Shown here: positions 1 to 47,623 of the stretch, one piece after another
How positions within the stretch are numbered: position 1 is the first letter of the stretch
Layout: each line of letters begins with the position of its first letter
IMG/VR virus record: IMGVR_UViG_2541047842_000006
Source: a virus
Lineage: Duplodnaviria; Heunggongvirae; Uroviricota; Caudoviricetes
DNA length: 47,623 nucleotides
Direction: 5' to 3' (one strand)
Notes under the pieces: model-generated
What the model saw: the letters and a program-made list of their open reading frames with translations, nothing else
Told to the model about the DNA's origin: nothing
Databases searched by the model: none
Program-made: the position numbers and the translations under genes

Positions 1-1284
1 TTACAGACTTCTTGAAGGTTGCGCAGCTGTTACAACACGCGGTTGATCTTCCGCGGCATCTTCCAGTGCACTTAAATCACGGTCTCTCACTTCTGGCATT
101 TTCAGCGCAGAGATTAAACCAATCACTGAATATGCCATGATCATAATGGCGATCGGATACCAGGATTCCGTCATGGTGCAGAAAATACCCGCCAGGATAG
201 GACCAAAACCGGAAGCGATAAGACCACCAATTTCTTTAGAAATCGCCATCCGGGTAAAGCGGTTTTTACAGCCGAACATTTCTGCCATGGTAATGTTTTC
301 CAGAGCAAATAATCCCAGCACCGCACAGTTATGAATCACAATCAGTGCAACCATAATGGTGCTCGGGGCATAGCTTTTATCTACGATGATAGAAAGCATT
401 GGCCACGCCAGCACAATCGCAGAGGTATTCATAATAATATACGGGATCCGGCGACCTATTTTATCGGATAACCAACCAAGGAACGGAATGGTCATAAAGC
501 CGAGAATCGAACTGATCATCAATGCATCTGTTGGAATTGCTTTGTTAAACAATAACGTCTGCACTAAATAGCCTGCAAGGAAAGTCTGAATTAAACCGGA
601 GTTACCAGCCTGACCAAAACGCAGCCCTGTTGCCAGCCAGAAGGATTTGCTCTGGAACATGCTACCAGCAGGTGCAGGTTTTGCTGTCGGTTGGTTGCTG
701 TCGTTAACCTTCTCAAAGACCGGGCTTTCTTTCAGATTCATACGCAACCAGATAGCAAAGACCATCACGACAACGCTCGCCAGGAACGGTATACGCCATC
801 CCCACGCAAGCAGTTCCTCTTTACTGAGAATGAAGAACATAAAGGCCCAGATTGCCGTTGCGCTCAAGGTTCCGCAGTTAGTCCCCATAGCAACAAATGA
901 GGAGATAATTCCGCGCTTACCTTTTGGTGCATATTCCGCCAGCATCGTGCCGGCACCGGAAATTTCCGCGCCTGCCCCCAGCCCCTGAATAATACGCAGC
1001 GTCACCAGCAAAATTGGCGCAAACACACCAATTTGTGCATAGGTCGGCAGCACACCAATTAAGGTAGTACAGATCCCCATCATAGTGATGGTAATAAAGA
1101 GCACTTTTTTACGCCCGATTCTGTCGCCCATTTTGCCGAAAATAAATGCTCCGACAATACGCGCCACATAACCTGCACCGTAGGTTCCCATTGCCAGAAT
1201 TAACGCCATTGCCGTTGATGATTCAGGAAAAAATATTTCATGAAACACTAACGCTGCGCCGAGCGAATATAACTGGAAATCCAT
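1..1284 (-). CDS. ydfJ: MFS-family inner membrane transporter (YdfJ-like), complete ORF in window
   Basis: 427-aa ORF, hydrophobic multi-span protein with MFS-like GRxGRK loop (FGKMGDRIGRKK); recalled similarity to E. coli YdfJ, the gene flanking Qin prophage. Confidence 0.8.
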   Translation of the reverse strand: MDFQLYSLGAALVFHEIFFPESSTAMALILAMGTYGAGYVARIVGAFIFGKMGDRIGRKKVLFITITMMGICTTLIGVLPTYAQIGVFAPILLVTLRIIQGLGAGAEISGAGTMLAEYAPKGKRGIISSFVAMGTNCGTLSATAIWAFMFFILSKEELLAWGWRIPFLASVVVMVFAIWLRMNLKESPVFEKVNDSNQPTAKPAPAGSMFQSKSFWLATGLRFGQAGNSGLIQTFLAGYLVQTLLFNKAIPTDALMISSILGFMTIPFLGWLSDKIGRRIPYIIMNTSAIVLAWPMLSIIVDKSYAPSTIMVALIVIHNCAVLGLFALENITMAEMFGCKNRFTRMAISKEIGGLIASGFGPILAGIFCTMTESWYPIAIMIMAYSVIGLISALKMPEVRDRDLSALEDAAEDQPRVVTAAQPSRSL

Positions 1285-2069
1285 AATTCACAGGTGTTTT
1301 TTCCCATCCTGTGGTTTCCTTGGCGTTTTCTAGGTTTTTTCAGATAGTTGCATTTTTTAAAAAGCATCCTAAGTTCGATCTCAGTGTCTATCTGGGGCCT
1401 ATTTCTGTCCCATATATGCCCCAAAAAAACTCCCCAACAGATAAGTAGTTTTTTCATGGATTTATGCGTAAAATCAAGAACGGCTGGAAATCATTCAATA
1501 CTCACACTATCGAAAAATTTACCAGCCAACCGCAGCACGTTCTTGCATAAGGCGTGTCTGCGGTTTTTCAACTATTCAGATACATCACTCCCATCACATT
1601 CATTCCTCCGCATCAAAGGCATATAGGCTATATCACCTTGATATTTTTCTTCTTCAGATAAAAACTGTTATCTATGTATACTTTTAAACCCAATCCGTGT
1701 AGAGTCTCTGCATAAGATAGTTTGCAGTTGCCGCTTCAGCTTGCGCCATAAACCGCCTGATTTTTGCTGCCACCTGTTAGCATTCCTGTATACCTGAAAC
1801 GACAATGTTTATCTACGAACTTTAAGAACACCCAAGATAAAAATTGTCAACTATATCATATATAACACATTACTAATTCGAGGCTATATGAACAGCATAC
1901 TGATAATCACTTCTCTCCTTATCATATTCAGCATTTTTAGTCATGCCCTAATAAAATTAGGGATTGGCATATCCAATAACCCAGACAAAACCGATGTATA
2001 AGCCAACATATCCTGAATCAGACATACAATATCGCAATGAAAATCAATAATATTTTAAGGAATATCTTC

Positions 2070-2303
2070 ATGAAATCAAAAGACACCCTAAAGTGGTTCC
2101 CTGCGCAGCTTCCTGAAGTAAGAATTATCCTAGGGGATGCTGTAGTGGAAGTAGCAAAACAGGGAAGACCTATCAATACCAGAACATTGCTTGATTACAT
2201 TGAAGGAAACATAAAGAAAAAATCATGGCTGGATAACAAAGAATTATTACAAACAGCGATATCAGTTCTTAAAGACAACCAAAATTTAAATGGTAAAATG
2301 TAA
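2070..2303 (+). CDS. ydfK: cold-shock-inducible small prophage protein, YdfK/YnaE family
   Basis: 77-aa product from internal Met (MKSKDTLKWFPAQLPEV...) of the 2037..2303 ORF; recalled match to YdfK/YnaE; position between ydfJ and pin as in Qin. Confidence 0.7.
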   Translation: MKSKDTLKWFPAQLPEVRIILGDAVVEVAKQGRPINTRTLLDYIEGNIKKKSWLDNKELLQTAISVLKDNQNLNGKM

Positions 2304-2619
2304 TATAATAAACTTACTTTTTTATCATTTTTCCACTTTAACAACATTTTGCTCCACTTTTCCACGACCAAACAACTTGAAATCTGGTTAAAATAACACG
2401 CAACACTATTCTTCTTCCTTGAGTCCGCCCGGAACTCGAAAAACAAACCGAGTTAAAGCCATTTTTCACAAAATCGATTTTGGGTCTCACCAAAATTACG
2501 GGGTTGCATACGCATTCGTTTATTTTCGAACGTGTACATACAAATATGTACAAAAATAATCAAAATTATTTTCTGAGATGCATTATGATATGAACACCAA
2601 TTTCGTATAGAATCTCACT

Positions 2620-3210
2620 ATGTCTCGAATTTTTGCTTACTGTCGGATATCAACGCTGGATCAGACCACCGAAAATCAACGCCGGGAAATCGAAAGTGCA
2701 GGTTTTAAAATCAAACCTCAGCAAATAATCGAAGAACACATTAGCGGCTCAGCAGCAACCAGTGAGCGTCCTGGTTTTAACCGGTTGCTTGCTCGCCTGA
2801 AATGTGGTGATCAATTGATTGTGACAAAACTGGATCGCCTTGGTTGTAATGCAATGGATATCAGGAAAACAGTGGAACAACTGACCGAAACAGGTATCAG
2901 AGTGCATTGCTTAGCATTGGGGGGCATTGACCTGACCAGTCCAACAGGAAAAATGATGATGCAAGTAATTTCAGCAGTCGCTGAATTTGAACGAGACCTT
3001 TTACTTGAACGCACTCATTCCGGGATAGTAAGAGCCCGCGGCGCAGGGAAACGTTTTGGTCGACCACCTGTGTTAAATGAAGAACAGAAACAGGTGGTAT
3101 TCGAACGAATTAAGTCAGGTGTAAGTATAAGTGCCATTGCCCGGGAATTCAAAACCTCGCGGCAAACCATTTTAAGAGCCAAAGCAAAACTTCAGACACC
3201 TGACATATAA
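2620..3210 (+). CDS. pinQ: serine recombinase, Pin/Gin/Hin-family DNA invertase
   Basis: 196 aa; N-terminal catalytic motif ([10 protein letters not shown]), resolvase core and C-terminal HTH ([16 protein letters not shown]); adjacent to tfa/stf as in invertible tail-fibre systems. Confidence 0.85.
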
Positions 3211-3307
3211 AAAATAATCTCGGTGTGAGATGCTTTACGTCTTCCAAGCCCCCTTCCTTGCCGTAAATGGAAAGATACATCTAATTATAGAATTTATATG
3301 TTTTACC

Positions 3308-3883
3308 CTACGGCAGTGCTGGCCATTCAATATCCTGTGCAGTTGACGTATCAACACGGTTCAGCAATACCCGATACTTTTTCCATGCTTCCAGCAACGA
3401 GATTTCTTCCTCCGTTGCAATTTCCAGATCTGCAGCATCCTGAAGCGGCGCAATATGCTCACTGGCTACCTGCATCAGGTTGTTTTTTGTTTCTTCCGCC
3501 TCCCGGATCCGGAACAGTTTTTCTGCTTCCGTATCCTTCACCCAGGCTGTGCCGTTCCACTTCTGAAACTCCCCTTCCGGGGATAACCAGGTGACATTTT
3601 CCGGTAATGGGCCAAGTTCAGAAATAAATAACGCGTCGCCGGAAGCCACGTCATAGACGGTTTTACCCCGATGATCTTCAACGAGATGCCACGATGCCTC
3701 ATCACTGTTGAAAACAGCCACGAAGCCAGCCGGAATATCTGGCGGTGCAATATCGGTACTGTTTGCTGGCAGACCTGTATGAGGCGGAATATATGCGTCA
3801 CCTTCACCAATAAATTCATTAGTTCCTGCCAGCAGATTATAAATTTTTATGGTCCGTGGTTGTTCACTCATTCTGAATGCCAT
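3308..3883 (-). CDS. tail fibre assembly protein (Tfa)
   Basis: 191 aa; start overlaps stf stop by 1 nt; recalled similarity to lambda/e14 Tfa. Confidence 0.8.
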
Positions 3884-6804
3884 TATGCAAGCCTCACAAT
3901 GTAGTTAAATGCGATGTTTTTGACAGTGTTTTCCGCGTTACCAGCAGCGTTAACGGTGATGGTGTGTCCATGTGAGCCAATCGCAACAGAGTGCGTATGA
4001 GCACCAATACCGACAGTATGTGCGTGAGCACCTGCAGATGCAGCTGTGCCGCTGACACTATGAGTGTGCGCTCCTGCAGCACTTGTATTCACACTGGCCG
4101 CAGACACTACCTTATGTACTGACCCATTTTGTGACCACTGGCTGACTGCTGATGCGCCTGTGACACTATGAGTATGGTTTCCGGCACTTGCGGCTGTACC
4201 GCTCACACTGTGCGTATGCGCCCCGGTGTTATTCGTGGATTTAGTGCCGTAATCAAACGACGATGTGGTTTTCGTCCCCAAATCCGTACTGGATGCACTG
4301 GCGCTGTGGGTGTGCGATTTAATGCCGTCCTGTTCCTGAGACAATACGGCCCGACCACTGGCAGGTTTGCCCTTAATCGTCCAGCCACGCATATCAGGGA
4401 TCACGCCTGACGGATAAGCGGTTGCAAGTTTCGGGTAAGCGGATTTGTCAAAAGTCTGCCCCTGCATCAGGGCATAACCAGACGGAACGGTATCTGATGG
4501 CCACGGGATTGGTGCGCCAGGCGGATAAAACTGCTCTGATGGCGTATAGAGTGAATAAACTGTACCGTCCGTTAACCCTTCCGGCTTATTAGCAGAATAT
4601 GCTGGTGACGTATGAATAGTCACGCTGGCATTACTGGTATAATCCCATTGAATATTTACACCAGTCGCATAATTTCCGATTGCAACGTAAATATCGTAAG
4701 TATCACCAGATGTATTGACCCAGGCAAAATTTGTAAACCCTGTCGATGTGCGCTGCCATAAAGCACCAGTAATCCCCTTCGGATTACCATTACCTGCACG
4801 CAAAACAAGTTCAGATATACCTGCCTGTTGAGGTGACCCCACGTTAAATCCCGCGCCACCAATCAACGTAATTGAAACAACAGAACTCGCCTGTGGCATG
4901 GTTACCGTTGCTAATTTGAACCAACCAGCACCACCGCTGAATGACATTGTTGTTGAGTTAAGCGTACCAATATCTTTCGGCGTCAGTGTTATATCCGCTG
5001 AAAGCGCCTTACCATTCACCTTACGGGCAGAAGGTACCCGACCATTCGCATTATCATTAGCTGCTTTCACTGCTTTCGGTGTCGCGGCAAGCGTTTCAGA
5101 TGCGCTGTTGGTTGCACTACTGAGCTGGACAATTCCTTTTTGTGCTGTCGTAGCGTCCTGAGCAGTATATTTCCCGTTAGCAAGGTCATAGGCTGCCTTT
5201 ACCGACTTTGGCGTTGCCGCCAGCATTTCAGATGTGCTGTTGGTCGCGCTGCTGAGCTGAACTATCCCTTTTTGTGCTGTCGTTGCATCCTGTGCGGTGT
5301 ATTTCCCGTTAGCCAGCTCATACGCGGCCTTAACGGCTTTTGGCGTTGCCGCCAGTGACTCGGAAGTGCTGTTAGTCGCACTGCTGAGCTGTACTATCCC
5401 CTTTTTCGTCGTGCTCGCATCCTCAAGCGCCACGGCGGATGCAATATCCTCTGCCCGTTTTGCCGCTGTCTCGGCGCGCGTTGCCGCGGATTCCGCCGTA
5501 CTTTTGCTCTGAGCTGCCGCCGTCGCACTGCCAGCTGCCTCTGTCGCCTTCGTGGATGCCGTCGTGGCGCTGCCCTTTGCTGCTGACGCCTGTCTGGTCG
5601 CCTCATCTTTTGAAGCAGACGCAGATGATGCCGATGACGCCGCCGAACTGGCGGACGATGCGGCAGCCGTTTTTGAGGATTCTGCGCTGGTTTCCGACGC
5701 TTTCGCGTTCGTCTCGGATGTCTTCGCTGCGGAAGCAGACCTCGCTGCTGCGCTGGCCTGTTCAGTGGCTTCGCCAGCCTTCGTTGTGGCTGTTGAAGCG
5801 GACGATGCGGCGCTTTCTGCCGATTTTCCGGCAGCGGTGGCACTGGCTGAGGCCTGCCCGGCACTTGTTGACGCGGCACTGGCAGACGACGCAGCCGCTG
5901 TTTTTGAGCCTGCCGCAGCTGAGGCGCTCTGTCCCGCTGCCGTCTCAGAAGACCTGGCGTTCGTCTCGGACGTTTTTGCCGCCTTCGCGGAATTTGCTGC
6001 CGCCGTTGCCGAGGAAGCTGCGCTACTGGCGCTCGAGGATGCGTTCGTTTCTGATGATTTTGCCGCCTCTTTTGAAGCCGACGCATCCCGGGCTGAGGTG
6101 GCAGCTTCTGACGCTTTCGTGGTCGCGGTGGATGCAGAAGTGGCGGCTGATTGTTGTGACGCTGCAGCATTCGTTTCTGACGTTTTCGCGGCAGCGGCAC
6201 TGGTAGCTGCCGCGCTTTTTGAGGACTCTGCAGCGGCAGCACTTTTTTCCGCTTCAGTGGCCTTTGTTGATGCCGTTCCTGCGCTGGAAGACGCTGACTG
6301 AGCCGACGAAGCGGCCTGTCCGGCTGACGTGCTGGCTGCACGTGCTGAATCTGCAGCATCAGTCGCATGGGTTGCCGCCTCACGGGCAGATGTGCCGGCA
6401 TCACTGGCTGACTTCTTCGCGGCTGCCGTGTTCTGTGCCACCACGGACGCGTTACGCGCCACCTCTTCCACCATCTGTTCAAAACGGCGCAGTGCCTCCG
6501 GACGGGCATCATCCTCCGTCATGGCACCGAGAAAATCATTCAGCGTACCGGGTTGAGAATCTTCATACACGGTGATGGTCCCGGCATGTGACGGCGGGAA
6601 TCCTTCCACCAACAGAATAACGCTGTACTGCCCGTACTCAACGTCCATGCTGTAACGCCCGGCTTCATCCGGATTTTCTGAGGCCAGCGTGTTCACCACC
6701 ACCGTGGTGCTGTTACGTTTTGCTTTCAGCTGGATTGTGCAGTTCTGTACCGGTTTTCCTGTGCCGTCTTTCAGTACACCTGAAATCTTTACTGCCATAT
6801 TCAC
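3883..6804 (-). CDS. stf: side tail fibre protein (Stf), long variant
   Basis: 973 aa; N-terminus ([26 protein letters not shown]...) and C-terminus (GAPIPWPSD...[31 protein letters not shown]) match recalled lambda Stf; long Ala/Ser/Thr-rich central region; likely start at second Met (6798). Confidence 0.9.
5008..5403 (-). repeat. three tandem ~132-bp coding repeats inside stf (44-aa unit [39 protein letters not shown])
   Basis: near-identical DNA units at about 5272..5403, 5140..5271 and 5008..5139; third copy diverges at its end. Confidence 0.8.
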
Positions 6805-6862
6805 CCCACAAAAAAGCCCGCCTGAACCGGCGGGCTGTCATAACACTGTGTTACCTGGCTAA

Positions 6863-7462
6863 TCAGAACTTATAACCGACACCCACGATGAAACCGTCAG
6901 TGCGCCAGTCGCCACTGCCGGAGCCTTCATAAGCAATATCAATGGCCACGGATTCGGTCGGGTTAAACTGCACGCCAGCTCCCCACGCCAGAGACGTGTT
7001 GCTGTGGCGACCGTCATCACTTCCGGTCAGCACGTCGTGCGTTTTCCCCTTGTTGTCAGTTACGCGGAGATAATCCCCGGAGAAAGTCGACACACGGCTG
7101 TAAGCCATACCCGCCATCGCATACGCGCTGAACCATTCATTCACGCGCACAGACGGCCCCACCATCACGCTGAACCAGCGGTTACGCACGGAATCTTCAT
7201 GCCAGCGGGTATCGCTGTAACGGGTAAGCTGGCGATTCTTGTCTCCTGCATAGCTGAATGACGTCACCAGCCCCAGTGTGTCCGTAAACTCATAACGGTA
7301 TTTCACGTTAATCCCGTTCAGATCATCACTGCCGGGAACGTTCGTCCGGGCATGAAGATACCCCGCGCTCAGCGTGGACTGATGTTCAGACGCCCATGCA
7401 GGCGCACCGGATACGGCCAGACAAATGGCTGCGGACAAAATGGCGGCATAAAGTTTACGCAT
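6863..7462 (-). CDS. lom: Lom/Ail-family outer membrane beta-barrel protein
   Basis: 199 aa with signal peptide ([24 protein letters not shown]) and C-terminal ...VGVGYKF; between J and stf as in lambda. Confidence 0.85.
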
Positions 7463-7528
7463 AATTACCTCTCGCTTTTCTGCAATAAAAAAGGCGTCAT
7501 TTCTGACGCCCGTTCTGGGTTATAAAAT

Positions 7529-10930
<3,402 letters not shown>

Positions 10931-10987
10931 TCACGCTCCATAAACGATAAAACCGCCCGGAGGCGGTTTCACATAAAACATTTTGCA

Positions 10988-11635
10988 TCAGCGACCAATC
11001 ACCACAACCTGACCACCATCCCCTTCGTCTGCCGTGCTGATCTCCTGAGAAACCACACGTGACCCCACGCGCATTTCACCGTACAGAACAGGCAGAACAT
11101 TGCCCTGGGCAACCATGTTATCCAGTGAGGAGAAATAGGTGTTCTGTTTGCCGTTATCTGTACTGGCTGCCGTGGGCGTCCTGGCTTTCGGTGCCAGCAT
11201 CTGCGCCACTCCGCCCAGGATCATACTGGCCCCTGCCGCATACATGCCCGATACAGCCGCGGCCCCCAGCCAGCCCACAGGGTTCCACCATGCCACCGCA
11301 ATCAGCGCCGCCCCAAGCACCACCTGAAACACACCGCCACTTTTAGCTCCCGCCAGACGCGGCACGATGTGGATCACGGCACCATTTGCCAGCGGCTCAT
11401 TAAGACGGGCAGATAATTCATTTTCGCCTGCATCACGCCCGGCAATGCGCACCTGATACCAGCCCTCATTCAGTTTCTGACGAAACACCGGGAGCTGTGT
11501 GGCCAGTGCCCGGATGGCTTCAGCCCCCGTTTTCACACGAAGGTCGATACGGCGACCAAATCGTTGCAAATCCCCGTAAAGGCAGATGCGTGCCATGCCC
11601 GGTGACGCCAGAGGGAGTGTGTGCGTCGCTGCCAT
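10988..11635 (-). CDS. tail assembly protein I
   Basis: 215-aa ORF with hydrophobic central segment; lambda gene order; ORF start overlaps K by ~100 nt so true start may be internal (e.g. Met at 11596). Confidence 0.75.
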   Translation of the reverse strand: MAATHTLPLASPGMARICLYGDLQRFGRRIDLRVKTGAEAIRALATQLPVFRQKLNEGWYQVRIAGRDAGENELSARLNEPLANGAVIHIVPRLAGAKSGGVFQVVLGAALIAVAWWNPVGWLGAAAVSGMYAAGASMILGGVAQMLAPKARTPTAASTDNGKQNTYFSSLDNMVAQGNVLPVLYGEMRVGSRVVSQEISTADEGDGGQVVVIGR

Positions 11636-12285
11636 TTGTCGGTGTACCTCTCTCGTTTACTCAGTTGTTCAGGAATATGGTGCAGCAGCTCGCCGTCGCC
11701 ACAGTAAATGGCGGCATGATTCGGCACCGATGAACCAAAACAGCACAGCAGCACATCGCCCGGCTGGGCCGCTGACAACGGCACCTGATACAACCCCGTT
11801 GCCTCCATATTATCCAGATAGAGATTCTGGCCGTGACGCCACCAGTCATCCCCGCGATGAAAATCCGGCATCTCAATTCCCGCCAGATGGTAAGCGTCCC
11901 GGAACAGCGTGTAACAGTCCGTCACCCCGTGCTCAAAGCGCCGCCCGGTGAGATGCGGCACACAGCGGAATTTATGAATCGCCCCCCGGCAGACCAGCCA
12001 CCACGGCAAATCACTCTGCACCTGCAGCCGCCGGTCGGCCTCACTCAGCCAGGGCAGACCACCGGGGTGGCTGTGGACCAGCGCCACAATCTCTCCCTGC
12101 ATTTCTGCACTCAGCCAGTCCTCCGGCGACATCCGGAAATACGCCTCCGGCTCACCAGAGATATTCACGCAGGGAAAATATCTTTCCCCCTCCGGTGTTC
12201 TCACCACGAAGCCGCACGACTCCGCTGGCGCACATCGCCGGGCGTGCGCCAGAATCGCTGATTCTGTCTCTGTCATGGGATTCAC
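11533..12285 (-). CDS. tail assembly protein K (JAB/MPN + NlpC/P60-like)
   Basis: 250-aa ORF with HSHP metalloprotease motif (VALVHSHPGG) and Cys-His region (GVTDCYTLF...NHAAIY); overlaps L stop by 4 nt. Confidence 0.8.
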   Translation of the reverse strand: MNPMTETESAILAHARRCAPAESCGFVVRTPEGERYFPCVNISGEPEAYFRMSPEDWLSAEMQGEIVALVHSHPGGLPWLSEADRRLQVQSDLPWWLVCRGAIHKFRCVPHLTGRRFEHGVTDCYTLFRDAYHLAGIEMPDFHRGDDWWRHGQNLYLDNMEATGLYQVPLSAAQPGDVLLCCFGSSVPNHAAIYCGDGELLHHIPEQLSKRERYTDKWQRRTHSLWRHRAWHASAFTGICNDLVAVSTFV

Positions 12286-12980
12286 TGCGAAAGTTTGTTA
12301 ATGGAAAGGAAGCCGCCAAAGTTGCCGACGTTATTGCGAAACTTACAGCCGCTCAGGCATTTGCTGCATTTATCCTTCGTGATATCGGACGTCGGCTGAT
12401 CATATTCATCCGCGACCGCCGGACCGTGATAACCGCACTCGTCACCGCGATAGGTCCAGGTGCAGGTGTTGGCCAGCATGATGCGCCCCGGAAAAACGGC
12501 ACCGTCCGTTTCCGTCGGCGTGGACAGTACAAAAGAGGCACTCACCGCGCTCAGTTCGCTGCACTGCTCGATGCGCCAGCGGCTGATCACCTCCTGCTCA
12601 GGATCGGCGTCACTGTTTCCGTTGACGAAGTTCACCGCATCCAGAAAACGGGCGTAAACCTTACGCCTGACCACCGTTCCGCCGACCAGACTCTGCAGAT
12701 CTTCCGCCATCCCGGTGACCATGCCGTGCAGGTTAGAAACCGTCAGTGTCGGACGGGCAGCACTGCCCTTGCCATTCAGTTCAAATCCCGTCCCCTGAAT
12801 GGGGTATGCCTGATACTGCCGCCCCTGCCAGGTAACCGGCTCACCTTTTTCGTTCTGCTCATTACAGAAAAAATAACGTTCACCACCGACCTCTGTCAGA
12901 TCGATTTCCCAGAGCACCACCTGGGCTGACTGAGTGAGGCGTGTCGTCTCATGATGTGTTTCCTGTGGAATATCCTGCAT
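12282..12980 (-). CDS. minor tail protein L
   Basis: 232 aa, lambda L length; C-terminal Cys cluster (CSKCLSGCKF); lambda order. Confidence 0.85.
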   Translation of the reverse strand: MQDIPQETHHETTRLTQSAQVVLWEIDLTEVGGERYFFCNEQNEKGEPVTWQGRQYQAYPIQGTGFELNGKGSAARPTLTVSNLHGMVTGMAEDLQSLVGGTVVRRKVYARFLDAVNFVNGNSDADPEQEVISRWRIEQCSELSAVSASFVLSTPTETDGAVFPGRIMLANTCTWTYRGDECGYHGPAVADEYDQPTSDITKDKCSKCLSGCKFRNNVGNFGGFLSINKLSQ

Positions 12981-12989
12981 CAGAGCCTC

Positions 12990-13319
12990 CTATGCCACGA
13001 CCTGTTCAAAATCTGCCGTTATGGTTACCCACAACGCCCCCACGCTTGCCGACCATTTACGACAAACCACCCTGATCGGCTTCCAGTCATAAGGTGGCGT
13101 CCACTGAAATGCGCGGACGCCACCGTGCCGTTCCAGAAAGGCTTTTAAAGATGGGTGTTCACATTTACGAACACGTATCGTCACGCTGTAAGTCGACAAC
13201 TGGTTATTCAGTCCCGCCGCACGACGCTGTTCATAACCATCGCCAAGCTTCACTGTCACCACTTTCGGCTCTGATACCACATTCATATCCGGGCGCACTT
13301 TCCAGTGAAACGTCTCCAT
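12990..13319 (-). CDS. minor tail protein M
   Basis: 109 aa, lambda M length; start overlaps H stop by 1 nt. Confidence 0.85.
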   Translation of the reverse strand: METFHWKVRPDMNVVSEPKVVTVKLGDGYEQRRAAGLNNQLSTYSVTIRVRKCEHPSLKAFLERHGGVRAFQWTPPYDWKPIRVVCRKWSASVGALWVTITADFEQVVA

Positions 13320-16300
13320 TACCGATATGCTCCACTTAACCGACCACCATCACGGGCCTGCTGTTGCATAAAGTCCGCTGCCGCTTTTTTCCCGAGGTCA
13401 TAAACCGCCTTCAGGGCAGCCGGACCTATCTGCCCGTTCGTGCCATCGTTATTGATCTCGATGTTGTACTGCGGGGAAAACATCGCCATACCTGAACCCC
13501 CAATATCCGCCACAACCCCCAGCTTACCGTCAGCACCACGACGCAATGGCAGAATGGCTTCAGGTCCCGCTTCCCCCATCACACCCGCGCCTTTTGCAAA
13601 AGCAAAAAACGTCGGACGGTTAACCACCGTGCCACTGTAACGACTCAAATCAGCAGACTGATAAATCCCCCCATTGGCATTCAGGGAAAGGCTGCTGAGA
13701 TCAAATCCCAGCACACTGCCAATCCCTTTTATCGATTTCATCATGGTTGCCTGCGCCAGGATTTTCGCCATATCTGACAGCACAGAAGAGGTGAAGGATT
13801 TGAAATTGAGTTTGCCGGTAGTGACAAAAGTTGCCAGGCCATTTCCCATGTTGCTGAAGGCTGACGAGAACACCTGTTCTGCTGTTCCTGCCGTATTATC
13901 TGCATCCACGGTAAAATCCTGAAATGCACGCAGGACTCCGTTTTTCCAGTTACCCTGCACAACTTCAAGCTGTTGCCAGTAACGGCGATTCTCATTCAGT
14001 TGTCGGTTCAGGCTCTCCGTCAGCGCCTGCTCGGCCTTTCTGTAGTCATCCGTGTTATATGTTCCTTTCTGCTCACTATCCCGCCTCAACTGCTCCAGCT
14101 GTTGCTGGTATTTCTGGCGAAGACTCAGTTGTACCTGATATCGCTGCCGCTGCTGATCACCCATACCCACCGTGGCGATATCCAGGTCATGTTGCTGACG
14201 CTGAGCGCGCTCTTCTTCAGCCAGTTGACTGGTCAGCTGAATTGTTTTTTTCTTCAGCTCGTTGAGTGCCGTCTGTTTCTGAAGCTCCTGCTGTTTTACA
14301 TCCAGCAGCGTCAGTGCCTGAATCAGTTCATCTTTACGGGCCAGCACACTCTTTTCATCTGCCGTCAGTTTTTTCCCGTCCAGGTCGCTGATGCGCTGCT
14401 GCAGAGCCAGAAGCTGTTTATGCGCTTCTGTCATCCTTTCCGTGGCAATGCCTGCTGACTGTCTGGCAGCAGCAATCTGTCCTTCCACCTGTGCCTGTTG
14501 CTGACTGTACTGCAGCAATAACCGGGTGGCCTCATCATTACGGGGTTCGCGTGTTTTTTTCTTACCGGATGCCAGGGCTTTCTCGTAACGTTCATTTTCA
14601 CGTTGTATCGCTGCATCCCTGACAGCCTGATCGGCGTACTGCATGGAATTAATACGCGCAATTTCACGCTGATGTCGTGCTGCTTCCGTTTCATTCATCC
14701 GGTTCAGTGCAGCATTTTCAGCATTACGTCGTTTCTGTTGCTCCTGATAATTCCGCTCTGCCTGCTCTTTTGCATCCTGCAAATCCTTCTGGCGTTTTTT
14801 CTCCTGAAGATCGTTAAGACGCTGCTGATCGTATTCAACCTGAGAAGATGATGCCGTCCAGGGGAGTCTTTTCGCCCGCGACACTTTCTCCTGTAAAGCG
14901 GCAATCTGTTCATCCAGCGAGTCTTCACGACCAATATTCATGGCCGCATCCCAGAAACGACTCCACAAATCAGACAGATACTTCAGCGTACTGCCAAGCG
15001 CATTGAGGTTATTATCAATATCCGCAGTACGCCGACCGGTTTCCTCTGCCAGTGCAGACATGGCTATCCGTGCAGCATCACTGGACCGTCCCTGATCCCC
15101 AAGGACACGTATCTGCTCAAGCTGAGTGGCAGTAAGAAAATGCAGCTCATTGTCCAGAGCCTTCGCGGCATTTACAGGATCATCCTTCAGCCGCTTAAAC
15201 TGATTTATGGTATCGCTGACCGACTGGCCAACCGATCGCTCCATCTGTGCGGCAGCTCTCGCCACCATACCGATATCGTTTCCACGAAATGCACCACTCC
15301 CCACCACCTGAGCCAGCGCACCGGCTGCAGCATGTTGCGTGATACCATTCCCGGAAATAGCACGACTGAGCGTCCACAGCTGCCCGGCAGTGACTCCGGC
15401 ATAATGCCCCGTCAGCGACAACTGGCGGTTAAATTCTTCCCCCTCCTTCTGACCGTCATACCAGGCTTTACCCAGACCATAGACGGACGCGGCAATACCG
15501 CCAATAACCCCGCCAAGCATCATGCCTTTCGGTGACATCAGAGTGTCTATCCATCCGGCACGGTTAGCCAGCGTTATCCCGGATCCCCTCAGCGCCCCTA
15601 AATTGCCGCGGGCCAGTTCACCTATCAGAACGCCAATCTCCTGGCGGGCCGCTGCACTTTTCAGACCCAGCGAATGCGTGGCTTTTCCTGCCTGCTCCAT
15701 TTTGCGGATATACACTTCTGCAGCACTGCTTACCCCCAGCTGGGCAGCCTTAGCACGAAGCAACTCAGAAGAAGAAAGATTCTGGCGGGTTGCCTGCTCT
15801 TTAAGCTGACGGATAAACGCCACTTTCTGTCGGGTAGCCTCTTCCTCAGCCTGCGTAAGAACACGGGTTTTCGCCGTAACCTCAGAAATCAGCGCCAGAT
15901 AATCCTGCTGACCAATCCCGCCACTGTTTCTGGCCTGTCGGATCTGCTGCTGAATACGCTGTAATTCCTGCAGCCCCGCACTGGCCTGTTTCACACTGTC
16001 AATCTGACGATAAAACGCGGCAGCCGCTTTATCCTGAGCCTCCGCCAGAGCCATGGCCTGCGCCTGTTCCTCGCGCATTTTCTGGCTCAGTGCCTCCATA
16101 CGCTGGCGGGTTTGCTCCACCTCGCGGGCCATGCGTTCATGAGCCTGTGCGCTCTTCTCCACCGTCTGCGCATGGACGGATGCGGCTGTTGCAGCCGAAG
16201 AAGCCGCCTGCATTGTCTGCCGGGCGGCCTGAGTCTGACGCTCCATAAAACGCTGCATACGGGCAGAAGACCGTTCTGCATCGCTGGCTGCACCATTCAG

Positions 16301-16414
16301 AAGGTTTTTGATACGGGGAATTTCATTTTTAAACTCTGCCGCATCAATCCCCAAATCAATGACCAGGTTGGCTATCTGGTCCATAACGCACACCTCCGGA
16401 AATACCTTCCCCAA
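13319..16414 (-). CDS. tail tape measure protein (H-like)
   Basis: 1031-aa ORF, coiled-coil-rich with Gly-rich C-terminal region; between T and M; true start probably an internal Met since the ORF overlaps T. Confidence 0.8.
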   Translation of the reverse strand: MGKVFPEVCVMDQIANLVIDLGIDAAEFKNEIPRIKNLLNGAASDAERSSARMQRFMERQTQAARQTMQAASSAATAASVHAQTVEKSAQAHERMAREVEQTRQRMEALSQKMREEQAQAMALAEAQDKAAAAFYRQIDSVKQASAGLQELQRIQQQIRQARNSGGIGQQDYLALISEVTAKTRVLTQAEEEATRQKVAFIRQLKEQATRQNLSSSELLRAKAAQLGVSSAAEVYIRKMEQAGKATHSLGLKSAAARQEIGVLIGELARGNLGALRGSGITLANRAGWIDTLMSPKGMMLGGVIGGIAASVYGLGKAWYDGQKEGEEFNRQLSLTGHYAGVTAGQLWTLSRAISGNGITQHAAAGALAQVVGSGAFRGNDIGMVARAAAQMERSVGQSVSDTINQFKRLKDDPVNAAKALDNELHFLTATQLEQIRVLGDQGRSSDAARIAMSALAEETGRRTADIDNNLNALGSTLKYLSDLWSRFWDAAMNIGREDSLDEQIAALQEKVSRAKRLPWTASSSQVEYDQQRLNDLQEKKRQKDLQDAKEQAERNYQEQQKRRNAENAALNRMNETEAARHQREIARINSMQYADQAVRDAAIQRENERYEKALASGKKKTREPRNDEATRLLLQYSQQQAQVEGQIAAARQSAGIATERMTEAHKQLLALQQRISDLDGKKLTADEKSVLARKDELIQALTLLDVKQQELQKQTALNELKKKTIQLTSQLAEEERAQRQQHDLDIATVGMGDQQRQRYQVQLSLRQKYQQQLEQLRRDSEQKGTYNTDDYRKAEQALTESLNRQLNENRRYWQQLEVVQGNWKNGVLRAFQDFTVDADNTAGTAEQVFSSAFSNMGNGLATFVTTGKLNFKSFTSSVLSDMAKILAQATMMKSIKGIGSVLGFDLSSLSLNANGGIYQSADLSRYSGTVVNRPTFFAFAKGAGVMGEAGPEAILPLRRGADGKLGVVADIGGSGMAMFSPQYNIEINNDGTNGQIGPAALKAVYDLGKKAAADFMQQQARDGGRLSGAYR

Positions 16415-16685
16415 GATGCATCAGTTCTTCGTCCGTTCGCTCCGGTATCCCGTTCTCTTCCGGTAAAAGGCTGAAATCAGCCACCGCAGCATCACTGCTA
16501 CCGGACACCATTCTCACGATCAATGCCTTCAGCGAGGCAAACTGCGCATCCATCCACACATCACTGAAGCTCTGCATCCGGAAATAATCGCCCCACTCAC
16601 CAAGCTCAGTGGCCGACATTTCCGACAGCATCCGCCGCCAGTCTGCCCGCCGGAACTCCCGGGCAAGCCGCATGACAAACTGCAT
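16356..16685 (-). CDS. T segment of tail assembly chaperone G-T (expressed by -1 frameshift from G)
   Basis: ORF lies in the -1 frame relative to G and overlaps the G 3' end, where an A-rich slippery stretch (CCGGAAAAGTCC) sits. Confidence 0.6.
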   Translation of the reverse strand: MQFVMRLAREFRRADWRRMLSEMSATELGEWGDYFRMQSFSDVWMDAQFASLKALIVRMVSGSSDAAVADFSLLPEENGIPERTDEELMHLGEGISGGVRYGPDSQPGH

Positions 16686-16693
16686 TTCCCGCG

Positions 16694-17122
16694 TCAGGAC
16701 TTTTCCGGCGTCAGCACCTCATGCTCCAAATCCCCGGCATTCTCAATGACTCCCATACCGCTCAGCGACAGAACCATCTCCGCCCCCGCTCCCAGGGCAT
16801 CATACGACCATGTTGTAATAACGGATGCGCAAAGCGTCTCAACATCCTGAGACTGTTCCGCATTCCACAGTGAGCGGGAAACCAGCCAGGCATTGATATC
16901 CATCCCCATCCGCAGAAAAGCAATCTGTCGTTCAGCCTCCGGCAGTTCTCCCTCTTCGGCATCAAACTTTGCCGTTCGCTGCTGAACAAACGCCAGATAT
17001 TCAATTCTCTGCAGCCCGGACAGCTCACTGAGCACCACGGACTGCTTTTCATAATTAAACGTGCCCTGTTTCAGAAACATCATGTTCTCCACCTGCAAAA
17101 AAGCCCCGGATAACCGGGGCAA
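16694..17122 (-). CDS. tail assembly chaperone G
   Basis: 142-aa ORF ending ...EVLTPEKS; between V and T; likely start at internal MFLKQG. Confidence 0.75.
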   Translation of the reverse strand: MPRLSGAFLQVENMMFLKQGTFNYEKQSVVLSELSGLQRIEYLAFVQQRTAKFDAEEGELPEAERQIAFLRMGMDINAWLVSRSLWNAEQSQDVETLCASVITTWSYDALGAGAEMVLSLSGMGVIENAGDLEHEVLTPEKS

Positions 17123-17140
17123 ATGATGAGTATCGTCCTG

Positions 17141-17890
17141 TTAACCTGCGGCGCTGACAGCCACCGCAGCCACTGCCACAAAATCGCCGTCAGAAGTCAT
17201 GCCCACAATGCTGACACTGCCCTGCTTCACGCCTTTCACCGTGGCCACAAGCCCGTTCAGGGTCACCGTGGCAGTCTGTGGATCTGTCGAATGCACACTG
17301 ATCGCTTTGTCACTGGCTCCGTCAGGTTTTACTGTAAAGGTCAGCGTGGTGGTTGCTCCCACTTTTACACTGGCAGATGCCGGTGCCACCGTCAGCCCGG
17401 TAACGCTCACTGTTTCAGTGCCTTCCTCTGCCAGATACGGACGCCCCACACCGCTGATTTTCACTGTGCGGGTCATCACGTCTTTTGAGGCAATGGTTTT
17501 ACCCAGTGAGCTCAGCCAGCCACGGAAAACATCAACAGTGCCGTTGGGATATTTGATACGAAACGCGCAGACTTCACCGGAGTCGAACAACTGAACCAGT
17601 TTTTTCTGCCCGCTGTCACCCGGACGCCAGGCCAGCGTCGCCGAAGTATCACCGACGGATTTCTGCCCCTGGGTTGTCGTTTTCCAGTCTGCATCTTCAT
17701 CATCGAGATAAGTGTCATCTTCTGCATCAGCGGTCATTTCGCCAGGTTGCAGATCCTTCACCATCGCAAGACGCAGCCAGTCAGTGTCCGATAAAGGGTT
17801 CGCAAACGCATCGCCCTTGCCGGTGTACATCCAGAACGTCGTTCCCGCACCTTTCGTTTTTGCCAGTGGATTTGGTGTGGTCATTGCCAC
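17141..17890 (-). CDS. major tail tube protein V with C-terminal Ig-like domain
   Basis: 249 aa; Thr/Val-rich Ig-like C-terminus (VTGLTVAPASASVKVGATTTLTFTVKPDGASDKAISV...); lambda order. Confidence 0.85.
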   Translation of the reverse strand: MAMTTPNPLAKTKGAGTTFWMYTGKGDAFANPLSDTDWLRLAMVKDLQPGEMTADAEDDTYLDDEDADWKTTTQGQKSVGDTSATLAWRPGDSGQKKLVQLFDSGEVCAFRIKYPNGTVDVFRGWLSSLGKTIASKDVMTRTVKISGVGRPYLAEEGTETVSVTGLTVAPASASVKVGATTTLTFTVKPDGASDKAISVHSTDPQTATVTLNGLVATVKGVKQGSVSIVGMTSDGDFVAVAAVAVSAAG

Positions 17891-17895
17891 CTCCT

Positions 17896-18309
17896 TTAAT
17901 TCGTGTACGTGATCTGGTACGTGATTTCCGCCATCGCCCAGGTGGCCATCTCATTATCACGTTGATAGTTAAAACCGAGAGGGATCAGGGTGTCGATGAG
18001 TCCGGAAAGTGCCGGTATATCATTCAGGGCCGGGAAAATGGTGCTCTCCATCCACATATCCAGCTCTGAATCCGGTGCCTGTGCCCGGATGAAGACAGCA
18101 ATATGCAGAACAGCCTGCCAGTCATCTTCATCCGTCATTTTTCCGGTGTACTGAGCATCACTCAGCCACACCGCCACGGCAGGCAGTTCCTGCGCATCAA
18201 TAAATGCCGGAAGCCCGTCAAAAAACGTGGCGCTGTCTCCACACTGTTCCCGAAGGCGTGCCAGTACGGCCTGGCGGATTTGTGTATGTCGGTTCATCGG
18301 GTCAGCCAT
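17896..18309 (-). CDS. tail terminator protein U
   Basis: 137 aa; recalled similarity to lambda U (ATFFDG...PAVAV...DSELD.WMES...IPALS). Confidence 0.8.
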   Translation of the reverse strand: MADPMNRHTQIRQAVLARLREQCGDSATFFDGLPAFIDAQELPAVAVWLSDAQYTGKMTDEDDWQAVLHIAVFIRAQAPDSELDMWMESTIFPALNDIPALSGLIDTLIPLGFNYQRDNEMATWAMAEITYQITYTN

Positions 18310-18872
18310 AACCTCAGTTGTTGTTTCAGTGCATACCCCAGCTGTTTCGGCATTTCCGCAGCAATAATGCGGTCGCGGGCATCTTCAAATGCCTGTGTCA
18401 GCGGTCCGGACAGCGGGACTTTCACCACATCAATGGGGTAACGATTTTTGCCATCAATACGCCGCATCACATGCCAGCGACCATTCGCCAGTTGCTGAAT
18501 AAACGCATCCCGGAAAAGATATTTACCCACCTTCAGCACACTGCCACGGTACTGCAGTTTTCCACCACGCCGGGCCAGTCTGACCCGGGCTGTCCCCAGC
18601 TTAATAGCGGGCAGATTGCCCCGGTTAACGCGGATCCTGGCCGTCATTTTTCCTGACGGACTGGCTTTAAACACCCGGACACGCTGACGTACCAGTTTCA
18701 GGGGGATCCCTTTCACCTGGTTATCTCCCGCAACGGTATTCCCGGCAACCTGCCGGGTGGCGACCGAGACCGCTTTCTGTGCCACACGGTTTATCGCCCA
18801 TGCGCTGGCCTGTGGCACCATACGGGTATCAAGGCTGTTCAGATTACGGATGGCATTCTCAAGCCCCTTCAT
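18294..18872 (-). CDS. tail completion protein Z
   Basis: 192 aa, lambda Z length; between head-tail adaptor genes and U. Confidence 0.7.
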   Translation of the reverse strand: MKGLENAIRNLNSLDTRMVPQASAWAINRVAQKAVSVATRQVAGNTVAGDNQVKGIPLKLVRQRVRVFKASPSGKMTARIRVNRGNLPAIKLGTARVRLARRGGKLQYRGSVLKVGKYLFRDAFIQQLANGRWHVMRRIDGKNRYPIDVVKVPLSGPLTQAFEDARDRIIAAEMPKQLGYALKQQLRLWLTR

Positions 18873-18883
18873 CCCACACCTCT

Positions 18884-19159
18884 TTACTCAATAAAGATCA
18901 TTGGCTTACCGTTAAAACGTTCATGCCGTGTGACCGTCCATTGTTGTCCGTCATAAACAACGCGATCCCCGCGCCGTGGGCGGTATCCCGAAGAAAACAC
19001 CACCAGAGAGACCGCAGGTCCGGACAGAGCATTCAGCTCTGCCAGTGTTTCTCCCGGGATCACAGTCATATCGACATCATTAATCGAGGCTGTCTTTCCC
19101 ATCTTTCTGACCGTGATAGCATCCATACGCGCTGCCAGCCGGGAAAAGGGATCAGACAT
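18884..19159 (-). CDS. head-tail adaptor/head completion protein (FII position)
   Basis: 91-aa ORF downstream of capsid genes and upstream of Z; function assigned by position only. Confidence 0.45.
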   Translation of the reverse strand: MSDPFSRLAARMDAITVRKMGKTASINDVDMTVIPGETLAELNALSGPAVSLVVFSSGYRPRRGDRVVYDGQQWTVTRHERFNGKPMIFIE

Positions 19160-19520
19160 TGAGTTTTACCGGCACTTCTTCTGCACTGGTTCCGGCATCT
19201 GCCCAGACAACCCCGACCAGCGGATCAGAGCCGCTGTTAGTCAGCTGAACTTTTCCGGACTTCAGATAAACCTTCTTACCCGTTTTCATGTCATCCGTTT
19301 TCAGCTTAGGCAGCATAAACACACCTTCGGTCATGCCGTCGCCTGTTTCACCCTGTGGAATATCGGTCAGCGCCACCGCAAAAACATCGCCCACCTGCAC
19401 CAGATCTCCGCTGCTGATGGCTGCACTGGCAACAATCGCCACCGTTTTTCCTTCTTCTACAAAATTCTTTGCCATAACTGTCTCCGCACAGCCCCGTTCA
19501 GGGGCTGATTTCAGGTACAA
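19152..19520 (-). CDS. head-DNA stabilisation / FI-position head protein
   Basis: 122-aa ORF immediately after the capsid gene; assigned by position only. Confidence 0.45.
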   Translation of the reverse strand: MYLKSAPERGCAETVMAKNFVEEGKTVAIVASAAISSGDLVQVGDVFAVALTDIPQGETGDGMTEGVFMLPKLKTDDMKTGKKVYLKSGKVQLTNSGSDPLVGVVWADAGTSAEEVPVKLNV

Positions 19521-19561
19521 AAAAAGCCCTTACGGGCCATCAGAGTTGTTGTCTGCGACGT

Positions 19562-21520
19562 TTACGCCGTACATTTCACCAGACCGCGGTGATCAACTGG
19601 CGCGACACCGGCGTCAATACGCACTTTCGTTGTCACGCCATCCACACTGAAGCCCTCCATCTGATCAATATATGGCGTATCCACACCGTTGAGATAAGCC
19701 ACTTCAATCGTATCGGAGCCTTTTGACGCAGCCAGGTAGAAGGTGGTCTGGCTGTTATCATCAAGACGAGGCTCTGCAATAACGGTCGCAAAATCTTTCA
19801 CCGGGTTAATAATACCGGCGTTAATGTCAGCCCCCTTGACACTTGAGGAGCGAATGACCTGGTTAGCAACAGACTCCATCGCCGTCGGTACCAGTACGAA
19901 CGCAGGACGAATATTCAGATGACGCTCCCCCTCTTTCTGAACGCGCATCAACTGGCGGGCTTTATCCAGCGATGCCACGTCCATTGCAGCGCTCTCCAGT
20001 ACGTTTGCATGTTTCGCTTTATCGAACAGACTTACATTATCTGTGGAGATTTTCGGGTTAGACGTCAGAATGGCATAAACCAGATCGGCAATAGTGGATT
20101 TCGCCGCACGGCCCAGTTTCATCGGGACATCGGTCAGCATATTCAGATCATCATTGATAATGGCCTGACGGGTGATACTGAACAGCTCGCCATAGGTCGC
20201 CAGTGCAATAGTGGCCTGTTTATCTCCGGTGGTGACGTATTTATATTCCGCCCCTTCACGCACCTGACGTAGAGCACTGAAGCCCCCCATACCCACACGA
20301 TGGGCAATTTTAAAATCAGACAACTGACCTTTCCGCGTCCACTGTTCATAGGTTTCAGGGGCATCTTCCCAGCCCTGCAGAATGGCTTTGTTCGCAACAT
20401 CCAGCAGAATATTACCGAAGTCAGACGTACTGTGTGTGAACGCCGCACCGACCATCTGCATCGGGTTATAACCGGAAACCCCAATACCCCGTTCAGTTAG
20501 TGACATACGGGCATATTCACGCAGGGTCATCCCGTTGTAGACATTATCACGTTCGGTTTTTTCAAATCCGGCACGCGCCATCAGCGCCTGGCGAATCCCG
20601 TCCCCCACAAAATTACCGTTACCGGCATAAATATGAGCCGGGGTATTTTTATTGGATGGCGTGGACTCGCGCCCCATCTCGTTCAACAGCTTTTCACGGG
20701 CCTGCTCCAGCGAACATTCAGGATCGGCAAGACACTGGGCCTGCAGCGTCTGATAACGCCCGCCAAACATGGCAAACAGATCATTAATACCGTTTACACG
20801 CGCTTTTTGCTCTGCCAGTACCTGCGCACGGATACTGTTTTCATCCACCACGGGTGCTGCTGCCTGCACTGGCGTCCGGGAGGCTGCAGGTTCATCATCC
20901 TGTACGCGTGGAGCACTGTTGCGTGGCGGAGTAATCATGTTTCGAATGGATTCCGGCATCTTTTTAAATTCCTCTGTACGTTTTGACTGAATACATGCCA
21001 TTGCCTTAACGGCTGGTGTCACCTGATCAGCAAATCCCTGTGCCAGACATTCGGCACCGGACATCCAGGTCTCATCCGCCAGCATGGCAGCAATTTCATC
21101 GGTGGTTTTCCCGGTTTTCTGTGCATAAGCGGGTAACAGAACCGCCTCAACTTTATCGAGCAGGTCGGCATAGGTGCGCATGTCCTCCGCATCACCGCCC
21201 GTAAAGCCAAATGGTTTATGAATCATCATGAAGGAGTTTTCCGGCATAATGACCGGGTTTCCCACCATCGCAATGACCGACGCCATTGACGCCGCCACAC
21301 CGTCGACATAAACGGTAATGGACGCACCATGTGTTTTCAGTGCATTAAAAATGGCGATGCCTTCAAAGACATCGCCACCCGGTGAATTAATATGGAGATT
21401 AATGTGGGTGATATCGCCCAGTGCATTCAGATCACTGATAAACTGCTTCGCTGTAACACCCCAGAAACCAATCTCGTCATAAATATAAATATCCGCGTCA
21501 CTCTGGTGACCTGCCTGCAT
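19562..21520 (-). CDS. fused prohead protease (ClpP/S14-like) and major capsid protein
   Basis: ORF 19562..21781 (739 aa); ClpP-like catalytic Ser (GVAASMAS) and His (MIHKP) N-terminally, long capsid-like C-terminal domain; start set at Met 21518..21520 just after the portal stop. Confidence 0.75.
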   Translation of the reverse strand: MQAGHQSDADIYIYDEIGFWGVTAKQFISDLNALGDITHINLHINSPGGDVFEGIAIFNALKTHGASITVYVDGVAASMASVIAMVGNPVIMPENSFMMIHKPFGFTGGDAEDMRTYADLLDKVEAVLLPAYAQKTGKTTDEIAAMLADETWMSGAECLAQGFADQVTPAVKAMACIQSKRTEEFKKMPESIRNMITPPRNSAPRVQDDEPAASRTPVQAAAPVVDENSIRAQVLAEQKARVNGINDLFAMFGGRYQTLQAQCLADPECSLEQAREKLLNEMGRESTPSNKNTPAHIYAGNGNFVGDGIRQALMARAGFEKTERDNVYNGMTLREYARMSLTERGIGVSGYNPMQMVGAAFTHSTSDFGNILLDVANKAILQGWEDAPETYEQWTRKGQLSDFKIAHRVGMGGFSALRQVREGAEYKYVTTGDKQATIALATYGELFSITRQAIINDDLNMLTDVPMKLGRAAKSTIADLVYAILTSNPKISTDNVSLFDKAKHANVLESAAMDVASLDKARQLMRVQKEGERHLNIRPAFVLVPTAMESVANQVIRSSSVKGADINAGIINPVKDFATVIAEPRLDDNSQTTFYLAASKGSDTIEVAYLNGVDTPYIDQMEGFSVDGVTTKVRIDAGVAPVDHRGLVKCTA

Positions 21521-21533
21521 CCTGAACCAGGAA

Positions 21534-23042
21534 TTATTCTTCGGACTGGTCGTCGGTGTGCTGCGGCTCCTGTCGTTTCGTTGCGGCACTGCTGCCTCCT
21601 TTATCACTGGCCGGATCGGTATCAAATACCAGATCCAGCTTGCGGTTTTCATCAATTTCGGCCTTGCGCCGACGTTTGACATCATCCGGATTACGACCAC
21701 CTGCACGTACCCAGTCTGATTCTGTCGCCGCTCCACCACGAATCTGAATTTTCCAGGCCTCAGCCTCCTTAACAGGGTCAATCCACGGCATCACCGGTCC
21801 GGAATACACCGCGGTATACAGTGAAGAACGATCAAGATCGCGGGGTAGCCTGATAACACCGGATGCCACAGCCTGTTTCAGCCAGGCACGATACATCGGG
21901 CGGGTGACGGCACCAATAAACCAGTCCTGCAGGATCAGGTAGCCATCAGTGGATTCAACCAGCTCCTGACGCTGGGCGCTGTAAGTGCCGTTATAGTTGC
22001 GTGCCGTACTGGAAAAACTCAGACGACTGCCCGCCGCCACGGCACGCAACTGACCATTACGAAAAGTTTCAAGGTTAGGATTGGGACGATCCGACTTCAC
22101 CATTCCGATTTCTTCGCCGGGTTTCAGATCGTCGTAAATAATGCCTGGCTGAATGGTAAGCTCGCGTTCATTCTCCTTGCTGCCATTACCATCCGGTTCA
22201 TAGCTCTGCCCGTCGCCTTTCCGGATGTACATCCCCAGAGCAGCGGCGATCCTTGCTGCAGTCAGCTCAGAATCTTCATACTCTTTCAGGGCACTGAGGC
22301 GGATCAGCACACCGGACAACAAAGACGTCCCGCGCATCTGGTGCAGACGGCGAACAAATTTAAGATGCAGCATTCGCTCTGCATCCACTTCTTTGGTTTC
22401 CATCTGCCGCCCGGATACGGGACGGCTTTTATACACCAGATATTTTTCGGGACGCCCCCAGTCATCAACAAACACGCCCTGATTCAGCCTGTTGCTCTCA
22501 TCACTGGTCATGGGAATAAAGTCCGGCTCGAGCGCCTCCAGCCAGAAATGAACACCGGCAGAAGGCGTCAGGCTGTTTATGCGCCCGGAAACCATCTGGG
22601 CAAACACCTCACCATCGCGCAGCCAGGTACGCAGCATCAGACGTTCCAGCATCGGACGGGTAAACTGCCCGGTGACTTCCGGACTGACAGACCATTCACT
22701 CCATCGGGTGCGTATCTCCGCTGCCAGATCACGGGCAATGGCCCCATTGCGTAATACCGGATGTGGCTCGACAATAATCCCGTTTTTCCCCACCACCCGT
22801 TCTTCCAGCTTGTCAAATACACCAATAACCAGATCGTGGTTGTTATCAAGGTAACGGGCCTGCTCACGTAACGACACGGCCCCGTACTGGCTTAACTGGT
22901 CGGCAGTTCGGTTTTCCCGCCGGGCTTTGTGTGTCCGTGTCGTTTTTACGGCCTCATAAGCCTGGATCACCGCACGGGAACGCAGCCTTGCCGCTTTCCA
23001 TCCTGGTGAAAAAACGCCAATCACATCATCAAGAATTGCCAT
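21534..23042 (-). CDS. portal protein (lambda B family)
   Basis: ORF 21534..23114; start set at internal Met (MAILDDVIGV) overlapping the W stop as ATGA; between W and protease/capsid. Confidence 0.85.
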   Translation of the reverse strand: MAILDDVIGVFSPGWKAARLRSRAVIQAYEAVKTTRTHKARRENRTADQLSQYGAVSLREQARYLDNNHDLVIGVFDKLEERVVGKNGIIVEPHPVLRNGAIARDLAAEIRTRWSEWSVSPEVTGQFTRPMLERLMLRTWLRDGEVFAQMVSGRINSLTPSAGVHFWLEALEPDFIPMTSDESNRLNQGVFVDDWGRPEKYLVYKSRPVSGRQMETKEVDAERMLHLKFVRRLHQMRGTSLLSGVLIRLSALKEYEDSELTAARIAAALGMYIRKGDGQSYEPDGNGSKENERELTIQPGIIYDDLKPGEEIGMVKSDRPNPNLETFRNGQLRAVAAGSRLSFSSTARNYNGTYSAQRQELVESTDGYLILQDWFIGAVTRPMYRAWLKQAVASGVIRLPRDLDRSSLYTAVYSGPVMPWIDPVKEAEAWKIQIRGGAATESDWVRAGGRNPDDVKRRRKAEIDENRKLDLVFDTDPASDKGGSSAATKRQEPQHTDDQSEE

Positions 23043-23260
23043 CAGAACCTCGCCAGCCGGTACCCGGGATGCCCCCGTCGTCGTGTAATCAGAGCCGCAA
23101 GGCGGCGCTCCCACTCCTGCCGTCCCTGCCGGATCTCAGATAAGTTTTCCATGGTCATCTGCTGACCATTAAAGGTGACGGATTTTCCGTCCAGCACCGC
23201 CATTTCAGCTTCCGTATAACGCTGAATCATGGCTTCGATATCATTCTGGTTCATAACCAT
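23042..23260 (-). CDS. head-tail joining protein W
   Basis: 72 aa ending ...RRRGHPGYRLARF, resembling the lambda gpW C-terminus; between terminase A and portal. Confidence 0.7.
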   Translation of the reverse strand: MVMNQNDIEAMIQRYTEAEMAVLDGKSVTFNGQQMTMENLSEIRQGRQEWERRLAALITRRRGHPGYRLARF

Positions 23261-25353
23261 CCTCCGGAAGTCAGCCAGGGGTTAACATCGTCAGTTACTG
23301 TTTTCTTCCGTTTTTGTTTTTTAACAGGCGTGGATACCGGTTCCGGTGTGGGTGACGGTTCGGTACTGTCCGGGACACACTCCAGCCAGGTTTCCCGGCT
23401 CGCCCACTCCGGTGCATCCGGCCAGCGGATCTTTTCGTATCCATGCAGAATGACCAGAGCCTCGGCATACACCATCAGGTCAAAAGCTTCGTTGGCACCG
23501 CGACCCGGCTTACTCCATTTCCCGTCACTGCTCCGCTCTTCATACGTCAGTTCGTCGTAAAACCAGCTCCCCAGCCAGTCAGGGAAATGCACATAGCCGG
23601 GACCTGGCGAGTCACGCCATAACGCGTTATTCACCCGGTCTTTCAGGGCATCCGTCTGAAGAAGCCAGAGCGGCACATCACCTGCGGCCTGCGCCCGGCG
23701 GCCCGTTCGTCCGGTGTTATCAGGGAATGTACGGCTGATCAGTTTTGCGCGCCGGATGCTGTCACCCTTAAACAGGTAAATACGTTTACCAAGGCCATCA
23801 CGACGGCAACGACGCCAGAATTTATAGGCATTATCAGTGACCCCGTCTTCACCGCCGGAGTCCACCGCCATTGCCATCAGTCGCATTTGTTGAGAAGGAT
23901 CGGAGGCCAGCGGCCAGCTTTTATGAAAAACATCCGTCAGCAGGACATCCCAGTCTTCCGGATAGCTGGCCGGATCAATTCGCTGGCTCTCCCCGTCGCT
24001 GTCACCGCGCAATGACTGCGTGATGTTGTAACGATCAATAATCCAGCGTTCGCCACGGCTGCCATAGCCCGTTACCTGAACCACAAAACGGCGATGACGT
24101 CCCGCCTGCACATCCACTGTCGCCACAAGGAAATTAACGCCATCCGGCACACTGCGGGAAGGAACTGGCTCTGCCCGCTGCTCAAGCAATTCACTTTTTC
24201 GTTGCTCCATGCTGGCGCGGGGAAGATAAGGTAATCCCCAGTCGGTATTGATAACCGTCTTGAGTGTCTCTTCACTTCCGGTTGTCTCGTATTCCTGTTC
24301 TGCAGTAAGCAGTTTGTAAACGAGTTGCGAGAGTGTCTGATAAGCAGCTGCCGGACCCTCCATCCAGAATGACGCAATACGTGAACGCCGGGGATCACCA
24401 TAACGACTGCCATCTGCATTGATGGATTCACCATCCCGTAACCAGACCCCACGTCCGTTCAGCTCGCGTTTTTGTTCAGGCAAAATCCGTCCTGAACAGG
24501 AAGGACACTGAATATAAGCCGCCTCACTTGCCAGCACAGGATCGGCAATATCACGGAAACCAGCAACCACATCGCCGCAGGGCTGAAAATACTCACCACA
24601 GTGTGGACAGGGCCAGTACCAGCGACGGCGATCGCCACGGTTATAGAGCGACAGGATCCCCGTGGTTGGTGGAGCCTCATGCGGTGAAGTCCGTCGCCAT
24701 TTCACATCCTTCACATCCCTGCCGGGGGAACTCTCCACCAGCGTCATACCACTGGACATAAATGTGGTGGTACGTTTTGAGGCAAGAGAGAAGGCATCCC
24801 CCTCACCATCAATATCTTCCGGAAAACGGTCATAATCCGTCAGCGCCACGCATTTATAATCTGATGAAGACATGATATTGACTGACGGCCAGCCGATTTT
24901 CAGGTAGTTGCCAGCAAGGAATGTTCTGTCATAAACGTTGTTGTCATTTTTGTTCGGACTCAGGCGACTGACCACTTCCGGGCTGACGCGAAACGTTCTG
25001 GCGAGTCGTTTTTTGGAGTGTTCGCGGGCTTTTTCCTCCGTCATCTGAATGATCAGCATATCAGCAGGATCGCAAATCACGTTGTAAATCACCCAGCCGT
25101 CAATCAGGCCGATAGTCTTGCCGGTTCGTGCCGGGCCAACAAATATCACTGCGTCGTATTCACGCGAGGCCAGGCAGTTCATAGGCTCAATAACATACGG
25201 TGCCACCAGCGGATCCCACGGGACTGAGTTCCCTGCCCCCATAGGCACCCGCATATACTGAGCAACGGCATCAGCAACCCGCATTCGTCTCGGTGCGCGA
25301 AGGATATAACCTGAATCGGTTCGTGCTGCCTTTGCGGTTTCCTGATTCAGCAT
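23251..25353 (-). CDS. terminase large subunit (GpA family)
   Basis: 700 aa; Walker A-like VGPARTGKT, Cys cluster (CPHCGEYFQPCG...CPSCSGR); start overlaps small-terminase stop. Confidence 0.9.
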   Translation of the reverse strand: MLNQETAKAARTDSGYILRAPRRMRVADAVAQYMRVPMGAGNSVPWDPLVAPYVIEPMNCLASREYDAVIFVGPARTGKTIGLIDGWVIYNVICDPADMLIIQMTEEKAREHSKKRLARTFRVSPEVVSRLSPNKNDNNVYDRTFLAGNYLKIGWPSVNIMSSSDYKCVALTDYDRFPEDIDGEGDAFSLASKRTTTFMSSGMTLVESSPGRDVKDVKWRRTSPHEAPPTTGILSLYNRGDRRRWYWPCPHCGEYFQPCGDVVAGFRDIADPVLASEAAYIQCPSCSGRILPEQKRELNGRGVWLRDGESINADGSRYGDPRRSRIASFWMEGPAAAYQTLSQLVYKLLTAEQEYETTGSEETLKTVINTDWGLPYLPRASMEQRKSELLEQRAEPVPSRSVPDGVNFLVATVDVQAGRHRRFVVQVTGYGSRGERWIIDRYNITQSLRGDSDGESQRIDPASYPEDWDVLLTDVFHKSWPLASDPSQQMRLMAMAVDSGGEDGVTDNAYKFWRRCRRDGLGKRIYLFKGDSIRRAKLISRTFPDNTGRTGRRAQAAGDVPLWLLQTDALKDRVNNALWRDSPGPGYVHFPDWLGSWFYDELTYEERSSDGKWSKPGRGANEAFDLMVYAEALVILHGYEKIRWPDAPEWASRETWLECVPDSTEPSPTPEPVSTPVKKQKRKKTVTDDVNPWLTSGGWL

Positions 25354-25847
25354 TACTCCTCCTGCTGTAATTCCTCCTCATCATCCGCACCTGCTTCAGT
25401 CACCCGCAGGGCTATCTGATCGCGCAGATCATCAATAATGGACTGAACACGGCTCACAGCGGCAGGCTGCAGACCGCAGTCACGTTCAAGAATATCCGGT
25501 AATGTCTCCAGCACCTGCACGACCGCTTTTGCCCAGATGGCAAACTCCCGTCTGACATCACTGGCCGGAATGAGTTGTGCCGTTTCCTGTTCGAACTTAA
25601 GACGCTCACGTTCAGACTGATACCAGGCTTTGCGCTCATGCGCGTCCATTTCGCCTTCTGCAACCGGCGGTGGTAATGCCAGAAATGCCGACACAATATC
25701 AACCACCCGATAAAGCTTGAGGTTGCTTTCATGCCCCCCTGCAACGGGTAGATTTTGCAGCCTTGCCGCAGCAGTCTGGCGATGTACACCTGACAATGCC
25801 GCCAGTTGACTGATATTCAGCGTCAGATTTTTTAACTCTCGATCCAT
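25353..25847 (-). CDS. terminase small subunit (Nu1/NohA-like)
   Basis: 164 aa; N-terminal HTH (LNISQLAALSGVHRQTAAARL), acidic C-terminus; immediately upstream of and overlapping the large terminase gene. Confidence 0.75.
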   Translation of the reverse strand: MDRELKNLTLNISQLAALSGVHRQTAAARLQNLPVAGGHESNLKLYRVVDIVSAFLALPPPVAEGEMDAHERKAWYQSERERLKFEQETAQLIPASDVRREFAIWAKAVVQVLETLPDILERDCGLQPAAVSRVQSIIDDLRDQIALRVTEAGADDEEELQQEE

Positions 25848-26062
25848 ACCCGCTCCAGAATGTTTTAAACATGCATCTTGCGAACAACTTTAGGCAAACG
25901 GTGTTAGTGATGAACAAAAAACAATCAGAATCGACACCATAAAAATAAATCCACTGTAATATCAATCAATTACAGTAGTGGTGATGACGAATAAAATTTC
26001 AAAAACTAGCCTTTTTCCGCGACGCTCCCGCCCCGTGGCAGGGGCCCCCACCGGGAGGACCC

Positions 26063-26086
26063 GACAGCCTGACAGCCTGACAGCCG
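26063..26086. repeat. three tandem 8-bp repeats (GACAGCCT x3) in a GC-rich tract ~200 bp upstream of the small terminase gene; candidate cos-proximal element
   Basis: read directly; position matches where cos lies relative to Nu1 in lambda. Confidence 0.3.
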
Positions 26087-26221
26087 TGACGAGCATCTGA
26101 TACAGCGCTTTACATAATGGCATAGGAATAATTCAGAAGGACATCACAGCATGCCCACACAAATTAGTGTGAGTGTCCTGTTTCTTCCTACGCACAGGAC
26201 TGACGAGCATGAGGGGAAAAT

Positions 26222-26389
26222 ATGCGAACCATAAATGCCTCATCTTCAGCAATGCAGCCGGCATCCGAACAGGACGATATTGTAAATTCACCTAATTACG
26301 AGGACATTGCAGTAGTTGAATTGCAGCTCTGTATTAGCCTGACAGTGACAGAATGCGATATTGACTCTGTCACAGGTGAAATAGTTTGA
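26222..26389 (+). CDS. small hypothetical protein (55 aa)
   Basis: ATG preceded by strong RBS (GAGGGGAAAATATG); below the ORF-track length cutoff. Confidence 0.3.
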   Translation: MRTINASSSAMQPASEQDDIVNSPNYEDIAVVELQLCISLTVTECDIDSVTGEIV

Positions 26390-26409
26390 ATGATTAGCAG
26401 TTATGGTGC

Positions 26410-26616
26410 TCAGTCAACCACCAGGGAATAATCCTTCGAATTCTTATCGTGCTTCACCAACGCTGCCTCAATTGCCCTGAATGCTTCCAGAGACACCTGA
26501 TGTTCTATACATGCAATTACAACATCCGGGTAACTCATAGAAATGGTGCTATTAAGCATATTTTTTACACGAATCAGATCCAACGAGAGTTCATCAGCAG
26601 ATTGTTCTTTATTCAT
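26410..26616 (-). CDS. small prophage protein, YbcW-like
   Basis: 68-aa ORF; recalled similarity to DLP12 YbcW. Confidence 0.55.
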
Positions 26617-26916
26617 TTTGTCGCTCCATGCGTTTGCTCGTCATCTAGCGGTTAAAATATTACTTCAAATCTTACTGCATAAAAGAGGAAAAGTATGAAA
26701 GTTTGAGTACATCGACCTTACATACATCTGTCGGTTGCATATCCCTCCTGGATGCCAGCAAGGCTCAATTTTGTTACGCAATCAACACTATTCATTAAAA
26801 ACAGGCTTAATATTTGACATAAATCATCAACAAAACACAAAGAGGTCAGACCAGATTAAAACAATAAACACGATAATGCAAACTACGCGCCATCGTATCA
26901 CATGGAAGGTTTACCA

Positions 26917-27327
26917 ATGGCTCAGGCTGCCATTTTTAAAGAAATATTCGATCAAGTGCGTAAAGATTTAAACTGTGAATTATTTTATTCTGAGCTAAAA
27001 CGTCACAATATCTCACTTTATATTTACTATTTAGCCACAGATAATATTCACATTGTGTTAGAAAACGACAACATAGTGTTAGTAAAAGGACTCAAAAAGG
27101 TTGTAAATGTTAAATTCTCCAGAAACAAACATCTTATAGAGACCTCCTATAATAAGTTGAAATCAAAAGAAATCACATTTCAACAATACAGGGAAAATCT
27201 TGCTAAAGCAGGAGTTTTCCGATGGGTTACAAATATCCAGGAACACCAAAGATATTACTATGCCTTTGATAACTCATTACTATTTACTGAAAGCATCCAG
27301 AAAACTACACAGATCTTACCACGCTAA
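26917..27327 (+). CDS. DUF1398-family prophage protein (YdfO/YbcV-like)
   Basis: 136 aa from internal Met ([30 protein letters not shown]...); recalled similarity to YbcV/YdfO. Confidence 0.7.
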
Positions 27328-27478
27328 ACCATAACGTCCGGCTTCTCTCACTCCTGAGCCGGACTGCATTGGTTTAATAAAAACCATCAACAATTGTGAT
27401 TTAGATATTCGGAACCATTCAAATATAACAAAACCCCGTAAAAACGAGGTTTATGGATAAATTTTATTATTGAATACA

Positions 27479-27652
27479 TCAGATTAAATTAATCTTGACA
27501 TCATAGCTTTCAAGACCCGTCATTTTTTCCCGTGCGGTAAACTGAATACTGGTAACTTCTTTCCCGGTCTTTTTCTTAAGTTCAATAATTTTTTTTGTTA
27601 TATATTCAGAAATATCTGCTTCTGCTTTTGTTTTTAAGTTTTCAATATTCAT
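27479..27652 (-). CDS. gnsB: GnsA/GnsB-family protein
   Basis: hand translation gives 57 aa (MNIENLKTKAEADISEYITKKIIELKKKTGKEVTSIQFTAREKMTGLESYDVKINLI); missed by ORF track (<60 aa). Confidence 0.7.
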   Translation of the reverse strand: MNIENLKTKAEADISEYITKKIIELKKKTGKEVTSIQFTAREKMTGLESYDVKINLI

Positions 27653-27823
27653 CATTTCCTCTTTTAGTCTGTTATGACTTTCCAGTTACACAGTAAGTCG
27701 ATTATATGGTGCAAACGTGTAAAAGATAAGATGAAACATCGCAATAATCAACATACGATAGTCTAAATTTTACACAAACAGACAAAGAGAATTTTCCTGA
27801 ATTATCAATACAATAGCATCAAA

Positions 27824-28096
27824 TCAACTCAAGAGCCTTATTGCTGCTTCCAGAATTTCTTCTGAAGTAACATGTCGATCCGCGGCTACATAAATGACTT
27901 TATGATCTCCGGTCAGAGATGGAAACCCTGCGGCCATTACAGTAAGGTGTGTTTTTTCGCCATTTGGATATTCACGCATGATGGTGTTAACTCCAGTCAT
28001 CGCTGGCACTACCACTGCTGGTTCAGAGTTAAAAAAAACTATGATTTTTTTCATGATGTTACCGTAGTATGTGAGTATCCATCGAATAGATACCAA
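27824..28096 (-). CDS. hypothetical prophage protein
   Basis: 90-aa ORF; possible internal start MKKIIVFF; no recognised family. Confidence 0.35.
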   Translation of the reverse strand: MVSIRWILTYYGNIMKKIIVFFNSEPAVVVPAMTGVNTIMREYPNGEKTHLTVMAAGFPSLTGDHKVIYVAADRHVTSEEILEAAIRLLS

Positions 28097-28363
28097 GCAA
28101 AAAAGCTCCCGAAGGAGCCTTCATTTTCACTTTTTTAAATCCAACGACAGACGGCTGGCATTTAAGTATTGTGAAATATTATCAAATGTAATCATCATTG
28201 ATTTACAAAAGATACATTTTGCCCCGAAAGGATTCATGTCAGAAACATCAAAAGATGATGTTCTATACTGGGAACCATGACAACACGGGCATCTAAAGTG
28301 AATATGGTTTGTAATATTGTCTACCTCAAAGCGCCACTACATGAACAGCGGCAGGACCTTTAG

Positions 28364-29558
<1,195 letters not shown>

Positions 29559-30100
29559 TTAGGTCCGTTCTCAATACCAAATTCAACTTCCTGATTCTCA
29601 GTTAATGTTTTGAAATCGTTGCTCTGAATTGCTGAGAAATGGACAAACACATCTTTGCTGCCATCTTTCGGCGTGATGAAACCAAAACCTTTTTCAGGGT
29701 TAAACCATTTCACTAAACCAGTCATTTTGTTAGACATAATTATTACCTTTTGAAGAAATTAGCCCTTGGGCAGAATGGTCCGAAAAAAAATATCAGAGAG
29801 AAAAACCAACAAGGAAATCTCAAGAGGTACAAATAATAAAATTATAACAATGACTGCTTCAGATAAATTTGTAACAAACCAGAACACCATTAACGCATGA
29901 TTAACCACCCATAGCAAGGATTACTTTTGTAAAGAAAAACACAGCAATGAAAGAATAGCTTTATTTATTAATAATAACGTGTCATTCTGATTAAGACCTT
30001 TTATCTTACCCTTAAGATTTCAGGAATTTTGGCTCATGGAAGAGTCCTTTTTATTTAAATTTTACATTCCGCGATGTAAATGTTCCGATTTAATATTACC

Positions 30101-31124
<1,024 letters not shown>

Positions 31125-31128
<4 letters not shown>

Positions 31129-31412
31129 ATATATTTATGATGAGGACGCTCGTGCTTATTGGCAGGATTTTCAATCTTAAAGGAGTACTGATGCTGCAGA
31201 TAAGACTCAACTTTTTCTGACAATTTTTCTGCTACTTCCAGGAAGACTTGCCGGACGCTCCTTCTGGCTGCTGCCTCATAAAACTCCAGCGCAGCTCCTT
31301 CAACACGGTCCATGGCGACATCCAGGTCAAAAATTTCACCGTCAAAGCGTTCTTTGTCCTGTAAGGCTACAGTTACCGTAACTTTATTCTCAAAATTACG
31401 GACTCCTTTCAC
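31125..31412 (-). CDS. small prophage protein between holin and endolysin (YdfR-like)
   Basis: 95-aa ORF in the slot occupied by ydfR in Qin; no function inferred. Confidence 0.45.
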
Positions 31413-31440
31413 AACCAGTTCATAGTCTTGAGTCGTTGGA

Positions 31441-31656
31441 TTACTCTCCTCTCGCAGCCTTACGCCTGTCTTCTTTAATCTTGAAATAAAGATTTGTCAG
31501 ATACGTCAGCAGGCCAAAAACCAGGCTACCCAGCACACCGATTGCAGCCCACTGTGACGGAGTTACTTTATCGAGTAACTGCAATGCCCAGAAACCAGCA
31601 TTACCCGCCGATGTGCCATAGGCAACACCTGTTGTTAACTTATCCATTGATTTCAT
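31441..31656 (-). CDS. class II holin (S21-type pinholin) with dual-start motif MKSMDK
   Basis: 71 aa from [29 protein letters not shown]...[15 protein letters not shown]; recalled near-identity to phage 21 S. Confidence 0.8.
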
Positions 31657-31875
31657 ATCCTCACCCCGATGTACACGGATGGTGCAATATGTTTGAAAAG
31701 ATCGGAGTCTACGGGGTAGTTTTGACAGCACACGTTGTTCTCAACGGCGCTAAAAAAACATACACATTAAAAATGTGGGTAATTATTTTGAAAGAAAGTC
31801 ATATATAAAATAATAATACGAGAAATGTTTTCATATTTAGTGTACTGTATACGGCCATTTATACAGGAAAAGCCT

Positions 31876-32046
31876 ATGTCAGAACGTAAAAACTCAAAAT
31901 CACGCCGTAATTATCTCGTTAAATGTTCCTGCCCAAACTGCACCCAAGAGTCAGAACACAGTTTTTCAAGAGTACAAAAAGGTGCCCTTTTGATCTGCCC
32001 TCATTGCAACAAAGTATTCCAGACAAATCTTAAAGCTGTAGCCTGA
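31876..32046 (+). CDS. small zinc-ribbon protein (C-x2-C ... C-x2-C)
   Basis: 56 aa from internal Met (MSERKNSKSRRNYLVKCSCPNCTQ...ICPHCNKVF); plus-strand moron inside the late region. Confidence 0.4.
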   Translation: MSERKNSKSRRNYLVKCSCPNCTQESEHSFSRVQKGALLICPHCNKVFQTNLKAVA

Positions 32047-32107
32047 TTGATTTTATTAGTAACAAGTATTTTTTATATTTTAATAATATATTTAAAGCAG
32101 ATAATAA

Positions 32108-32128
32108 AAAACCCGCCTGAGCGGGTTT
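32108..32128 (-). terminator. Rho-independent terminator hairpin (AAACCCGC-CTGA-GCGGGTTT) with U-tract on the minus strand
   Basis: GC stem followed on the minus strand by TTTTTTATTAT; downstream of cspB. Confidence 0.5.
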
Positions 32129-32409
32129 GAGATTGTGGTGCTTTTTGTGGGAGTCATCCACTTACGCACTTTGTTTTGCCATGCCAGCAGTTAGCTTCTG
32201 CTGTAAAACTATTCATGCAGCAAACCTGCACTTCACCACAATGGTTAGCATACTTTTCCTGATTAAGATTTTGCCAAATATGCTAGCCATTGTTTCATGT
32301 ATTGGACCTCCTTACTTTTTATTAAAGAGATCCAATATTCACTACTCTGTCCGTATCTCTACTCAGGCATCAGCCTTCTTCGTTATCGTATACAGACGAG
32401 CGATGAATT

Positions 32410-32625
32410 TTAATCAGTAATGATGACATTTGCTGCTGCAGGACCTTTAGCACCACTCTCTATAGAGAAGGTAACCTTTTGACCTTCAAATAAGGTTCGA
32501 TAATTATCATTCTGAATCGCAGAAAAATGCACAAACACATCTTTACTACCATCAACAGGAGAAATAAAGCCGAAACCTTTATCAGCGTTAAACCATTTTA
32601 CTAAACCAGTCATTTTATTTGACAT
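32410..32625 (-). CDS. cspB: cold shock protein CspB
   Basis: 71 aa, [38 protein letters not shown]... with RNP1/RNP2 motifs. Confidence 0.9.
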
Positions 32626-32925
32626 TCTACATTCCTTAACTTGAGCCTTTCGGCATAAATGGTTTGCATAACAGAAACGACTTCGTACTTAATTGGAGAG
32701 ACTCAAAGAAGGAATAAGTGAATAACACCTGAAATGAGAACTGCTTTAGTAAACTACTTCGTATATCGTCTGTTCTTCAAACCGACGCAATCATTAACGC
32801 ATAGTTGAACATATGAAGCAATGTTTATTTTAGACATCCAGCCATCTTCAACCCCATCAAAAAACTATAGCTTTCTTCAGGAACGTGTGTATAGTGCGCC
32901 AAGTTATCAGTATTAAGGAATTTTT

Positions 32926-33138
32926 TTGTCCCGTAAAATGACAGGAATTGTCAAAACCTTTGACGGCAAAAGCGGCAAGGGTCTTATCACCCCATCCGAT
33001 GGTCGTATCGATGTCCAGCTTCATGTTTCAGCGCTCAATCTCCGCGATGCAGAAGAAATTACCACCGGATTACGCGTGGAATTTTGCCGGATAAATGGTC
33101 TGCGTGGCCCTTCAGCTGCCAATGTTTACCTTTCATGA
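32926..33138 (+). CDS. cspF: cold shock protein CspF-like
   Basis: 70 aa, [18 protein letters not shown]...[21 protein letters not shown]; divergent from cspB. Confidence 0.85.
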
Positions 33139-33192
33139 GCTATATTAAAGCTTTAATTTCAGGCCCCATCGGATCACACATGGAGAGTTTTT

Positions 33193-33282
33193 ATGAATAA
33201 CCCCGTCTGTCTTGATGACTGGTTGATTGGCTTTAAAAGCTTATGCTGTACTTTGGCCGTAATAGCTCTGCTAATAATATAA
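33193..33282 (+). CDS. small hydrophobic protein (29 aa)
   Basis: ATG with strong RBS (GGAGAGTTTTTATG); product [29 protein letters not shown]. Confidence 0.3.
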
Positions 33283-33430
33283 TAAGCAGACTCATTGTGT
33301 TTAGGGACATTGTACTGGAAGAAAATATTTTAAACATCAGGCAAATAACCAAGTCACCAGCTAAATAATAAGTTAACAGACATGAGTCCCGGGATGAGAT
33401 TCAACATTACCATTGCCCCATTTAAAGCAC

Positions 33431-33456
33431 AAAACCCGCTCATCAGCGGGTTTTCT
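33431..33456 (-). terminator. bidirectional intrinsic terminator hairpin (AAAACCCGC-TCATCA-GCGGGTTTT); candidate tR' downstream of Q
   Basis: 9-bp stem with U-tracts on both strands, ~100 bp downstream of the Q stop where the late promoter/terminator lie in lambdoid phages. Confidence 0.5.
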
Positions 33457-33559
33457 ACTTTTTCTTAACGTCGGGTATACAAAGCCCATCGTTGAAAAAA
33501 TTTTATCCATATTTTTTGAAAAATGCAAACATCATGTCGCCATCTTCAGCAAAAATCAT

Positions 33560-34312
33560 TTATCTCGTCACCTTCCTCAATTGCGCTTCCGCGTATGCTT
33601 CTTCCTGCCAGCACTTTGTTACCAGTTTATCAATGACGTCCGCATACCCCTTATACCACTGATAATCGGTCAGGTCTGGTACCAGCTTCTGGACATGACG
33701 TCGTGCCAGCGTGGTCGGTAAACGACTAAATCGGTTTCCATTACAACGCCCACAAATCTTATATACCGGTACGCCATGAAACCGGGTTCTTTTTTCATCC
33801 AGAACAATCCCTTTACCCTTACACCCTCTGCACGCTGTGCTGACTTCGCCCTTACCATGGCAATGCTGACATAGTTCCTTCACCCATTCTTCCTTGATTA
33901 CAGATTCCCCGCGTCTGTAGTGTTTCACCACTTCGCGCAATACATTATAAAATCCCGTACCTGAACAATGCTCACAGCGAGCCTTACTTGCCGCAGACCT
34001 GGAGTAATCAGCAAAGGCAAAATTCACAAGGTAAGGAATAATCTGTAACCGGATTTCTTCACTCAATTTGTTCAATGTCGGGTTATCCAGTGCCATCGCG
34101 TAATTTAGCAGGCCTTCAATCGCAAACTGAGGGTCCTGAACACCAACTTTTGCCAGAAATAAGGCCAACCCAAGTGGTGCTTTCGACTGCACCATCCCCT
34201 GCGCTGCCATTACATCCGTAATTGTTAAACAACCGGTGCCTGTCGCTGGAGCGTCATCGCTCAATTTTGGAGATTTTGGGGAGTAATATTTTGGTAAGGC
34301 TTCAAGGTTCAT
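33560..34312 (-). CDS. late-gene antiterminator Q (phage 21/82-type)
   Basis: 250 aa with multiple CxxC zinc-finger motifs (CEHCSGTG, CQHCHGKG, CRGCKGKG, CGRCNG); upstream of late region. Confidence 0.85.
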   Translation of the reverse strand: MNLEALPKYYSPKSPKLSDDAPATGTGCLTITDVMAAQGMVQSKAPLGLALFLAKVGVQDPQFAIEGLLNYAMALDNPTLNKLSEEIRLQIIPYLVNFAFADYSRSAASKARCEHCSGTGFYNVLREVVKHYRRGESVIKEEWVKELCQHCHGKGEVSTACRGCKGKGIVLDEKRTRFHGVPVYKICGRCNGNRFSRLPTTLARRHVQKLVPDLTDYQWYKGYADVIDKLVTKCWQEEAYAEAQLRKVTR

Positions 34313-34325
34313 GCTCGTTCTCCAC

Positions 34326-35414
34326 TTACGCCAGTACGCCAGTTGCCAGCGCGCGATCGATAAAACGAAATATCAGCTCCAGTTGGGAGCCATACTTCTC
34401 TTCAAATGCCACTGTATCCGTATGCAGCTCGTTGTGATGCTTTCTGCACAAAGGCAACACAAAGAGATCATGTGCTTTTGTTCCCATTCCGCCCTGCCCG
34501 TGACCAATCAGATGATGCGGATCGTCGGCTGGCATACCGCAGCAAGCACACGGCTGTGTCTTAACCCAACGAGTGTATTTCTCCTTAACCCAGCGGCGAC
34601 GTTTAGGCAGCTTCATGAAAGATTCCGGAGACTCTGGATCAACGGTGATGCTTACCACCGTCTTTTCCTGTGGTGGTTTTTGTTGCTGGTGGGCGTAAGG
34701 CAACGGTGCAAGATTTTCTGTGCGTTGTTTCAATATGCTGGTGGCGGTCTGCTCTCCCTGTACGATGTCGCTTTCGCGGTACACCGAGCAGATTTTTTCC
34801 GCTGGTAATCCCAGCGAACGACGCGATACAGCCTCAGGTAGTGCATCCACCACCTGATTGCAGACCGCCCACCAGGATAATTCAGCCAAAGATAATTCCC
34901 GCTCCTGCGTACCGCTTATTGCGTGACGGATGACGTCAATCACCCATGCTGTCAGATTTTGTTGAGCAAGCAGCTCCAGTGATTCCGATGTCTGGTCACG
35001 CAGTTGGTTGTCGCAGTGCCAGCACAACACCATTGCGCCGGTACCATAACGGTGAATGACTGTTTCAGTGTGATGGTAATCGCCATTAGGCCACTGGCAG
35101 GATGTAACATGACGTAATAGCCAGTCAGACAATGCGCCAACGCCGCCAGTAGCACGAATCACCCGTTCGTTACTAAAAAACGGCAGCAATGTTTTGTCTT
35201 CTGCCAGCGGCTGGCGAACGGCAGGAACGACTCCGGATGGCAGATTTCGCATGCTTTTTGGTTCCGGTTCCACCAGCACTCGAGGATTATGAAATATCTG
35301 TATGGATTCACGGCCCGGCTTAAGGACCACCAGCCCAAGCTCAGGCACCAGAACAGGTCTAAGTAATACCCGCACGTTACCTCCAGATCCGTTGCTGGAA
35401 AGTGCGGGACGCAC
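34326..35414 (-). CDS. DUF968-family protein with C-terminal HNH-like zinc finger (YdfU/NinG-like)
   Basis: 362 aa; C-terminal CACCGMPADDPHHLIGHGQGGMGTKAHDLFVLPLCRKHHNELH. Confidence 0.7.
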   Translation of the reverse strand: MRPALSSNGSGGNVRVLLRPVLVPELGLVVLKPGRESIQIFHNPRVLVEPEPKSMRNLPSGVVPAVRQPLAEDKTLLPFFSNERVIRATGGVGALSDWLLRHVTSCQWPNGDYHHTETVIHRYGTGAMVLCWHCDNQLRDQTSESLELLAQQNLTAWVIDVIRHAISGTQERELSLAELSWWAVCNQVVDALPEAVSRRSLGLPAEKICSVYRESDIVQGEQTATSILKQRTENLAPLPYAHQQQKPPQEKTVVSITVDPESPESFMKLPKRRRWVKEKYTRWVKTQPCACCGMPADDPHHLIGHGQGGMGTKAHDLFVLPLCRKHHNELHTDTVAFEEKYGSQLELIFRFIDRALATGVLA

Positions 35415-35655
35415 GTGGTGGGCGTTCGGAATAAGGCAGCCTGACAGAGATTATCCAGTGCCGATAGTCGAGACTGAGAGCTTTCTTAACCTCGAACCCG
35501 CGCCTGCGGTAAGAATGAATCAGCCATTCGGCCTGTTCTGCAGTGCATGGAGGGTGCTGGAACCATTCAGACTTGAATGCGTGAGAATACCGCCCGTGCG
35601 TGCAGGCAAGAACGGGCGAATTATCAGAATTGTAATATTTTACGTTGCGTGCCAT
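35377..35655 (-). CDS. hypothetical nin-region protein
   Basis: 92-aa ORF overlapping the 5' end of the DUF968 gene; no recognised family. Confidence 0.35.
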   Translation of the reverse strand: MARNVKYYNSDNSPVLACTHGRYSHAFKSEWFQHPPCTAEQAEWLIHSYRRRGFEVKKALSLDYRHWIISVRLPYSERPPRASRTFQQRIWR

Positions 35656-35721
35656 CGGTTTTCTCCGGTGGCACGGTGTTACTCAGCGGGAGTTCAGCCC
35701 CGCGCAAGATTGTAGATGAGT

Positions 35722-35973
35722 TTATTCTTCTGCAAAAGCAGAAAAGCCAGCTTTTATTCCGATCTCTTTCAATGCCTGTAATGAAGTGACAAACTCACCT
35801 TCGCGCAAGATAAATCCGTCCGTGACCCGAGCATCCACAAAATTAATTAACGCAGCCCCATTCTTTCGCAAACACATAATGCGGTAATGACTAACAAGAT
35901 TTCCATTTTCAACGCACACAGCATAGAGGCCATCTTCACAAAAAATTTTACGCAGTTCTTCGATGTTCATCAT
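35722..35973 (-). CDS. small nin-region protein (Rem-like by position and size)
   Basis: 83-aa ORF between DUF968 gene and hokD. Confidence 0.4.
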   Translation of the reverse strand: MMNIEELRKIFCEDGLYAVCVENGNLVSHYRIMCLRKNGAALINFVDARVTDGFILREGEFVTSLQALKEIGIKAGFSAFAEE

Positions 35974-36189
35974 CAGAATCCTTCCGGATAATTAGCTCTC
36001 CCCTTTAAGGGACCATCCCTCTTATCCCTGCGCGCTACTTAAGTATTTTTGATTCTATTCCGGCACCGTCCAGATCTTCAAACGCGTTGAAAATAAAAAC
36101 AAAAACCCGCCGAAGCGGGTTAAGTGCGGGTGCGTTGAGGATGCCTGCCACATCAGAGGTGGCGAGGGATTTCTCCCTCGCCGGGTCTC

Positions 36190-36345
36190 TTACTCCTCAG
36201 GTTCGTAAGCTGTGAAGACAGCGACCTCCGTCTGGCCGGTTCGGATTCGTACCTCGCAGAGGTCTTTCCTCGTTACCAGTGCCGTCACTATGACGGTTAA
36301 ACAGATGACGATCAGGGCGATTAACATCGCCTTTTGCTGCTTCAT
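36190..36345 (-). CDS. hokD: Hok-family membrane toxin (HokD/RelF-like)
   Basis: 51 aa MKQQKAMLIALIVICLTVIVTALVTRKDLCEVRIRTGQTEVAVFTAYEPEE; longer overlapping frame is mok-like. Confidence 0.85.
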   Translation of the reverse strand: MKQQKAMLIALIVICLTVIVTALVTRKDLCEVRIRTGQTEVAVFTAYEPEE

Positions 36346-37019
36346 AGCCTGCTTCTCCTTGCCTTTCGGCTCGTAAGAGGCTAACCTACATGTGTCTAGC
36401 ATGAAATTGGCCTCAGATTAATGTTAAGCGTCTTGCAGGACGCGTAATGTTAACTGGGGCTTTTCTCTATCTGCCTTTGGTGTTCATGCCCGAGGCAGAT
36501 AGCCTCAAGCACCCGCAGCCATTCTACTTAACTACCGTTACCTCGCCAATATGAAATCAGTCAGAAAGGCGATCCATAAGAACAATAGCAAGACAATAAA
36601 TCGCCATTACAGCCGTAATAGCCAGCGCACATTTGAGAACCAGCACCACAACCTCCTGTATTGGACGTAGACCAGTCCTGATGAATATGAGGCTGTCTCG
36701 TCAGTGATTCAATACAACTATTGGGTATAGTTTCTCTGATTTTTTCTGTGGAAATGGGGCACAACCACTAGTCACCACCAGCACTTCTTTTAATACGCAA
36801 AGTCCGACACAAGCTAACCTTCTAGTCCGCTTTGAGCGAAAAACAGCCATAATTTAGTGCCACGTATATAATGATAGAGCTATTCAAGCTAGCAATTCAC
36901 ATGTAAAAATTCAGAGGGTAGAAGCACATAGTTATAAATGTTGGCTCCATCGACAAATTGCGGTCTCAAGTACATTTATTAATGTTGCCCCCGCATTAAC
37001 AAATCATCAAGGTGACGAC

Positions 37020-38807
37020 ATGGACGATATTAATATCAGCCTCGACGAACTTAACACTATTGATTTATCCCCCTTAATCCAGAGTAAGCTGCCAGTTACC
37101 TGCTTTGATATCACAAAGTATCTTTCTAGCCTAGGTGATGGAAGAGCGGAGATAAGACTGCTAACCCATATTTGCGGTTTTCACTTTCGTCCCGAAAATC
37201 CACAGGTACCATTTGGTCCGTGCTTTCAAAGCAGCCAAGGTAGATCTGCAATTCCGGATGACATTAACGGGTTGTCGCTGGAGGTACTTTCTCAATTTTG
37301 CCCGACGATAGAGCTACCCGAACTTCAAGCTCGTATTGCTGATACACTTTGGGTTCGTAAAATTGGTGGAATCCGTTTTCCTTTGCTGGCAGTCCGTGCT
37401 TATTATGCGTCCAGTATAGCTATTATGACATCGCAAGGGACGTGGGTTAGTGCTTTAGAACGCCTAGAGCGTGCGCTTAGGCTGTGTTGTTTTTTTCGAA
37501 AGAATACTGATTTCAGGGATGAATTTGATCAGCTTTCGGCACATCTACTAGCAGAGTATGAACGTACCAGAGAACAAGGCGATTCACCTTATCCGCTGCG
37601 ACTCCTGCAACTCGATATCGACTGTAAAGTGAGTGAGCCATCTTTTATTGCCCAGGAACTCCTGTTTCTGACAAAAAACTATCTGGCTCAAAAATTATTT
37701 TCATTTGCCGTCGATGCCTGTAAAACCGCAATCACGATTGCGAATAGGTGCTGTGACAGAGATACACAGTTTGAATTCTGGCGGCTTCTTGCCGATACAC
37801 ATCTGGAAGAGTCAAAATTCCAAGATGGCGGTATGATTTCGGCAGCCTGCATGCAGAATGCTATTGAAGCACTGGCTAATATTCCAGGAACCCGAATAGA
37901 ACGTCTTGCGCTGTATGAAGAAATGCGTGATTACCAAATCGAATCCCGTCACCAGATGTCTATCCTTCAGTCTCCCCCTCAAGATATTAGTGAGATTGTC
38001 CATCAAGCCAAGAGTCGGGTAGTCGGAAGAGATATGTTTGATATGGTTTTCAGACTTGCGATGCTGGTCTGTCGGCCAACCAGCATTGAGAGACTTAAGG
38101 CTCAAGCAATAGAACAAAAGGCCAACAGCATAGCTTGGATGTTTGGATCAACACATATTGATCATGAGGGAATGACACTTGCTCGCATACCCGCAGGATT
38201 GGGGATTGATGATGCAAATGGGGCAGTTATTTGGCCCATAATGATGACGAGAATGCGTATCGACCATGAGTTGGCAGTAGCTGGGCAAATTATTCCTGCT
38301 ACAGATGAGATCACAATGAAATATCCAATCTCGGAGGCGTTTTTTCGCGATATGTTCATCAATCATCCCTTCATCCCGTTTGGGCATGAAGAGTTTTTCA
38401 TCAAGGGTATGGTTTGCGGTTTCAATGGAGATTTTATGACGGCATGCCACGTGTTGATTCCCCAGATCGAAAATAGTCTGAGATATGTGGCTAAAATTAA
38501 AGGTGAGGAACCATCGCAGCTTCACGGGGACGGTTCGCAAGAGCGAAATGGACTCAAGGGATTACTAGATAATCCACTGATTATTGAAGCTTTCGGCGTA
38601 GACATAATTGGCAATCTTCAGGCCTTACTGGTAGATAAAATCTATGGTGATTTACGAAATCAACTAGCTCACGGATATGTGCCTGCCGGTTACTACAATC
38701 AACCTCCCTGCATTTTTGCATGGTGGCTTGTATTGCACATTCTAATGAACCCTACGGCGAGATACTGGCAAGCCACTTATGGCCAAGAGAGTGAGGCTCA
38801 GACTTAA
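37020..38807 (+). CDS. orphan 595-aa protein with C-terminal RNxxxH (HEPN-like) motif; candidate abortive-infection/defence protein
   Basis: long ORF with good RBS (AAGGTGACGACATG), opposite strand to neighbours, AT-richer than flanks; C-terminal ...GDLRNQLAHGY fits the HEPN R-x4-H signature; no Walker or other recognised motif. Confidence 0.55.
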   Translation: MDDINISLDELNTIDLSPLIQSKLPVTCFDITKYLSSLGDGRAEIRLLTHICGFHFRPENPQVPFGPCFQSSQGRSAIPDDINGLSLEVLSQFCPTIELPELQARIADTLWVRKIGGIRFPLLAVRAYYASSIAIMTSQGTWVSALERLERALRLCCFFRKNTDFRDEFDQLSAHLLAEYERTREQGDSPYPLRLLQLDIDCKVSEPSFIAQELLFLTKNYLAQKLFSFAVDACKTAITIANRCCDRDTQFEFWRLLADTHLEESKFQDGGMISAACMQNAIEALANIPGTRIERLALYEEMRDYQIESRHQMSILQSPPQDISEIVHQAKSRVVGRDMFDMVFRLAMLVCRPTSIERLKAQAIEQKANSIAWMFGSTHIDHEGMTLARIPAGLGIDDANGAVIWPIMMTRMRIDHELAVAGQIIPATDEITMKYPISEAFFRDMFINHPFIPFGHEEFFIKGMVCGFNGDFMTACHVLIPQIENSLRYVAKIKGEEPSQLHGDGSQERNGLKGLLDNPLIIEAFGVDIIGNLQALLVDKIYGDLRNQLAHGYVPAGYYNQPPCIFAWWLVLHILMNPTARYWQATYGQESEAQT

Positions 38808-39025
38808 AGTGAATAAGTTTACGAAGTTGGCACTTCCGGATGCATGTCCATATGAGTTGAGGCGATTTGGTTAATAAGGTTGAGTGCTGCTGAAATTATT
38901 CGATGTCCGCTTTTGGCACAAAGCGGACAACCACGCCAGATCTACCCTGTGCCATGAAAAATGAGAATGTCAATTCACTCCTGAACTAATGCTTTTTAAT
39001 CTAGTAACGTCTAAAATACCTAACA

Positions 39026-39427
39026 TTATCCCTGATAAAATGCCAGTATGCGCTGCATAACTTCACTCATCCGGCACTCGCGACAGATTATGTTTAGGCG
39101 ACTGTCGTAGCGACGTATTTCTCCATCAGGTAACGACCAGATAAGGTCCGGATCAACCACAGCTGTTTTCTTCACCTTTGCCCTCGAGAGTTTTTTGCGG
39201 GCGTTTTGCCAGTCCTTACGCGCCTGTTCAGACGGGAATAACCCGTAGCCGGAGTTGTATACATCGCCACTGGCTACCAGCTCTCTGGCAAGAACGCTCA
39301 TCAGATATCTAGTCGCACCTGTTTTAGCTTCCAGTTGCCGTAACGTCTCACGACCGCTCTGGCGCACGAGTTCCACCACCTGCCCTTTAATTTTTTCCCG
39401 CTCTTCTTGTGTAAAAACTTTTGCCAC
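39026..39427 (-). CDS. hypothetical protein downstream of replication initiator
   Basis: 133-aa ORF, basic/helical N-terminus; convergent with the 595-aa gene. Confidence 0.45.
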   Translation of the reverse strand: MAKVFTQEEREKIKGQVVELVRQSGRETLRQLEAKTGATRYLMSVLARELVASGDVYNSGYGLFPSEQARKDWQNARKKLSRAKVKKTAVVDPDLIWSLPDGEIRRYDSRLNIICRECRMSEVMQRILAFYQG

Positions 39428-39467
39428 AAGTCCCCCTTAAAATTACCTCATGACCTGAAATCAAAAC

Positions 39468-40433
39468 TTATCCTCTGAAACCAGGCGGAATTTCTGTATC
39501 CGGTTCAGAAATATGATTAACACAACGCTGTACAGGTGAACGCCCCAGGCGGATGACCAGTTCGTCCCATTTTTCGCGGAGCTTTGACGGGCTCATGATG
39601 TTTTTTACCCAGAATGGATCCCGCTGTACCCGACCAAACATTTCACAAATTTGTCTGTGGCTTCTGCCATCCAGCATCCGCATTGTGCGCACATCATTGG
39701 CCCAGACAGTCCAGTTAGGCTCTTTTGGTCGCATGATCTCGCCATCATCACTGGCGGCCTGTTCGTAGAGACCCACGATCCGCCCCCATATCCACTGCGC
39801 ACACGCCAGATCCTCCTGGCTACCCCACTGGCGTTTTTTCGCACTAAACACAACTGCGCCAGGGTGCCGGATTAAAAAATCCTGTTCAGCCGTCTGCGGG
39901 TCCGGTTGCGAAGCTTCCGGACGAAAAGTGTTTTTATTCTCTGTAGTAATCTCTGTTGTATTCTCTGTAGGATCATCGGGCCATTTTGACCCGATGACAT
40001 TGGGTCGTTTTGAACCAATGGAGCGTTTCATTTTGACCTCTTCCATCGTGTCATTTTGACCTGATGGAGCGGCGCATTTTGAACCGATGGATTCGCTCAA
40101 TTTGCCATCATCTAAAAGCTCGCTTCCATAGTTAATCGTGTAGAAATTGGTCATATCGCGCTTTGATTTATTGAGCTTTTCACAACGCAAAAGCCCCAGC
40201 GTTTTCAGACTTGCAAACGCGCGCTTTAACGTTGACTCTGACCAGAATGGGAACTGTTCCAGCCATTGTTCCGTTGTGTTGTAAATCCAGCGAACACCAT
40301 CACATTCCATGCCGGAATTGGTATCTCTCAACCAGTAATGCAACTGCTGCAACACAATGGCTTCATTTAAGCCAATCTTCATCGCAAGCTGTGTGTTTAT
40401 AACCAGTGGGCGTTCAGCAAAAAGAAGGCTCAT
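39468..40433 (-). CDS. replication initiator (lambda O-like replisome organiser) carrying the origin iterons
   Basis: ORF 39468..40487; N-terminal domain (MSLLFAERPLVINTQLAMKIGLNEAIVLQQLHYWL), central region encoded by DNA iterons (repeated IGSK peptide), then AT-rich tract. Confidence 0.65.
   Translation of the reverse strand: MSLLFAERPLVINTQLAMKIGLNEAIVLQQLHYWLRDTNSGMECDGVRWIYNTTEQWLEQFPFWSESTLKRAFASLKTLGLLRCEKLNKSKRDMTNFYTINYGSELLDDGKLSESIGSKCAAPSGQNDTMEEVKMKRSIGSKRPNVIGSKWPDDPTENTTEITTENKNTFRPEASQPDPQTAEQDFLIRHPGAVVFSAKKRQWGSQEDLACAQWIWGRIVGLYEQAASDDGEIMRPKEPNWTVWANDVRTMRMLDGRSHRQICEMFGRVQRDPFWVKNIMSPSKLREKWDELVIRLGRSPVQRCVNHISEPDTEIPPGFRG
39937..40112. repeat. origin-like iterons: ~6 copies of CATTTTGA(C/A)C..GATGG at ~23-bp spacing plus 3 x TCTCTGTAG, followed by an AT-rich tract
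   Basis: read directly inside the O-like gene. Confidence 0.6.
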
Positions 40434-40935
40434 AATTCCATCCAGCTTTTTGTTGGTATTGCTGTCGATACGCAAGTTTGAAAGCAATTGCTTTTTCTAT
40501 AAGTTCGTCAGTTTCACGATCCACTACGGCAGGATCAGCAAAAAGCAGTCCGGACTCCACCACATCGCCATATTCTTTGTTTAACCCGGCGATCATGTAC
40601 GTGATGCTTTTTCCGTCACTAATTTCACGATACAACCTGAAATCATTAATCCGGATAGCCTCCATAATTGCAGGCACTAGCGCCGTGAACTTTTCACGCT
40701 TATCCCTGGTGTCGATAGCCTTCCAGCGTTCGAATATCTTCACTCGATTAACGCCAAGCGCTCGCTGATCAACCGCGCCACCTTCATCTGTGACACGCTG
40801 AACATCGATGTTCGGGCGCTCTTTCAAAGCCCAGAATGCTTCAGTGATTAATATCGTCGCCTGCTCCTGTGTCATTCCTGGTCGACATATCCAGGCATCC
40901 AGAGCCTCACGAGCCTGTTCAGGAGTGATTTTCAT
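40414..40935 (-). CDS. hypothetical early-region protein (cII/YdaT position)
   Basis: 173-aa ORF between cro-like gene and replication initiator. Confidence 0.4.
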   Translation of the reverse strand: MKITPEQAREALDAWICRPGMTQEQATILITEAFWALKERPNIDVQRVTDEGGAVDQRALGVNRVKIFERWKAIDTRDKREKFTALVPAIMEAIRINDFRLYREISDGKSITYMIAGLNKEYGDVVESGLLFADPAVVDRETDELIEKAIAFKLAYRQQYQQKAGWNYEPSFC

Positions 40936-41146
40936 TGTTCAACCGCCCCGCCCGCTTCGTCTTACGATATTCGTCATAAACCTTGGGATCATACAGAAGC
41001 TCGCCGCCAGATGCCTCCTGTAGACGCATCGCGCGACCTTCAGGAACCAGCTCTTGCCATTGAGAAACAGCAGATGGGTCAACGCCAGCAGCTTTCGCTA
41101 CTTTGGCTTTCGTACCGTAAAAATTAATTACGTCTGATTTAAACAT
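40919..41146 (-). CDS. Cro-like HTH regulator (DicC-like)
   Basis: 75 aa from internal Met (MFKSDVINFYGTKAKVAKAAGVDPSAVSQW...); divergent from the repressor gene. Confidence 0.7.
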   Translation of the reverse strand: MFKSDVINFYGTKAKVAKAAGVDPSAVSQWQELVPEGRAMRLQEASGGELLYDPKVYDEYRKTKRAGRLNNENHS

Positions 41147-41159
41147 CGCACCTCCAGTA

Positions 41160-41173
41160 TTGAGTTTTCTCAA
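41160..41173. promoter_or_regulatory. candidate operator palindrome TTGAGTTTTCTCAA in the divergent cro/repressor intergenic region
   Basis: perfect 5-bp inverted repeat with 4-bp spacer between the two divergent starts. Confidence 0.4.
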
Positions 41174-41223
41174 TGCTAATCACTCAAGGAATCTCAAGTC
41201 AAGGGTTATTAAGATATCTAAAT

Positions 41224-41631
41224 ATGAACGAGAAAACTTTAGGTCAACGCATTAGAGAAAGACGTAAGCAGGTAGGTTTAAGTCAAAACGGTTTAAGCAA
41301 AGCTGCTGGCGTATCTGGCTCATCAATTTCATTATGGGAAAGTGACCATACAGCCCCGCGCGGGCAAAATTTGCATCGCCTCGCCGAGGTATTGCAATGT
41401 TCACCAACCTGGATACTGTTTGGCGACGAGGACAAAACACCAGCTCCCCCTGTTTCACTCGATAGTGCCTTAGACTTATCGGAAGATGAGTTAGAGATGC
41501 TGCGTTTGTATCGCGCACTTCCTAAATCAGAGCAACAAGCACAACTCAGCGAACTCCGCGCCCGCGTTGAGAATTTTAATCGCCTGTTCACCGAGCTATT
41601 AGAGGCTCGCAAACGCAACAAGCATCAATAA
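41224..41631 (+). CDS. XRE-family HTH repressor (DicA-like)
   Basis: 135 aa from internal Met (MNEKTLGQRIRERRKQVGLSQNGLSKAAGVSGSSISLWESD...NLHRLAEVLQCSPTWILFGDEDK); recalled similarity to DicA. Confidence 0.85.
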   Translation: MNEKTLGQRIRERRKQVGLSQNGLSKAAGVSGSSISLWESDHTAPRGQNLHRLAEVLQCSPTWILFGDEDKTPAPPVSLDSALDLSEDELEMLRLYRALPKSEQQAQLSELRARVENFNRLFTELLEARKRNKHQ

Positions 41632-41823
41632 TCATCCCTTCACAAAATTTTAAAGCCTTACATTTCAATGTATTGGCTTTATCTTGCGCCAATACTTGAG
41701 TTTTCTCATCAAAAAGCCTTGGCGAAAAATAATGAGAAAACTAAATTACCTCCATCAACACACCGCACGGTGTTCTCAGCAAACAGTTCCGCTACCCCGG
41801 CGTTAAGGGGAAATGAGGTCAGC

Positions 41824-41979
41824 ATGGATACTATCGATCTTGGCAACAACGAATCTCTGGTGTACGGCGTGTTTCCAAACCAGGACGGCACGTTCACCGC
41901 AATGACGTATACCAAAAGCAAAACGTTTAAAACCGAAAATGGTGCCCGTCGCTGGCTGGAAAGAAACTCAGGTGAGTGA
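41824..41979 (+). CDS. small protein YdfA-like
   Basis: 51 aa from MDTIDLGNNESLVYGVFPNQDGTFTAMTYTKSKTFKTENGARRWL...; RBS GAGGT upstream. Confidence 0.6.
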   Translation: MDTIDLGNNESLVYGVFPNQDGTFTAMTYTKSKTFKTENGARRWLERNSGE

Positions 41980-41980
41980 T

Positions 41981-42556
41981 ATGGATTTCGACACAATCAT
42001 GGAAAAGGCTTACGAAGAATACTTCGAAGGCCTTGCCGAAGGCGAAGAAGCTCTCAGCTTCAGTGAGTTTAAACAGGCACTCAGAATAAGAATGCGCTCT
42101 CACAATGACGCGGAGCACAAATATGAGAAGCAAAATCAGACCGCAGAAAATTTTGTTCTGGAACCCGGAGAAACGCTTTTCAAAATTCCCGTTACGTGCC
42201 CCATTTGCGGTTTTACATCAGAAGAACTTGACGACTCCTGTAACAATCAGGAAACAACCAAGTATGTCGAAGATGATACCGAGTGCGCACGAAGAACGAT
42301 TATATCCACGAGTCCAAACTCCAGGACCAATAAATCTCACTTTGAGAGGGTGATTAATCCACTCCCCCAAACCAATAAAAAAGATGCCGGAGGACAAAAA
42401 AACCAATGGAACAACGGGATATCTGTCAAAAAAAGACGTTCCATTAAAGACAAACAACGCAGCGCCAACAACTGTAAGCGCTTTATACCAGTAATCAATT
42501 TTCATGTTCTTAAGCGGATTTATTGGTGGTTGCGACATTGCTTAATGAATCCTTAA
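41981..42556 (+). CDS. YdfB/YdfC-like protein, single 191-aa reading frame with CPICG motif
   Basis: start overlaps ydfA stop (TGATATG); N-terminus MDFDTIMEKAYEEYFEGLAEGEEALSFSEFKQALRIRMRSHND. Confidence 0.5.
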   Translation: MDFDTIMEKAYEEYFEGLAEGEEALSFSEFKQALRIRMRSHNDAEHKYEKQNQTAENFVLEPGETLFKIPVTCPICGFTSEELDDSCNNQETTKYVEDDTECARRTIISTSPNSRTNKSHFERVINPLPQTNKKDAGGQKNQWNNGISVKKRRSIKDKQRSANNCKRFIPVINFHVLKRIYWWLRHCLMNP

Positions 42557-42815
42557 AACTGTGGTGATTTTAAGGATACCACCTCGCCTGACGTGGTTAA
42601 AAGCAGGCACACAACACGAAAGCGCACGGCGAAGTTCGTCTCACTGTACGGTGTCGTCAAATTTAATTCGACCGTGCGCTTCCGGTTGTGGCAACCCGCG
42701 AAATGGCGCGGCGGTAAGTATGGCGGGGTTATTCCTTCCCCGTTGAGGACACCGAGTTGTCAGGTTGACCATACGCTTAAGCGACAACCCCGCTGCAACG
42801 CCCTCTGTTATCAAT

Positions 42816-42873
42816 TTTCTGGTGACGTTTGGCGGTATCAGTTTTACTCCGTGACTGCTCTGCCGCCGTTTTT
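42816..42873 (+). ncRNA. dicF: DicF antisense sRNA (cell-division inhibitor, targets ftsZ mRNA)
   Basis: TTTCTGGTGACGTTTGGCGGTATCAGTTTTACTCCGTGACTGCTCTGCCGCC then TTTTT matches recalled DicF; between ydfB/C and dicB as in K-12. Confidence 0.8.
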
Positions 42874-43042
42874 AAAGTGAATTTTGTGATGCGGTGAATG
42901 CGGCTAAGCGCACGCGGAACAGTTAAAACCAAAAACAGTGTTATGGGTGGATTCTCTGTATCCGGCGTTAATTGTTAACTGGTTAACGTCACCTGGAGGC
43001 ACCAGGCACTGCATCACAAAATTCATTGTTGAGGACGCGATA

Positions 43043-43231
43043 ATGAAAACGTTATTACCAAACGTTAATACGTCTGAAGGTTGTTTTGAAATTGGTGTCA
43101 CTATCAGTAACCCTGTATTTACTGAAGATGCCATTAACAAGAGAAAACAAGAACGGGAGCTATTAAATAAAATATGCATTGTTTCAATGCTGGCTCGTTT
43201 ACGTCTGATGCCAAAAGGATGTGCACAATGA
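43043..43231 (+). CDS. dicB: cell division inhibitor DicB
   Basis: 62 aa MKTLLPNVNTSEGCFEIGVTISNPVFTEDAINKRKQERELLNKICIVSMLARLRLMPKGCAQ. Confidence 0.9.
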   Translation: MKTLLPNVNTSEGCFEIGVTISNPVFTEDAINKRKQERELLNKICIVSMLARLRLMPKGCAQ

Positions 43232-43419
43232 ATTCAGCATTTGCGCTTGTTCTGACAGTTTTTCTTGTTTCCGGAGAGCCAGTTGATATTGCAGTCAGTG
43301 TTCACAGGACAATGCAGGAGTGTATGACTGCAGCAACCGAACAGAAAATTCCCGGTAACTGTTACCCGGTCGATAAAGTTATTCACCAGTATAATATCGA
43401 AATCCCGGCAGGTCTTTAA
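43228..43419 (+). CDS. ydfD: small lysis/membrane protein YdfD
   Basis: 63 aa MNSAFALVLTVFLVSGEPVDIAVSVHRTMQECMTAATEQ...; start overlaps dicB stop (ATGA). Confidence 0.85.
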   Translation: MNSAFALVLTVFLVSGEPVDIAVSVHRTMQECMTAATEQKIPGNCYPVDKVIHQYNIEIPAGL

Positions 43420-43512
43420 AACAGTTCCGTAATAAATATCCGGTTTCATTCTTATATGCCAGCAATGGCAGGGATTTGTTCATCCTTAAATCTGTCATGA
43501 GGTTAAAACAAA

Positions 43513-45984
43513 ATGAGTAAAGTCTTTATTTGCGCCGCTATTCCTGACGAACTGGCAACAAGGGAAGAAGGCGCTGTGGCTGTAGCCACAGCCATTGAAG
43601 CTGGCGACGAACGCCGTGCTCGAGCAAAATTTCACTGGCAATTCCTGGAACATTATCCGGCTGCTCAGGACTGCGCTTATAAATTTATTGTCTGCGAGGA
43701 TAAACCTGGCATACCCCGCCCTGCCCTCGATTCATGGGATGCTGAATATATGCAGGAAAACCGCTGGGATGAGGAGTCTGCTTCTTTTGTCCCGGTTGAG
43801 ACTGAATCCGATCCGATGAACGTCACTTTTGACAAGCTGGCCCCTGAAGTACAGAACGCTGTCATGGTTAAGTTCGACACATGTGAAAACATCACCGTTG
43901 ATATGGTTATTAGCGCACAGGAATTGTTGCAGGAAGACATGGCAACATTCGACGGACATATCGTTGAAGCGTTGATGAAAATGCCAGAAGTTAACGCCAT
44001 GTATCCGGAGCTTAAGTTGCACGCCATTGGGTGGGTTAAGCATAAATGTATTCCTGGTGCTAAATGGCCCGAAATTCAGGCAGAGATGCGCATCTGGAAA
44101 AAACGTCGCGAAGGTGAACGCAAGGAAACCGGAAAATACACGTCTGTTGTTGATCTCGCCCGCGCCAGAGCCAATCAACAGTACACTGAAAATTCAACAG
44201 GAAAAATCAGCCCGGTCATTGCTGCCATTCATCGCGAATACAAGCAGACATGGAAAACACTGGATGACGAACTGGCCTACGCTCTCTGGCCTGGTGATGT
44301 GGATGCCGGAAACATTGACGGCAGCATCCATCGCTGGGCAAAAAATGAAGTTATCGATAACGACCGCGAAGACTGGAAGCGTATCTCGGCATCAATGCGC
44401 AAACAGCCTGATGCCCTTCGCTACGACCGCCAAACTATTTTTGGCCTTGTCCGTGAACGTCCGATCGACATTCACAAAGATCCCGTAGCACTGAACAAAT
44501 ATATCTGCGAATACCTGACGACAAAGGGCGTGTTTGAGAATGAAGAAACAGACCTGGGCACTGTTGATGTTCTCCAGTCATCAGAAACACAAACTGATGC
44601 AGTGGAAACTGAGGTATCTGATATCCCAAAAAATGAAACCGCGCCGGAAGCTGAACCATCTGTAGAGCGTGAGGGGCCGTTCTATTTCCTCTTCGCAGAT
44701 AAGGACGGAGAAAAATACGGTCGCGCAAACAAACTTTCTGGTCTGGATAAGGCACTGGCTGCTGGCGCCACTGAAATCACAAAAGAAGAATATTTTGCCC
44801 GAAAAAATGGCACATACACGGGCTTACCGCAAAATGTAGATACCGCTGAAGATTCAGAACAACCAGAGCCGATAAAAGTTACCGCTGACGAAGTAAACAA
44901 AATTATGCAGGCAGCCAATATCATCCAGCCTGACGCCGATAAGTTGCTTGCTGCATCACGTGGTGAATTTGTTGAAGGGATTAGTGACCCGAATGATCCG
45001 AAATGGGTTAAGGGGATCCAGACCCGCGATTCTGTGAACCAGAACCAGCATGAATCGGAACGGAACTACCAAAAAGCGGAACAAAACAGCCCAAATGCGT
45101 TACAAAACGAGCCAGAAACGAAACAGCCTGAATCAGTGGCGCAACAGGAAGTGGAAAAAGTCTGCACCGCCTGCGGTCAGACCGGCGGCGGCAACTGCCC
45201 TGATTGTGGCGCGGTAATGGGCGACGCAACATACCAGGAAACATTCGATGAAGAGTATCAGGTTGAAGTTCAGGAAGATGATCCGGAGAAAATGGAAGGC
45301 GCTGAACATCCACACAAGGAGAACACTGGCGGCAATCAGCATCACGATAGCGATAATGAAACTGGCGAGACGGCAGATCACTCAATTAAGGTGAACGGTC
45401 ATCACGAAATCACATCCACCAGCAGGACGTGTGACCATCTAATGATCGACCTTGAAACCATGGGAAAAAATCCTGATGCCCCGATCATCTCAATAGGTGC
45501 AATATTTTTCGATCCGCAAACCGGAGATATGGGACCGGAATTTATTAAGACTATCGATCTGGAAACTGCTGGCGGAGTCATTGATCGGGACACCATTAAA
45601 TGGTGGTTTAAGCAATCACGCGAAGCGCAATCTGCCATTATGACCGATGAAATCCCGTTAGATGATGCACTGTTACAATTGCGGGAATTTATCGACGAAA
45701 ACTCCGGTGAATTTTTTGTTCAGGTCTGGGGAAATGGAGCCAACTTCGACAACACGATTTTGCGCCGTTCATACGAACGGCAGGGGATCCCCTGCCCGTG
45801 GCGTTACTACAACGATCGCGATGTACGCACAATCGTTGAGCTGGGGAAAGCCATAGACTTCGATGCCAGAACGGCTATTCAATTCGAAGGTGAGCGCCAT
45901 AATGCACTTGATGACGCCCGTTACCAGGCAAAATACGTTTCAGTTATCTGGCAAAAACTGATCCCGAGTCAGGCTGATTCTTAA
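43513..45984 (+). CDS. large YdfE-like protein with C-terminal DnaQ-like (DEDDh) 3'-5' exonuclease domain
   Basis: 823 aa; C-terminal motifs MIDLETMG (Exo I), VWGNGANFD (Exo II), HNALDDARY (Exo III); central CTACGQTGGGNCPDCG zinc ribbon. Confidence 0.7.
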   Translation: MSKVFICAAIPDELATREEGAVAVATAIEAGDERRARAKFHWQFLEHYPAAQDCAYKFIVCEDKPGIPRPALDSWDAEYMQENRWDEESASFVPVETESDPMNVTFDKLAPEVQNAVMVKFDTCENITVDMVISAQELLQEDMATFDGHIVEALMKMPEVNAMYPELKLHAIGWVKHKCIPGAKWPEIQAEMRIWKKRREGERKETGKYTSVVDLARARANQQYTENSTGKISPVIAAIHREYKQTWKTLDDELAYALWPGDVDAGNIDGSIHRWAKNEVIDNDREDWKRISASMRKQPDALRYDRQTIFGLVRERPIDIHKDPVALNKYICEYLTTKGVFENEETDLGTVDVLQSSETQTDAVETEVSDIPKNETAPEAEPSVEREGPFYFLFADKDGEKYGRANKLSGLDKALAAGATEITKEEYFARKNGTYTGLPQNVDTAEDSEQPEPIKVTADEVNKIMQAANIIQPDADKLLAASRGEFVEGISDPNDPKWVKGIQTRDSVNQNQHESERNYQKAEQNSPNALQNEPETKQPESVAQQEVEKVCTACGQTGGGNCPDCGAVMGDATYQETFDEEYQVEVQEDDPEKMEGAEHPHKENTGGNQHHDSDNETGETADHSIKVNGHHEITSTSRTCDHLMIDLETMGKNPDAPIISIGAIFFDPQTGDMGPEFIKTIDLETAGGVIDRDTIKWWFKQSREAQSAIMTDEIPLDDALLQLREFIDENSGEFFVQVWGNGANFDNTILRRSYERQGIPCPWRYYNDRDVRTIVELGKAIDFDARTAIQFEGERHNALDDARYQAKYVSVIWQKLIPSQADS

Positions 45985-46056
45985 TGTTCAACTGTCGCCG
46001 GTTGTGACTGGTATTCTGCAACCGGCGCTCGTCTAATATAAGAGATAAAGAAATCG

Positions 46057-46308
46057 ATGAGCGAAGTAATCATGATTGTCTCTCCCGGCAAATGGGTATC
46101 CGAAGAGCAGTTAATTGCGCTGAAAGGAATAAAAAAAGGTACGTTAAAAAAGGCCCGGGAAAAATCGTTTATGGAAGGAAGGGAATATAAGCATGTCGCT
46201 CATGACGGTATGCCATGGGATAACAGTCCATGCTTTTACAACCTGGAAGAAATTGATCGCTGGATTGAGCGCCAGGCATCAGCAAGACCAAGACGTCATC
46301 TTACTTGA
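46057..46308 (+). CDS. excisionase-like protein
   Basis: 83-aa ORF immediately upstream of integrase; small basic DNA-binding-type protein. Confidence 0.6.
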   Translation: MSEVIMIVSPGKWVSEEQLIALKGIKKGTLKKAREKSFMEGREYKHVAHDGMPWDNSPCFYNLEEIDRWIERQASARPRRHLT

Positions 46309-46327
46309 CTAAAAGCCACACTAACTA

Positions 46328-47623
46328 ATGAGAGAAGTTGAAATGAAATATCCGACAGGCGTGGAAAACCATGGAGGGAAATTACGTATCTGGTTTGTTT
46401 ATAAAGGCGTAAGAGTCAGGGAAAACCTGGGGGTTCCTGACACAGCAAAAAACAGGCGCGTTGCAGGTGAGCTACGCGCCTCTGTTTGTTACGCAATAAA
46501 AACTGGTGTTTTCGACTATGCAAAACAGTTTCCCTCCTCACGCAATCTGGAAAAATTTGGTGAGGCCCGACAAGATTTAACCATAAAAGAACTGGCTGAA
46601 AAATTTCTGGCACTGAAAGAAACTGAAGTCGCAAAAACATCACTCAACACATACCGTGCCGTCATCAAAAATATCCTGAGCATAATCGGTGAAAAAAATC
46701 TTGCCTCATCGATTAATAAAGAAAAATTACTGGAGGTTCGTAAAGAGCTACTGACTGGATACCAGATCCCCAAAAGTAACTATATTGTTACACAACCAGG
46801 GAGATCGGCTGTAACTGTAAATAATTACATGACAAATCTTAACGCCGTGTTCCAGTTTGGTGTTGATAACGGTTACCTGGTAGATAACCCGTTTAAGGGG
46901 ATCTCGCCATTAAAGGAATCAAGAACCATTCCGGATCCTCTTTCGCGGGAGGAATTCATCCGTCTTATCGATGCGTGCAGAAATCAGCAAGCCAAAAATT
47001 TATGGTGTGTTTCTGTTTATACTGGCGTTCGCCCTGGTGAGCTGTGTGCACTTGGATGGGAGGACATAGATCTGAAAAATGGAACAATGATGATCAGGAG
47101 AAATTTAGCAAAAGACCGTTTCACGGTACCAAAAACACAGGCGGGAACCAATCGGGTCATTCATCTTATTAAGCCAGCAATCGACGCTCTCCGGAGTCAG
47201 ATGACATTAACGAGACTGAGCAAAGAGCATATCATTGATGTTCACCTCAGAGAGTATGGCAGAACAGAAAAACAAAAATGCACCTTTGTTTTTCAACCTG
47301 AAGTGTCAGCGAGAGTAAAAAATTATGGTGACCATTTTACCGTTGACTCAATAAGGCAGATGTGGGACGCAGCGATAAAACGTGCCGGACTCCGCCATCG
47401 AAAATCATATCAGTCGAGACATACTTATGCCTGCTGGTCGCTGACAGCTGGTGCTAACCCGGCATTTATAGCAAACCAGATGGGCCATGCAGATGCGCAA
47501 ATGGTATTTCAGGTATACGGAAAATGGATGTCTGAAAACAATAATGCACAGGTAGCTTTGTTAAATACACAGTTAAGCGAGTTTGCCCCAACCATGCCCC
47601 ATAACGAAGCAATGAAAAATTAA
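46328..47623 (+). CDS. tyrosine recombinase/phage integrase
   Basis: 431 aa; C-terminal catalytic region with conserved R...H..R...Y context (SRHTYACWSL, GHADAQMVFQVYGKW); stop codon is the last triplet of the window. Confidence 0.9.
   Translation: MREVEMKYPTGVENHGGKLRIWFVYKGVRVRENLGVPDTAKNRRVAGELRASVCYAIKTGVFDYAKQFPSSRNLEKFGEARQDLTIKELAEKFLALKETEVAKTSLNTYRAVIKNILSIIGEKNLASSINKEKLLEVRKELLTGYQIPKSNYIVTQPGRSAVTVNNYMTNLNAVFQFGVDNGYLVDNPFKGISPLKESRTIPDPLSREEFIRLIDACRNQQAKNLWCVSVYTGVRPGELCALGWEDIDLKNGTMMIRRNLAKDRFTVPKTQAGTNRVIHLIKPAIDALRSQMTLTRLSKEHIIDVHLREYGRTEKQKCTFVFQPEVSARVKNYGDHFTVDSIRQMWDAAIKRAGLRHRKSYQSRHTYACWSLTAGANPAFIANQMGHADAQMVFQVYGKWMSENNNAQVALLNTQLSEFAPTMPHNEAMKN

Follow-up and report, generated by a model that had tools for sequence, protein, structure and literature searches.

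In E. coli K-12, the toxin gene hokD is part of the relB-relE-hokD operon of prophage Qin. The related prophage analysed here carries the same toxin gene without relBE, which raises the question of how hok is expressed and restrained, and of whether the long interval next to it is a remnant of a lost module. The window, i.e. the whole stretch of 47,623 nt that was analysed, comprises an entire Qin-like lambdoid prophage, located in ydfJ. Across 29559-47623, its identity with strain 118UI amounts to 99.99%, while upstream of 29559 the two are not collinear. In strain 118UI, hokD is annotated at coordinates equal to those of the window hok. The IS200C of strain 118UI is missing from the window.

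The interval between hok (36190..36345, minus strand) and the ATG of the next annotated gene (37020, plus strand) measures 674 bp. Since hok points away from the gene at 37020, this interval is the region upstream of hok. To our knowledge, all hok/sok systems have their regulatory elements on this side of the toxin gene. The first-pass annotation described the interval as a non-coding spacer of ~670 bp. The length is correct, but the interval is not non-coding, as the initial 19 mok codons, the hok leader (36514..36346), a putative Sok gene, a candidate hok promoter, a candidate small ORF and the left border hairpin of an exchangeable cassette all lie within it. Based on sequence comparisons and predicted folds, the interval very probably consists of the control half of a hok/mok/sok locus, a conserved block with a small ORF and the start of the cassette, with the K-12 relBE-hokD arrangement being the derived one.

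The hok/mok/sok locus

The hokD-type ORF has 51 codons and belongs to the Hok/Gef toxin family (Pfam PF01848, HOK_GEF; E 3e-23, cutoff 22 bits). Its product is 100% identical to K-12 HokD, in agreement with the earlier view that the toxin ORF is intact. A mok frame of 70 codons (36190..36402, minus strand) is in frame with hok and starts at an ATG at 36402, with a Shine-Dalgarno GAGG at 36414-36411, 8 nt upstream of the ATG. This frame matches PHROG 251 ('MokW-like host killing', E 8e-33) and equals the annotated mokW of phage 933W in length and position. Over the whole locus, identity with the hokW/mokW/sokW annotated in this phage is 93.5%. The depositors of phages 933W, mEp460_ev081, Tritos and PPompW label the product of this locus 'phage maintenance protein'.

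The predicted full-length hok mRNA (36097..36514, minus strand, ~418 nt) has its 5' end, GGGUGCUUGAGG, at 36514, and a 3' terminator hairpin at 36121..36104 (minus strand) was reported as a terminator-like site by the scan. Rfam model RF01794, which is named 'sok' but was built on the hok-sense leader, matches 36514..36340 on the minus strand over its full length (1-157) with 116 bits (E 7e-27, gathering score 59), identifying a hok leader of conserved structure. The match begins at GGGUGCUUGAGG, 7 nt downstream of a hok promoter candidate (TTGGCG-17-TAGAAT, 36521..36549, minus strand), which scores a 9/12 match in the promoter scan and is invariant across six aligned alleles. Folding of the predicted 418-nt mRNA gives a dG of -175 kcal/mol (z -8.2). 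An fbi-like 3' element (36125..36149, minus strand), located just before the terminator hairpin, is complementary to the tac-like 5' end of the mRNA (36494-36517), as reflected by inverted repeats I13 (9/9) and I4 (12/15), 344-375 nt apart. The resulting long-range 5'-3' helix is present in both the MFE and the centroid folds. Such a tac/fbi arrangement was described for R1 hok (PMC9841398). Other Rfam matches with E<=1 in 35000-39500 (isrK with 25.7 bits, where the gathering score is 50, as well as ceN48 and rsmX) were sub-threshold, overlapped the hok terminator or leader and were taken as chance.

The 9-bp inverted repeat noticed earlier is real (36467-36475 CTATCTGCC and 36494-36502 GGCAGATAG), lies 1-2 nt from the coordinates first given and extends to 10 bp. 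By our own estimate, ~0.1 such 9-bp repeats with a loop of <40 nt are expected by chance in 674 bp, and by itself the repeat is weakly beyond chance. It coincides, however, with a base-paired stem in the RF01794 alignment and shows a compensatory change relative to the consensus (CUuUCUGCC/GGCAGAaAG here, CUAUCUGCC/GGCAGAUAG in the consensus). In the MFE fold, the stem forms as well, stacked upon the 5'-3' helix. According to these models, the inverted repeat corresponds to stem-loop 1 of the hok mRNA, a conserved element (36467..36502, minus strand; ~+13 to +48 of the mRNA).

A putative Sok antisense RNA gene is located on the plus strand (36359..36464); it was placed by projecting the sokW misc_RNA annotation of phage 933W onto the window (93.5% identity). 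The RNA would span ~36394-36464, comprising a hairpin followed by UUUUCU, and the stretch indeed folds as a hairpin (dG -30.5, z -5.5). A Sok promoter candidate could be read by eye (TTGCCT at 36359-36364, 17 nt, TAACCT at 36382-36387, plus strand). Both hexamers are weak and below the scan threshold, the -10 hexamer TAACCT agreeing with 3/6 positions of the consensus. Promoter prediction, which had been proposed as a check, delivered a candidate for hok, but no site for Sok or for the cargo gene discussed below passed the threshold of the scan.

Judged from its sequence, the stretch 36346-36549 makes up the control half of a type I toxin-antitoxin locus, which is complete and belongs to the hokD/hokW type. 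Since a candidate promoter, a leader, mok and a putative Sok gene are all present in the supposed spacer, hok would be neither orphaned nor unrestrained, so it appears to be transcribed from a promoter of its own and to be restrained by its own antisense RNA. This would answer what the first-pass annotation had found unclear, namely how hokD is expressed or restrained here. By homology to R1 hok/sok and 933W hokW/sokW, the hok mRNA would begin at ~36514 from its own promoter and be kept translationally inert through pairing of its 5' and 3' ends. Trimming at the 3' end would render it translatable via mok, upon which the trimmed mRNA would be neutralised by the short-lived Sok RNA from the opposite strand (~36394-36464). 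Upon loss of the locus or arrest of transcription, Sok would be the first to decay, allowing Hok to damage the membrane and the cell to die.

relBE and the K-12 junction

The absence of relBE itself was confirmed. A tblastn search of K-12 RelE, RelB, YdfV and FlxA against the 47.6-kb window yielded nothing (best E 0.85), with best E values across the whole window of 5.9 for RelE and 1.7 for RelB, i.e. no homologue of this type II toxin-antitoxin pair. On the nucleotide level, the K-12 slot matches the window only at 40656-40927 (blastn).

From rem through hok, K-12 and the window are 99.4% identical. Based on a three-way alignment and the blast extents, this homology breaks at 36359..36360, where K-12 Qin runs on into relE. 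The breakpoint lies 13 nt before the hok ATG and directly adjoins the candidate -35 hexamer of sok on its 5' side, so K-12 is left without that hexamer. It also follows from this position that K-12 retains the hok Shine-Dalgarno, the ORF, the fbi element and the terminator, while the hok promoter, the leader and the mok start are missing there together with sok. Homology with K-12 resumes at 40656, inside a ydaT-like gene that is the pseudogene ydfX in K-12. Both ends of the K-12-specific segment therefore cut functional units (the hok leader and the ydaT-like gene). The replacement in K-12 corresponds to 36360-40655 of the window, much larger than the cassette at ~36834-38904, and would have removed the hok leader, sok, the conserved block, the cassette and replication genes. 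The earlier idea that the slot holding a toxin-antitoxin module in K-12 was swapped for a cargo gene does not hold, as the K-12 relBE segment does not occupy the bounded slot of the cassette.

A probe of 201 bp across the breakpoint, in its window form, was covered for at least 80% in 4022 of 5426 complete E. coli genomes. A single genome can carry this junction at as many as 9 sites, which lie on chromosomes as well as plasmids. The K-12 junction probe reached the same coverage in 1165 of the 5426 genomes, always in single copy and at ~100% identity. The intact form is also found in the sequenced phages 933W, mEp460_ev081, Evi, Tritos and the PPompW phages. Going by these distributions, the K-12 relE-hokD junction is a single derived event and the full hok/sok locus is the widespread form. 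This reverses the polarity implied at first, according to which relBE had been exchanged for other cargo here: in these genome comparisons, relBE comes out as the insertion and the window arrangement as the older one. Both the polarity and the K-12 truncation are already published. The ancestral hokD ORF of ~70 codons was shortened to 51 through integration of a plasmid-derived relBE (PMC6379469), and the K-12 hok loci except hokB are inactivated by IS elements or rearrangement (PMC12214031).

Two other readings of the locus were weighed. The first sees hokD as an orphan toxin that lost relBE, with an unstructured 670-bp spacer left behind by module replacement. While relBE is truly absent and the neighbouring slot is variable, this reading is highly improbable and already refuted by the comparative sequence data, because the 'spacer' matches the hok leader/sok covariance model with 116 bits and is part of a locus sharing 93.5% identity with an annotated mok/hok/sok locus, K-12 being the truncated form (PMC6379469). 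According to the second reading, the locus is structurally complete but functionally decayed, neither stabilising the prophage nor defending against phage, and is conserved by hitch-hiking. The chromosomal hokA, hokB and hokC loci gave negative results for post-segregational killing and for rifampicin activation (bioRxiv 10.1101/2025.08.07.668861), so the window copy could be regulatorily intact yet phenotypically silent. The weak Sok -10 hexamer, below the promoter-scan threshold, points in the same direction. However, all recognisable elements are intact and apparently constrained over thousands of copies, and the locus occurs in the inducible or isolated phages 933W, mEp460_ev081, Tritos and PPompW. 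In addition, the Hok protein is identical to that of K-12, which is reportedly toxic when overexpressed. Decay is considered unlikely.

The apparent anomaly is thus an ordinary complete hok/mok/sok locus misread through a truncated K-12 reference. Because the K-12 reference carries a damaged locus, an ordinary hok/sok module looks anomalous when read through it. The value of this result is that of a corrective for genomes interpreted against K-12.

A conserved block with a small ORF

Between the hok promoter and the cassette lies a conserved, unannotated block of 290 bp (36535..36824). It is covered for at least 80% in 1575 of the 5426 genomes, mostly at 90-95% identity, and is almost never annotated. 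A structured RNA was rejected for this block (z -0.2). A candidate small ORF on the minus strand (36557..36646; 29 codons, GTG start) encodes a hydrophobic product, VLVLKCALAITAVMAIYCLAIVLMDRLSD, and is preceded by an invariant AGGAGG, 6 nt upstream of the start. Across 20 distinct variants, neither a stop nor an indel is present in this ORF, and 16 of its 90 columns are variable versus 68 of 203 in the remaining block. Variation by codon position is 5/3/8, with the third position varying most, and all replacements are conservative. The ORF is occasionally annotated as 'hypothetical protein' (e.g. WP_000960667.1) and has no family match in Pfam or PHROG. From these patterns, it is a probable membrane-peptide gene, with modest coding evidence. 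A 49-codon ORF (36850..36701) was rejected, as its start lies in the allele-specific junction and a frameshifting indel is present in homologues.

An exchangeable cargo slot

The gene following the interval (37020..38807, plus strand) encodes a protein of 595 aa with matches to Pfam DUF7380 (E 2e-34) and DUF4209 (PF13910, E 3e-8, residues 484-573). DUF4209 corresponds to the C6orf70 HEPN family (PMC3710099), and an RNQLAH sequence (Rx4H) at residues 546-551 agrees with the HEPN Rx4-6H motif. The protein also matches the PADLOC PDC-S39 models (E 8e-103, ~1e-102), a defence family with candidate status only. Its 5' region (36849..37019, plus strand) is cassette-specific and contains a perfect TATAAT at 36867-36872, which is kept in a 92%-identical copy (L073). 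The promoter scan found no sigma-70 site above threshold for this gene, so its promoter can be called only putative.

The gene is carried on an exchangeable cassette of 2.06 kb (~36834-38904), which is present in 153 genomes and is also carried by strain ATCC 25922. Homology between related prophages and phages stops at 36839-36850 and restarts at 38900-38906. Within this one bounded slot, which is flanked by a ren-like DUF977 gene on one side and by hok/sok on the other, at least 10 cargo alleles were found among related prophages and phages, six of which match PADLOC defence or candidate models. The alleles include PD-T7-1 in phage mEp460_ev081 (E 4e-157), FRG/PDC-S15 in phage Tritos, an ABC-3C system (PDC-M68) and an AbiH fragment. 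A DUF4145 protein, whose match to PD-T7-3 is weaker (E 4e-15), a 310-aa HEPN protein, an MFS/GGCT/LysR trio and several genes of no assigned function are found there as well. At least nine complete cassette types, besides partial ones, have coincident breakpoints, as in a prophage defence hotspot. A synthetic probe joining the left and right flanks, representing an empty slot, matched none of the 5426 genomes.

The presence of many cargo alleles in a single slot with coincident breakpoints supports the suggestion of a swappable defence or addiction hotspot made in the first-pass annotation. This hotspot, adjacent to hok/sok, is a fresh instance of an already known phenomenon and adds a lambdoid example to the prophage defence hotspots. 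The validated PD-T7-1 and the candidates PDC-S39, PDC-S15 and PDC-M68 are alleles of one position, which can guide defence-gene mining.

Hairpins at the cassette borders

The cassette is bordered by two hairpins, between which it carries a HEPN-type candidate anti-phage gene. The left hairpin (36825..36848) reads GTCCGCTTT GAGCGA AAAACAGCC and has a degenerate 3' arm in the window allele, while the right one (38905..38928) reads GTCCGCTTT TGGCAC AAAGCGGAC, with a perfect 9-bp stem. The 9-mer GTCCGCTTT occurs three times in the window, always at these two borders, where 0.39 occurrences would be expected. An ordered pair with GTCCGCTTT/AAAGCGGAC stems and loops GAGCGA then TGGCAC brackets every cassette, and allele homology breaks at the left hairpin in at least nine cassette types. 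The order of the loops is held regardless of the strand of the cargo gene. In 45 loci, the 5' arm and loop of the left site are constant with a cassette-specific 3' arm, and the right site has a cassette-specific 5' arm with a constant loop and 3' arm.

Similar borders are found in other backbones. In locus L073, the DUF4209 cassette (92% identity) is flanked by an SRAP peptidase gene on one side and umuDC-like genes on the other, as part of an unrelated backbone. Homology with the window is limited to 36833-38928, beginning at the left loop and ending with the final base of the right hairpin. In strain MB1, a PD-T7-1 cassette matches the phage copy starting at the first base of the left hairpin. 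The MB1 slot holds three tandem cassettes, the first directly abutting the left hairpin of the second, while a right and a left hairpin lie 18 nt apart between the second and the third. A tyrosine recombinase of 200 aa belongs to the EC25/MB1 allele. Further instances of the ordered pair surround a DUF2268 gene of an IncN-like plasmid and, in another lambdoid contig, an NmrA/HxlR pair. At the relB-side border of the K-12 relBE module, divergence from plasmid copies falls inside such a hairpin.

TGGCAC-type hairpins are present in 2601 E. coli genomes (median 1 copy, maximum 7), in prophages and plasmids, and this target type is widespread in Proteobacteria. A 28-bp form, ATGTCCGCTTT-N6-AAAGCGGACAT, with TGACCC, TGGCAC or TGGCCC as loop, occurs often in soil Alphaproteobacteria and is found in other phyla too, where conservation ends with the palindrome. 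The stems show more compensated changes than shuffles do (120 versus 66 +/- 8). Neither border hairpin was reported as an intrinsic terminator by a scan of both strands, with no U run being present, and Rfam searches of 35000-39500 and of six hairpin-rich loci yielded no family for them. A literature search with the hairpin sequence returned only primer noise, and one for palindromes at hotspot borders nothing relevant. The hairpin-delimited borders are the sole part of this work that may be new.

One tentative explanation is that the cargo cassettes represent an undescribed class of mobile gene cassette, integron-like or dif-module-like, for phage defence genes. A circular cassette with one GAGCGA hairpin would recombine site-specifically with a TGGCAC-type hairpin in the target, with the crossover placed between the 5' arm and the loop. 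The border sites are hybrid, in that the left 5' arm and the right loop and 3' arm track the backbone while the other arms track the cassette, and in some cassettes the two cassette-linked arms are mutually complementary. Arms that track either the backbone or the cassette in this manner fit recombination of a cassette-borne GAGCGA hairpin with a TGGCAC hairpin, although on balance such a class seems improbable. It is somewhat more conceivable, if still doubtful, that the hairpins are incidental RNA 3'-end or terminator-like structures of morons, and that exchange proceeds via homologous recombination in the conserved flanks, the hairpins playing no part in mobility. These flanks (the 290-bp block and the DUF977 region) are long and, in every Qin-like allele, 87-100% identical to either side of the slot. 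A RecE-like exonuclease is among the prophage genes, and the compensated stem changes indicate selection for pairing, which is compatible with an RNA role. Recombination in the flanks is harder to reconcile with the same cassettes in backbones with unrelated flanks, where homology stops at the hairpins (L073, MB1), and with a loop order that is constant whatever the cargo strand. The lack of a U run after either hairpin on either strand argues against terminators. Short-homology recombination at the shared palindrome is a further conceivable route of exchange. The mechanism of cargo exchange in hotspots is left open in the discussion of PMC9122126, and the hairpin pair at the cassette borders offers a testable handle on it. 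If site-specific exchange at the hairpins proves true, phage defence genes would be exchanged by a system resembling integrons or dif modules.

Comparison with known systems

The locus shares with R1 hok/mok/sok (parB) and 933W hokW/mokW/sokW the Hok domain, a mok frame and, putatively, a cis-antisense Sok with a candidate promoter and a terminator hairpin, as well as the 5' stem-loop, the 5'-3' fold-back and an mRNA of ~0.4 kb. As in the window, mokW of 933W is in frame with hok, giving an extended ORF of 70 codons. The chromosomal mokC is likewise in frame with hok, while the mok frame of R1 is shifted relative to hok. With K-12 relB-relE-hokD (relBEF), the window has the HokD protein, the 3' UTR, the terminator and the downstream rem, ydfU and ydfT in common (99.4%). 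K-12 relBEF lacks everything upstream of -13, whereas the window lacks relB, relE, ydfV and flxA. In the account given in PMC5120126, citing Gotfredsen and Gerdes (1998), K-12 hokD is reached by read-through from the relBE promoter.

As in the P2/P4 prophage hotspots and phage 'morons' described by Rousset et al. (2022, PMC9122126), many alternative defence or candidate genes occupy one bounded position. In contrast to the P2/P4 hotspots, the backbone of the window is Qin-like lambdoid, with the slot between the ren-like DUF977 gene and hok/sok. Its borders are moreover formed by an ordered hairpin pair, unmentioned in PMC9122126, and up to three cassettes occur in tandem. Unlike REP/BIME elements, which are dispersed over the host chromosome in high copy number, the hairpins have a median of 1 copy (maximum 7) in E. 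coli and reach a high density solely in alphaproteobacterial loci.

Finally, the cassettes can be compared with integron attC cassettes and XerCD-dependent pdif modules. The window contains no IntI gene, its sole integrase being the prophage tyrosine integrase at the far end, and the hairpins show no R'' RYYYAAC / R' GTTRRRY consensus. The arm sequence of the hairpins is one that we take to be unlike E. coli dif. Other differences from attC and pdif are the two sites with different loops per cassette and the occurrence of the TGGCAC/TGACCC-loop form as a frequent extragenic palindrome in soil Alphaproteobacteria. Shared with both systems are promoter-independent cargo, short imperfect palindromes, tandem arrays and a presence on various replicons. 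The likeness further extends to hybrid border sites, with a crossover that would lie inside the palindrome, and to an 11-6-11, 28-bp geometry like that of dif-type sites.

Border hairpins of the cargo cassettes

Every cargo cassette is flanked by an ordered pair of hairpins, the first with loop GAGCGA and the second with loop TGGCAC, which share the stems GTCCGCTTT/AAAGCGGAC. In the window, these border hairpins lie at 36825-36848 and 38905-38928, and further examples are found in the comparison loci L210 (771-6181), L073 (1326-3421), L206 (2683-3526), L034 (1871-3726) and L045 (1024-1089). Unrelated backbones carry the same cassette with exactly these hairpin borders, and tandem stacking of hairpin-bounded cassettes is observed as well. 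The border arms are hybrids, with one half linked to the backbone and the other half to the cassette.

In E. coli K-12, the gene ydfV (5269-5574 of the K-12 locus L001) covers an inverted, partly degenerate copy of the hairpin of the TGGCAC type, GTCCGCTTTGTGCCAGGAGCAGCC, where the relBE module has its border. This overlap suggests that ydfV is an annotation artefact overlying a recombination scar.

A 28-bp palindrome, ATGTCCGCTTT-N6-AAAGCGGACAT, is a common stand-alone extragenic repeat in soil Alphaproteobacteria (for instance Pseudolabrys, Xanthobacteraceae and Rhizobium) and also occurs in other phyla (genome contigs L086-L205, e.g. L107, L117 and L118). Its loops are mostly TGACCC, TGGCAC or TGGCCC, with one orientation within each locus, and tandem copies spaced by about 45 nt are frequent. 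The palindrome has no matching family in Rfam.

Possible enzymes near the hairpins

A tyrosine recombinase of 200 aa (Pfam Phage_integrase, E 2e-17) belongs to one slot allele, that of strains EC25 and MB1, and is also found on plasmid p98202, close to a hairpin of the TGGCAC type (L005:5380-5982, L210:2359-2961 and L207:799-1401 among the comparison loci). It is a candidate for an enzyme that would act on the hairpin sites; alternatively, it might be a Fim-like invertase. On an IncN-like plasmid, 55 nt separate the end of a gene for an IS110-family (RNA-guided) transposase (L206:1633-2706) from a following hairpin with loop GAGCGA, whose stem shows a compensatory change from T:A to A:T.

Surroundings of hok/sok

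The rem position (window 35722-35973), across hok/sok from the slot, is variable too, as its comparison with the loci L011 (2167-3923) and L017 (2982-3820) shows. Phage Tritos and strain 1506D011 have an ImmA/IrrE peptidase and an HTH gene at this position, and other strains lack rem. As the slot is variable as well, hok/sok is therefore situated between two variable positions. Directly upstream of the hok promoter, a conserved hydrophobic ORF of 29 codons (36557-36646, minus strand) with an invariant AGGAGG is present, for which most genomes have no annotation. It might encode a small membrane protein or else, next to Hok, another peptide of toxin-like character.

Strain 118UI has a prophage that is otherwise 99.9% identical to the window but carries an IS200C insertion missing from the window (site around 6810); about 1.2 kb of the window (28364-29559) has no counterpart in 118UI.

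[quoted passage not shown] A-to-I editing, changing Tyr to Cys, has been reported in the hokC, hokD and hokE mRNAs (PMC12214031), and this codon corresponds to the reported editing site.

Follow-up and report, generated by a model that had tools for sequence, protein, structure and literature searches.

A candidate abortive-infection-type HEPN ribonuclease of the DUF7380-DUF4209 family on a prophage accessory cassette

Related HEPN systems

Single-protein HEPN abortive-infection (Abi) and defence proteins, among them ApeA, AbiD/AbiF (Abi_2), AbiV, AbiJ, PD-T7-4, HEC-08, DS-11 and DS-38, join one HEPN RNase domain to a second, sensory or regulatory domain that varies between them, and mutation of their Rx4-6H motif abolishes defence where tested. 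The 595-aa protein analyzed here, which is encoded within 47,623 nucleotides of Caudoviricetes DNA (hereafter the window), shares this layout, but carries DUF7380 and a solenoid in place of their Zn-ribbon, CBS or HTH partners. In a PADLOC-DB v2 scan at E ≤ 1, no model beyond PDC-S39 matched it; those of ApeA, AbiD/F, AbiJ, AbiV and PD-T7-4 did not. A precedent is provided by Tha, an RNxxxH HEPN RNase that is encoded by a S. aureus prophage and triggered by tail proteins (PMC11087260). Tha comprises 301 aa, and no sequence-family relationship between the two proteins was detected. Whereas the N-terminus of Tha is poorly predicted, that of the window protein is modelled as a confident helical-repeat fold; and whereas Tha has a cognate inhibitor, Ith, against autoimmunity, no partner was found for the window gene. 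The HEPN/MNT toxin-antitoxin (TA) systems (type II/VII) differ in that no MNT nucleotidyltransferase adjoins the window gene, which is the only one of its cassette and has hok/sok and DUF977 as neighbours. The window protein is also about four times larger, and a β-hairpin (residues 499-509 of the predicted model) is inserted into its HEPN domain.

By family, the protein belongs with the C6orf70/ERMARD-type proteins. DUF4209 is the HEPN domain of the C6orf70 family and is predicted to be catalytically active; its bacterial versions occur in restriction-modification (R-M)-related operons and are the counterpart of the eukaryotic C6orf70/ERMARD protein (Anantharaman et al. 2013, PMC3710099). The RNxxxHG signature, the predicted activity and the bacterial fusion to TPR-like helical repeats (PMC3710099) are common to these proteins and the window protein. 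The eukaryotic members, in contrast, are described as ER-membrane proteins with a transmembrane segment, of which the window protein has no convincing equivalent, and DUF7380 is a bacterial N-terminal domain. Given this correspondence, a mechanism worked out in bacteria could shed light on the eukaryotic protein, provided that the predicted function is correct.

In defence catalogues the architecture appears as PDC-S39, a single-gene 'guilt-by-embedding' prediction derived from genes embedded in BREX, DISARM, RM-I or Hma (Payne et al., bioRxiv 10.1101/2024.01.29.577857). Both of its profiles match the window protein over nearly its full length: PDLC05012 with an E-value of 8.4e-103 (aa 43-581 against profile positions 54-602 of 615) and PDLC05011 with 2.6e-102. 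There is no structural difference; the window gene differs in occupying a cargo slot of a lambdoid prophage instead of being embedded in another defence system. PDC systems are candidates and were left out by DefensePredictor as unvalidated; neither DUF4209 nor DUF7380 is included in its list of newly implicated DUFs.

The gene, its product and its family

The first-pass annotation described a long, well-initiated ORF on the opposite strand to its neighbours, and our analysis agrees on both counts. The ATG start is preceded at a spacing of 4 nt by an AGGTGA Shine-Dalgarno sequence (37010-37015), and the 595 codons lie far beyond chance, given that 200 shuffles of the surrounding 6 kb produced no stop-free run longer than 195 codons. 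Between 33560 and 41173, every ORF that matches an annotated gene (Q, DUF968, rem, hokD, DUF977, O-like, YdaT and Cro) is encoded on the - strand, whereas the + strand carries cI at 41173 and what follows it. The description 'visibly AT-richer' was correct in direction and overstated in degree. The GC content of the ORF (44.7%) and of the cassette (43.9%) is slightly below that of the flanks (48-49%) and of the whole window (49.3%), but 21.5% of equal-sized windows match or exceed the ORF in AT-richness.

Table 1. Features of the cassette and its flanks. Coordinates are those of the window.
Feature	Coordinates	Strand	Remarks
hokD/sok type I toxin-antitoxin locus	36190..36514	-	Left flank of cargo slot, outside the cassette
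Left cassette boundary, degenerate palindrome GTCCGCTTT-GAGCGA-AAAACAGCC	36825..36850	.	Inverted copy of the right boundary
Upstream non-coding part, presumed own promoter region	36851..37019	+	Retained alongside the gene in three unrelated contexts
CDS, 595 aa	37020..38807	+	DUF7380, helical-repeat linker and DUF4209/HEPN; RefSeq WP_000340970.1; ATG start
DUF7380, aa 4-166	37029..37517	+	Pfam PF24098, E 2e-34
Helical-repeat middle region (TPR-like, α-solenoid), aa ~167-456	37518..38387	+	DSSP, fold searches
HEPN domain, structural core aa ~457-595	38388..38804	+	Pfam DUF4209 spans aa 484-573
Helix motif Q482-I-E484-N-S486-L-R488	38463..38483	+	Conserved across homologues
Predicted catalytic motif R546-N-Q-L-A-H551-G552 (HEPN Rx4H)	38655..38675	+	Conserved across homologues
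Right cassette boundary, perfect palindrome TGTCCGCTTT-TGGCAC-AAAGCGGACA	38903..38929	.	10-bp stem
DUF977 gene	39026..39427	-	Right flank of cargo slot, phage backbone; common to alleles with other cargo

The protein matches DUF7380 with 119.3 bits (Pfam gathering cut-off 27) and DUF4209 (PF13910) with 34.0 bits (cut-off 22.3; profile positions 2-88 of 89). All structural statements refer to predicted models. The AlphaFold2 model of the full-length protein has a pLDDT of 89.9, and its C-terminal domain is predicted to adopt an all-α, up-down helical bundle of the HEPN type. In this model the R546-NQLA-H551 segment lies in a short helix (residues 545-550) ahead of the terminal helix (residues 562-594). 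The middle region is all-helical according to DSSP, and fold searches returned for it weak TPR, solenoid or designed-repeat matches and nothing else. This bears out the earlier remark that the N-terminal region has no recognizable ATPase or other motif, the fold searches indicating a non-enzymatic part. We propose that DUF7380 is a sensor or regulatory module; no paper mentioning the domain was found. In sequence searches of PDB chains, neither the single protein nor the family profile found a significant match; only sub-threshold TPR-like matches were returned, for the middle region. A search of NCBIfam gave no match, and the PHROGs matches were to families of unknown function only. A transmembrane reading is unsupported by hydropathy, the Kyte-Doolittle maximum over 19 residues being 1.75 and falling inside the HEPN bundle; '1 TM' is noted for the P2 DUF4209 protein in the table of Rousset et al. 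2022.

The C-terminal GDLRNQLAHGY stretch singled out in the first-pass annotation is present, with R546 and H551 as its key residues, and its reading as a HEPN signature is confirmed by the DUF4209 match, by Anantharaman et al. 2013 and by conservation. In an alignment of 40 homologues with identities down to ~25%, R546, H551 and G552 are invariant, as are Q482, E484, S486 and R488 of the helix motif. Across 260 family members, Rx4H is found in 259 (in 232 of them as RNxxxHG) and QxENSxR in 250, the remainder retaining ENSxR; the spacing between ENSxR and Rx4H is fixed at ~64 aa.

The gene had been called an orphan that could not be placed in a named family. Both statements are wrong: a word index yielded 153 homologues, the family comprises at least 7,331 representative clusters at 50% identity with the same architecture, and the protein fits both Pfam DUF7380+DUF4209 and PADLOC PDC-S39 as an ordinary member. 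RefSeq names it 'DUF4209 domain-containing protein', and no new family is needed for the locus because PADLOC and RefSeq label it already. Its family classification is thus known, and its anti-phage role is a candidate one. Our literature search found no papers on WP_000340970 or on ERMARD combined with HEPN.

Among complete E. coli genomes, 152 of 5,426 (2.8%) carry the gene; it is accessory, borne by mobile genetic elements (MGEs), at times disrupted by insertion sequences (IS) and absent from K-12. Besides enterobacterial prophages and plasmids, the family reaches as far as cyanobacteria and an archaeal plasmid, its carriers including phages, prophages and plasmids. No conserved neighbouring gene was found across nine genomic contexts of homologues, several of which stand alone between housekeeping genes. 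The Vibrio and Aeromonas homologues are followed by genes of ~160 aa, which were considered as a conserved partner and rejected because they show no relationship to one another or to the GNAT gene that follows the E. hormaechei copy. Further homologues are found in an E. kobei prophage, between Q and holin, and in the gpA-gpQ (old/tin) hotspot of P2, whose 13th most frequent cargo is DUF4209; the hotspot homologues share the architecture of the 595-aa protein and likewise match PDC-S39.

The cassette and its slot

The gene lies in a cassette of 2.1 kb (36825-38929) that contains it together with 194 bp of upstream and 121 bp of downstream sequence. Copies with 94-97% identity occur in an E. 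hormaechei prophage and in Klebsiella IncF plasmids, the gene travelling as a 2.1-kb unit between prophages and plasmids. The homologous DNA shared with the E. hormaechei prophage and a Klebsiella plasmid begins at 36825/36827, and homology to the other contexts stops at 38928. Both ends coincide with palindromes found by repeat search, of which the left one aligns across contexts and the right one is invariant in the cross-context alignment. As single-stranded DNA the right boundary folds at -10.5 kcal/mol (z -5.3). The left boundary forms a perfect hairpin in the Klebsiella copy (-10.8 kcal/mol, z -3.6) and is decayed in the window copy (-3 kcal/mol, z -0.8). The window contains two boundary-type palindrome sites versus 0.17 expected.

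Within the upstream part, a TATAAT at 36867-36872 is conserved across cassette contexts, and a direct repeat, TTATWAATGTTGSCYCC, occurs at 36932-36948 and 36976-36992, one copy of which is missing from E. hormaechei. A consensus promoter and terminator scan found neither near the gene, and the 3' hairpin that follows it has no T-run. Since the scan found no site in the upstream part, its role as a promoter region is only presumed.

In the E. hormaechei prophage the repeats separate tandem cassettes carrying ThsB, DUF4209 and GNAT genes, and the DUF4209 cassette adjoins the ThsB-like TIR gene (PADLOC E 2e-128). On Klebsiella IncFIB/FII conjugative plasmids it lies among umuDC, an antirestriction gene, a methyltransferase, a group II intron and IS110. 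The ~26-nt self-palindromic repeats (CCGCTTT-N6-AAAGCGG) might be recombination sites of an undescribed cassette-exchange mechanism that shuttles defence and accessory genes between lambdoid prophages and conjugative plasmids, a speculative proposal to which we assign a low probability. By analogy, such a mechanism could recognize hairpins or single-stranded DNA, loosely like integron attC sites or the PATE ends of the IS200/IS605 type. A wide contig scan with a loop-agnostic hairpin pattern was uninformative, returning mostly unrelated, GC-rich hairpins from Alphaproteobacteria.

The carrier is a lambdoid prophage of the Qin type. The placement of the gene in a variable slot beside hokD proved sound, and the gene is a probable moron: the hokD-DUF977 backbone is found with at least eight alternative contents, and the gene is unrelated to phage functions, lies between backbone genes on the opposite strand and is slightly lower in GC. 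In the RefSeq annotation (offset between L001 and the window, 28019), the hokD CDS occupies 36190-36345, 675 nt from the start of the 595-aa gene, and sok was located at 36340-36514 (Rfam RF01794, 116 bits). Other defence-type genes also occur in the slot, whose alternative contents include SIR2 proteins and, bounded by the same repeats, another HEPN protein, SIR2+Ham1+adenosine deaminase and NUDIX+HAD. LysR+GNAT, NmrA+HxlR, QueH and an α/β hydrolase are clearly non-defence contents, and because such cargo occurs there too, location in the slot is not by itself diagnostic of defence. Nor are the hairpins universal to the slot, since four alleles (SIR2/IS481, 495-aa, DUF7167 and α/β hydrolase) are without them at up to three mismatches. 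BL21 was rejected as a pristine empty site, its deletion (36670-39130) removing the 3' end of DUF977 as well.

Among the points that we counted for defence are the PDC-S39 match, the residue invariance, the single-gene organization, the accessory distribution, the ThsB-like neighbour, the recurrence on conjugative plasmids, the Tha precedent, and the company kept in the P2 hotspot and in the slot. Counted against it were the non-defence cargo of the slot, the homologues that stand alone between housekeeping genes, the lack of a promoter or terminator consensus, and the result for the P2 homologue pFR103 given below.

Proposed function and alternatives

We favour, with moderate confidence, the reading that the gene product is a stand-alone, abortive-infection-type HEPN ribonuclease of the DUF7380+DUF4209 (C6orf70/ERMARD-type, PDC-S39) family, carried on an autonomous prophage accessory cassette. 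The lysogen would make the protein from the cassette's own promoter and keep it inactive, the N-terminal DUF7380 and the helical-repeat scaffold serving as sensor or autoinhibitor. A signal from the incoming phage, probably one of its proteins, would then release or dimerize the single HEPN domain. Dimerization is suggested because the protein has only one such domain and by established knowledge of HEPN RNases. Two Rx4H motifs (R546/H551), aided by E484, S486 and R488, would thereby form a composite, metal-independent RNase site that cuts RNA of the cell, of the phage or of both and leads to abortive infection, as with Tha, AbiD/F-type proteins, ApeA and RnlA. If correct, a family of more than 7,000 clusters at 50% identity would receive its first functional assignment, and HEPN-based immunity would gain DUF7380 plus helical repeat as a new sensor module. 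The cassette limits define the exact fragment for cloning.

The HEPN RNase might instead serve the mobile element in addiction, competition or counter-defence, for example by cutting RNAs of the host or of a rival element at establishment, and not act in Abi. We regard this as possible but unlikely. The company of the cassette on the Klebsiella conjugative plasmids, the carriage of the family by phages, prophages and plasmids, and the adjacent hok/sok addiction module are in keeping with such a role, as is the one phage challenge of a family member that we found. The homologue in question, pFR103 from the P2 hotspot of E. coli S88, was assayed with its native promoter in MG1655 against eight phages, and Rousset et al. 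2022 place it with their 'additional tested systems' instead of their 'validated systems'; at ~24% identity to the window protein and with so narrow a panel, it constitutes weak negative evidence. Against a role for the element speak the definition of PDC-S39 by embedding in BREX, DISARM, RM-I or Hma, the R-M operon association (Anantharaman et al. 2013, PMC3710099) and the lack of a conserved neighbour, and no antitoxin-like partner fits into the 194 bp upstream or 121 bp downstream. Moreover, the plasmid site between the intron and the IS suggests a permissive junk region and not a leading-region operon.

That the protein is the toxin of an unrecognized TA pair, with a small RNA or micro-ORF in the cassette or its own N-terminal part in cis as antitoxin, appears improbable to us: neither MNT nor another partner is present, an Rfam scan of the cassette found no RNA, and the ~400 conserved N-terminal residues far exceed what an antitoxin needs. 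This idea overlaps largely with the Abi reading, autoinhibited Abi proteins resembling fused TA systems. We consider it very improbable that the domain is a non-catalytic HEPN with a nucleotide-binding, RNA-binding or regulatory role, as in MtlR, or that it acts in housekeeping RNA processing, as do eukaryotic Las1 and C6orf70. An accessory gene that only 2.8% of E. coli genomes carry, that is MGE-borne and sometimes IS-disrupted, and that K-12 lacks does not match a housekeeping role, and the near-absolute conservation of R, H, G and ENSxR in 260 diverse members typifies active HEPN RNases.

Reading frame and family of the DUF4209 gene

The DUF4209 gene is a real reading frame, given its start codon, its Shine-Dalgarno sequence and the finding that the shuffled surrounding 6 kb yielded stop-free runs of at most 195 codons. 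As the first-pass annotation had stated, it is opposite in strand to its neighbours: between 33560 and 41173 every ORF matching an annotated gene (Q antiterminator, DUF968/ydfU, rem, hokD, DUF977, an O-like replication gene, YdaT-family, Cro) lies on the minus strand. By annotation the gene lies in a Qin-type lambdoid prophage of the order ydfT, ydfU, rem, hokD, DUF4209 gene, DUF977, replication genes, cro/cI, ydfA, dicB, ydfD, exo, xis, int, and an Rfam sok match confirms that a hok/sok locus adjoins the DUF4209 gene. The gene had been called visibly AT-richer; its GC content is indeed lower (44.7% versus 48–49% in the flanks), but this signal is weak, 21.5% of equal-sized windows being at least as AT-rich. 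The upstream 17-nt direct repeat may serve as an operator or promoter element; the E. hormaechei copy lacks exactly one unit in an otherwise conserved region.

Coordinates of features in the window and in compared loci (L-numbers)
Feature	Position	Strand	Description
DUF4209 gene	37020-38807	+	595 aa, ATG start, AGGTGA Shine-Dalgarno 4 nt upstream
sok	36340-36514		Rfam, 116 bits
isrK-like match	36100-36181	-	Hfq-binding sRNA; sub-threshold (25.7 bits, gathering score 50; E 0.011)
Unannotated ORF	36561-36764	-	67 aa, TTG start
Direct repeat, 17 nt	36932-36948, 36976-36992		TTATAAATGTTGGCTCC / TTATTAATGTTGCCCCC; 44 bp apart
Left hairpin	36825-36850		CCGCTTT-GAGCGA-AAAGCGG; decayed
Right hairpin	38903-38929		reverse complement of left, loop GTGCCA; -10.5 kcal/mol (z -5.3)
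Hairpin sites	L008:6471-6490, 7845-7864, 9888-9907
Hairpin sites	L017:5809-5828, 7888-7907
Hairpin sites	L009:2628-2647, 3832-3851		E. coli MJ-T
Hairpin sites	L045, L032, L028 and others
HEPN-annotated cargo	L009:2829-3761		310 aa, E. coli MJ-T
SIR2 cassette	L032:7524-11032 (also L028)		IMG/VR, hok/DUF977 slot; 3.5 kb, 37% GC

The sub-threshold isrK match lies on the phage strand just downstream of hokD. A TTG-initiated ORF with a Cys/Gly-rich C-terminus, at which the RefSeq locus tag RS09320 is skipped, lies in the 675 nt separating hokD from the DUF4209 gene; it is probably not a gene.

The premise that the DUF4209 gene is an orphan outside any named family proved wrong. Pfam places DUF7380 at residues 4–166 (E 2e-34) and DUF4209 at residues 484–573 (34 bits, cut-off 22.3), PADLOC-DB v2 matches almost the entire protein to the single-gene defence candidate family PDC-S39 (E 8e-103) and to no other defence family, and the identical RefSeq protein (WP_000340970.1) is named 'DUF4209 domain-containing protein'. 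Because standard pipelines already label the gene, its classification is known and its function predicted; the motif call and the general idea were correct. The gene occurs at ≥99% identity in 152 of 5,426 complete E. coli genomes, always chromosomally. Homologues sharing both domains, 153 in a word-index search, come from Enterobacterales, Vibrio, Aeromonas, Shewanella, Pseudomonas and cyanobacteria. At a threshold of E≤1e-3 an exhaustive profile search returned 7,331 clusters (50% identity), of which 2,783 reached E≤1e-30; all of the top 150 measure 554–673 aa and align end to end. Family members also lie on a haloarchaeal plasmid (Natrinema sp. J7-2, 28% identity) and, adjoining a DNA methyltransferase, on one from Chloroflexota (Ca. 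Chlorohelix), in keeping with the reported location of bacterial DUF4209 versions in R-M-related operons (PMC3710099). Fusions of bacterial versions to TPRs are reported there as well.

DUF4209 has been placed among the C6orf70-family HEPN domains and predicted to be catalytically active (Anantharaman et al. 2013, PMC3710099). The HEPN motif recognized in the C-terminus (...IYGDLRNQLAHGYVPAGYY, with R546 and H551) holds: R546, H551, G552, Q482, E484, S486 and R488 are among the invariant residues of a 40-sequence alignment reaching down to ~25% identity. Of 260 full-length members, 259 have Rx4H (232 of them as RNxxxHG) and 250 have Q-x-E-N-S-x-R, the remainder retaining ENSxR, at a constant spacing of ~64 residues between Rx4H and ENSxR. 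The predicted fold gave comparison scores of 8.6 and 8.5 with the HEPN/MNT toxins 7ae2 and 5yep, 8.6 with AF0298 (2hsb), 7.7 with Csm6, 7.2 with sacsin HEPN, 7.0 with AbiA, 5.7 with RnlA, 5.5 with Las1, 5.3 with LsoA and 4.6 with AbiV, a range similar to the scores published for Tha, a validated prophage HEPN defence protein.

Hairpin-bounded cassettes in the hokD-DUF977 slot

The least expected observation is the cassette structure. Nucleotides ~36826–38928 recur at 94–97% identity in an E. hormaechei prophage, beside a ThsB-like TIR gene (PADLOC E 2e-128), and in Klebsiella IncFIB/FII conjugative plasmids, with a group II intron on one side and IS110 on the other; in either case homology breaks off at the same pair of positions. 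These end points are ~26-nt inverted repeats, each self-palindromic (CCGCTTT-N6-AAAGCGG), and the hairpins are the exact cassette ends in three unrelated replicons. The 47.6-kb window holds two such sites, both at the cassette ends (0.17 expected). In E. hormaechei they separate tandem ThsB, DUF4209 and GNAT cassettes, and some other cargos of the slot are likewise hairpin-bounded; the hairpin may be a cassette-exchange site. Intrinsic termination was ruled out because no T-run follows the hairpins.

Thousands of E. coli genomes share the hokD-DUF977 backbone but differ in what it holds: the DUF4209 gene (145 genomes), the 310-aa 'HEPN domain-containing protein', SIR2-family proteins, QueH, an alpha/beta hydrolase (O157/O103), DUF7167 with small ORFs, one or two hypothetical proteins, or a deletion (BL21). 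Given these mixed contents, defence-type domains are enriched in the slot without being its only cargo. The 310-aa protein, without a match in Pfam or PADLOC, is a second, unrelated HEPN-type candidate in the same hairpin-bounded position. IMG/VR prophage contigs carry in this slot, between the same hairpin pair, a 1.49-kb HAD+NUDIX cassette or the hairpin-bounded SIR2 cassette, whose SIR2 (SIR2_2, ThsA-like; PADLOC E 9e-32), Ham1-family NTP pyrophosphatase and CARF_ADA-like adenosine deaminase (E 3e-36) look like a candidate nucleotide-targeting defence system. Some slot alleles are without hairpins, and hairpins outside the slot enclose LysR+GNAT or NmrA+HxlR. BL21 was rejected as a clean empty site: its deletion (36670–39130) takes out the whole cassette and the DUF977 3' end as well. 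Elsewhere, the gpA-gpQ (old/tin) hotspot in P2-like phages holds distant members (21–24% identity; PDC-S39 hits at E 1e-67 to 1e-85), and an E. kobei prophage has another between Q and holin.

Proposed function and experimental record

The best-supported reading, which we hold with modest confidence, is that the DUF4209 protein is an autoinhibited single-protein HEPN RNase, triggered by phage and acting through abortive infection. The protein, if expressed, would sense a phage cue through its DUF7380 and solenoid part; this would license HEPN dimerisation, and the dimer would cleave RNA, leading to abortive infection. Tha offers a precedent: likewise prophage-encoded, it combines an uncharacterised N-terminus with a HEPN domain of the RNxxxH type and is triggered by incoming tail proteins. 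That the gene instead serves the element itself, selfishly or in counter-defence, seems unlikely; the Klebsiella plasmid copy does have umuDC and an antirestriction gene nearby. An unrecognised toxin–antitoxin arrangement is improbable. No conserved neighbouring gene was found in nine contexts of the family, and the genes of similar size that follow the homologues in Vibrio, Aeromonas and E. hormaechei are mutually unrelated. Least probable of all is a non-catalytic or housekeeping HEPN protein; the Rx4H motif is nearly universal in the family. The N-terminal two-thirds (DUF7380 and helical repeat) gave no enzyme-like match.

PDC-S39 belongs to a set of 145 'guilt-by-embedding' candidates, termed untested by their authors (10.1101/2024.01.29.577857); DefensePredictor left PDCs out as unvalidated, and its newly implicated DUFs include neither DUF4209 nor DUF7380. 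DUF4209 proteins rank 13th (193 occurrences) and 55th (76) among P2-hotspot cargos (Rousset et al. 2022, PMC9122126). In the same study a 'Putative HEPN' of E. coli S88 (pFR103), which is the protein of phage vB_EcoM-569R9, was cloned under its native promoter and assayed against eight phages; it appears among 'additional tested systems' (Table S2B) and is absent from 'validated systems' (Table S2A). Given the distance of the homologue and the small panel, this is weak evidence against defence. Literature searches otherwise returned only PADLOC listings in two genome surveys for the gene and family, and no paper mentioning DUF7380.

One allele is naturally inactivated: in FDAARGOS_1290 (NZ_CP070048.1 1197219-1202457), IS4 splits the gene into 'DUF7380' and 'DUF4209' ORFs.

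Follow-up and report, generated by a model that had tools for sequence, protein, structure and literature searches.

A 2025 Genome Research paper takes phage Tritos as its prototype for a Rec module of the 'nuclease only' kind, accompanied by abundant Chi sites. The same paper describes stand-alone DnaQ-type nucleases as a class and notes that 3'-5' exonucleases usually counter recombination by stripping 3' tails. Its main text gives no domain make-up for the Tritos nuclease. A second system is RecE of the Rac prophage. In K-12 RecE, domain PF06630 spans residues 2-178 and the PD-(D/E)XK nuclease (DUF3799) residues 615-850. A third is T4 DexA (exonuclease A; PDB 8KEL), which has a DEDDh fold. 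Kang et al. (2025) reported that EcD, a plasmid-borne DexA homologue of Escherichia coli, digests T4 DNA and protects against T4. The authors stated that K-12 is without DexA homologues, and their Table S3 of bacterial DexA homologues includes WP_000048333.1, which is exactly the protein described below.

The window considered here is the full 47,623-nucleotide stretch of IMG/VR record IMGVR_UViG_2541047842_000006. The complete ydfE coding sequence lies on the + strand at 43513..45984 (ATG start; 823 codons plus stop), exactly where the sequence-only reading of this DNA had placed an 823-residue open reading frame, and GAGG sits 11 nt 5' of the start codon. That reading had also put the gene in the dicB operon, and this agrees with the genes found just upstream on the same strand. 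They are the DicF small RNA (42817..42868; Rfam RF00039, 72.5 bits), dicB (43043..43231, 62 amino acids; Pfam DicB, E=9.6e-40) and ydfD (43228..43419, 63 amino acids; Pfam DUF1482), both coding genes also being annotated by PGAP at an identical locus. Directly 3' of ydfE, and again on the + strand, is the excisionase gene xis (46057..46308; Pfam DUF1233, E=1.6e-31; PGAP). The integrase gene int (46328..47623, +; open reading frame and PGAP annotation of the identical locus) follows and reaches the window end. Neither recT nor any other gene occurs between the exonuclease gene and xis in the ORF list or the PGAP annotation. In complete genomes, the int side is the right end of the prophage and adjoins rspB. 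Scanning the + strand 5' of ydfE revealed no separate σ70-like promoter; the only other feature from the upstream promoter and terminator scan was a weak terminator-like hairpin at 43457-43470. According to the K-12 literature, ydfE belongs to the DicA-repressed dicB transcript. In this Qin/Tritos-type lambdoid prophage, the gene closes the early-left (dicB) operon ahead of xis and int.

The operon is organised as in the viable phages Tritos and mEp460. Compared with Tritos (Genome Research 2025, Table 1, class B), the protein is 98.8% identical over residues 1-640, the coding sequence is likewise 2472 nt long and the gene order cI-ydfABC-DicF-dicB-ydfD-exonuclease-xis-int is shared. Both genomes are rich in Chi sites; in the window there are 9, against 1.5 expected, split 7:2 between the strands. 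Nothing of substance distinguishes the two, and the window carries a phage of the Tritos kind in prophage form.

Alignment with K-12 was equally informative. Nucleotides 1-767 of this gene are 100% identical to K-12 ydfE. The identity then stops, at window position 44279..44280 (+), and a remnant of the IS2 transposase lies beyond. Window positions 44280-46463 are absent from K-12; they hold the last 1.7 kb of ydfE, all of xis and the start of int, and the IS2 remnant stands where these 2.2 kb are gone. Both the truncation and the IS remnant had been named in the sequence-only reading, and its suggestion that the present gene is the intact form of K-12 ydfE holds; the locus is the same by its position at rspB. 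Another candidate fragment of the family in K-12, the exoD pseudogene of prophage DLP12, was rejected because it is not homologous.

The product of intact ydfE is a four-part modular relative of RecE. A YdfE-type N-terminal domain pair is followed by a RecE-homologous centre, with the motif GISDPNDPKW and, in the present lineage, a ribbon of four Cys. The third and fourth parts are a long, disordered acidic linker and a C-terminal DEDDh domain of the T4 DexA/Rv2179c family. Within the first part, residues 1-205 (43513..44127, +) adopt a confidently predicted fold, with a small alpha/beta unit (approximately residues 1-95) preceding a helical bundle, and probably correspond to Pfam YdfE_N (PF27430). 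Residues 245-345 (44245..44547, +; pLDDT about 94) form a helical domain that is probably YdfE_C (PF27432). These Pfam assignments were made via homologues 83-100% identical to residues 1-341, for which they are precomputed, and the domain boundaries are inferred. Homology to RecE begins, weakly, within the helical domain (RecE 278 onward). A small beta-hairpin/helix domain (residues 385-435; 44665..44817, +; pLDDT 90-96) sits amid disordered acidic linkers. The four-Cys zinc-ribbon-like motif is at residues 551-565 (CTACGQTGGGNCPDC; 45163..45207, +), with the spacing C551-x2-C554-x7-C562-x2-C565. It recurs at residues 517-531 of RecE, is missing in many relatives and coincides with low AlphaFold2 confidence. 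An acidic N-terminus with a Cys-rich ribbon had been noted from the letters alone; the N-terminal 640 residues indeed have a pI of 4.67 and contain 19% Asp and Glu. Searches with the N-terminal domains found no structural relative. With a dN/dS of ~0.1, they are nevertheless under strong purifying selection; the linkers gave 0.33-0.4 and the DEDDh domain 0.12-0.34.

The relationship to RecE is confined to the middle of the protein. Positions 271-602 of the NCBIfam RecE model (NF007259) align to residues 246-625, and BLASTP against K-12 RecE (2e-61) pairs residues 262-625 with RecE 278-591. The module held in common with Rac RecE (residues 466-625 against RecE 446-591; 44908..45387, +) shares 70% amino acid identity by BLASTP and, over window positions 44937-45379, 78% nucleotide identity. 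It stops where the C-terminal nuclease region of RecE starts; the PD-(D/E)XK domain lies downstream of the matched region. The most conserved motif of the RecE/YdfE scaffold family is at residues 483-498 (RGEFVEGISDPNDPKW; 44959..45006, +). In our alignment, its G and W never vary, and I-S-D-P-x-D-x-K is nearly invariant. GISDPNDPKW is present in most relatives, whichever nuclease is attached, and its use as a search pattern recovered ~570 viral loci. All four pairings of a YdfE- or RecE-type N-terminus with a DEDDh or PD-(D/E)XK C-terminus exist, as do other C-termini. One locus (L004) is a clear recombinant, being Rac recE up to nucleotide 1772 and the Qin-type DEDDh part thereafter; such natural recombinants fuse recE and ydfE inside the region of residues 466-625. 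The shared module is thus the site of recombination between N- and C-terminal modules.

Like Rac RecE, YdfE is encoded late in an early-left operon, where its gene follows one of the kil type and precedes xis and int, and its central region is homologous, including GISDPNDPKW, the four-Cys ribbon and the acidic tail. Unlike Rac RecE, it has a DEDDh (predicted 3'-5') nuclease and a YdfE-type rather than a PF06630 N-terminus, and no recT follows the gene. Neither PF06630 (Exonuc_VIII) nor DUF3799 was found in this protein by Pfam search. YdfE is a module mosaic of RecE, in which a DEDDh nuclease of predicted 3'-5' polarity takes the place of the PD-(D/E)XK 5'-3' nuclease. The sequence-only reading did not contain the RecE homology of the middle third, Cys ribbon included. 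Also absent from it were the DEDDh domain in place of RecE's PD-(D/E)XK and the loss of recT along with the latter.

The C-terminal domain (residues 641-823; 45433..45981, +) was assigned to the DexA/Rv2179c-like DEDDh exonucleases by Pfam, alignment and fold. Pfam PF16473 (Rv2179c-like) covers residues 642-813 with E=1.6e-66 and 223.8 bits, against a cut-off of 27, well in excess of a chance match. The motifs are DLETMG at 646-651, WGNGANFD at 739-746 and HNALDDA at 796-802. In an alignment with T4 DexA and stand-alone phage homologues, D646 and E648 (Exo I) match DexA D7 and E9, D746 (Exo II) matches D119, and H796 and D801 (Exo III, the H-x4-D of the 'h' subtype) match H186 and D191. All five are invariant. 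The three DnaQ-like motifs first noticed in the letters are conserved in a proper alignment and make up a complete DEDDh active site. Model confidence was mostly ~75-93 (pLDDT) over residues 641-820. The best Foldseek matches were DexA, RNase T and Orn, with target TM-scores of 0.6-0.7 (RNase H-like fold). The closest solved structure by both profile and fold is that of the DNA exonuclease DexA, the best PDB match (profile E=3e-15, Foldseek E=5.5e-9); the PDB sequence search retrieved DexA and not Rv2179c itself. DexA is 27% identical and differs in being a stand-alone protein of 227 amino acids with extra loops, whereas the domain described here has a 640-residue N-terminal extension. Stand-alone DnaQ-type nucleases from the early-left operons of lambdoid phages (ST64B Sb30, g341c gp29, epsilon34) are closer, with 55-57% identity to residues 641-823. 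They differ in comprising only ~180-190 amino acids, without the RecE/YdfE scaffold. In ST64B the gene directly precedes xis-int, and in g341c it lies between erf-ssb and abc2, in the Rec module.

The two nuclease types also differ in their neighbours. Among 160 related viral loci surveyed for annealases of the RecT family only, a RecT-family gene lay immediately 3' in all 66 PD-(D/E)XK-type loci with enough downstream DNA (68 loci in all) and in none of 85 DEDDh-type loci. The contrast comes from a small number of independent lineages: clustering at 90% identity gave 6 for the DEDDh type and 4 for the others. The 47.6-kb window, too, contains no RecT-family ORF, and its early-left genes are all accounted for.

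Taken together, the explanation that we favour, with a probability of roughly 0.6, is that YdfE is a modular RecE relative that would act, early in lytic growth, as a DEDDh enzyme for DNA 3' ends in a Chi-rich phage apparently without an annealase. On lifting of a DicA/CI-type repressor, ydfE would be expressed alongside DicF, DicB and YdfD. Free 3'-OH ends would then be trimmed by the C-terminal domain, in a two-metal mechanism involving D646, E648, D746 and D801, with H796 as the probable general base. Its likeliest substrate is DNA, in the form of 3' tails that are single-stranded or the ends of linear molecules. Residues 1-640 may be a scaffold that is independent of nuclease type and places the enzyme on the same partner or DNA structure as the N-terminal region of RecE. 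In lytic growth, the protein would process DNA 3' ends for a phage relying on host RecBCD and RecA. Since a RecT-type annealase partner is missing, and the phage appears to lack a Rec module and has many Chi sites, YdfE is unlikely to be an Exo/annealase recombinase. Because 3'-5' exonucleases remove 3' tails, a role promoting recombination is not obvious.

A bolder version of this explanation is tentative, and we think it more doubtful than true. Here, the RecE/YdfE N-terminal region would be a portable scaffold, taking any fused nuclease to one common partner, of host or phage, at DNA ends with GISDPNDPKW as the docking element. The cargo would be a PD-(D/E)XK 5'-3' nuclease where RecT is present, a DEDDh 3'-5' nuclease where it is not, or one of the further unclassified C-termini. 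The DEDDh form would cooperate with RecBCD in Chi-rich phages lacking an annealase and Gam, for instance by cutting back 3' tails to allow RecBCD loading. If true, phages would have another way of forming concatemers through recombination.

Among the alternatives to a DNA 3'-end enzyme of lytic growth, the one that survives best, although we consider it unlikely, is a role in anti-phage defence. YdfE would then be a prophage-borne 'HREX'-type exonuclease that, like EcD, degrades incoming 5hmC-modified T-even DNA. In its favour, DicB, encoded two genes upstream, is already linked to phage resistance. The T4 protection reported for EcD, a member of the same DexA-like family, the listing of this very protein by Kang et al. 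(2025) and their statement about K-12, which is consistent with the truncation of ydfE, also lend it weight. However, EcD is another protein. It is stand-alone and its termini differ, the published primers encoding MIDTET... and ...TIPETYD*; a scan of viral contigs with the EcD primer 23-mer gave no match, and none of the stand-alone homologues that we retrieved begins MIDTET. The residues of DexA proposed to recognise 5hmC, W152 and D169, correspond to Y766 and A780 (the D169 column falls in a gapped loop and is less certain). Residues defining the 5hmC-specific dimer state (Kang et al. 2025) are unmatched; the tetramer residue D90 of DexA, Ala in EcD, is kept as D718. Unlike typical defence morons, ydfE belongs to a repressor-controlled early-left operon, and the + strand offers it no separate promoter-like site. 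PADLOC returned no match for the exonuclease. A defence role would also leave the 640-residue RecE-like scaffold unexplained.

Slightly less probable again is an Rv2179c-like exoribonuclease, trimming the 3' ends of RNAs such as phage or host transcripts or DicF. DicF is matured from the same transcript. The best Pfam family bears the name 3'-5' exoribonuclease Rv2179c-like, PGAP calls many database fragments of the protein 3'-5' exoribonuclease, and the fold matches that follow DexA are RNase T and oligoribonuclease. Conversely, sequence searches reach a single solved relative, the DNA exonuclease DexA, the scaffold is common to a DNA exonuclease, RecE, and the stand-alone homologue of g341c is found within a DNA recombination module. 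Moreover, RNase T also acts on DNA, according to the titles of structure entries.

The protein is identical to RefSeq WP_000048333.1 ("exonuclease") and matches PHROG 2082 end to end (1-822 of 823). With coverage of 80% or more, the gene is present in 3537 of 5426 complete E. coli genomes, approximately two thirds, often several times over, and the 823-residue ORF is closed in 56 viral loci. Homologue searches returned mostly partial E. coli entries, without the full-length protein, and a search of 50% representatives was more informative. The majority of these partial entries are marked so by their sources and come from short contigs, which suggests that they were cut by contig ends. YdfE has been annotated before and is extremely common; what is new here is its nature as a module mosaic of RecE. 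Existing annotation and abundance had not figured in the sequence-only reading. The loss of most of ydfE from K-12 at no obvious cost, and the many fragments in databases, could be taken to indicate a decaying, functionless remnant of defective prophages. We regard this as very improbable. It is already contradicted by conservation: complete or nearly complete copies abound, dN/dS is well below 1 in every folded part, the catalytic residues are invariant, the fragments are mostly source-flagged and the gene is carried by plaque-forming phages (Tritos, mEp460 and HannyBb). Weakest of all, and already contradicted by domain content, is a true RecE (exonuclease VIII) making 3' tails for an annealase: phage records do say 'exodeoxyribonuclease VIII' and the RecE model matches in part, but only the central part of that model aligns, at 281 bits against an equivalog cut-off of 1269, the PD-(D/E)XK domain and PF06630 N-terminus are lacking, RecT-family genes are missing from the window and the DEDDh-type loci, and a DEDDh enzyme has the opposite polarity.

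The exchange, on one scaffold, of PD-(D/E)XK plus RecT for a DEDDh nuclease is a ready-made natural comparison. It could reveal the role of the enigmatic N-terminal 600 residues of RecE, and could show how phages without a Rec module deal with DNA ends. Domain content also corrects the frequent misannotation 'exonuclease VIII', and the fusion protein should not be counted as a 'HREX' defence enzyme without a test.

The exonuclease gene is an intact ydfE, an ATG-initiated ORF at 43513..45984 (+) that encodes 823 aa and has a GAGG sequence 11 nt 5' of its start. The three DnaQ-like exonuclease motifs described in the sequence-only reading are all in place: DLETMG (aa 646-651), WGNGANFD (aa 739-746) and HNALDDA (aa 796-802). 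A Pfam search assigned aa 642-813 to PF16473, the Rv2179c-like 3'-5' exonuclease family (E=1.6e-66). Five residues (D646, E648, D746, H796 and D801) were invariant when the protein was aligned with phage T4 DexA and with stand-alone homologues from phages; they matched the DexA catalytic residues D7, E9, D119, H186 and D191. The acidic N-terminal portion with a central Cys-rich ribbon, noted in the same reading, was also found; aa 1-640 have a pI of 4.67 and the ribbon comprises C551/C554/C562/C565. These data show that the protein is YdfE, with a DEDDh domain at its C-terminus. The gene is maintained by selection. In 56 loci the 823-aa ORF is closed. The strongest constraint is on the N-terminal domains: dN/dS is ~0.09-0.10 over aa 1-345, compared with 0.12-0.34 over the DEDDh domain and 0.33-0.40 over the linker region. 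A pseudogene reading is contradicted by this conservation.

The gene lies in the dicB operon, as had been proposed, and the whole window is a lambdoid prophage. DicF (42817-42868, +; Rfam), dicB and ydfD precede it on the same strand, and excisionase and integrase genes follow directly. A GC-rich inverted repeat (GTCGCCGGTTG...CAACCGGCGC) at 45995-46030 (+), between the exonuclease stop codon and xis, could be a hairpin at which the transcript ends or is processed. In E. coli 118UI the exonuclease gene is 100% identical (PGAP product name 'exonuclease', WP_000048333.1) and the locus adjoins rspB, the Qin attachment side. The K-12 literature describes ydfE as a pseudogene within the DicA-repressed dicB transcript. 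Nucleotides 1-767 of the gene match K-12 at 100%; past this point K-12 has an IS2 transposase remnant, then an integrase truncated at the N-terminus. By direct alignment, window positions 44280-46463 (the gene's 3' 1.7 kb, xis and the start of int) are absent from K-12. Hence, the sequence-only reading was correct that K-12 ydfE is truncated with IS remnants, and that the present gene may be the intact form. Upstream, a 205-aa ORF (41939-42556, +; 191 aa according to PGAP) has only its first ~34 residues in common with K-12 YdfB. A CPICG-type Cys motif follows this YdfB-like start, and the ORF had no match in Pfam or PADLOC. Positions 42082-42598 have no counterpart in K-12, which has ydfC and the end of ydfB there instead. 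Strains are thus mosaic in the ydfB/ydfC region.

An AlphaFold2 model, built with a 34-sequence alignment, has confident domains at aa 1-205, 245-345, 385-435 and 641-820, and predicted disorder at aa 346-383, 439-457 and 502-637. The N-terminal fold had no informative relative in PDB or BFVD. K-12 RecE, exonuclease VIII of the Rac prophage, aligns with aa 262-625 (BLASTP, 2e-61). Identity reaches 70% between aa 466-625, which contain the Cys ribbon, and RecE 446-591. At the DNA level, nt 1425-1867 of the gene resemble recE (78%), and the similarity goes no further. The RecE PD-(D/E)XK domain (RecE 615-850) begins just past the end of the homology. In YdfE, the DEDDh domain follows the homologous stretch instead. 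Only central positions 271-602 of the NCBIfam RecE model align (to aa 246-625), with a score far under the equivalog cut-off; annotation as a true RecE is contradicted by the domain content. Phage records OV696610 (Tritos), PV340562 and LR597641/2 are annotated 'exonuclease VIII, ds DNA exonuclease', a misleading name because the PD-(D/E)XK domain is absent. The scaffold's most conserved element among relatives is RGEFVEGISDPNDPKW (aa 483-498; 44959-45006, +), the Cys ribbon occurring in only a subset. This motif, in a partly disordered stretch, is nearly invariant in RecE-type and YdfE-type proteins with any nuclease, and looks like a docking motif for a partner.

The scaffold family is narrow, since only 245 relatives of aa 1-640 were found among 1.84 billion representative proteins. 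Segment-wise phmmer searches showed that every combination of termini exists. The YdfE-type N-terminus is joined to DEDDh (the window's YdfE, P0241) or PD-(D/E)XK (P0251, P0317, P0349), and so is the RecE-type N-terminus (P0248, P0261, P0367 and P0363, P0263, respectively). Other C-termini match no Pfam nuclease family but do match other PHROG families. One locus (L004 6001-8418, GCA_039763085.1) is a natural chimera, following K-12 recE for 1772 nt and then a Qin-type DEDDh end. It lies in a Rac-like prophage with kilR-ydaE upstream, xis and int directly downstream, and recT and ralR absent. A third scaffold variant, PHROG 2489 (locus L172 4001-6717; P0249, P0256, P0274, P0289, P0304, P0309), has a C-terminal module, PHROG 7838, that is labelled 'exonuclease' and not recognised by Pfam; in L172 a Sipho_Gp157-family gene comes next. 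Yet another C-terminus, in P0246, is PHROG 26058, of unknown function.

We collected 160 IMG/VR loci via the conserved scaffold motif and classified them. A RecT-family gene was immediately 3' in 66/66 PD-(D/E)XK-type loci having downstream DNA (43 K-12-type; 23 of a 350/367-aa type confirmed as PF03837). RecT, the one annealase family searched, had no ORF anywhere in the 85 DEDDh-type loci, which represent just 6 clusters at 90% identity (4 for the other loci). The 47.6-kb window likewise contains no RecT-family ORF.

Among solved structures, the nearest relative is that of the DNA 3'-5' exonuclease T4 DexA (sequence profile E=3e-15; Foldseek E=5.5e-9), and we infer the polarity and substrate of YdfE from this homology. 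K-12 exoD proved unrelated. Phage g341c has, between erf-ssb and abc2, a stand-alone homologue that shares 55% identity with the DEDDh domain; in ST64B another is immediately 5' of xis-int. The window has 9 Chi sites (GCTGGTGG; 24735, 25203, 30703, 34685, 34737, 35270, 35327, 36775 and 45416, the last inside the exonuclease gene) against 1.5 expected, and 0/100 shuffles reach 9. Seven of the nine are on the - strand, equivalent to the lambda-map top strand. This pattern would fit the Tritos class of Chi-rich lambdoid phages without a Rec module. In our best reading, with the biological role taken from context, YdfE would be an early-lytic, repressor-controlled exonuclease acting on DNA 3' ends. 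The RecE-type scaffold would tether the enzyme, and it would work with no annealase, the phage depending on the host RecBCD-Chi pathway.

A 2025 paper in NAR (Kang et al.) lists WP_000048333.1 among 3196 bacterial DexA homologues. It is nevertheless unlikely that YdfE is an HREX-type anti-phage defence exonuclease. The experiments behind HREX concern only EcD, a different, stand-alone protein. The YdfE domain also departs from the residues that the paper uses as criteria (DexA numbering): Y766 stands in place of W152, A780 in place of D169 (in a loop where the alignment is less certain), and the Asp at D90, expected to be lost, is kept as D718. A promoter scan found no promoter-like site of the gene's own on the + strand, and PADLOC had no match for the exonuclease. 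That YdfE is an RNase is also improbable, given its DNA-enzyme relatives and context.

Elsewhere in the prophage, a protein of 595 aa (37020-38807, +) that combines DUF7380 with DUF4209 is likely a defence moron; its PADLOC hit is to PDC-S39, a candidate defence system (E=8e-103). Its gene is between hok/sok and the replication genes, where K-12 Qin instead has relBE, ydfV and flxA. Rfam matches include sok antitoxin RNA (36340-36514, -; hokD is annotated there in the identical 118UI locus), two cspA-thermoregulator cold-shock-protein leaders (29510-29883 and 32394-32786, -) and IS009 RNA near the tail-fibre end (3342-3540, -).

The YdfE exonuclease is not new, being already annotated and widespread. 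Matches occur in 4800/5426 complete E. coli genomes, at a median of 2 places per genome, with at least 80% of the gene covered in 3537/5426. The match to PHROG 2082 ('exonuclease') spans the whole protein, and Pfam families YdfE_N and YdfE_C exist for the N-terminal part. The viable phages HannyBb, PhiR42_1, Tritos, Evi, mEp460_ev081 and PPompW carry the gene, and the operon of Tritos and mEp460 is the same as the window's. For Chi-rich lambdoid phages whose recombination module is 'nuclease only', a 2025 Genome Research paper presents Tritos as the prototype, and it mentions DnaQ-type nucleases near int, their role given as unknown. The observation in the sequence-only reading was correct and its interpretation good. 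The remaining interest is in the predicted function, and in the clean swap of nuclease plus RecT on a common RecE-type scaffold.
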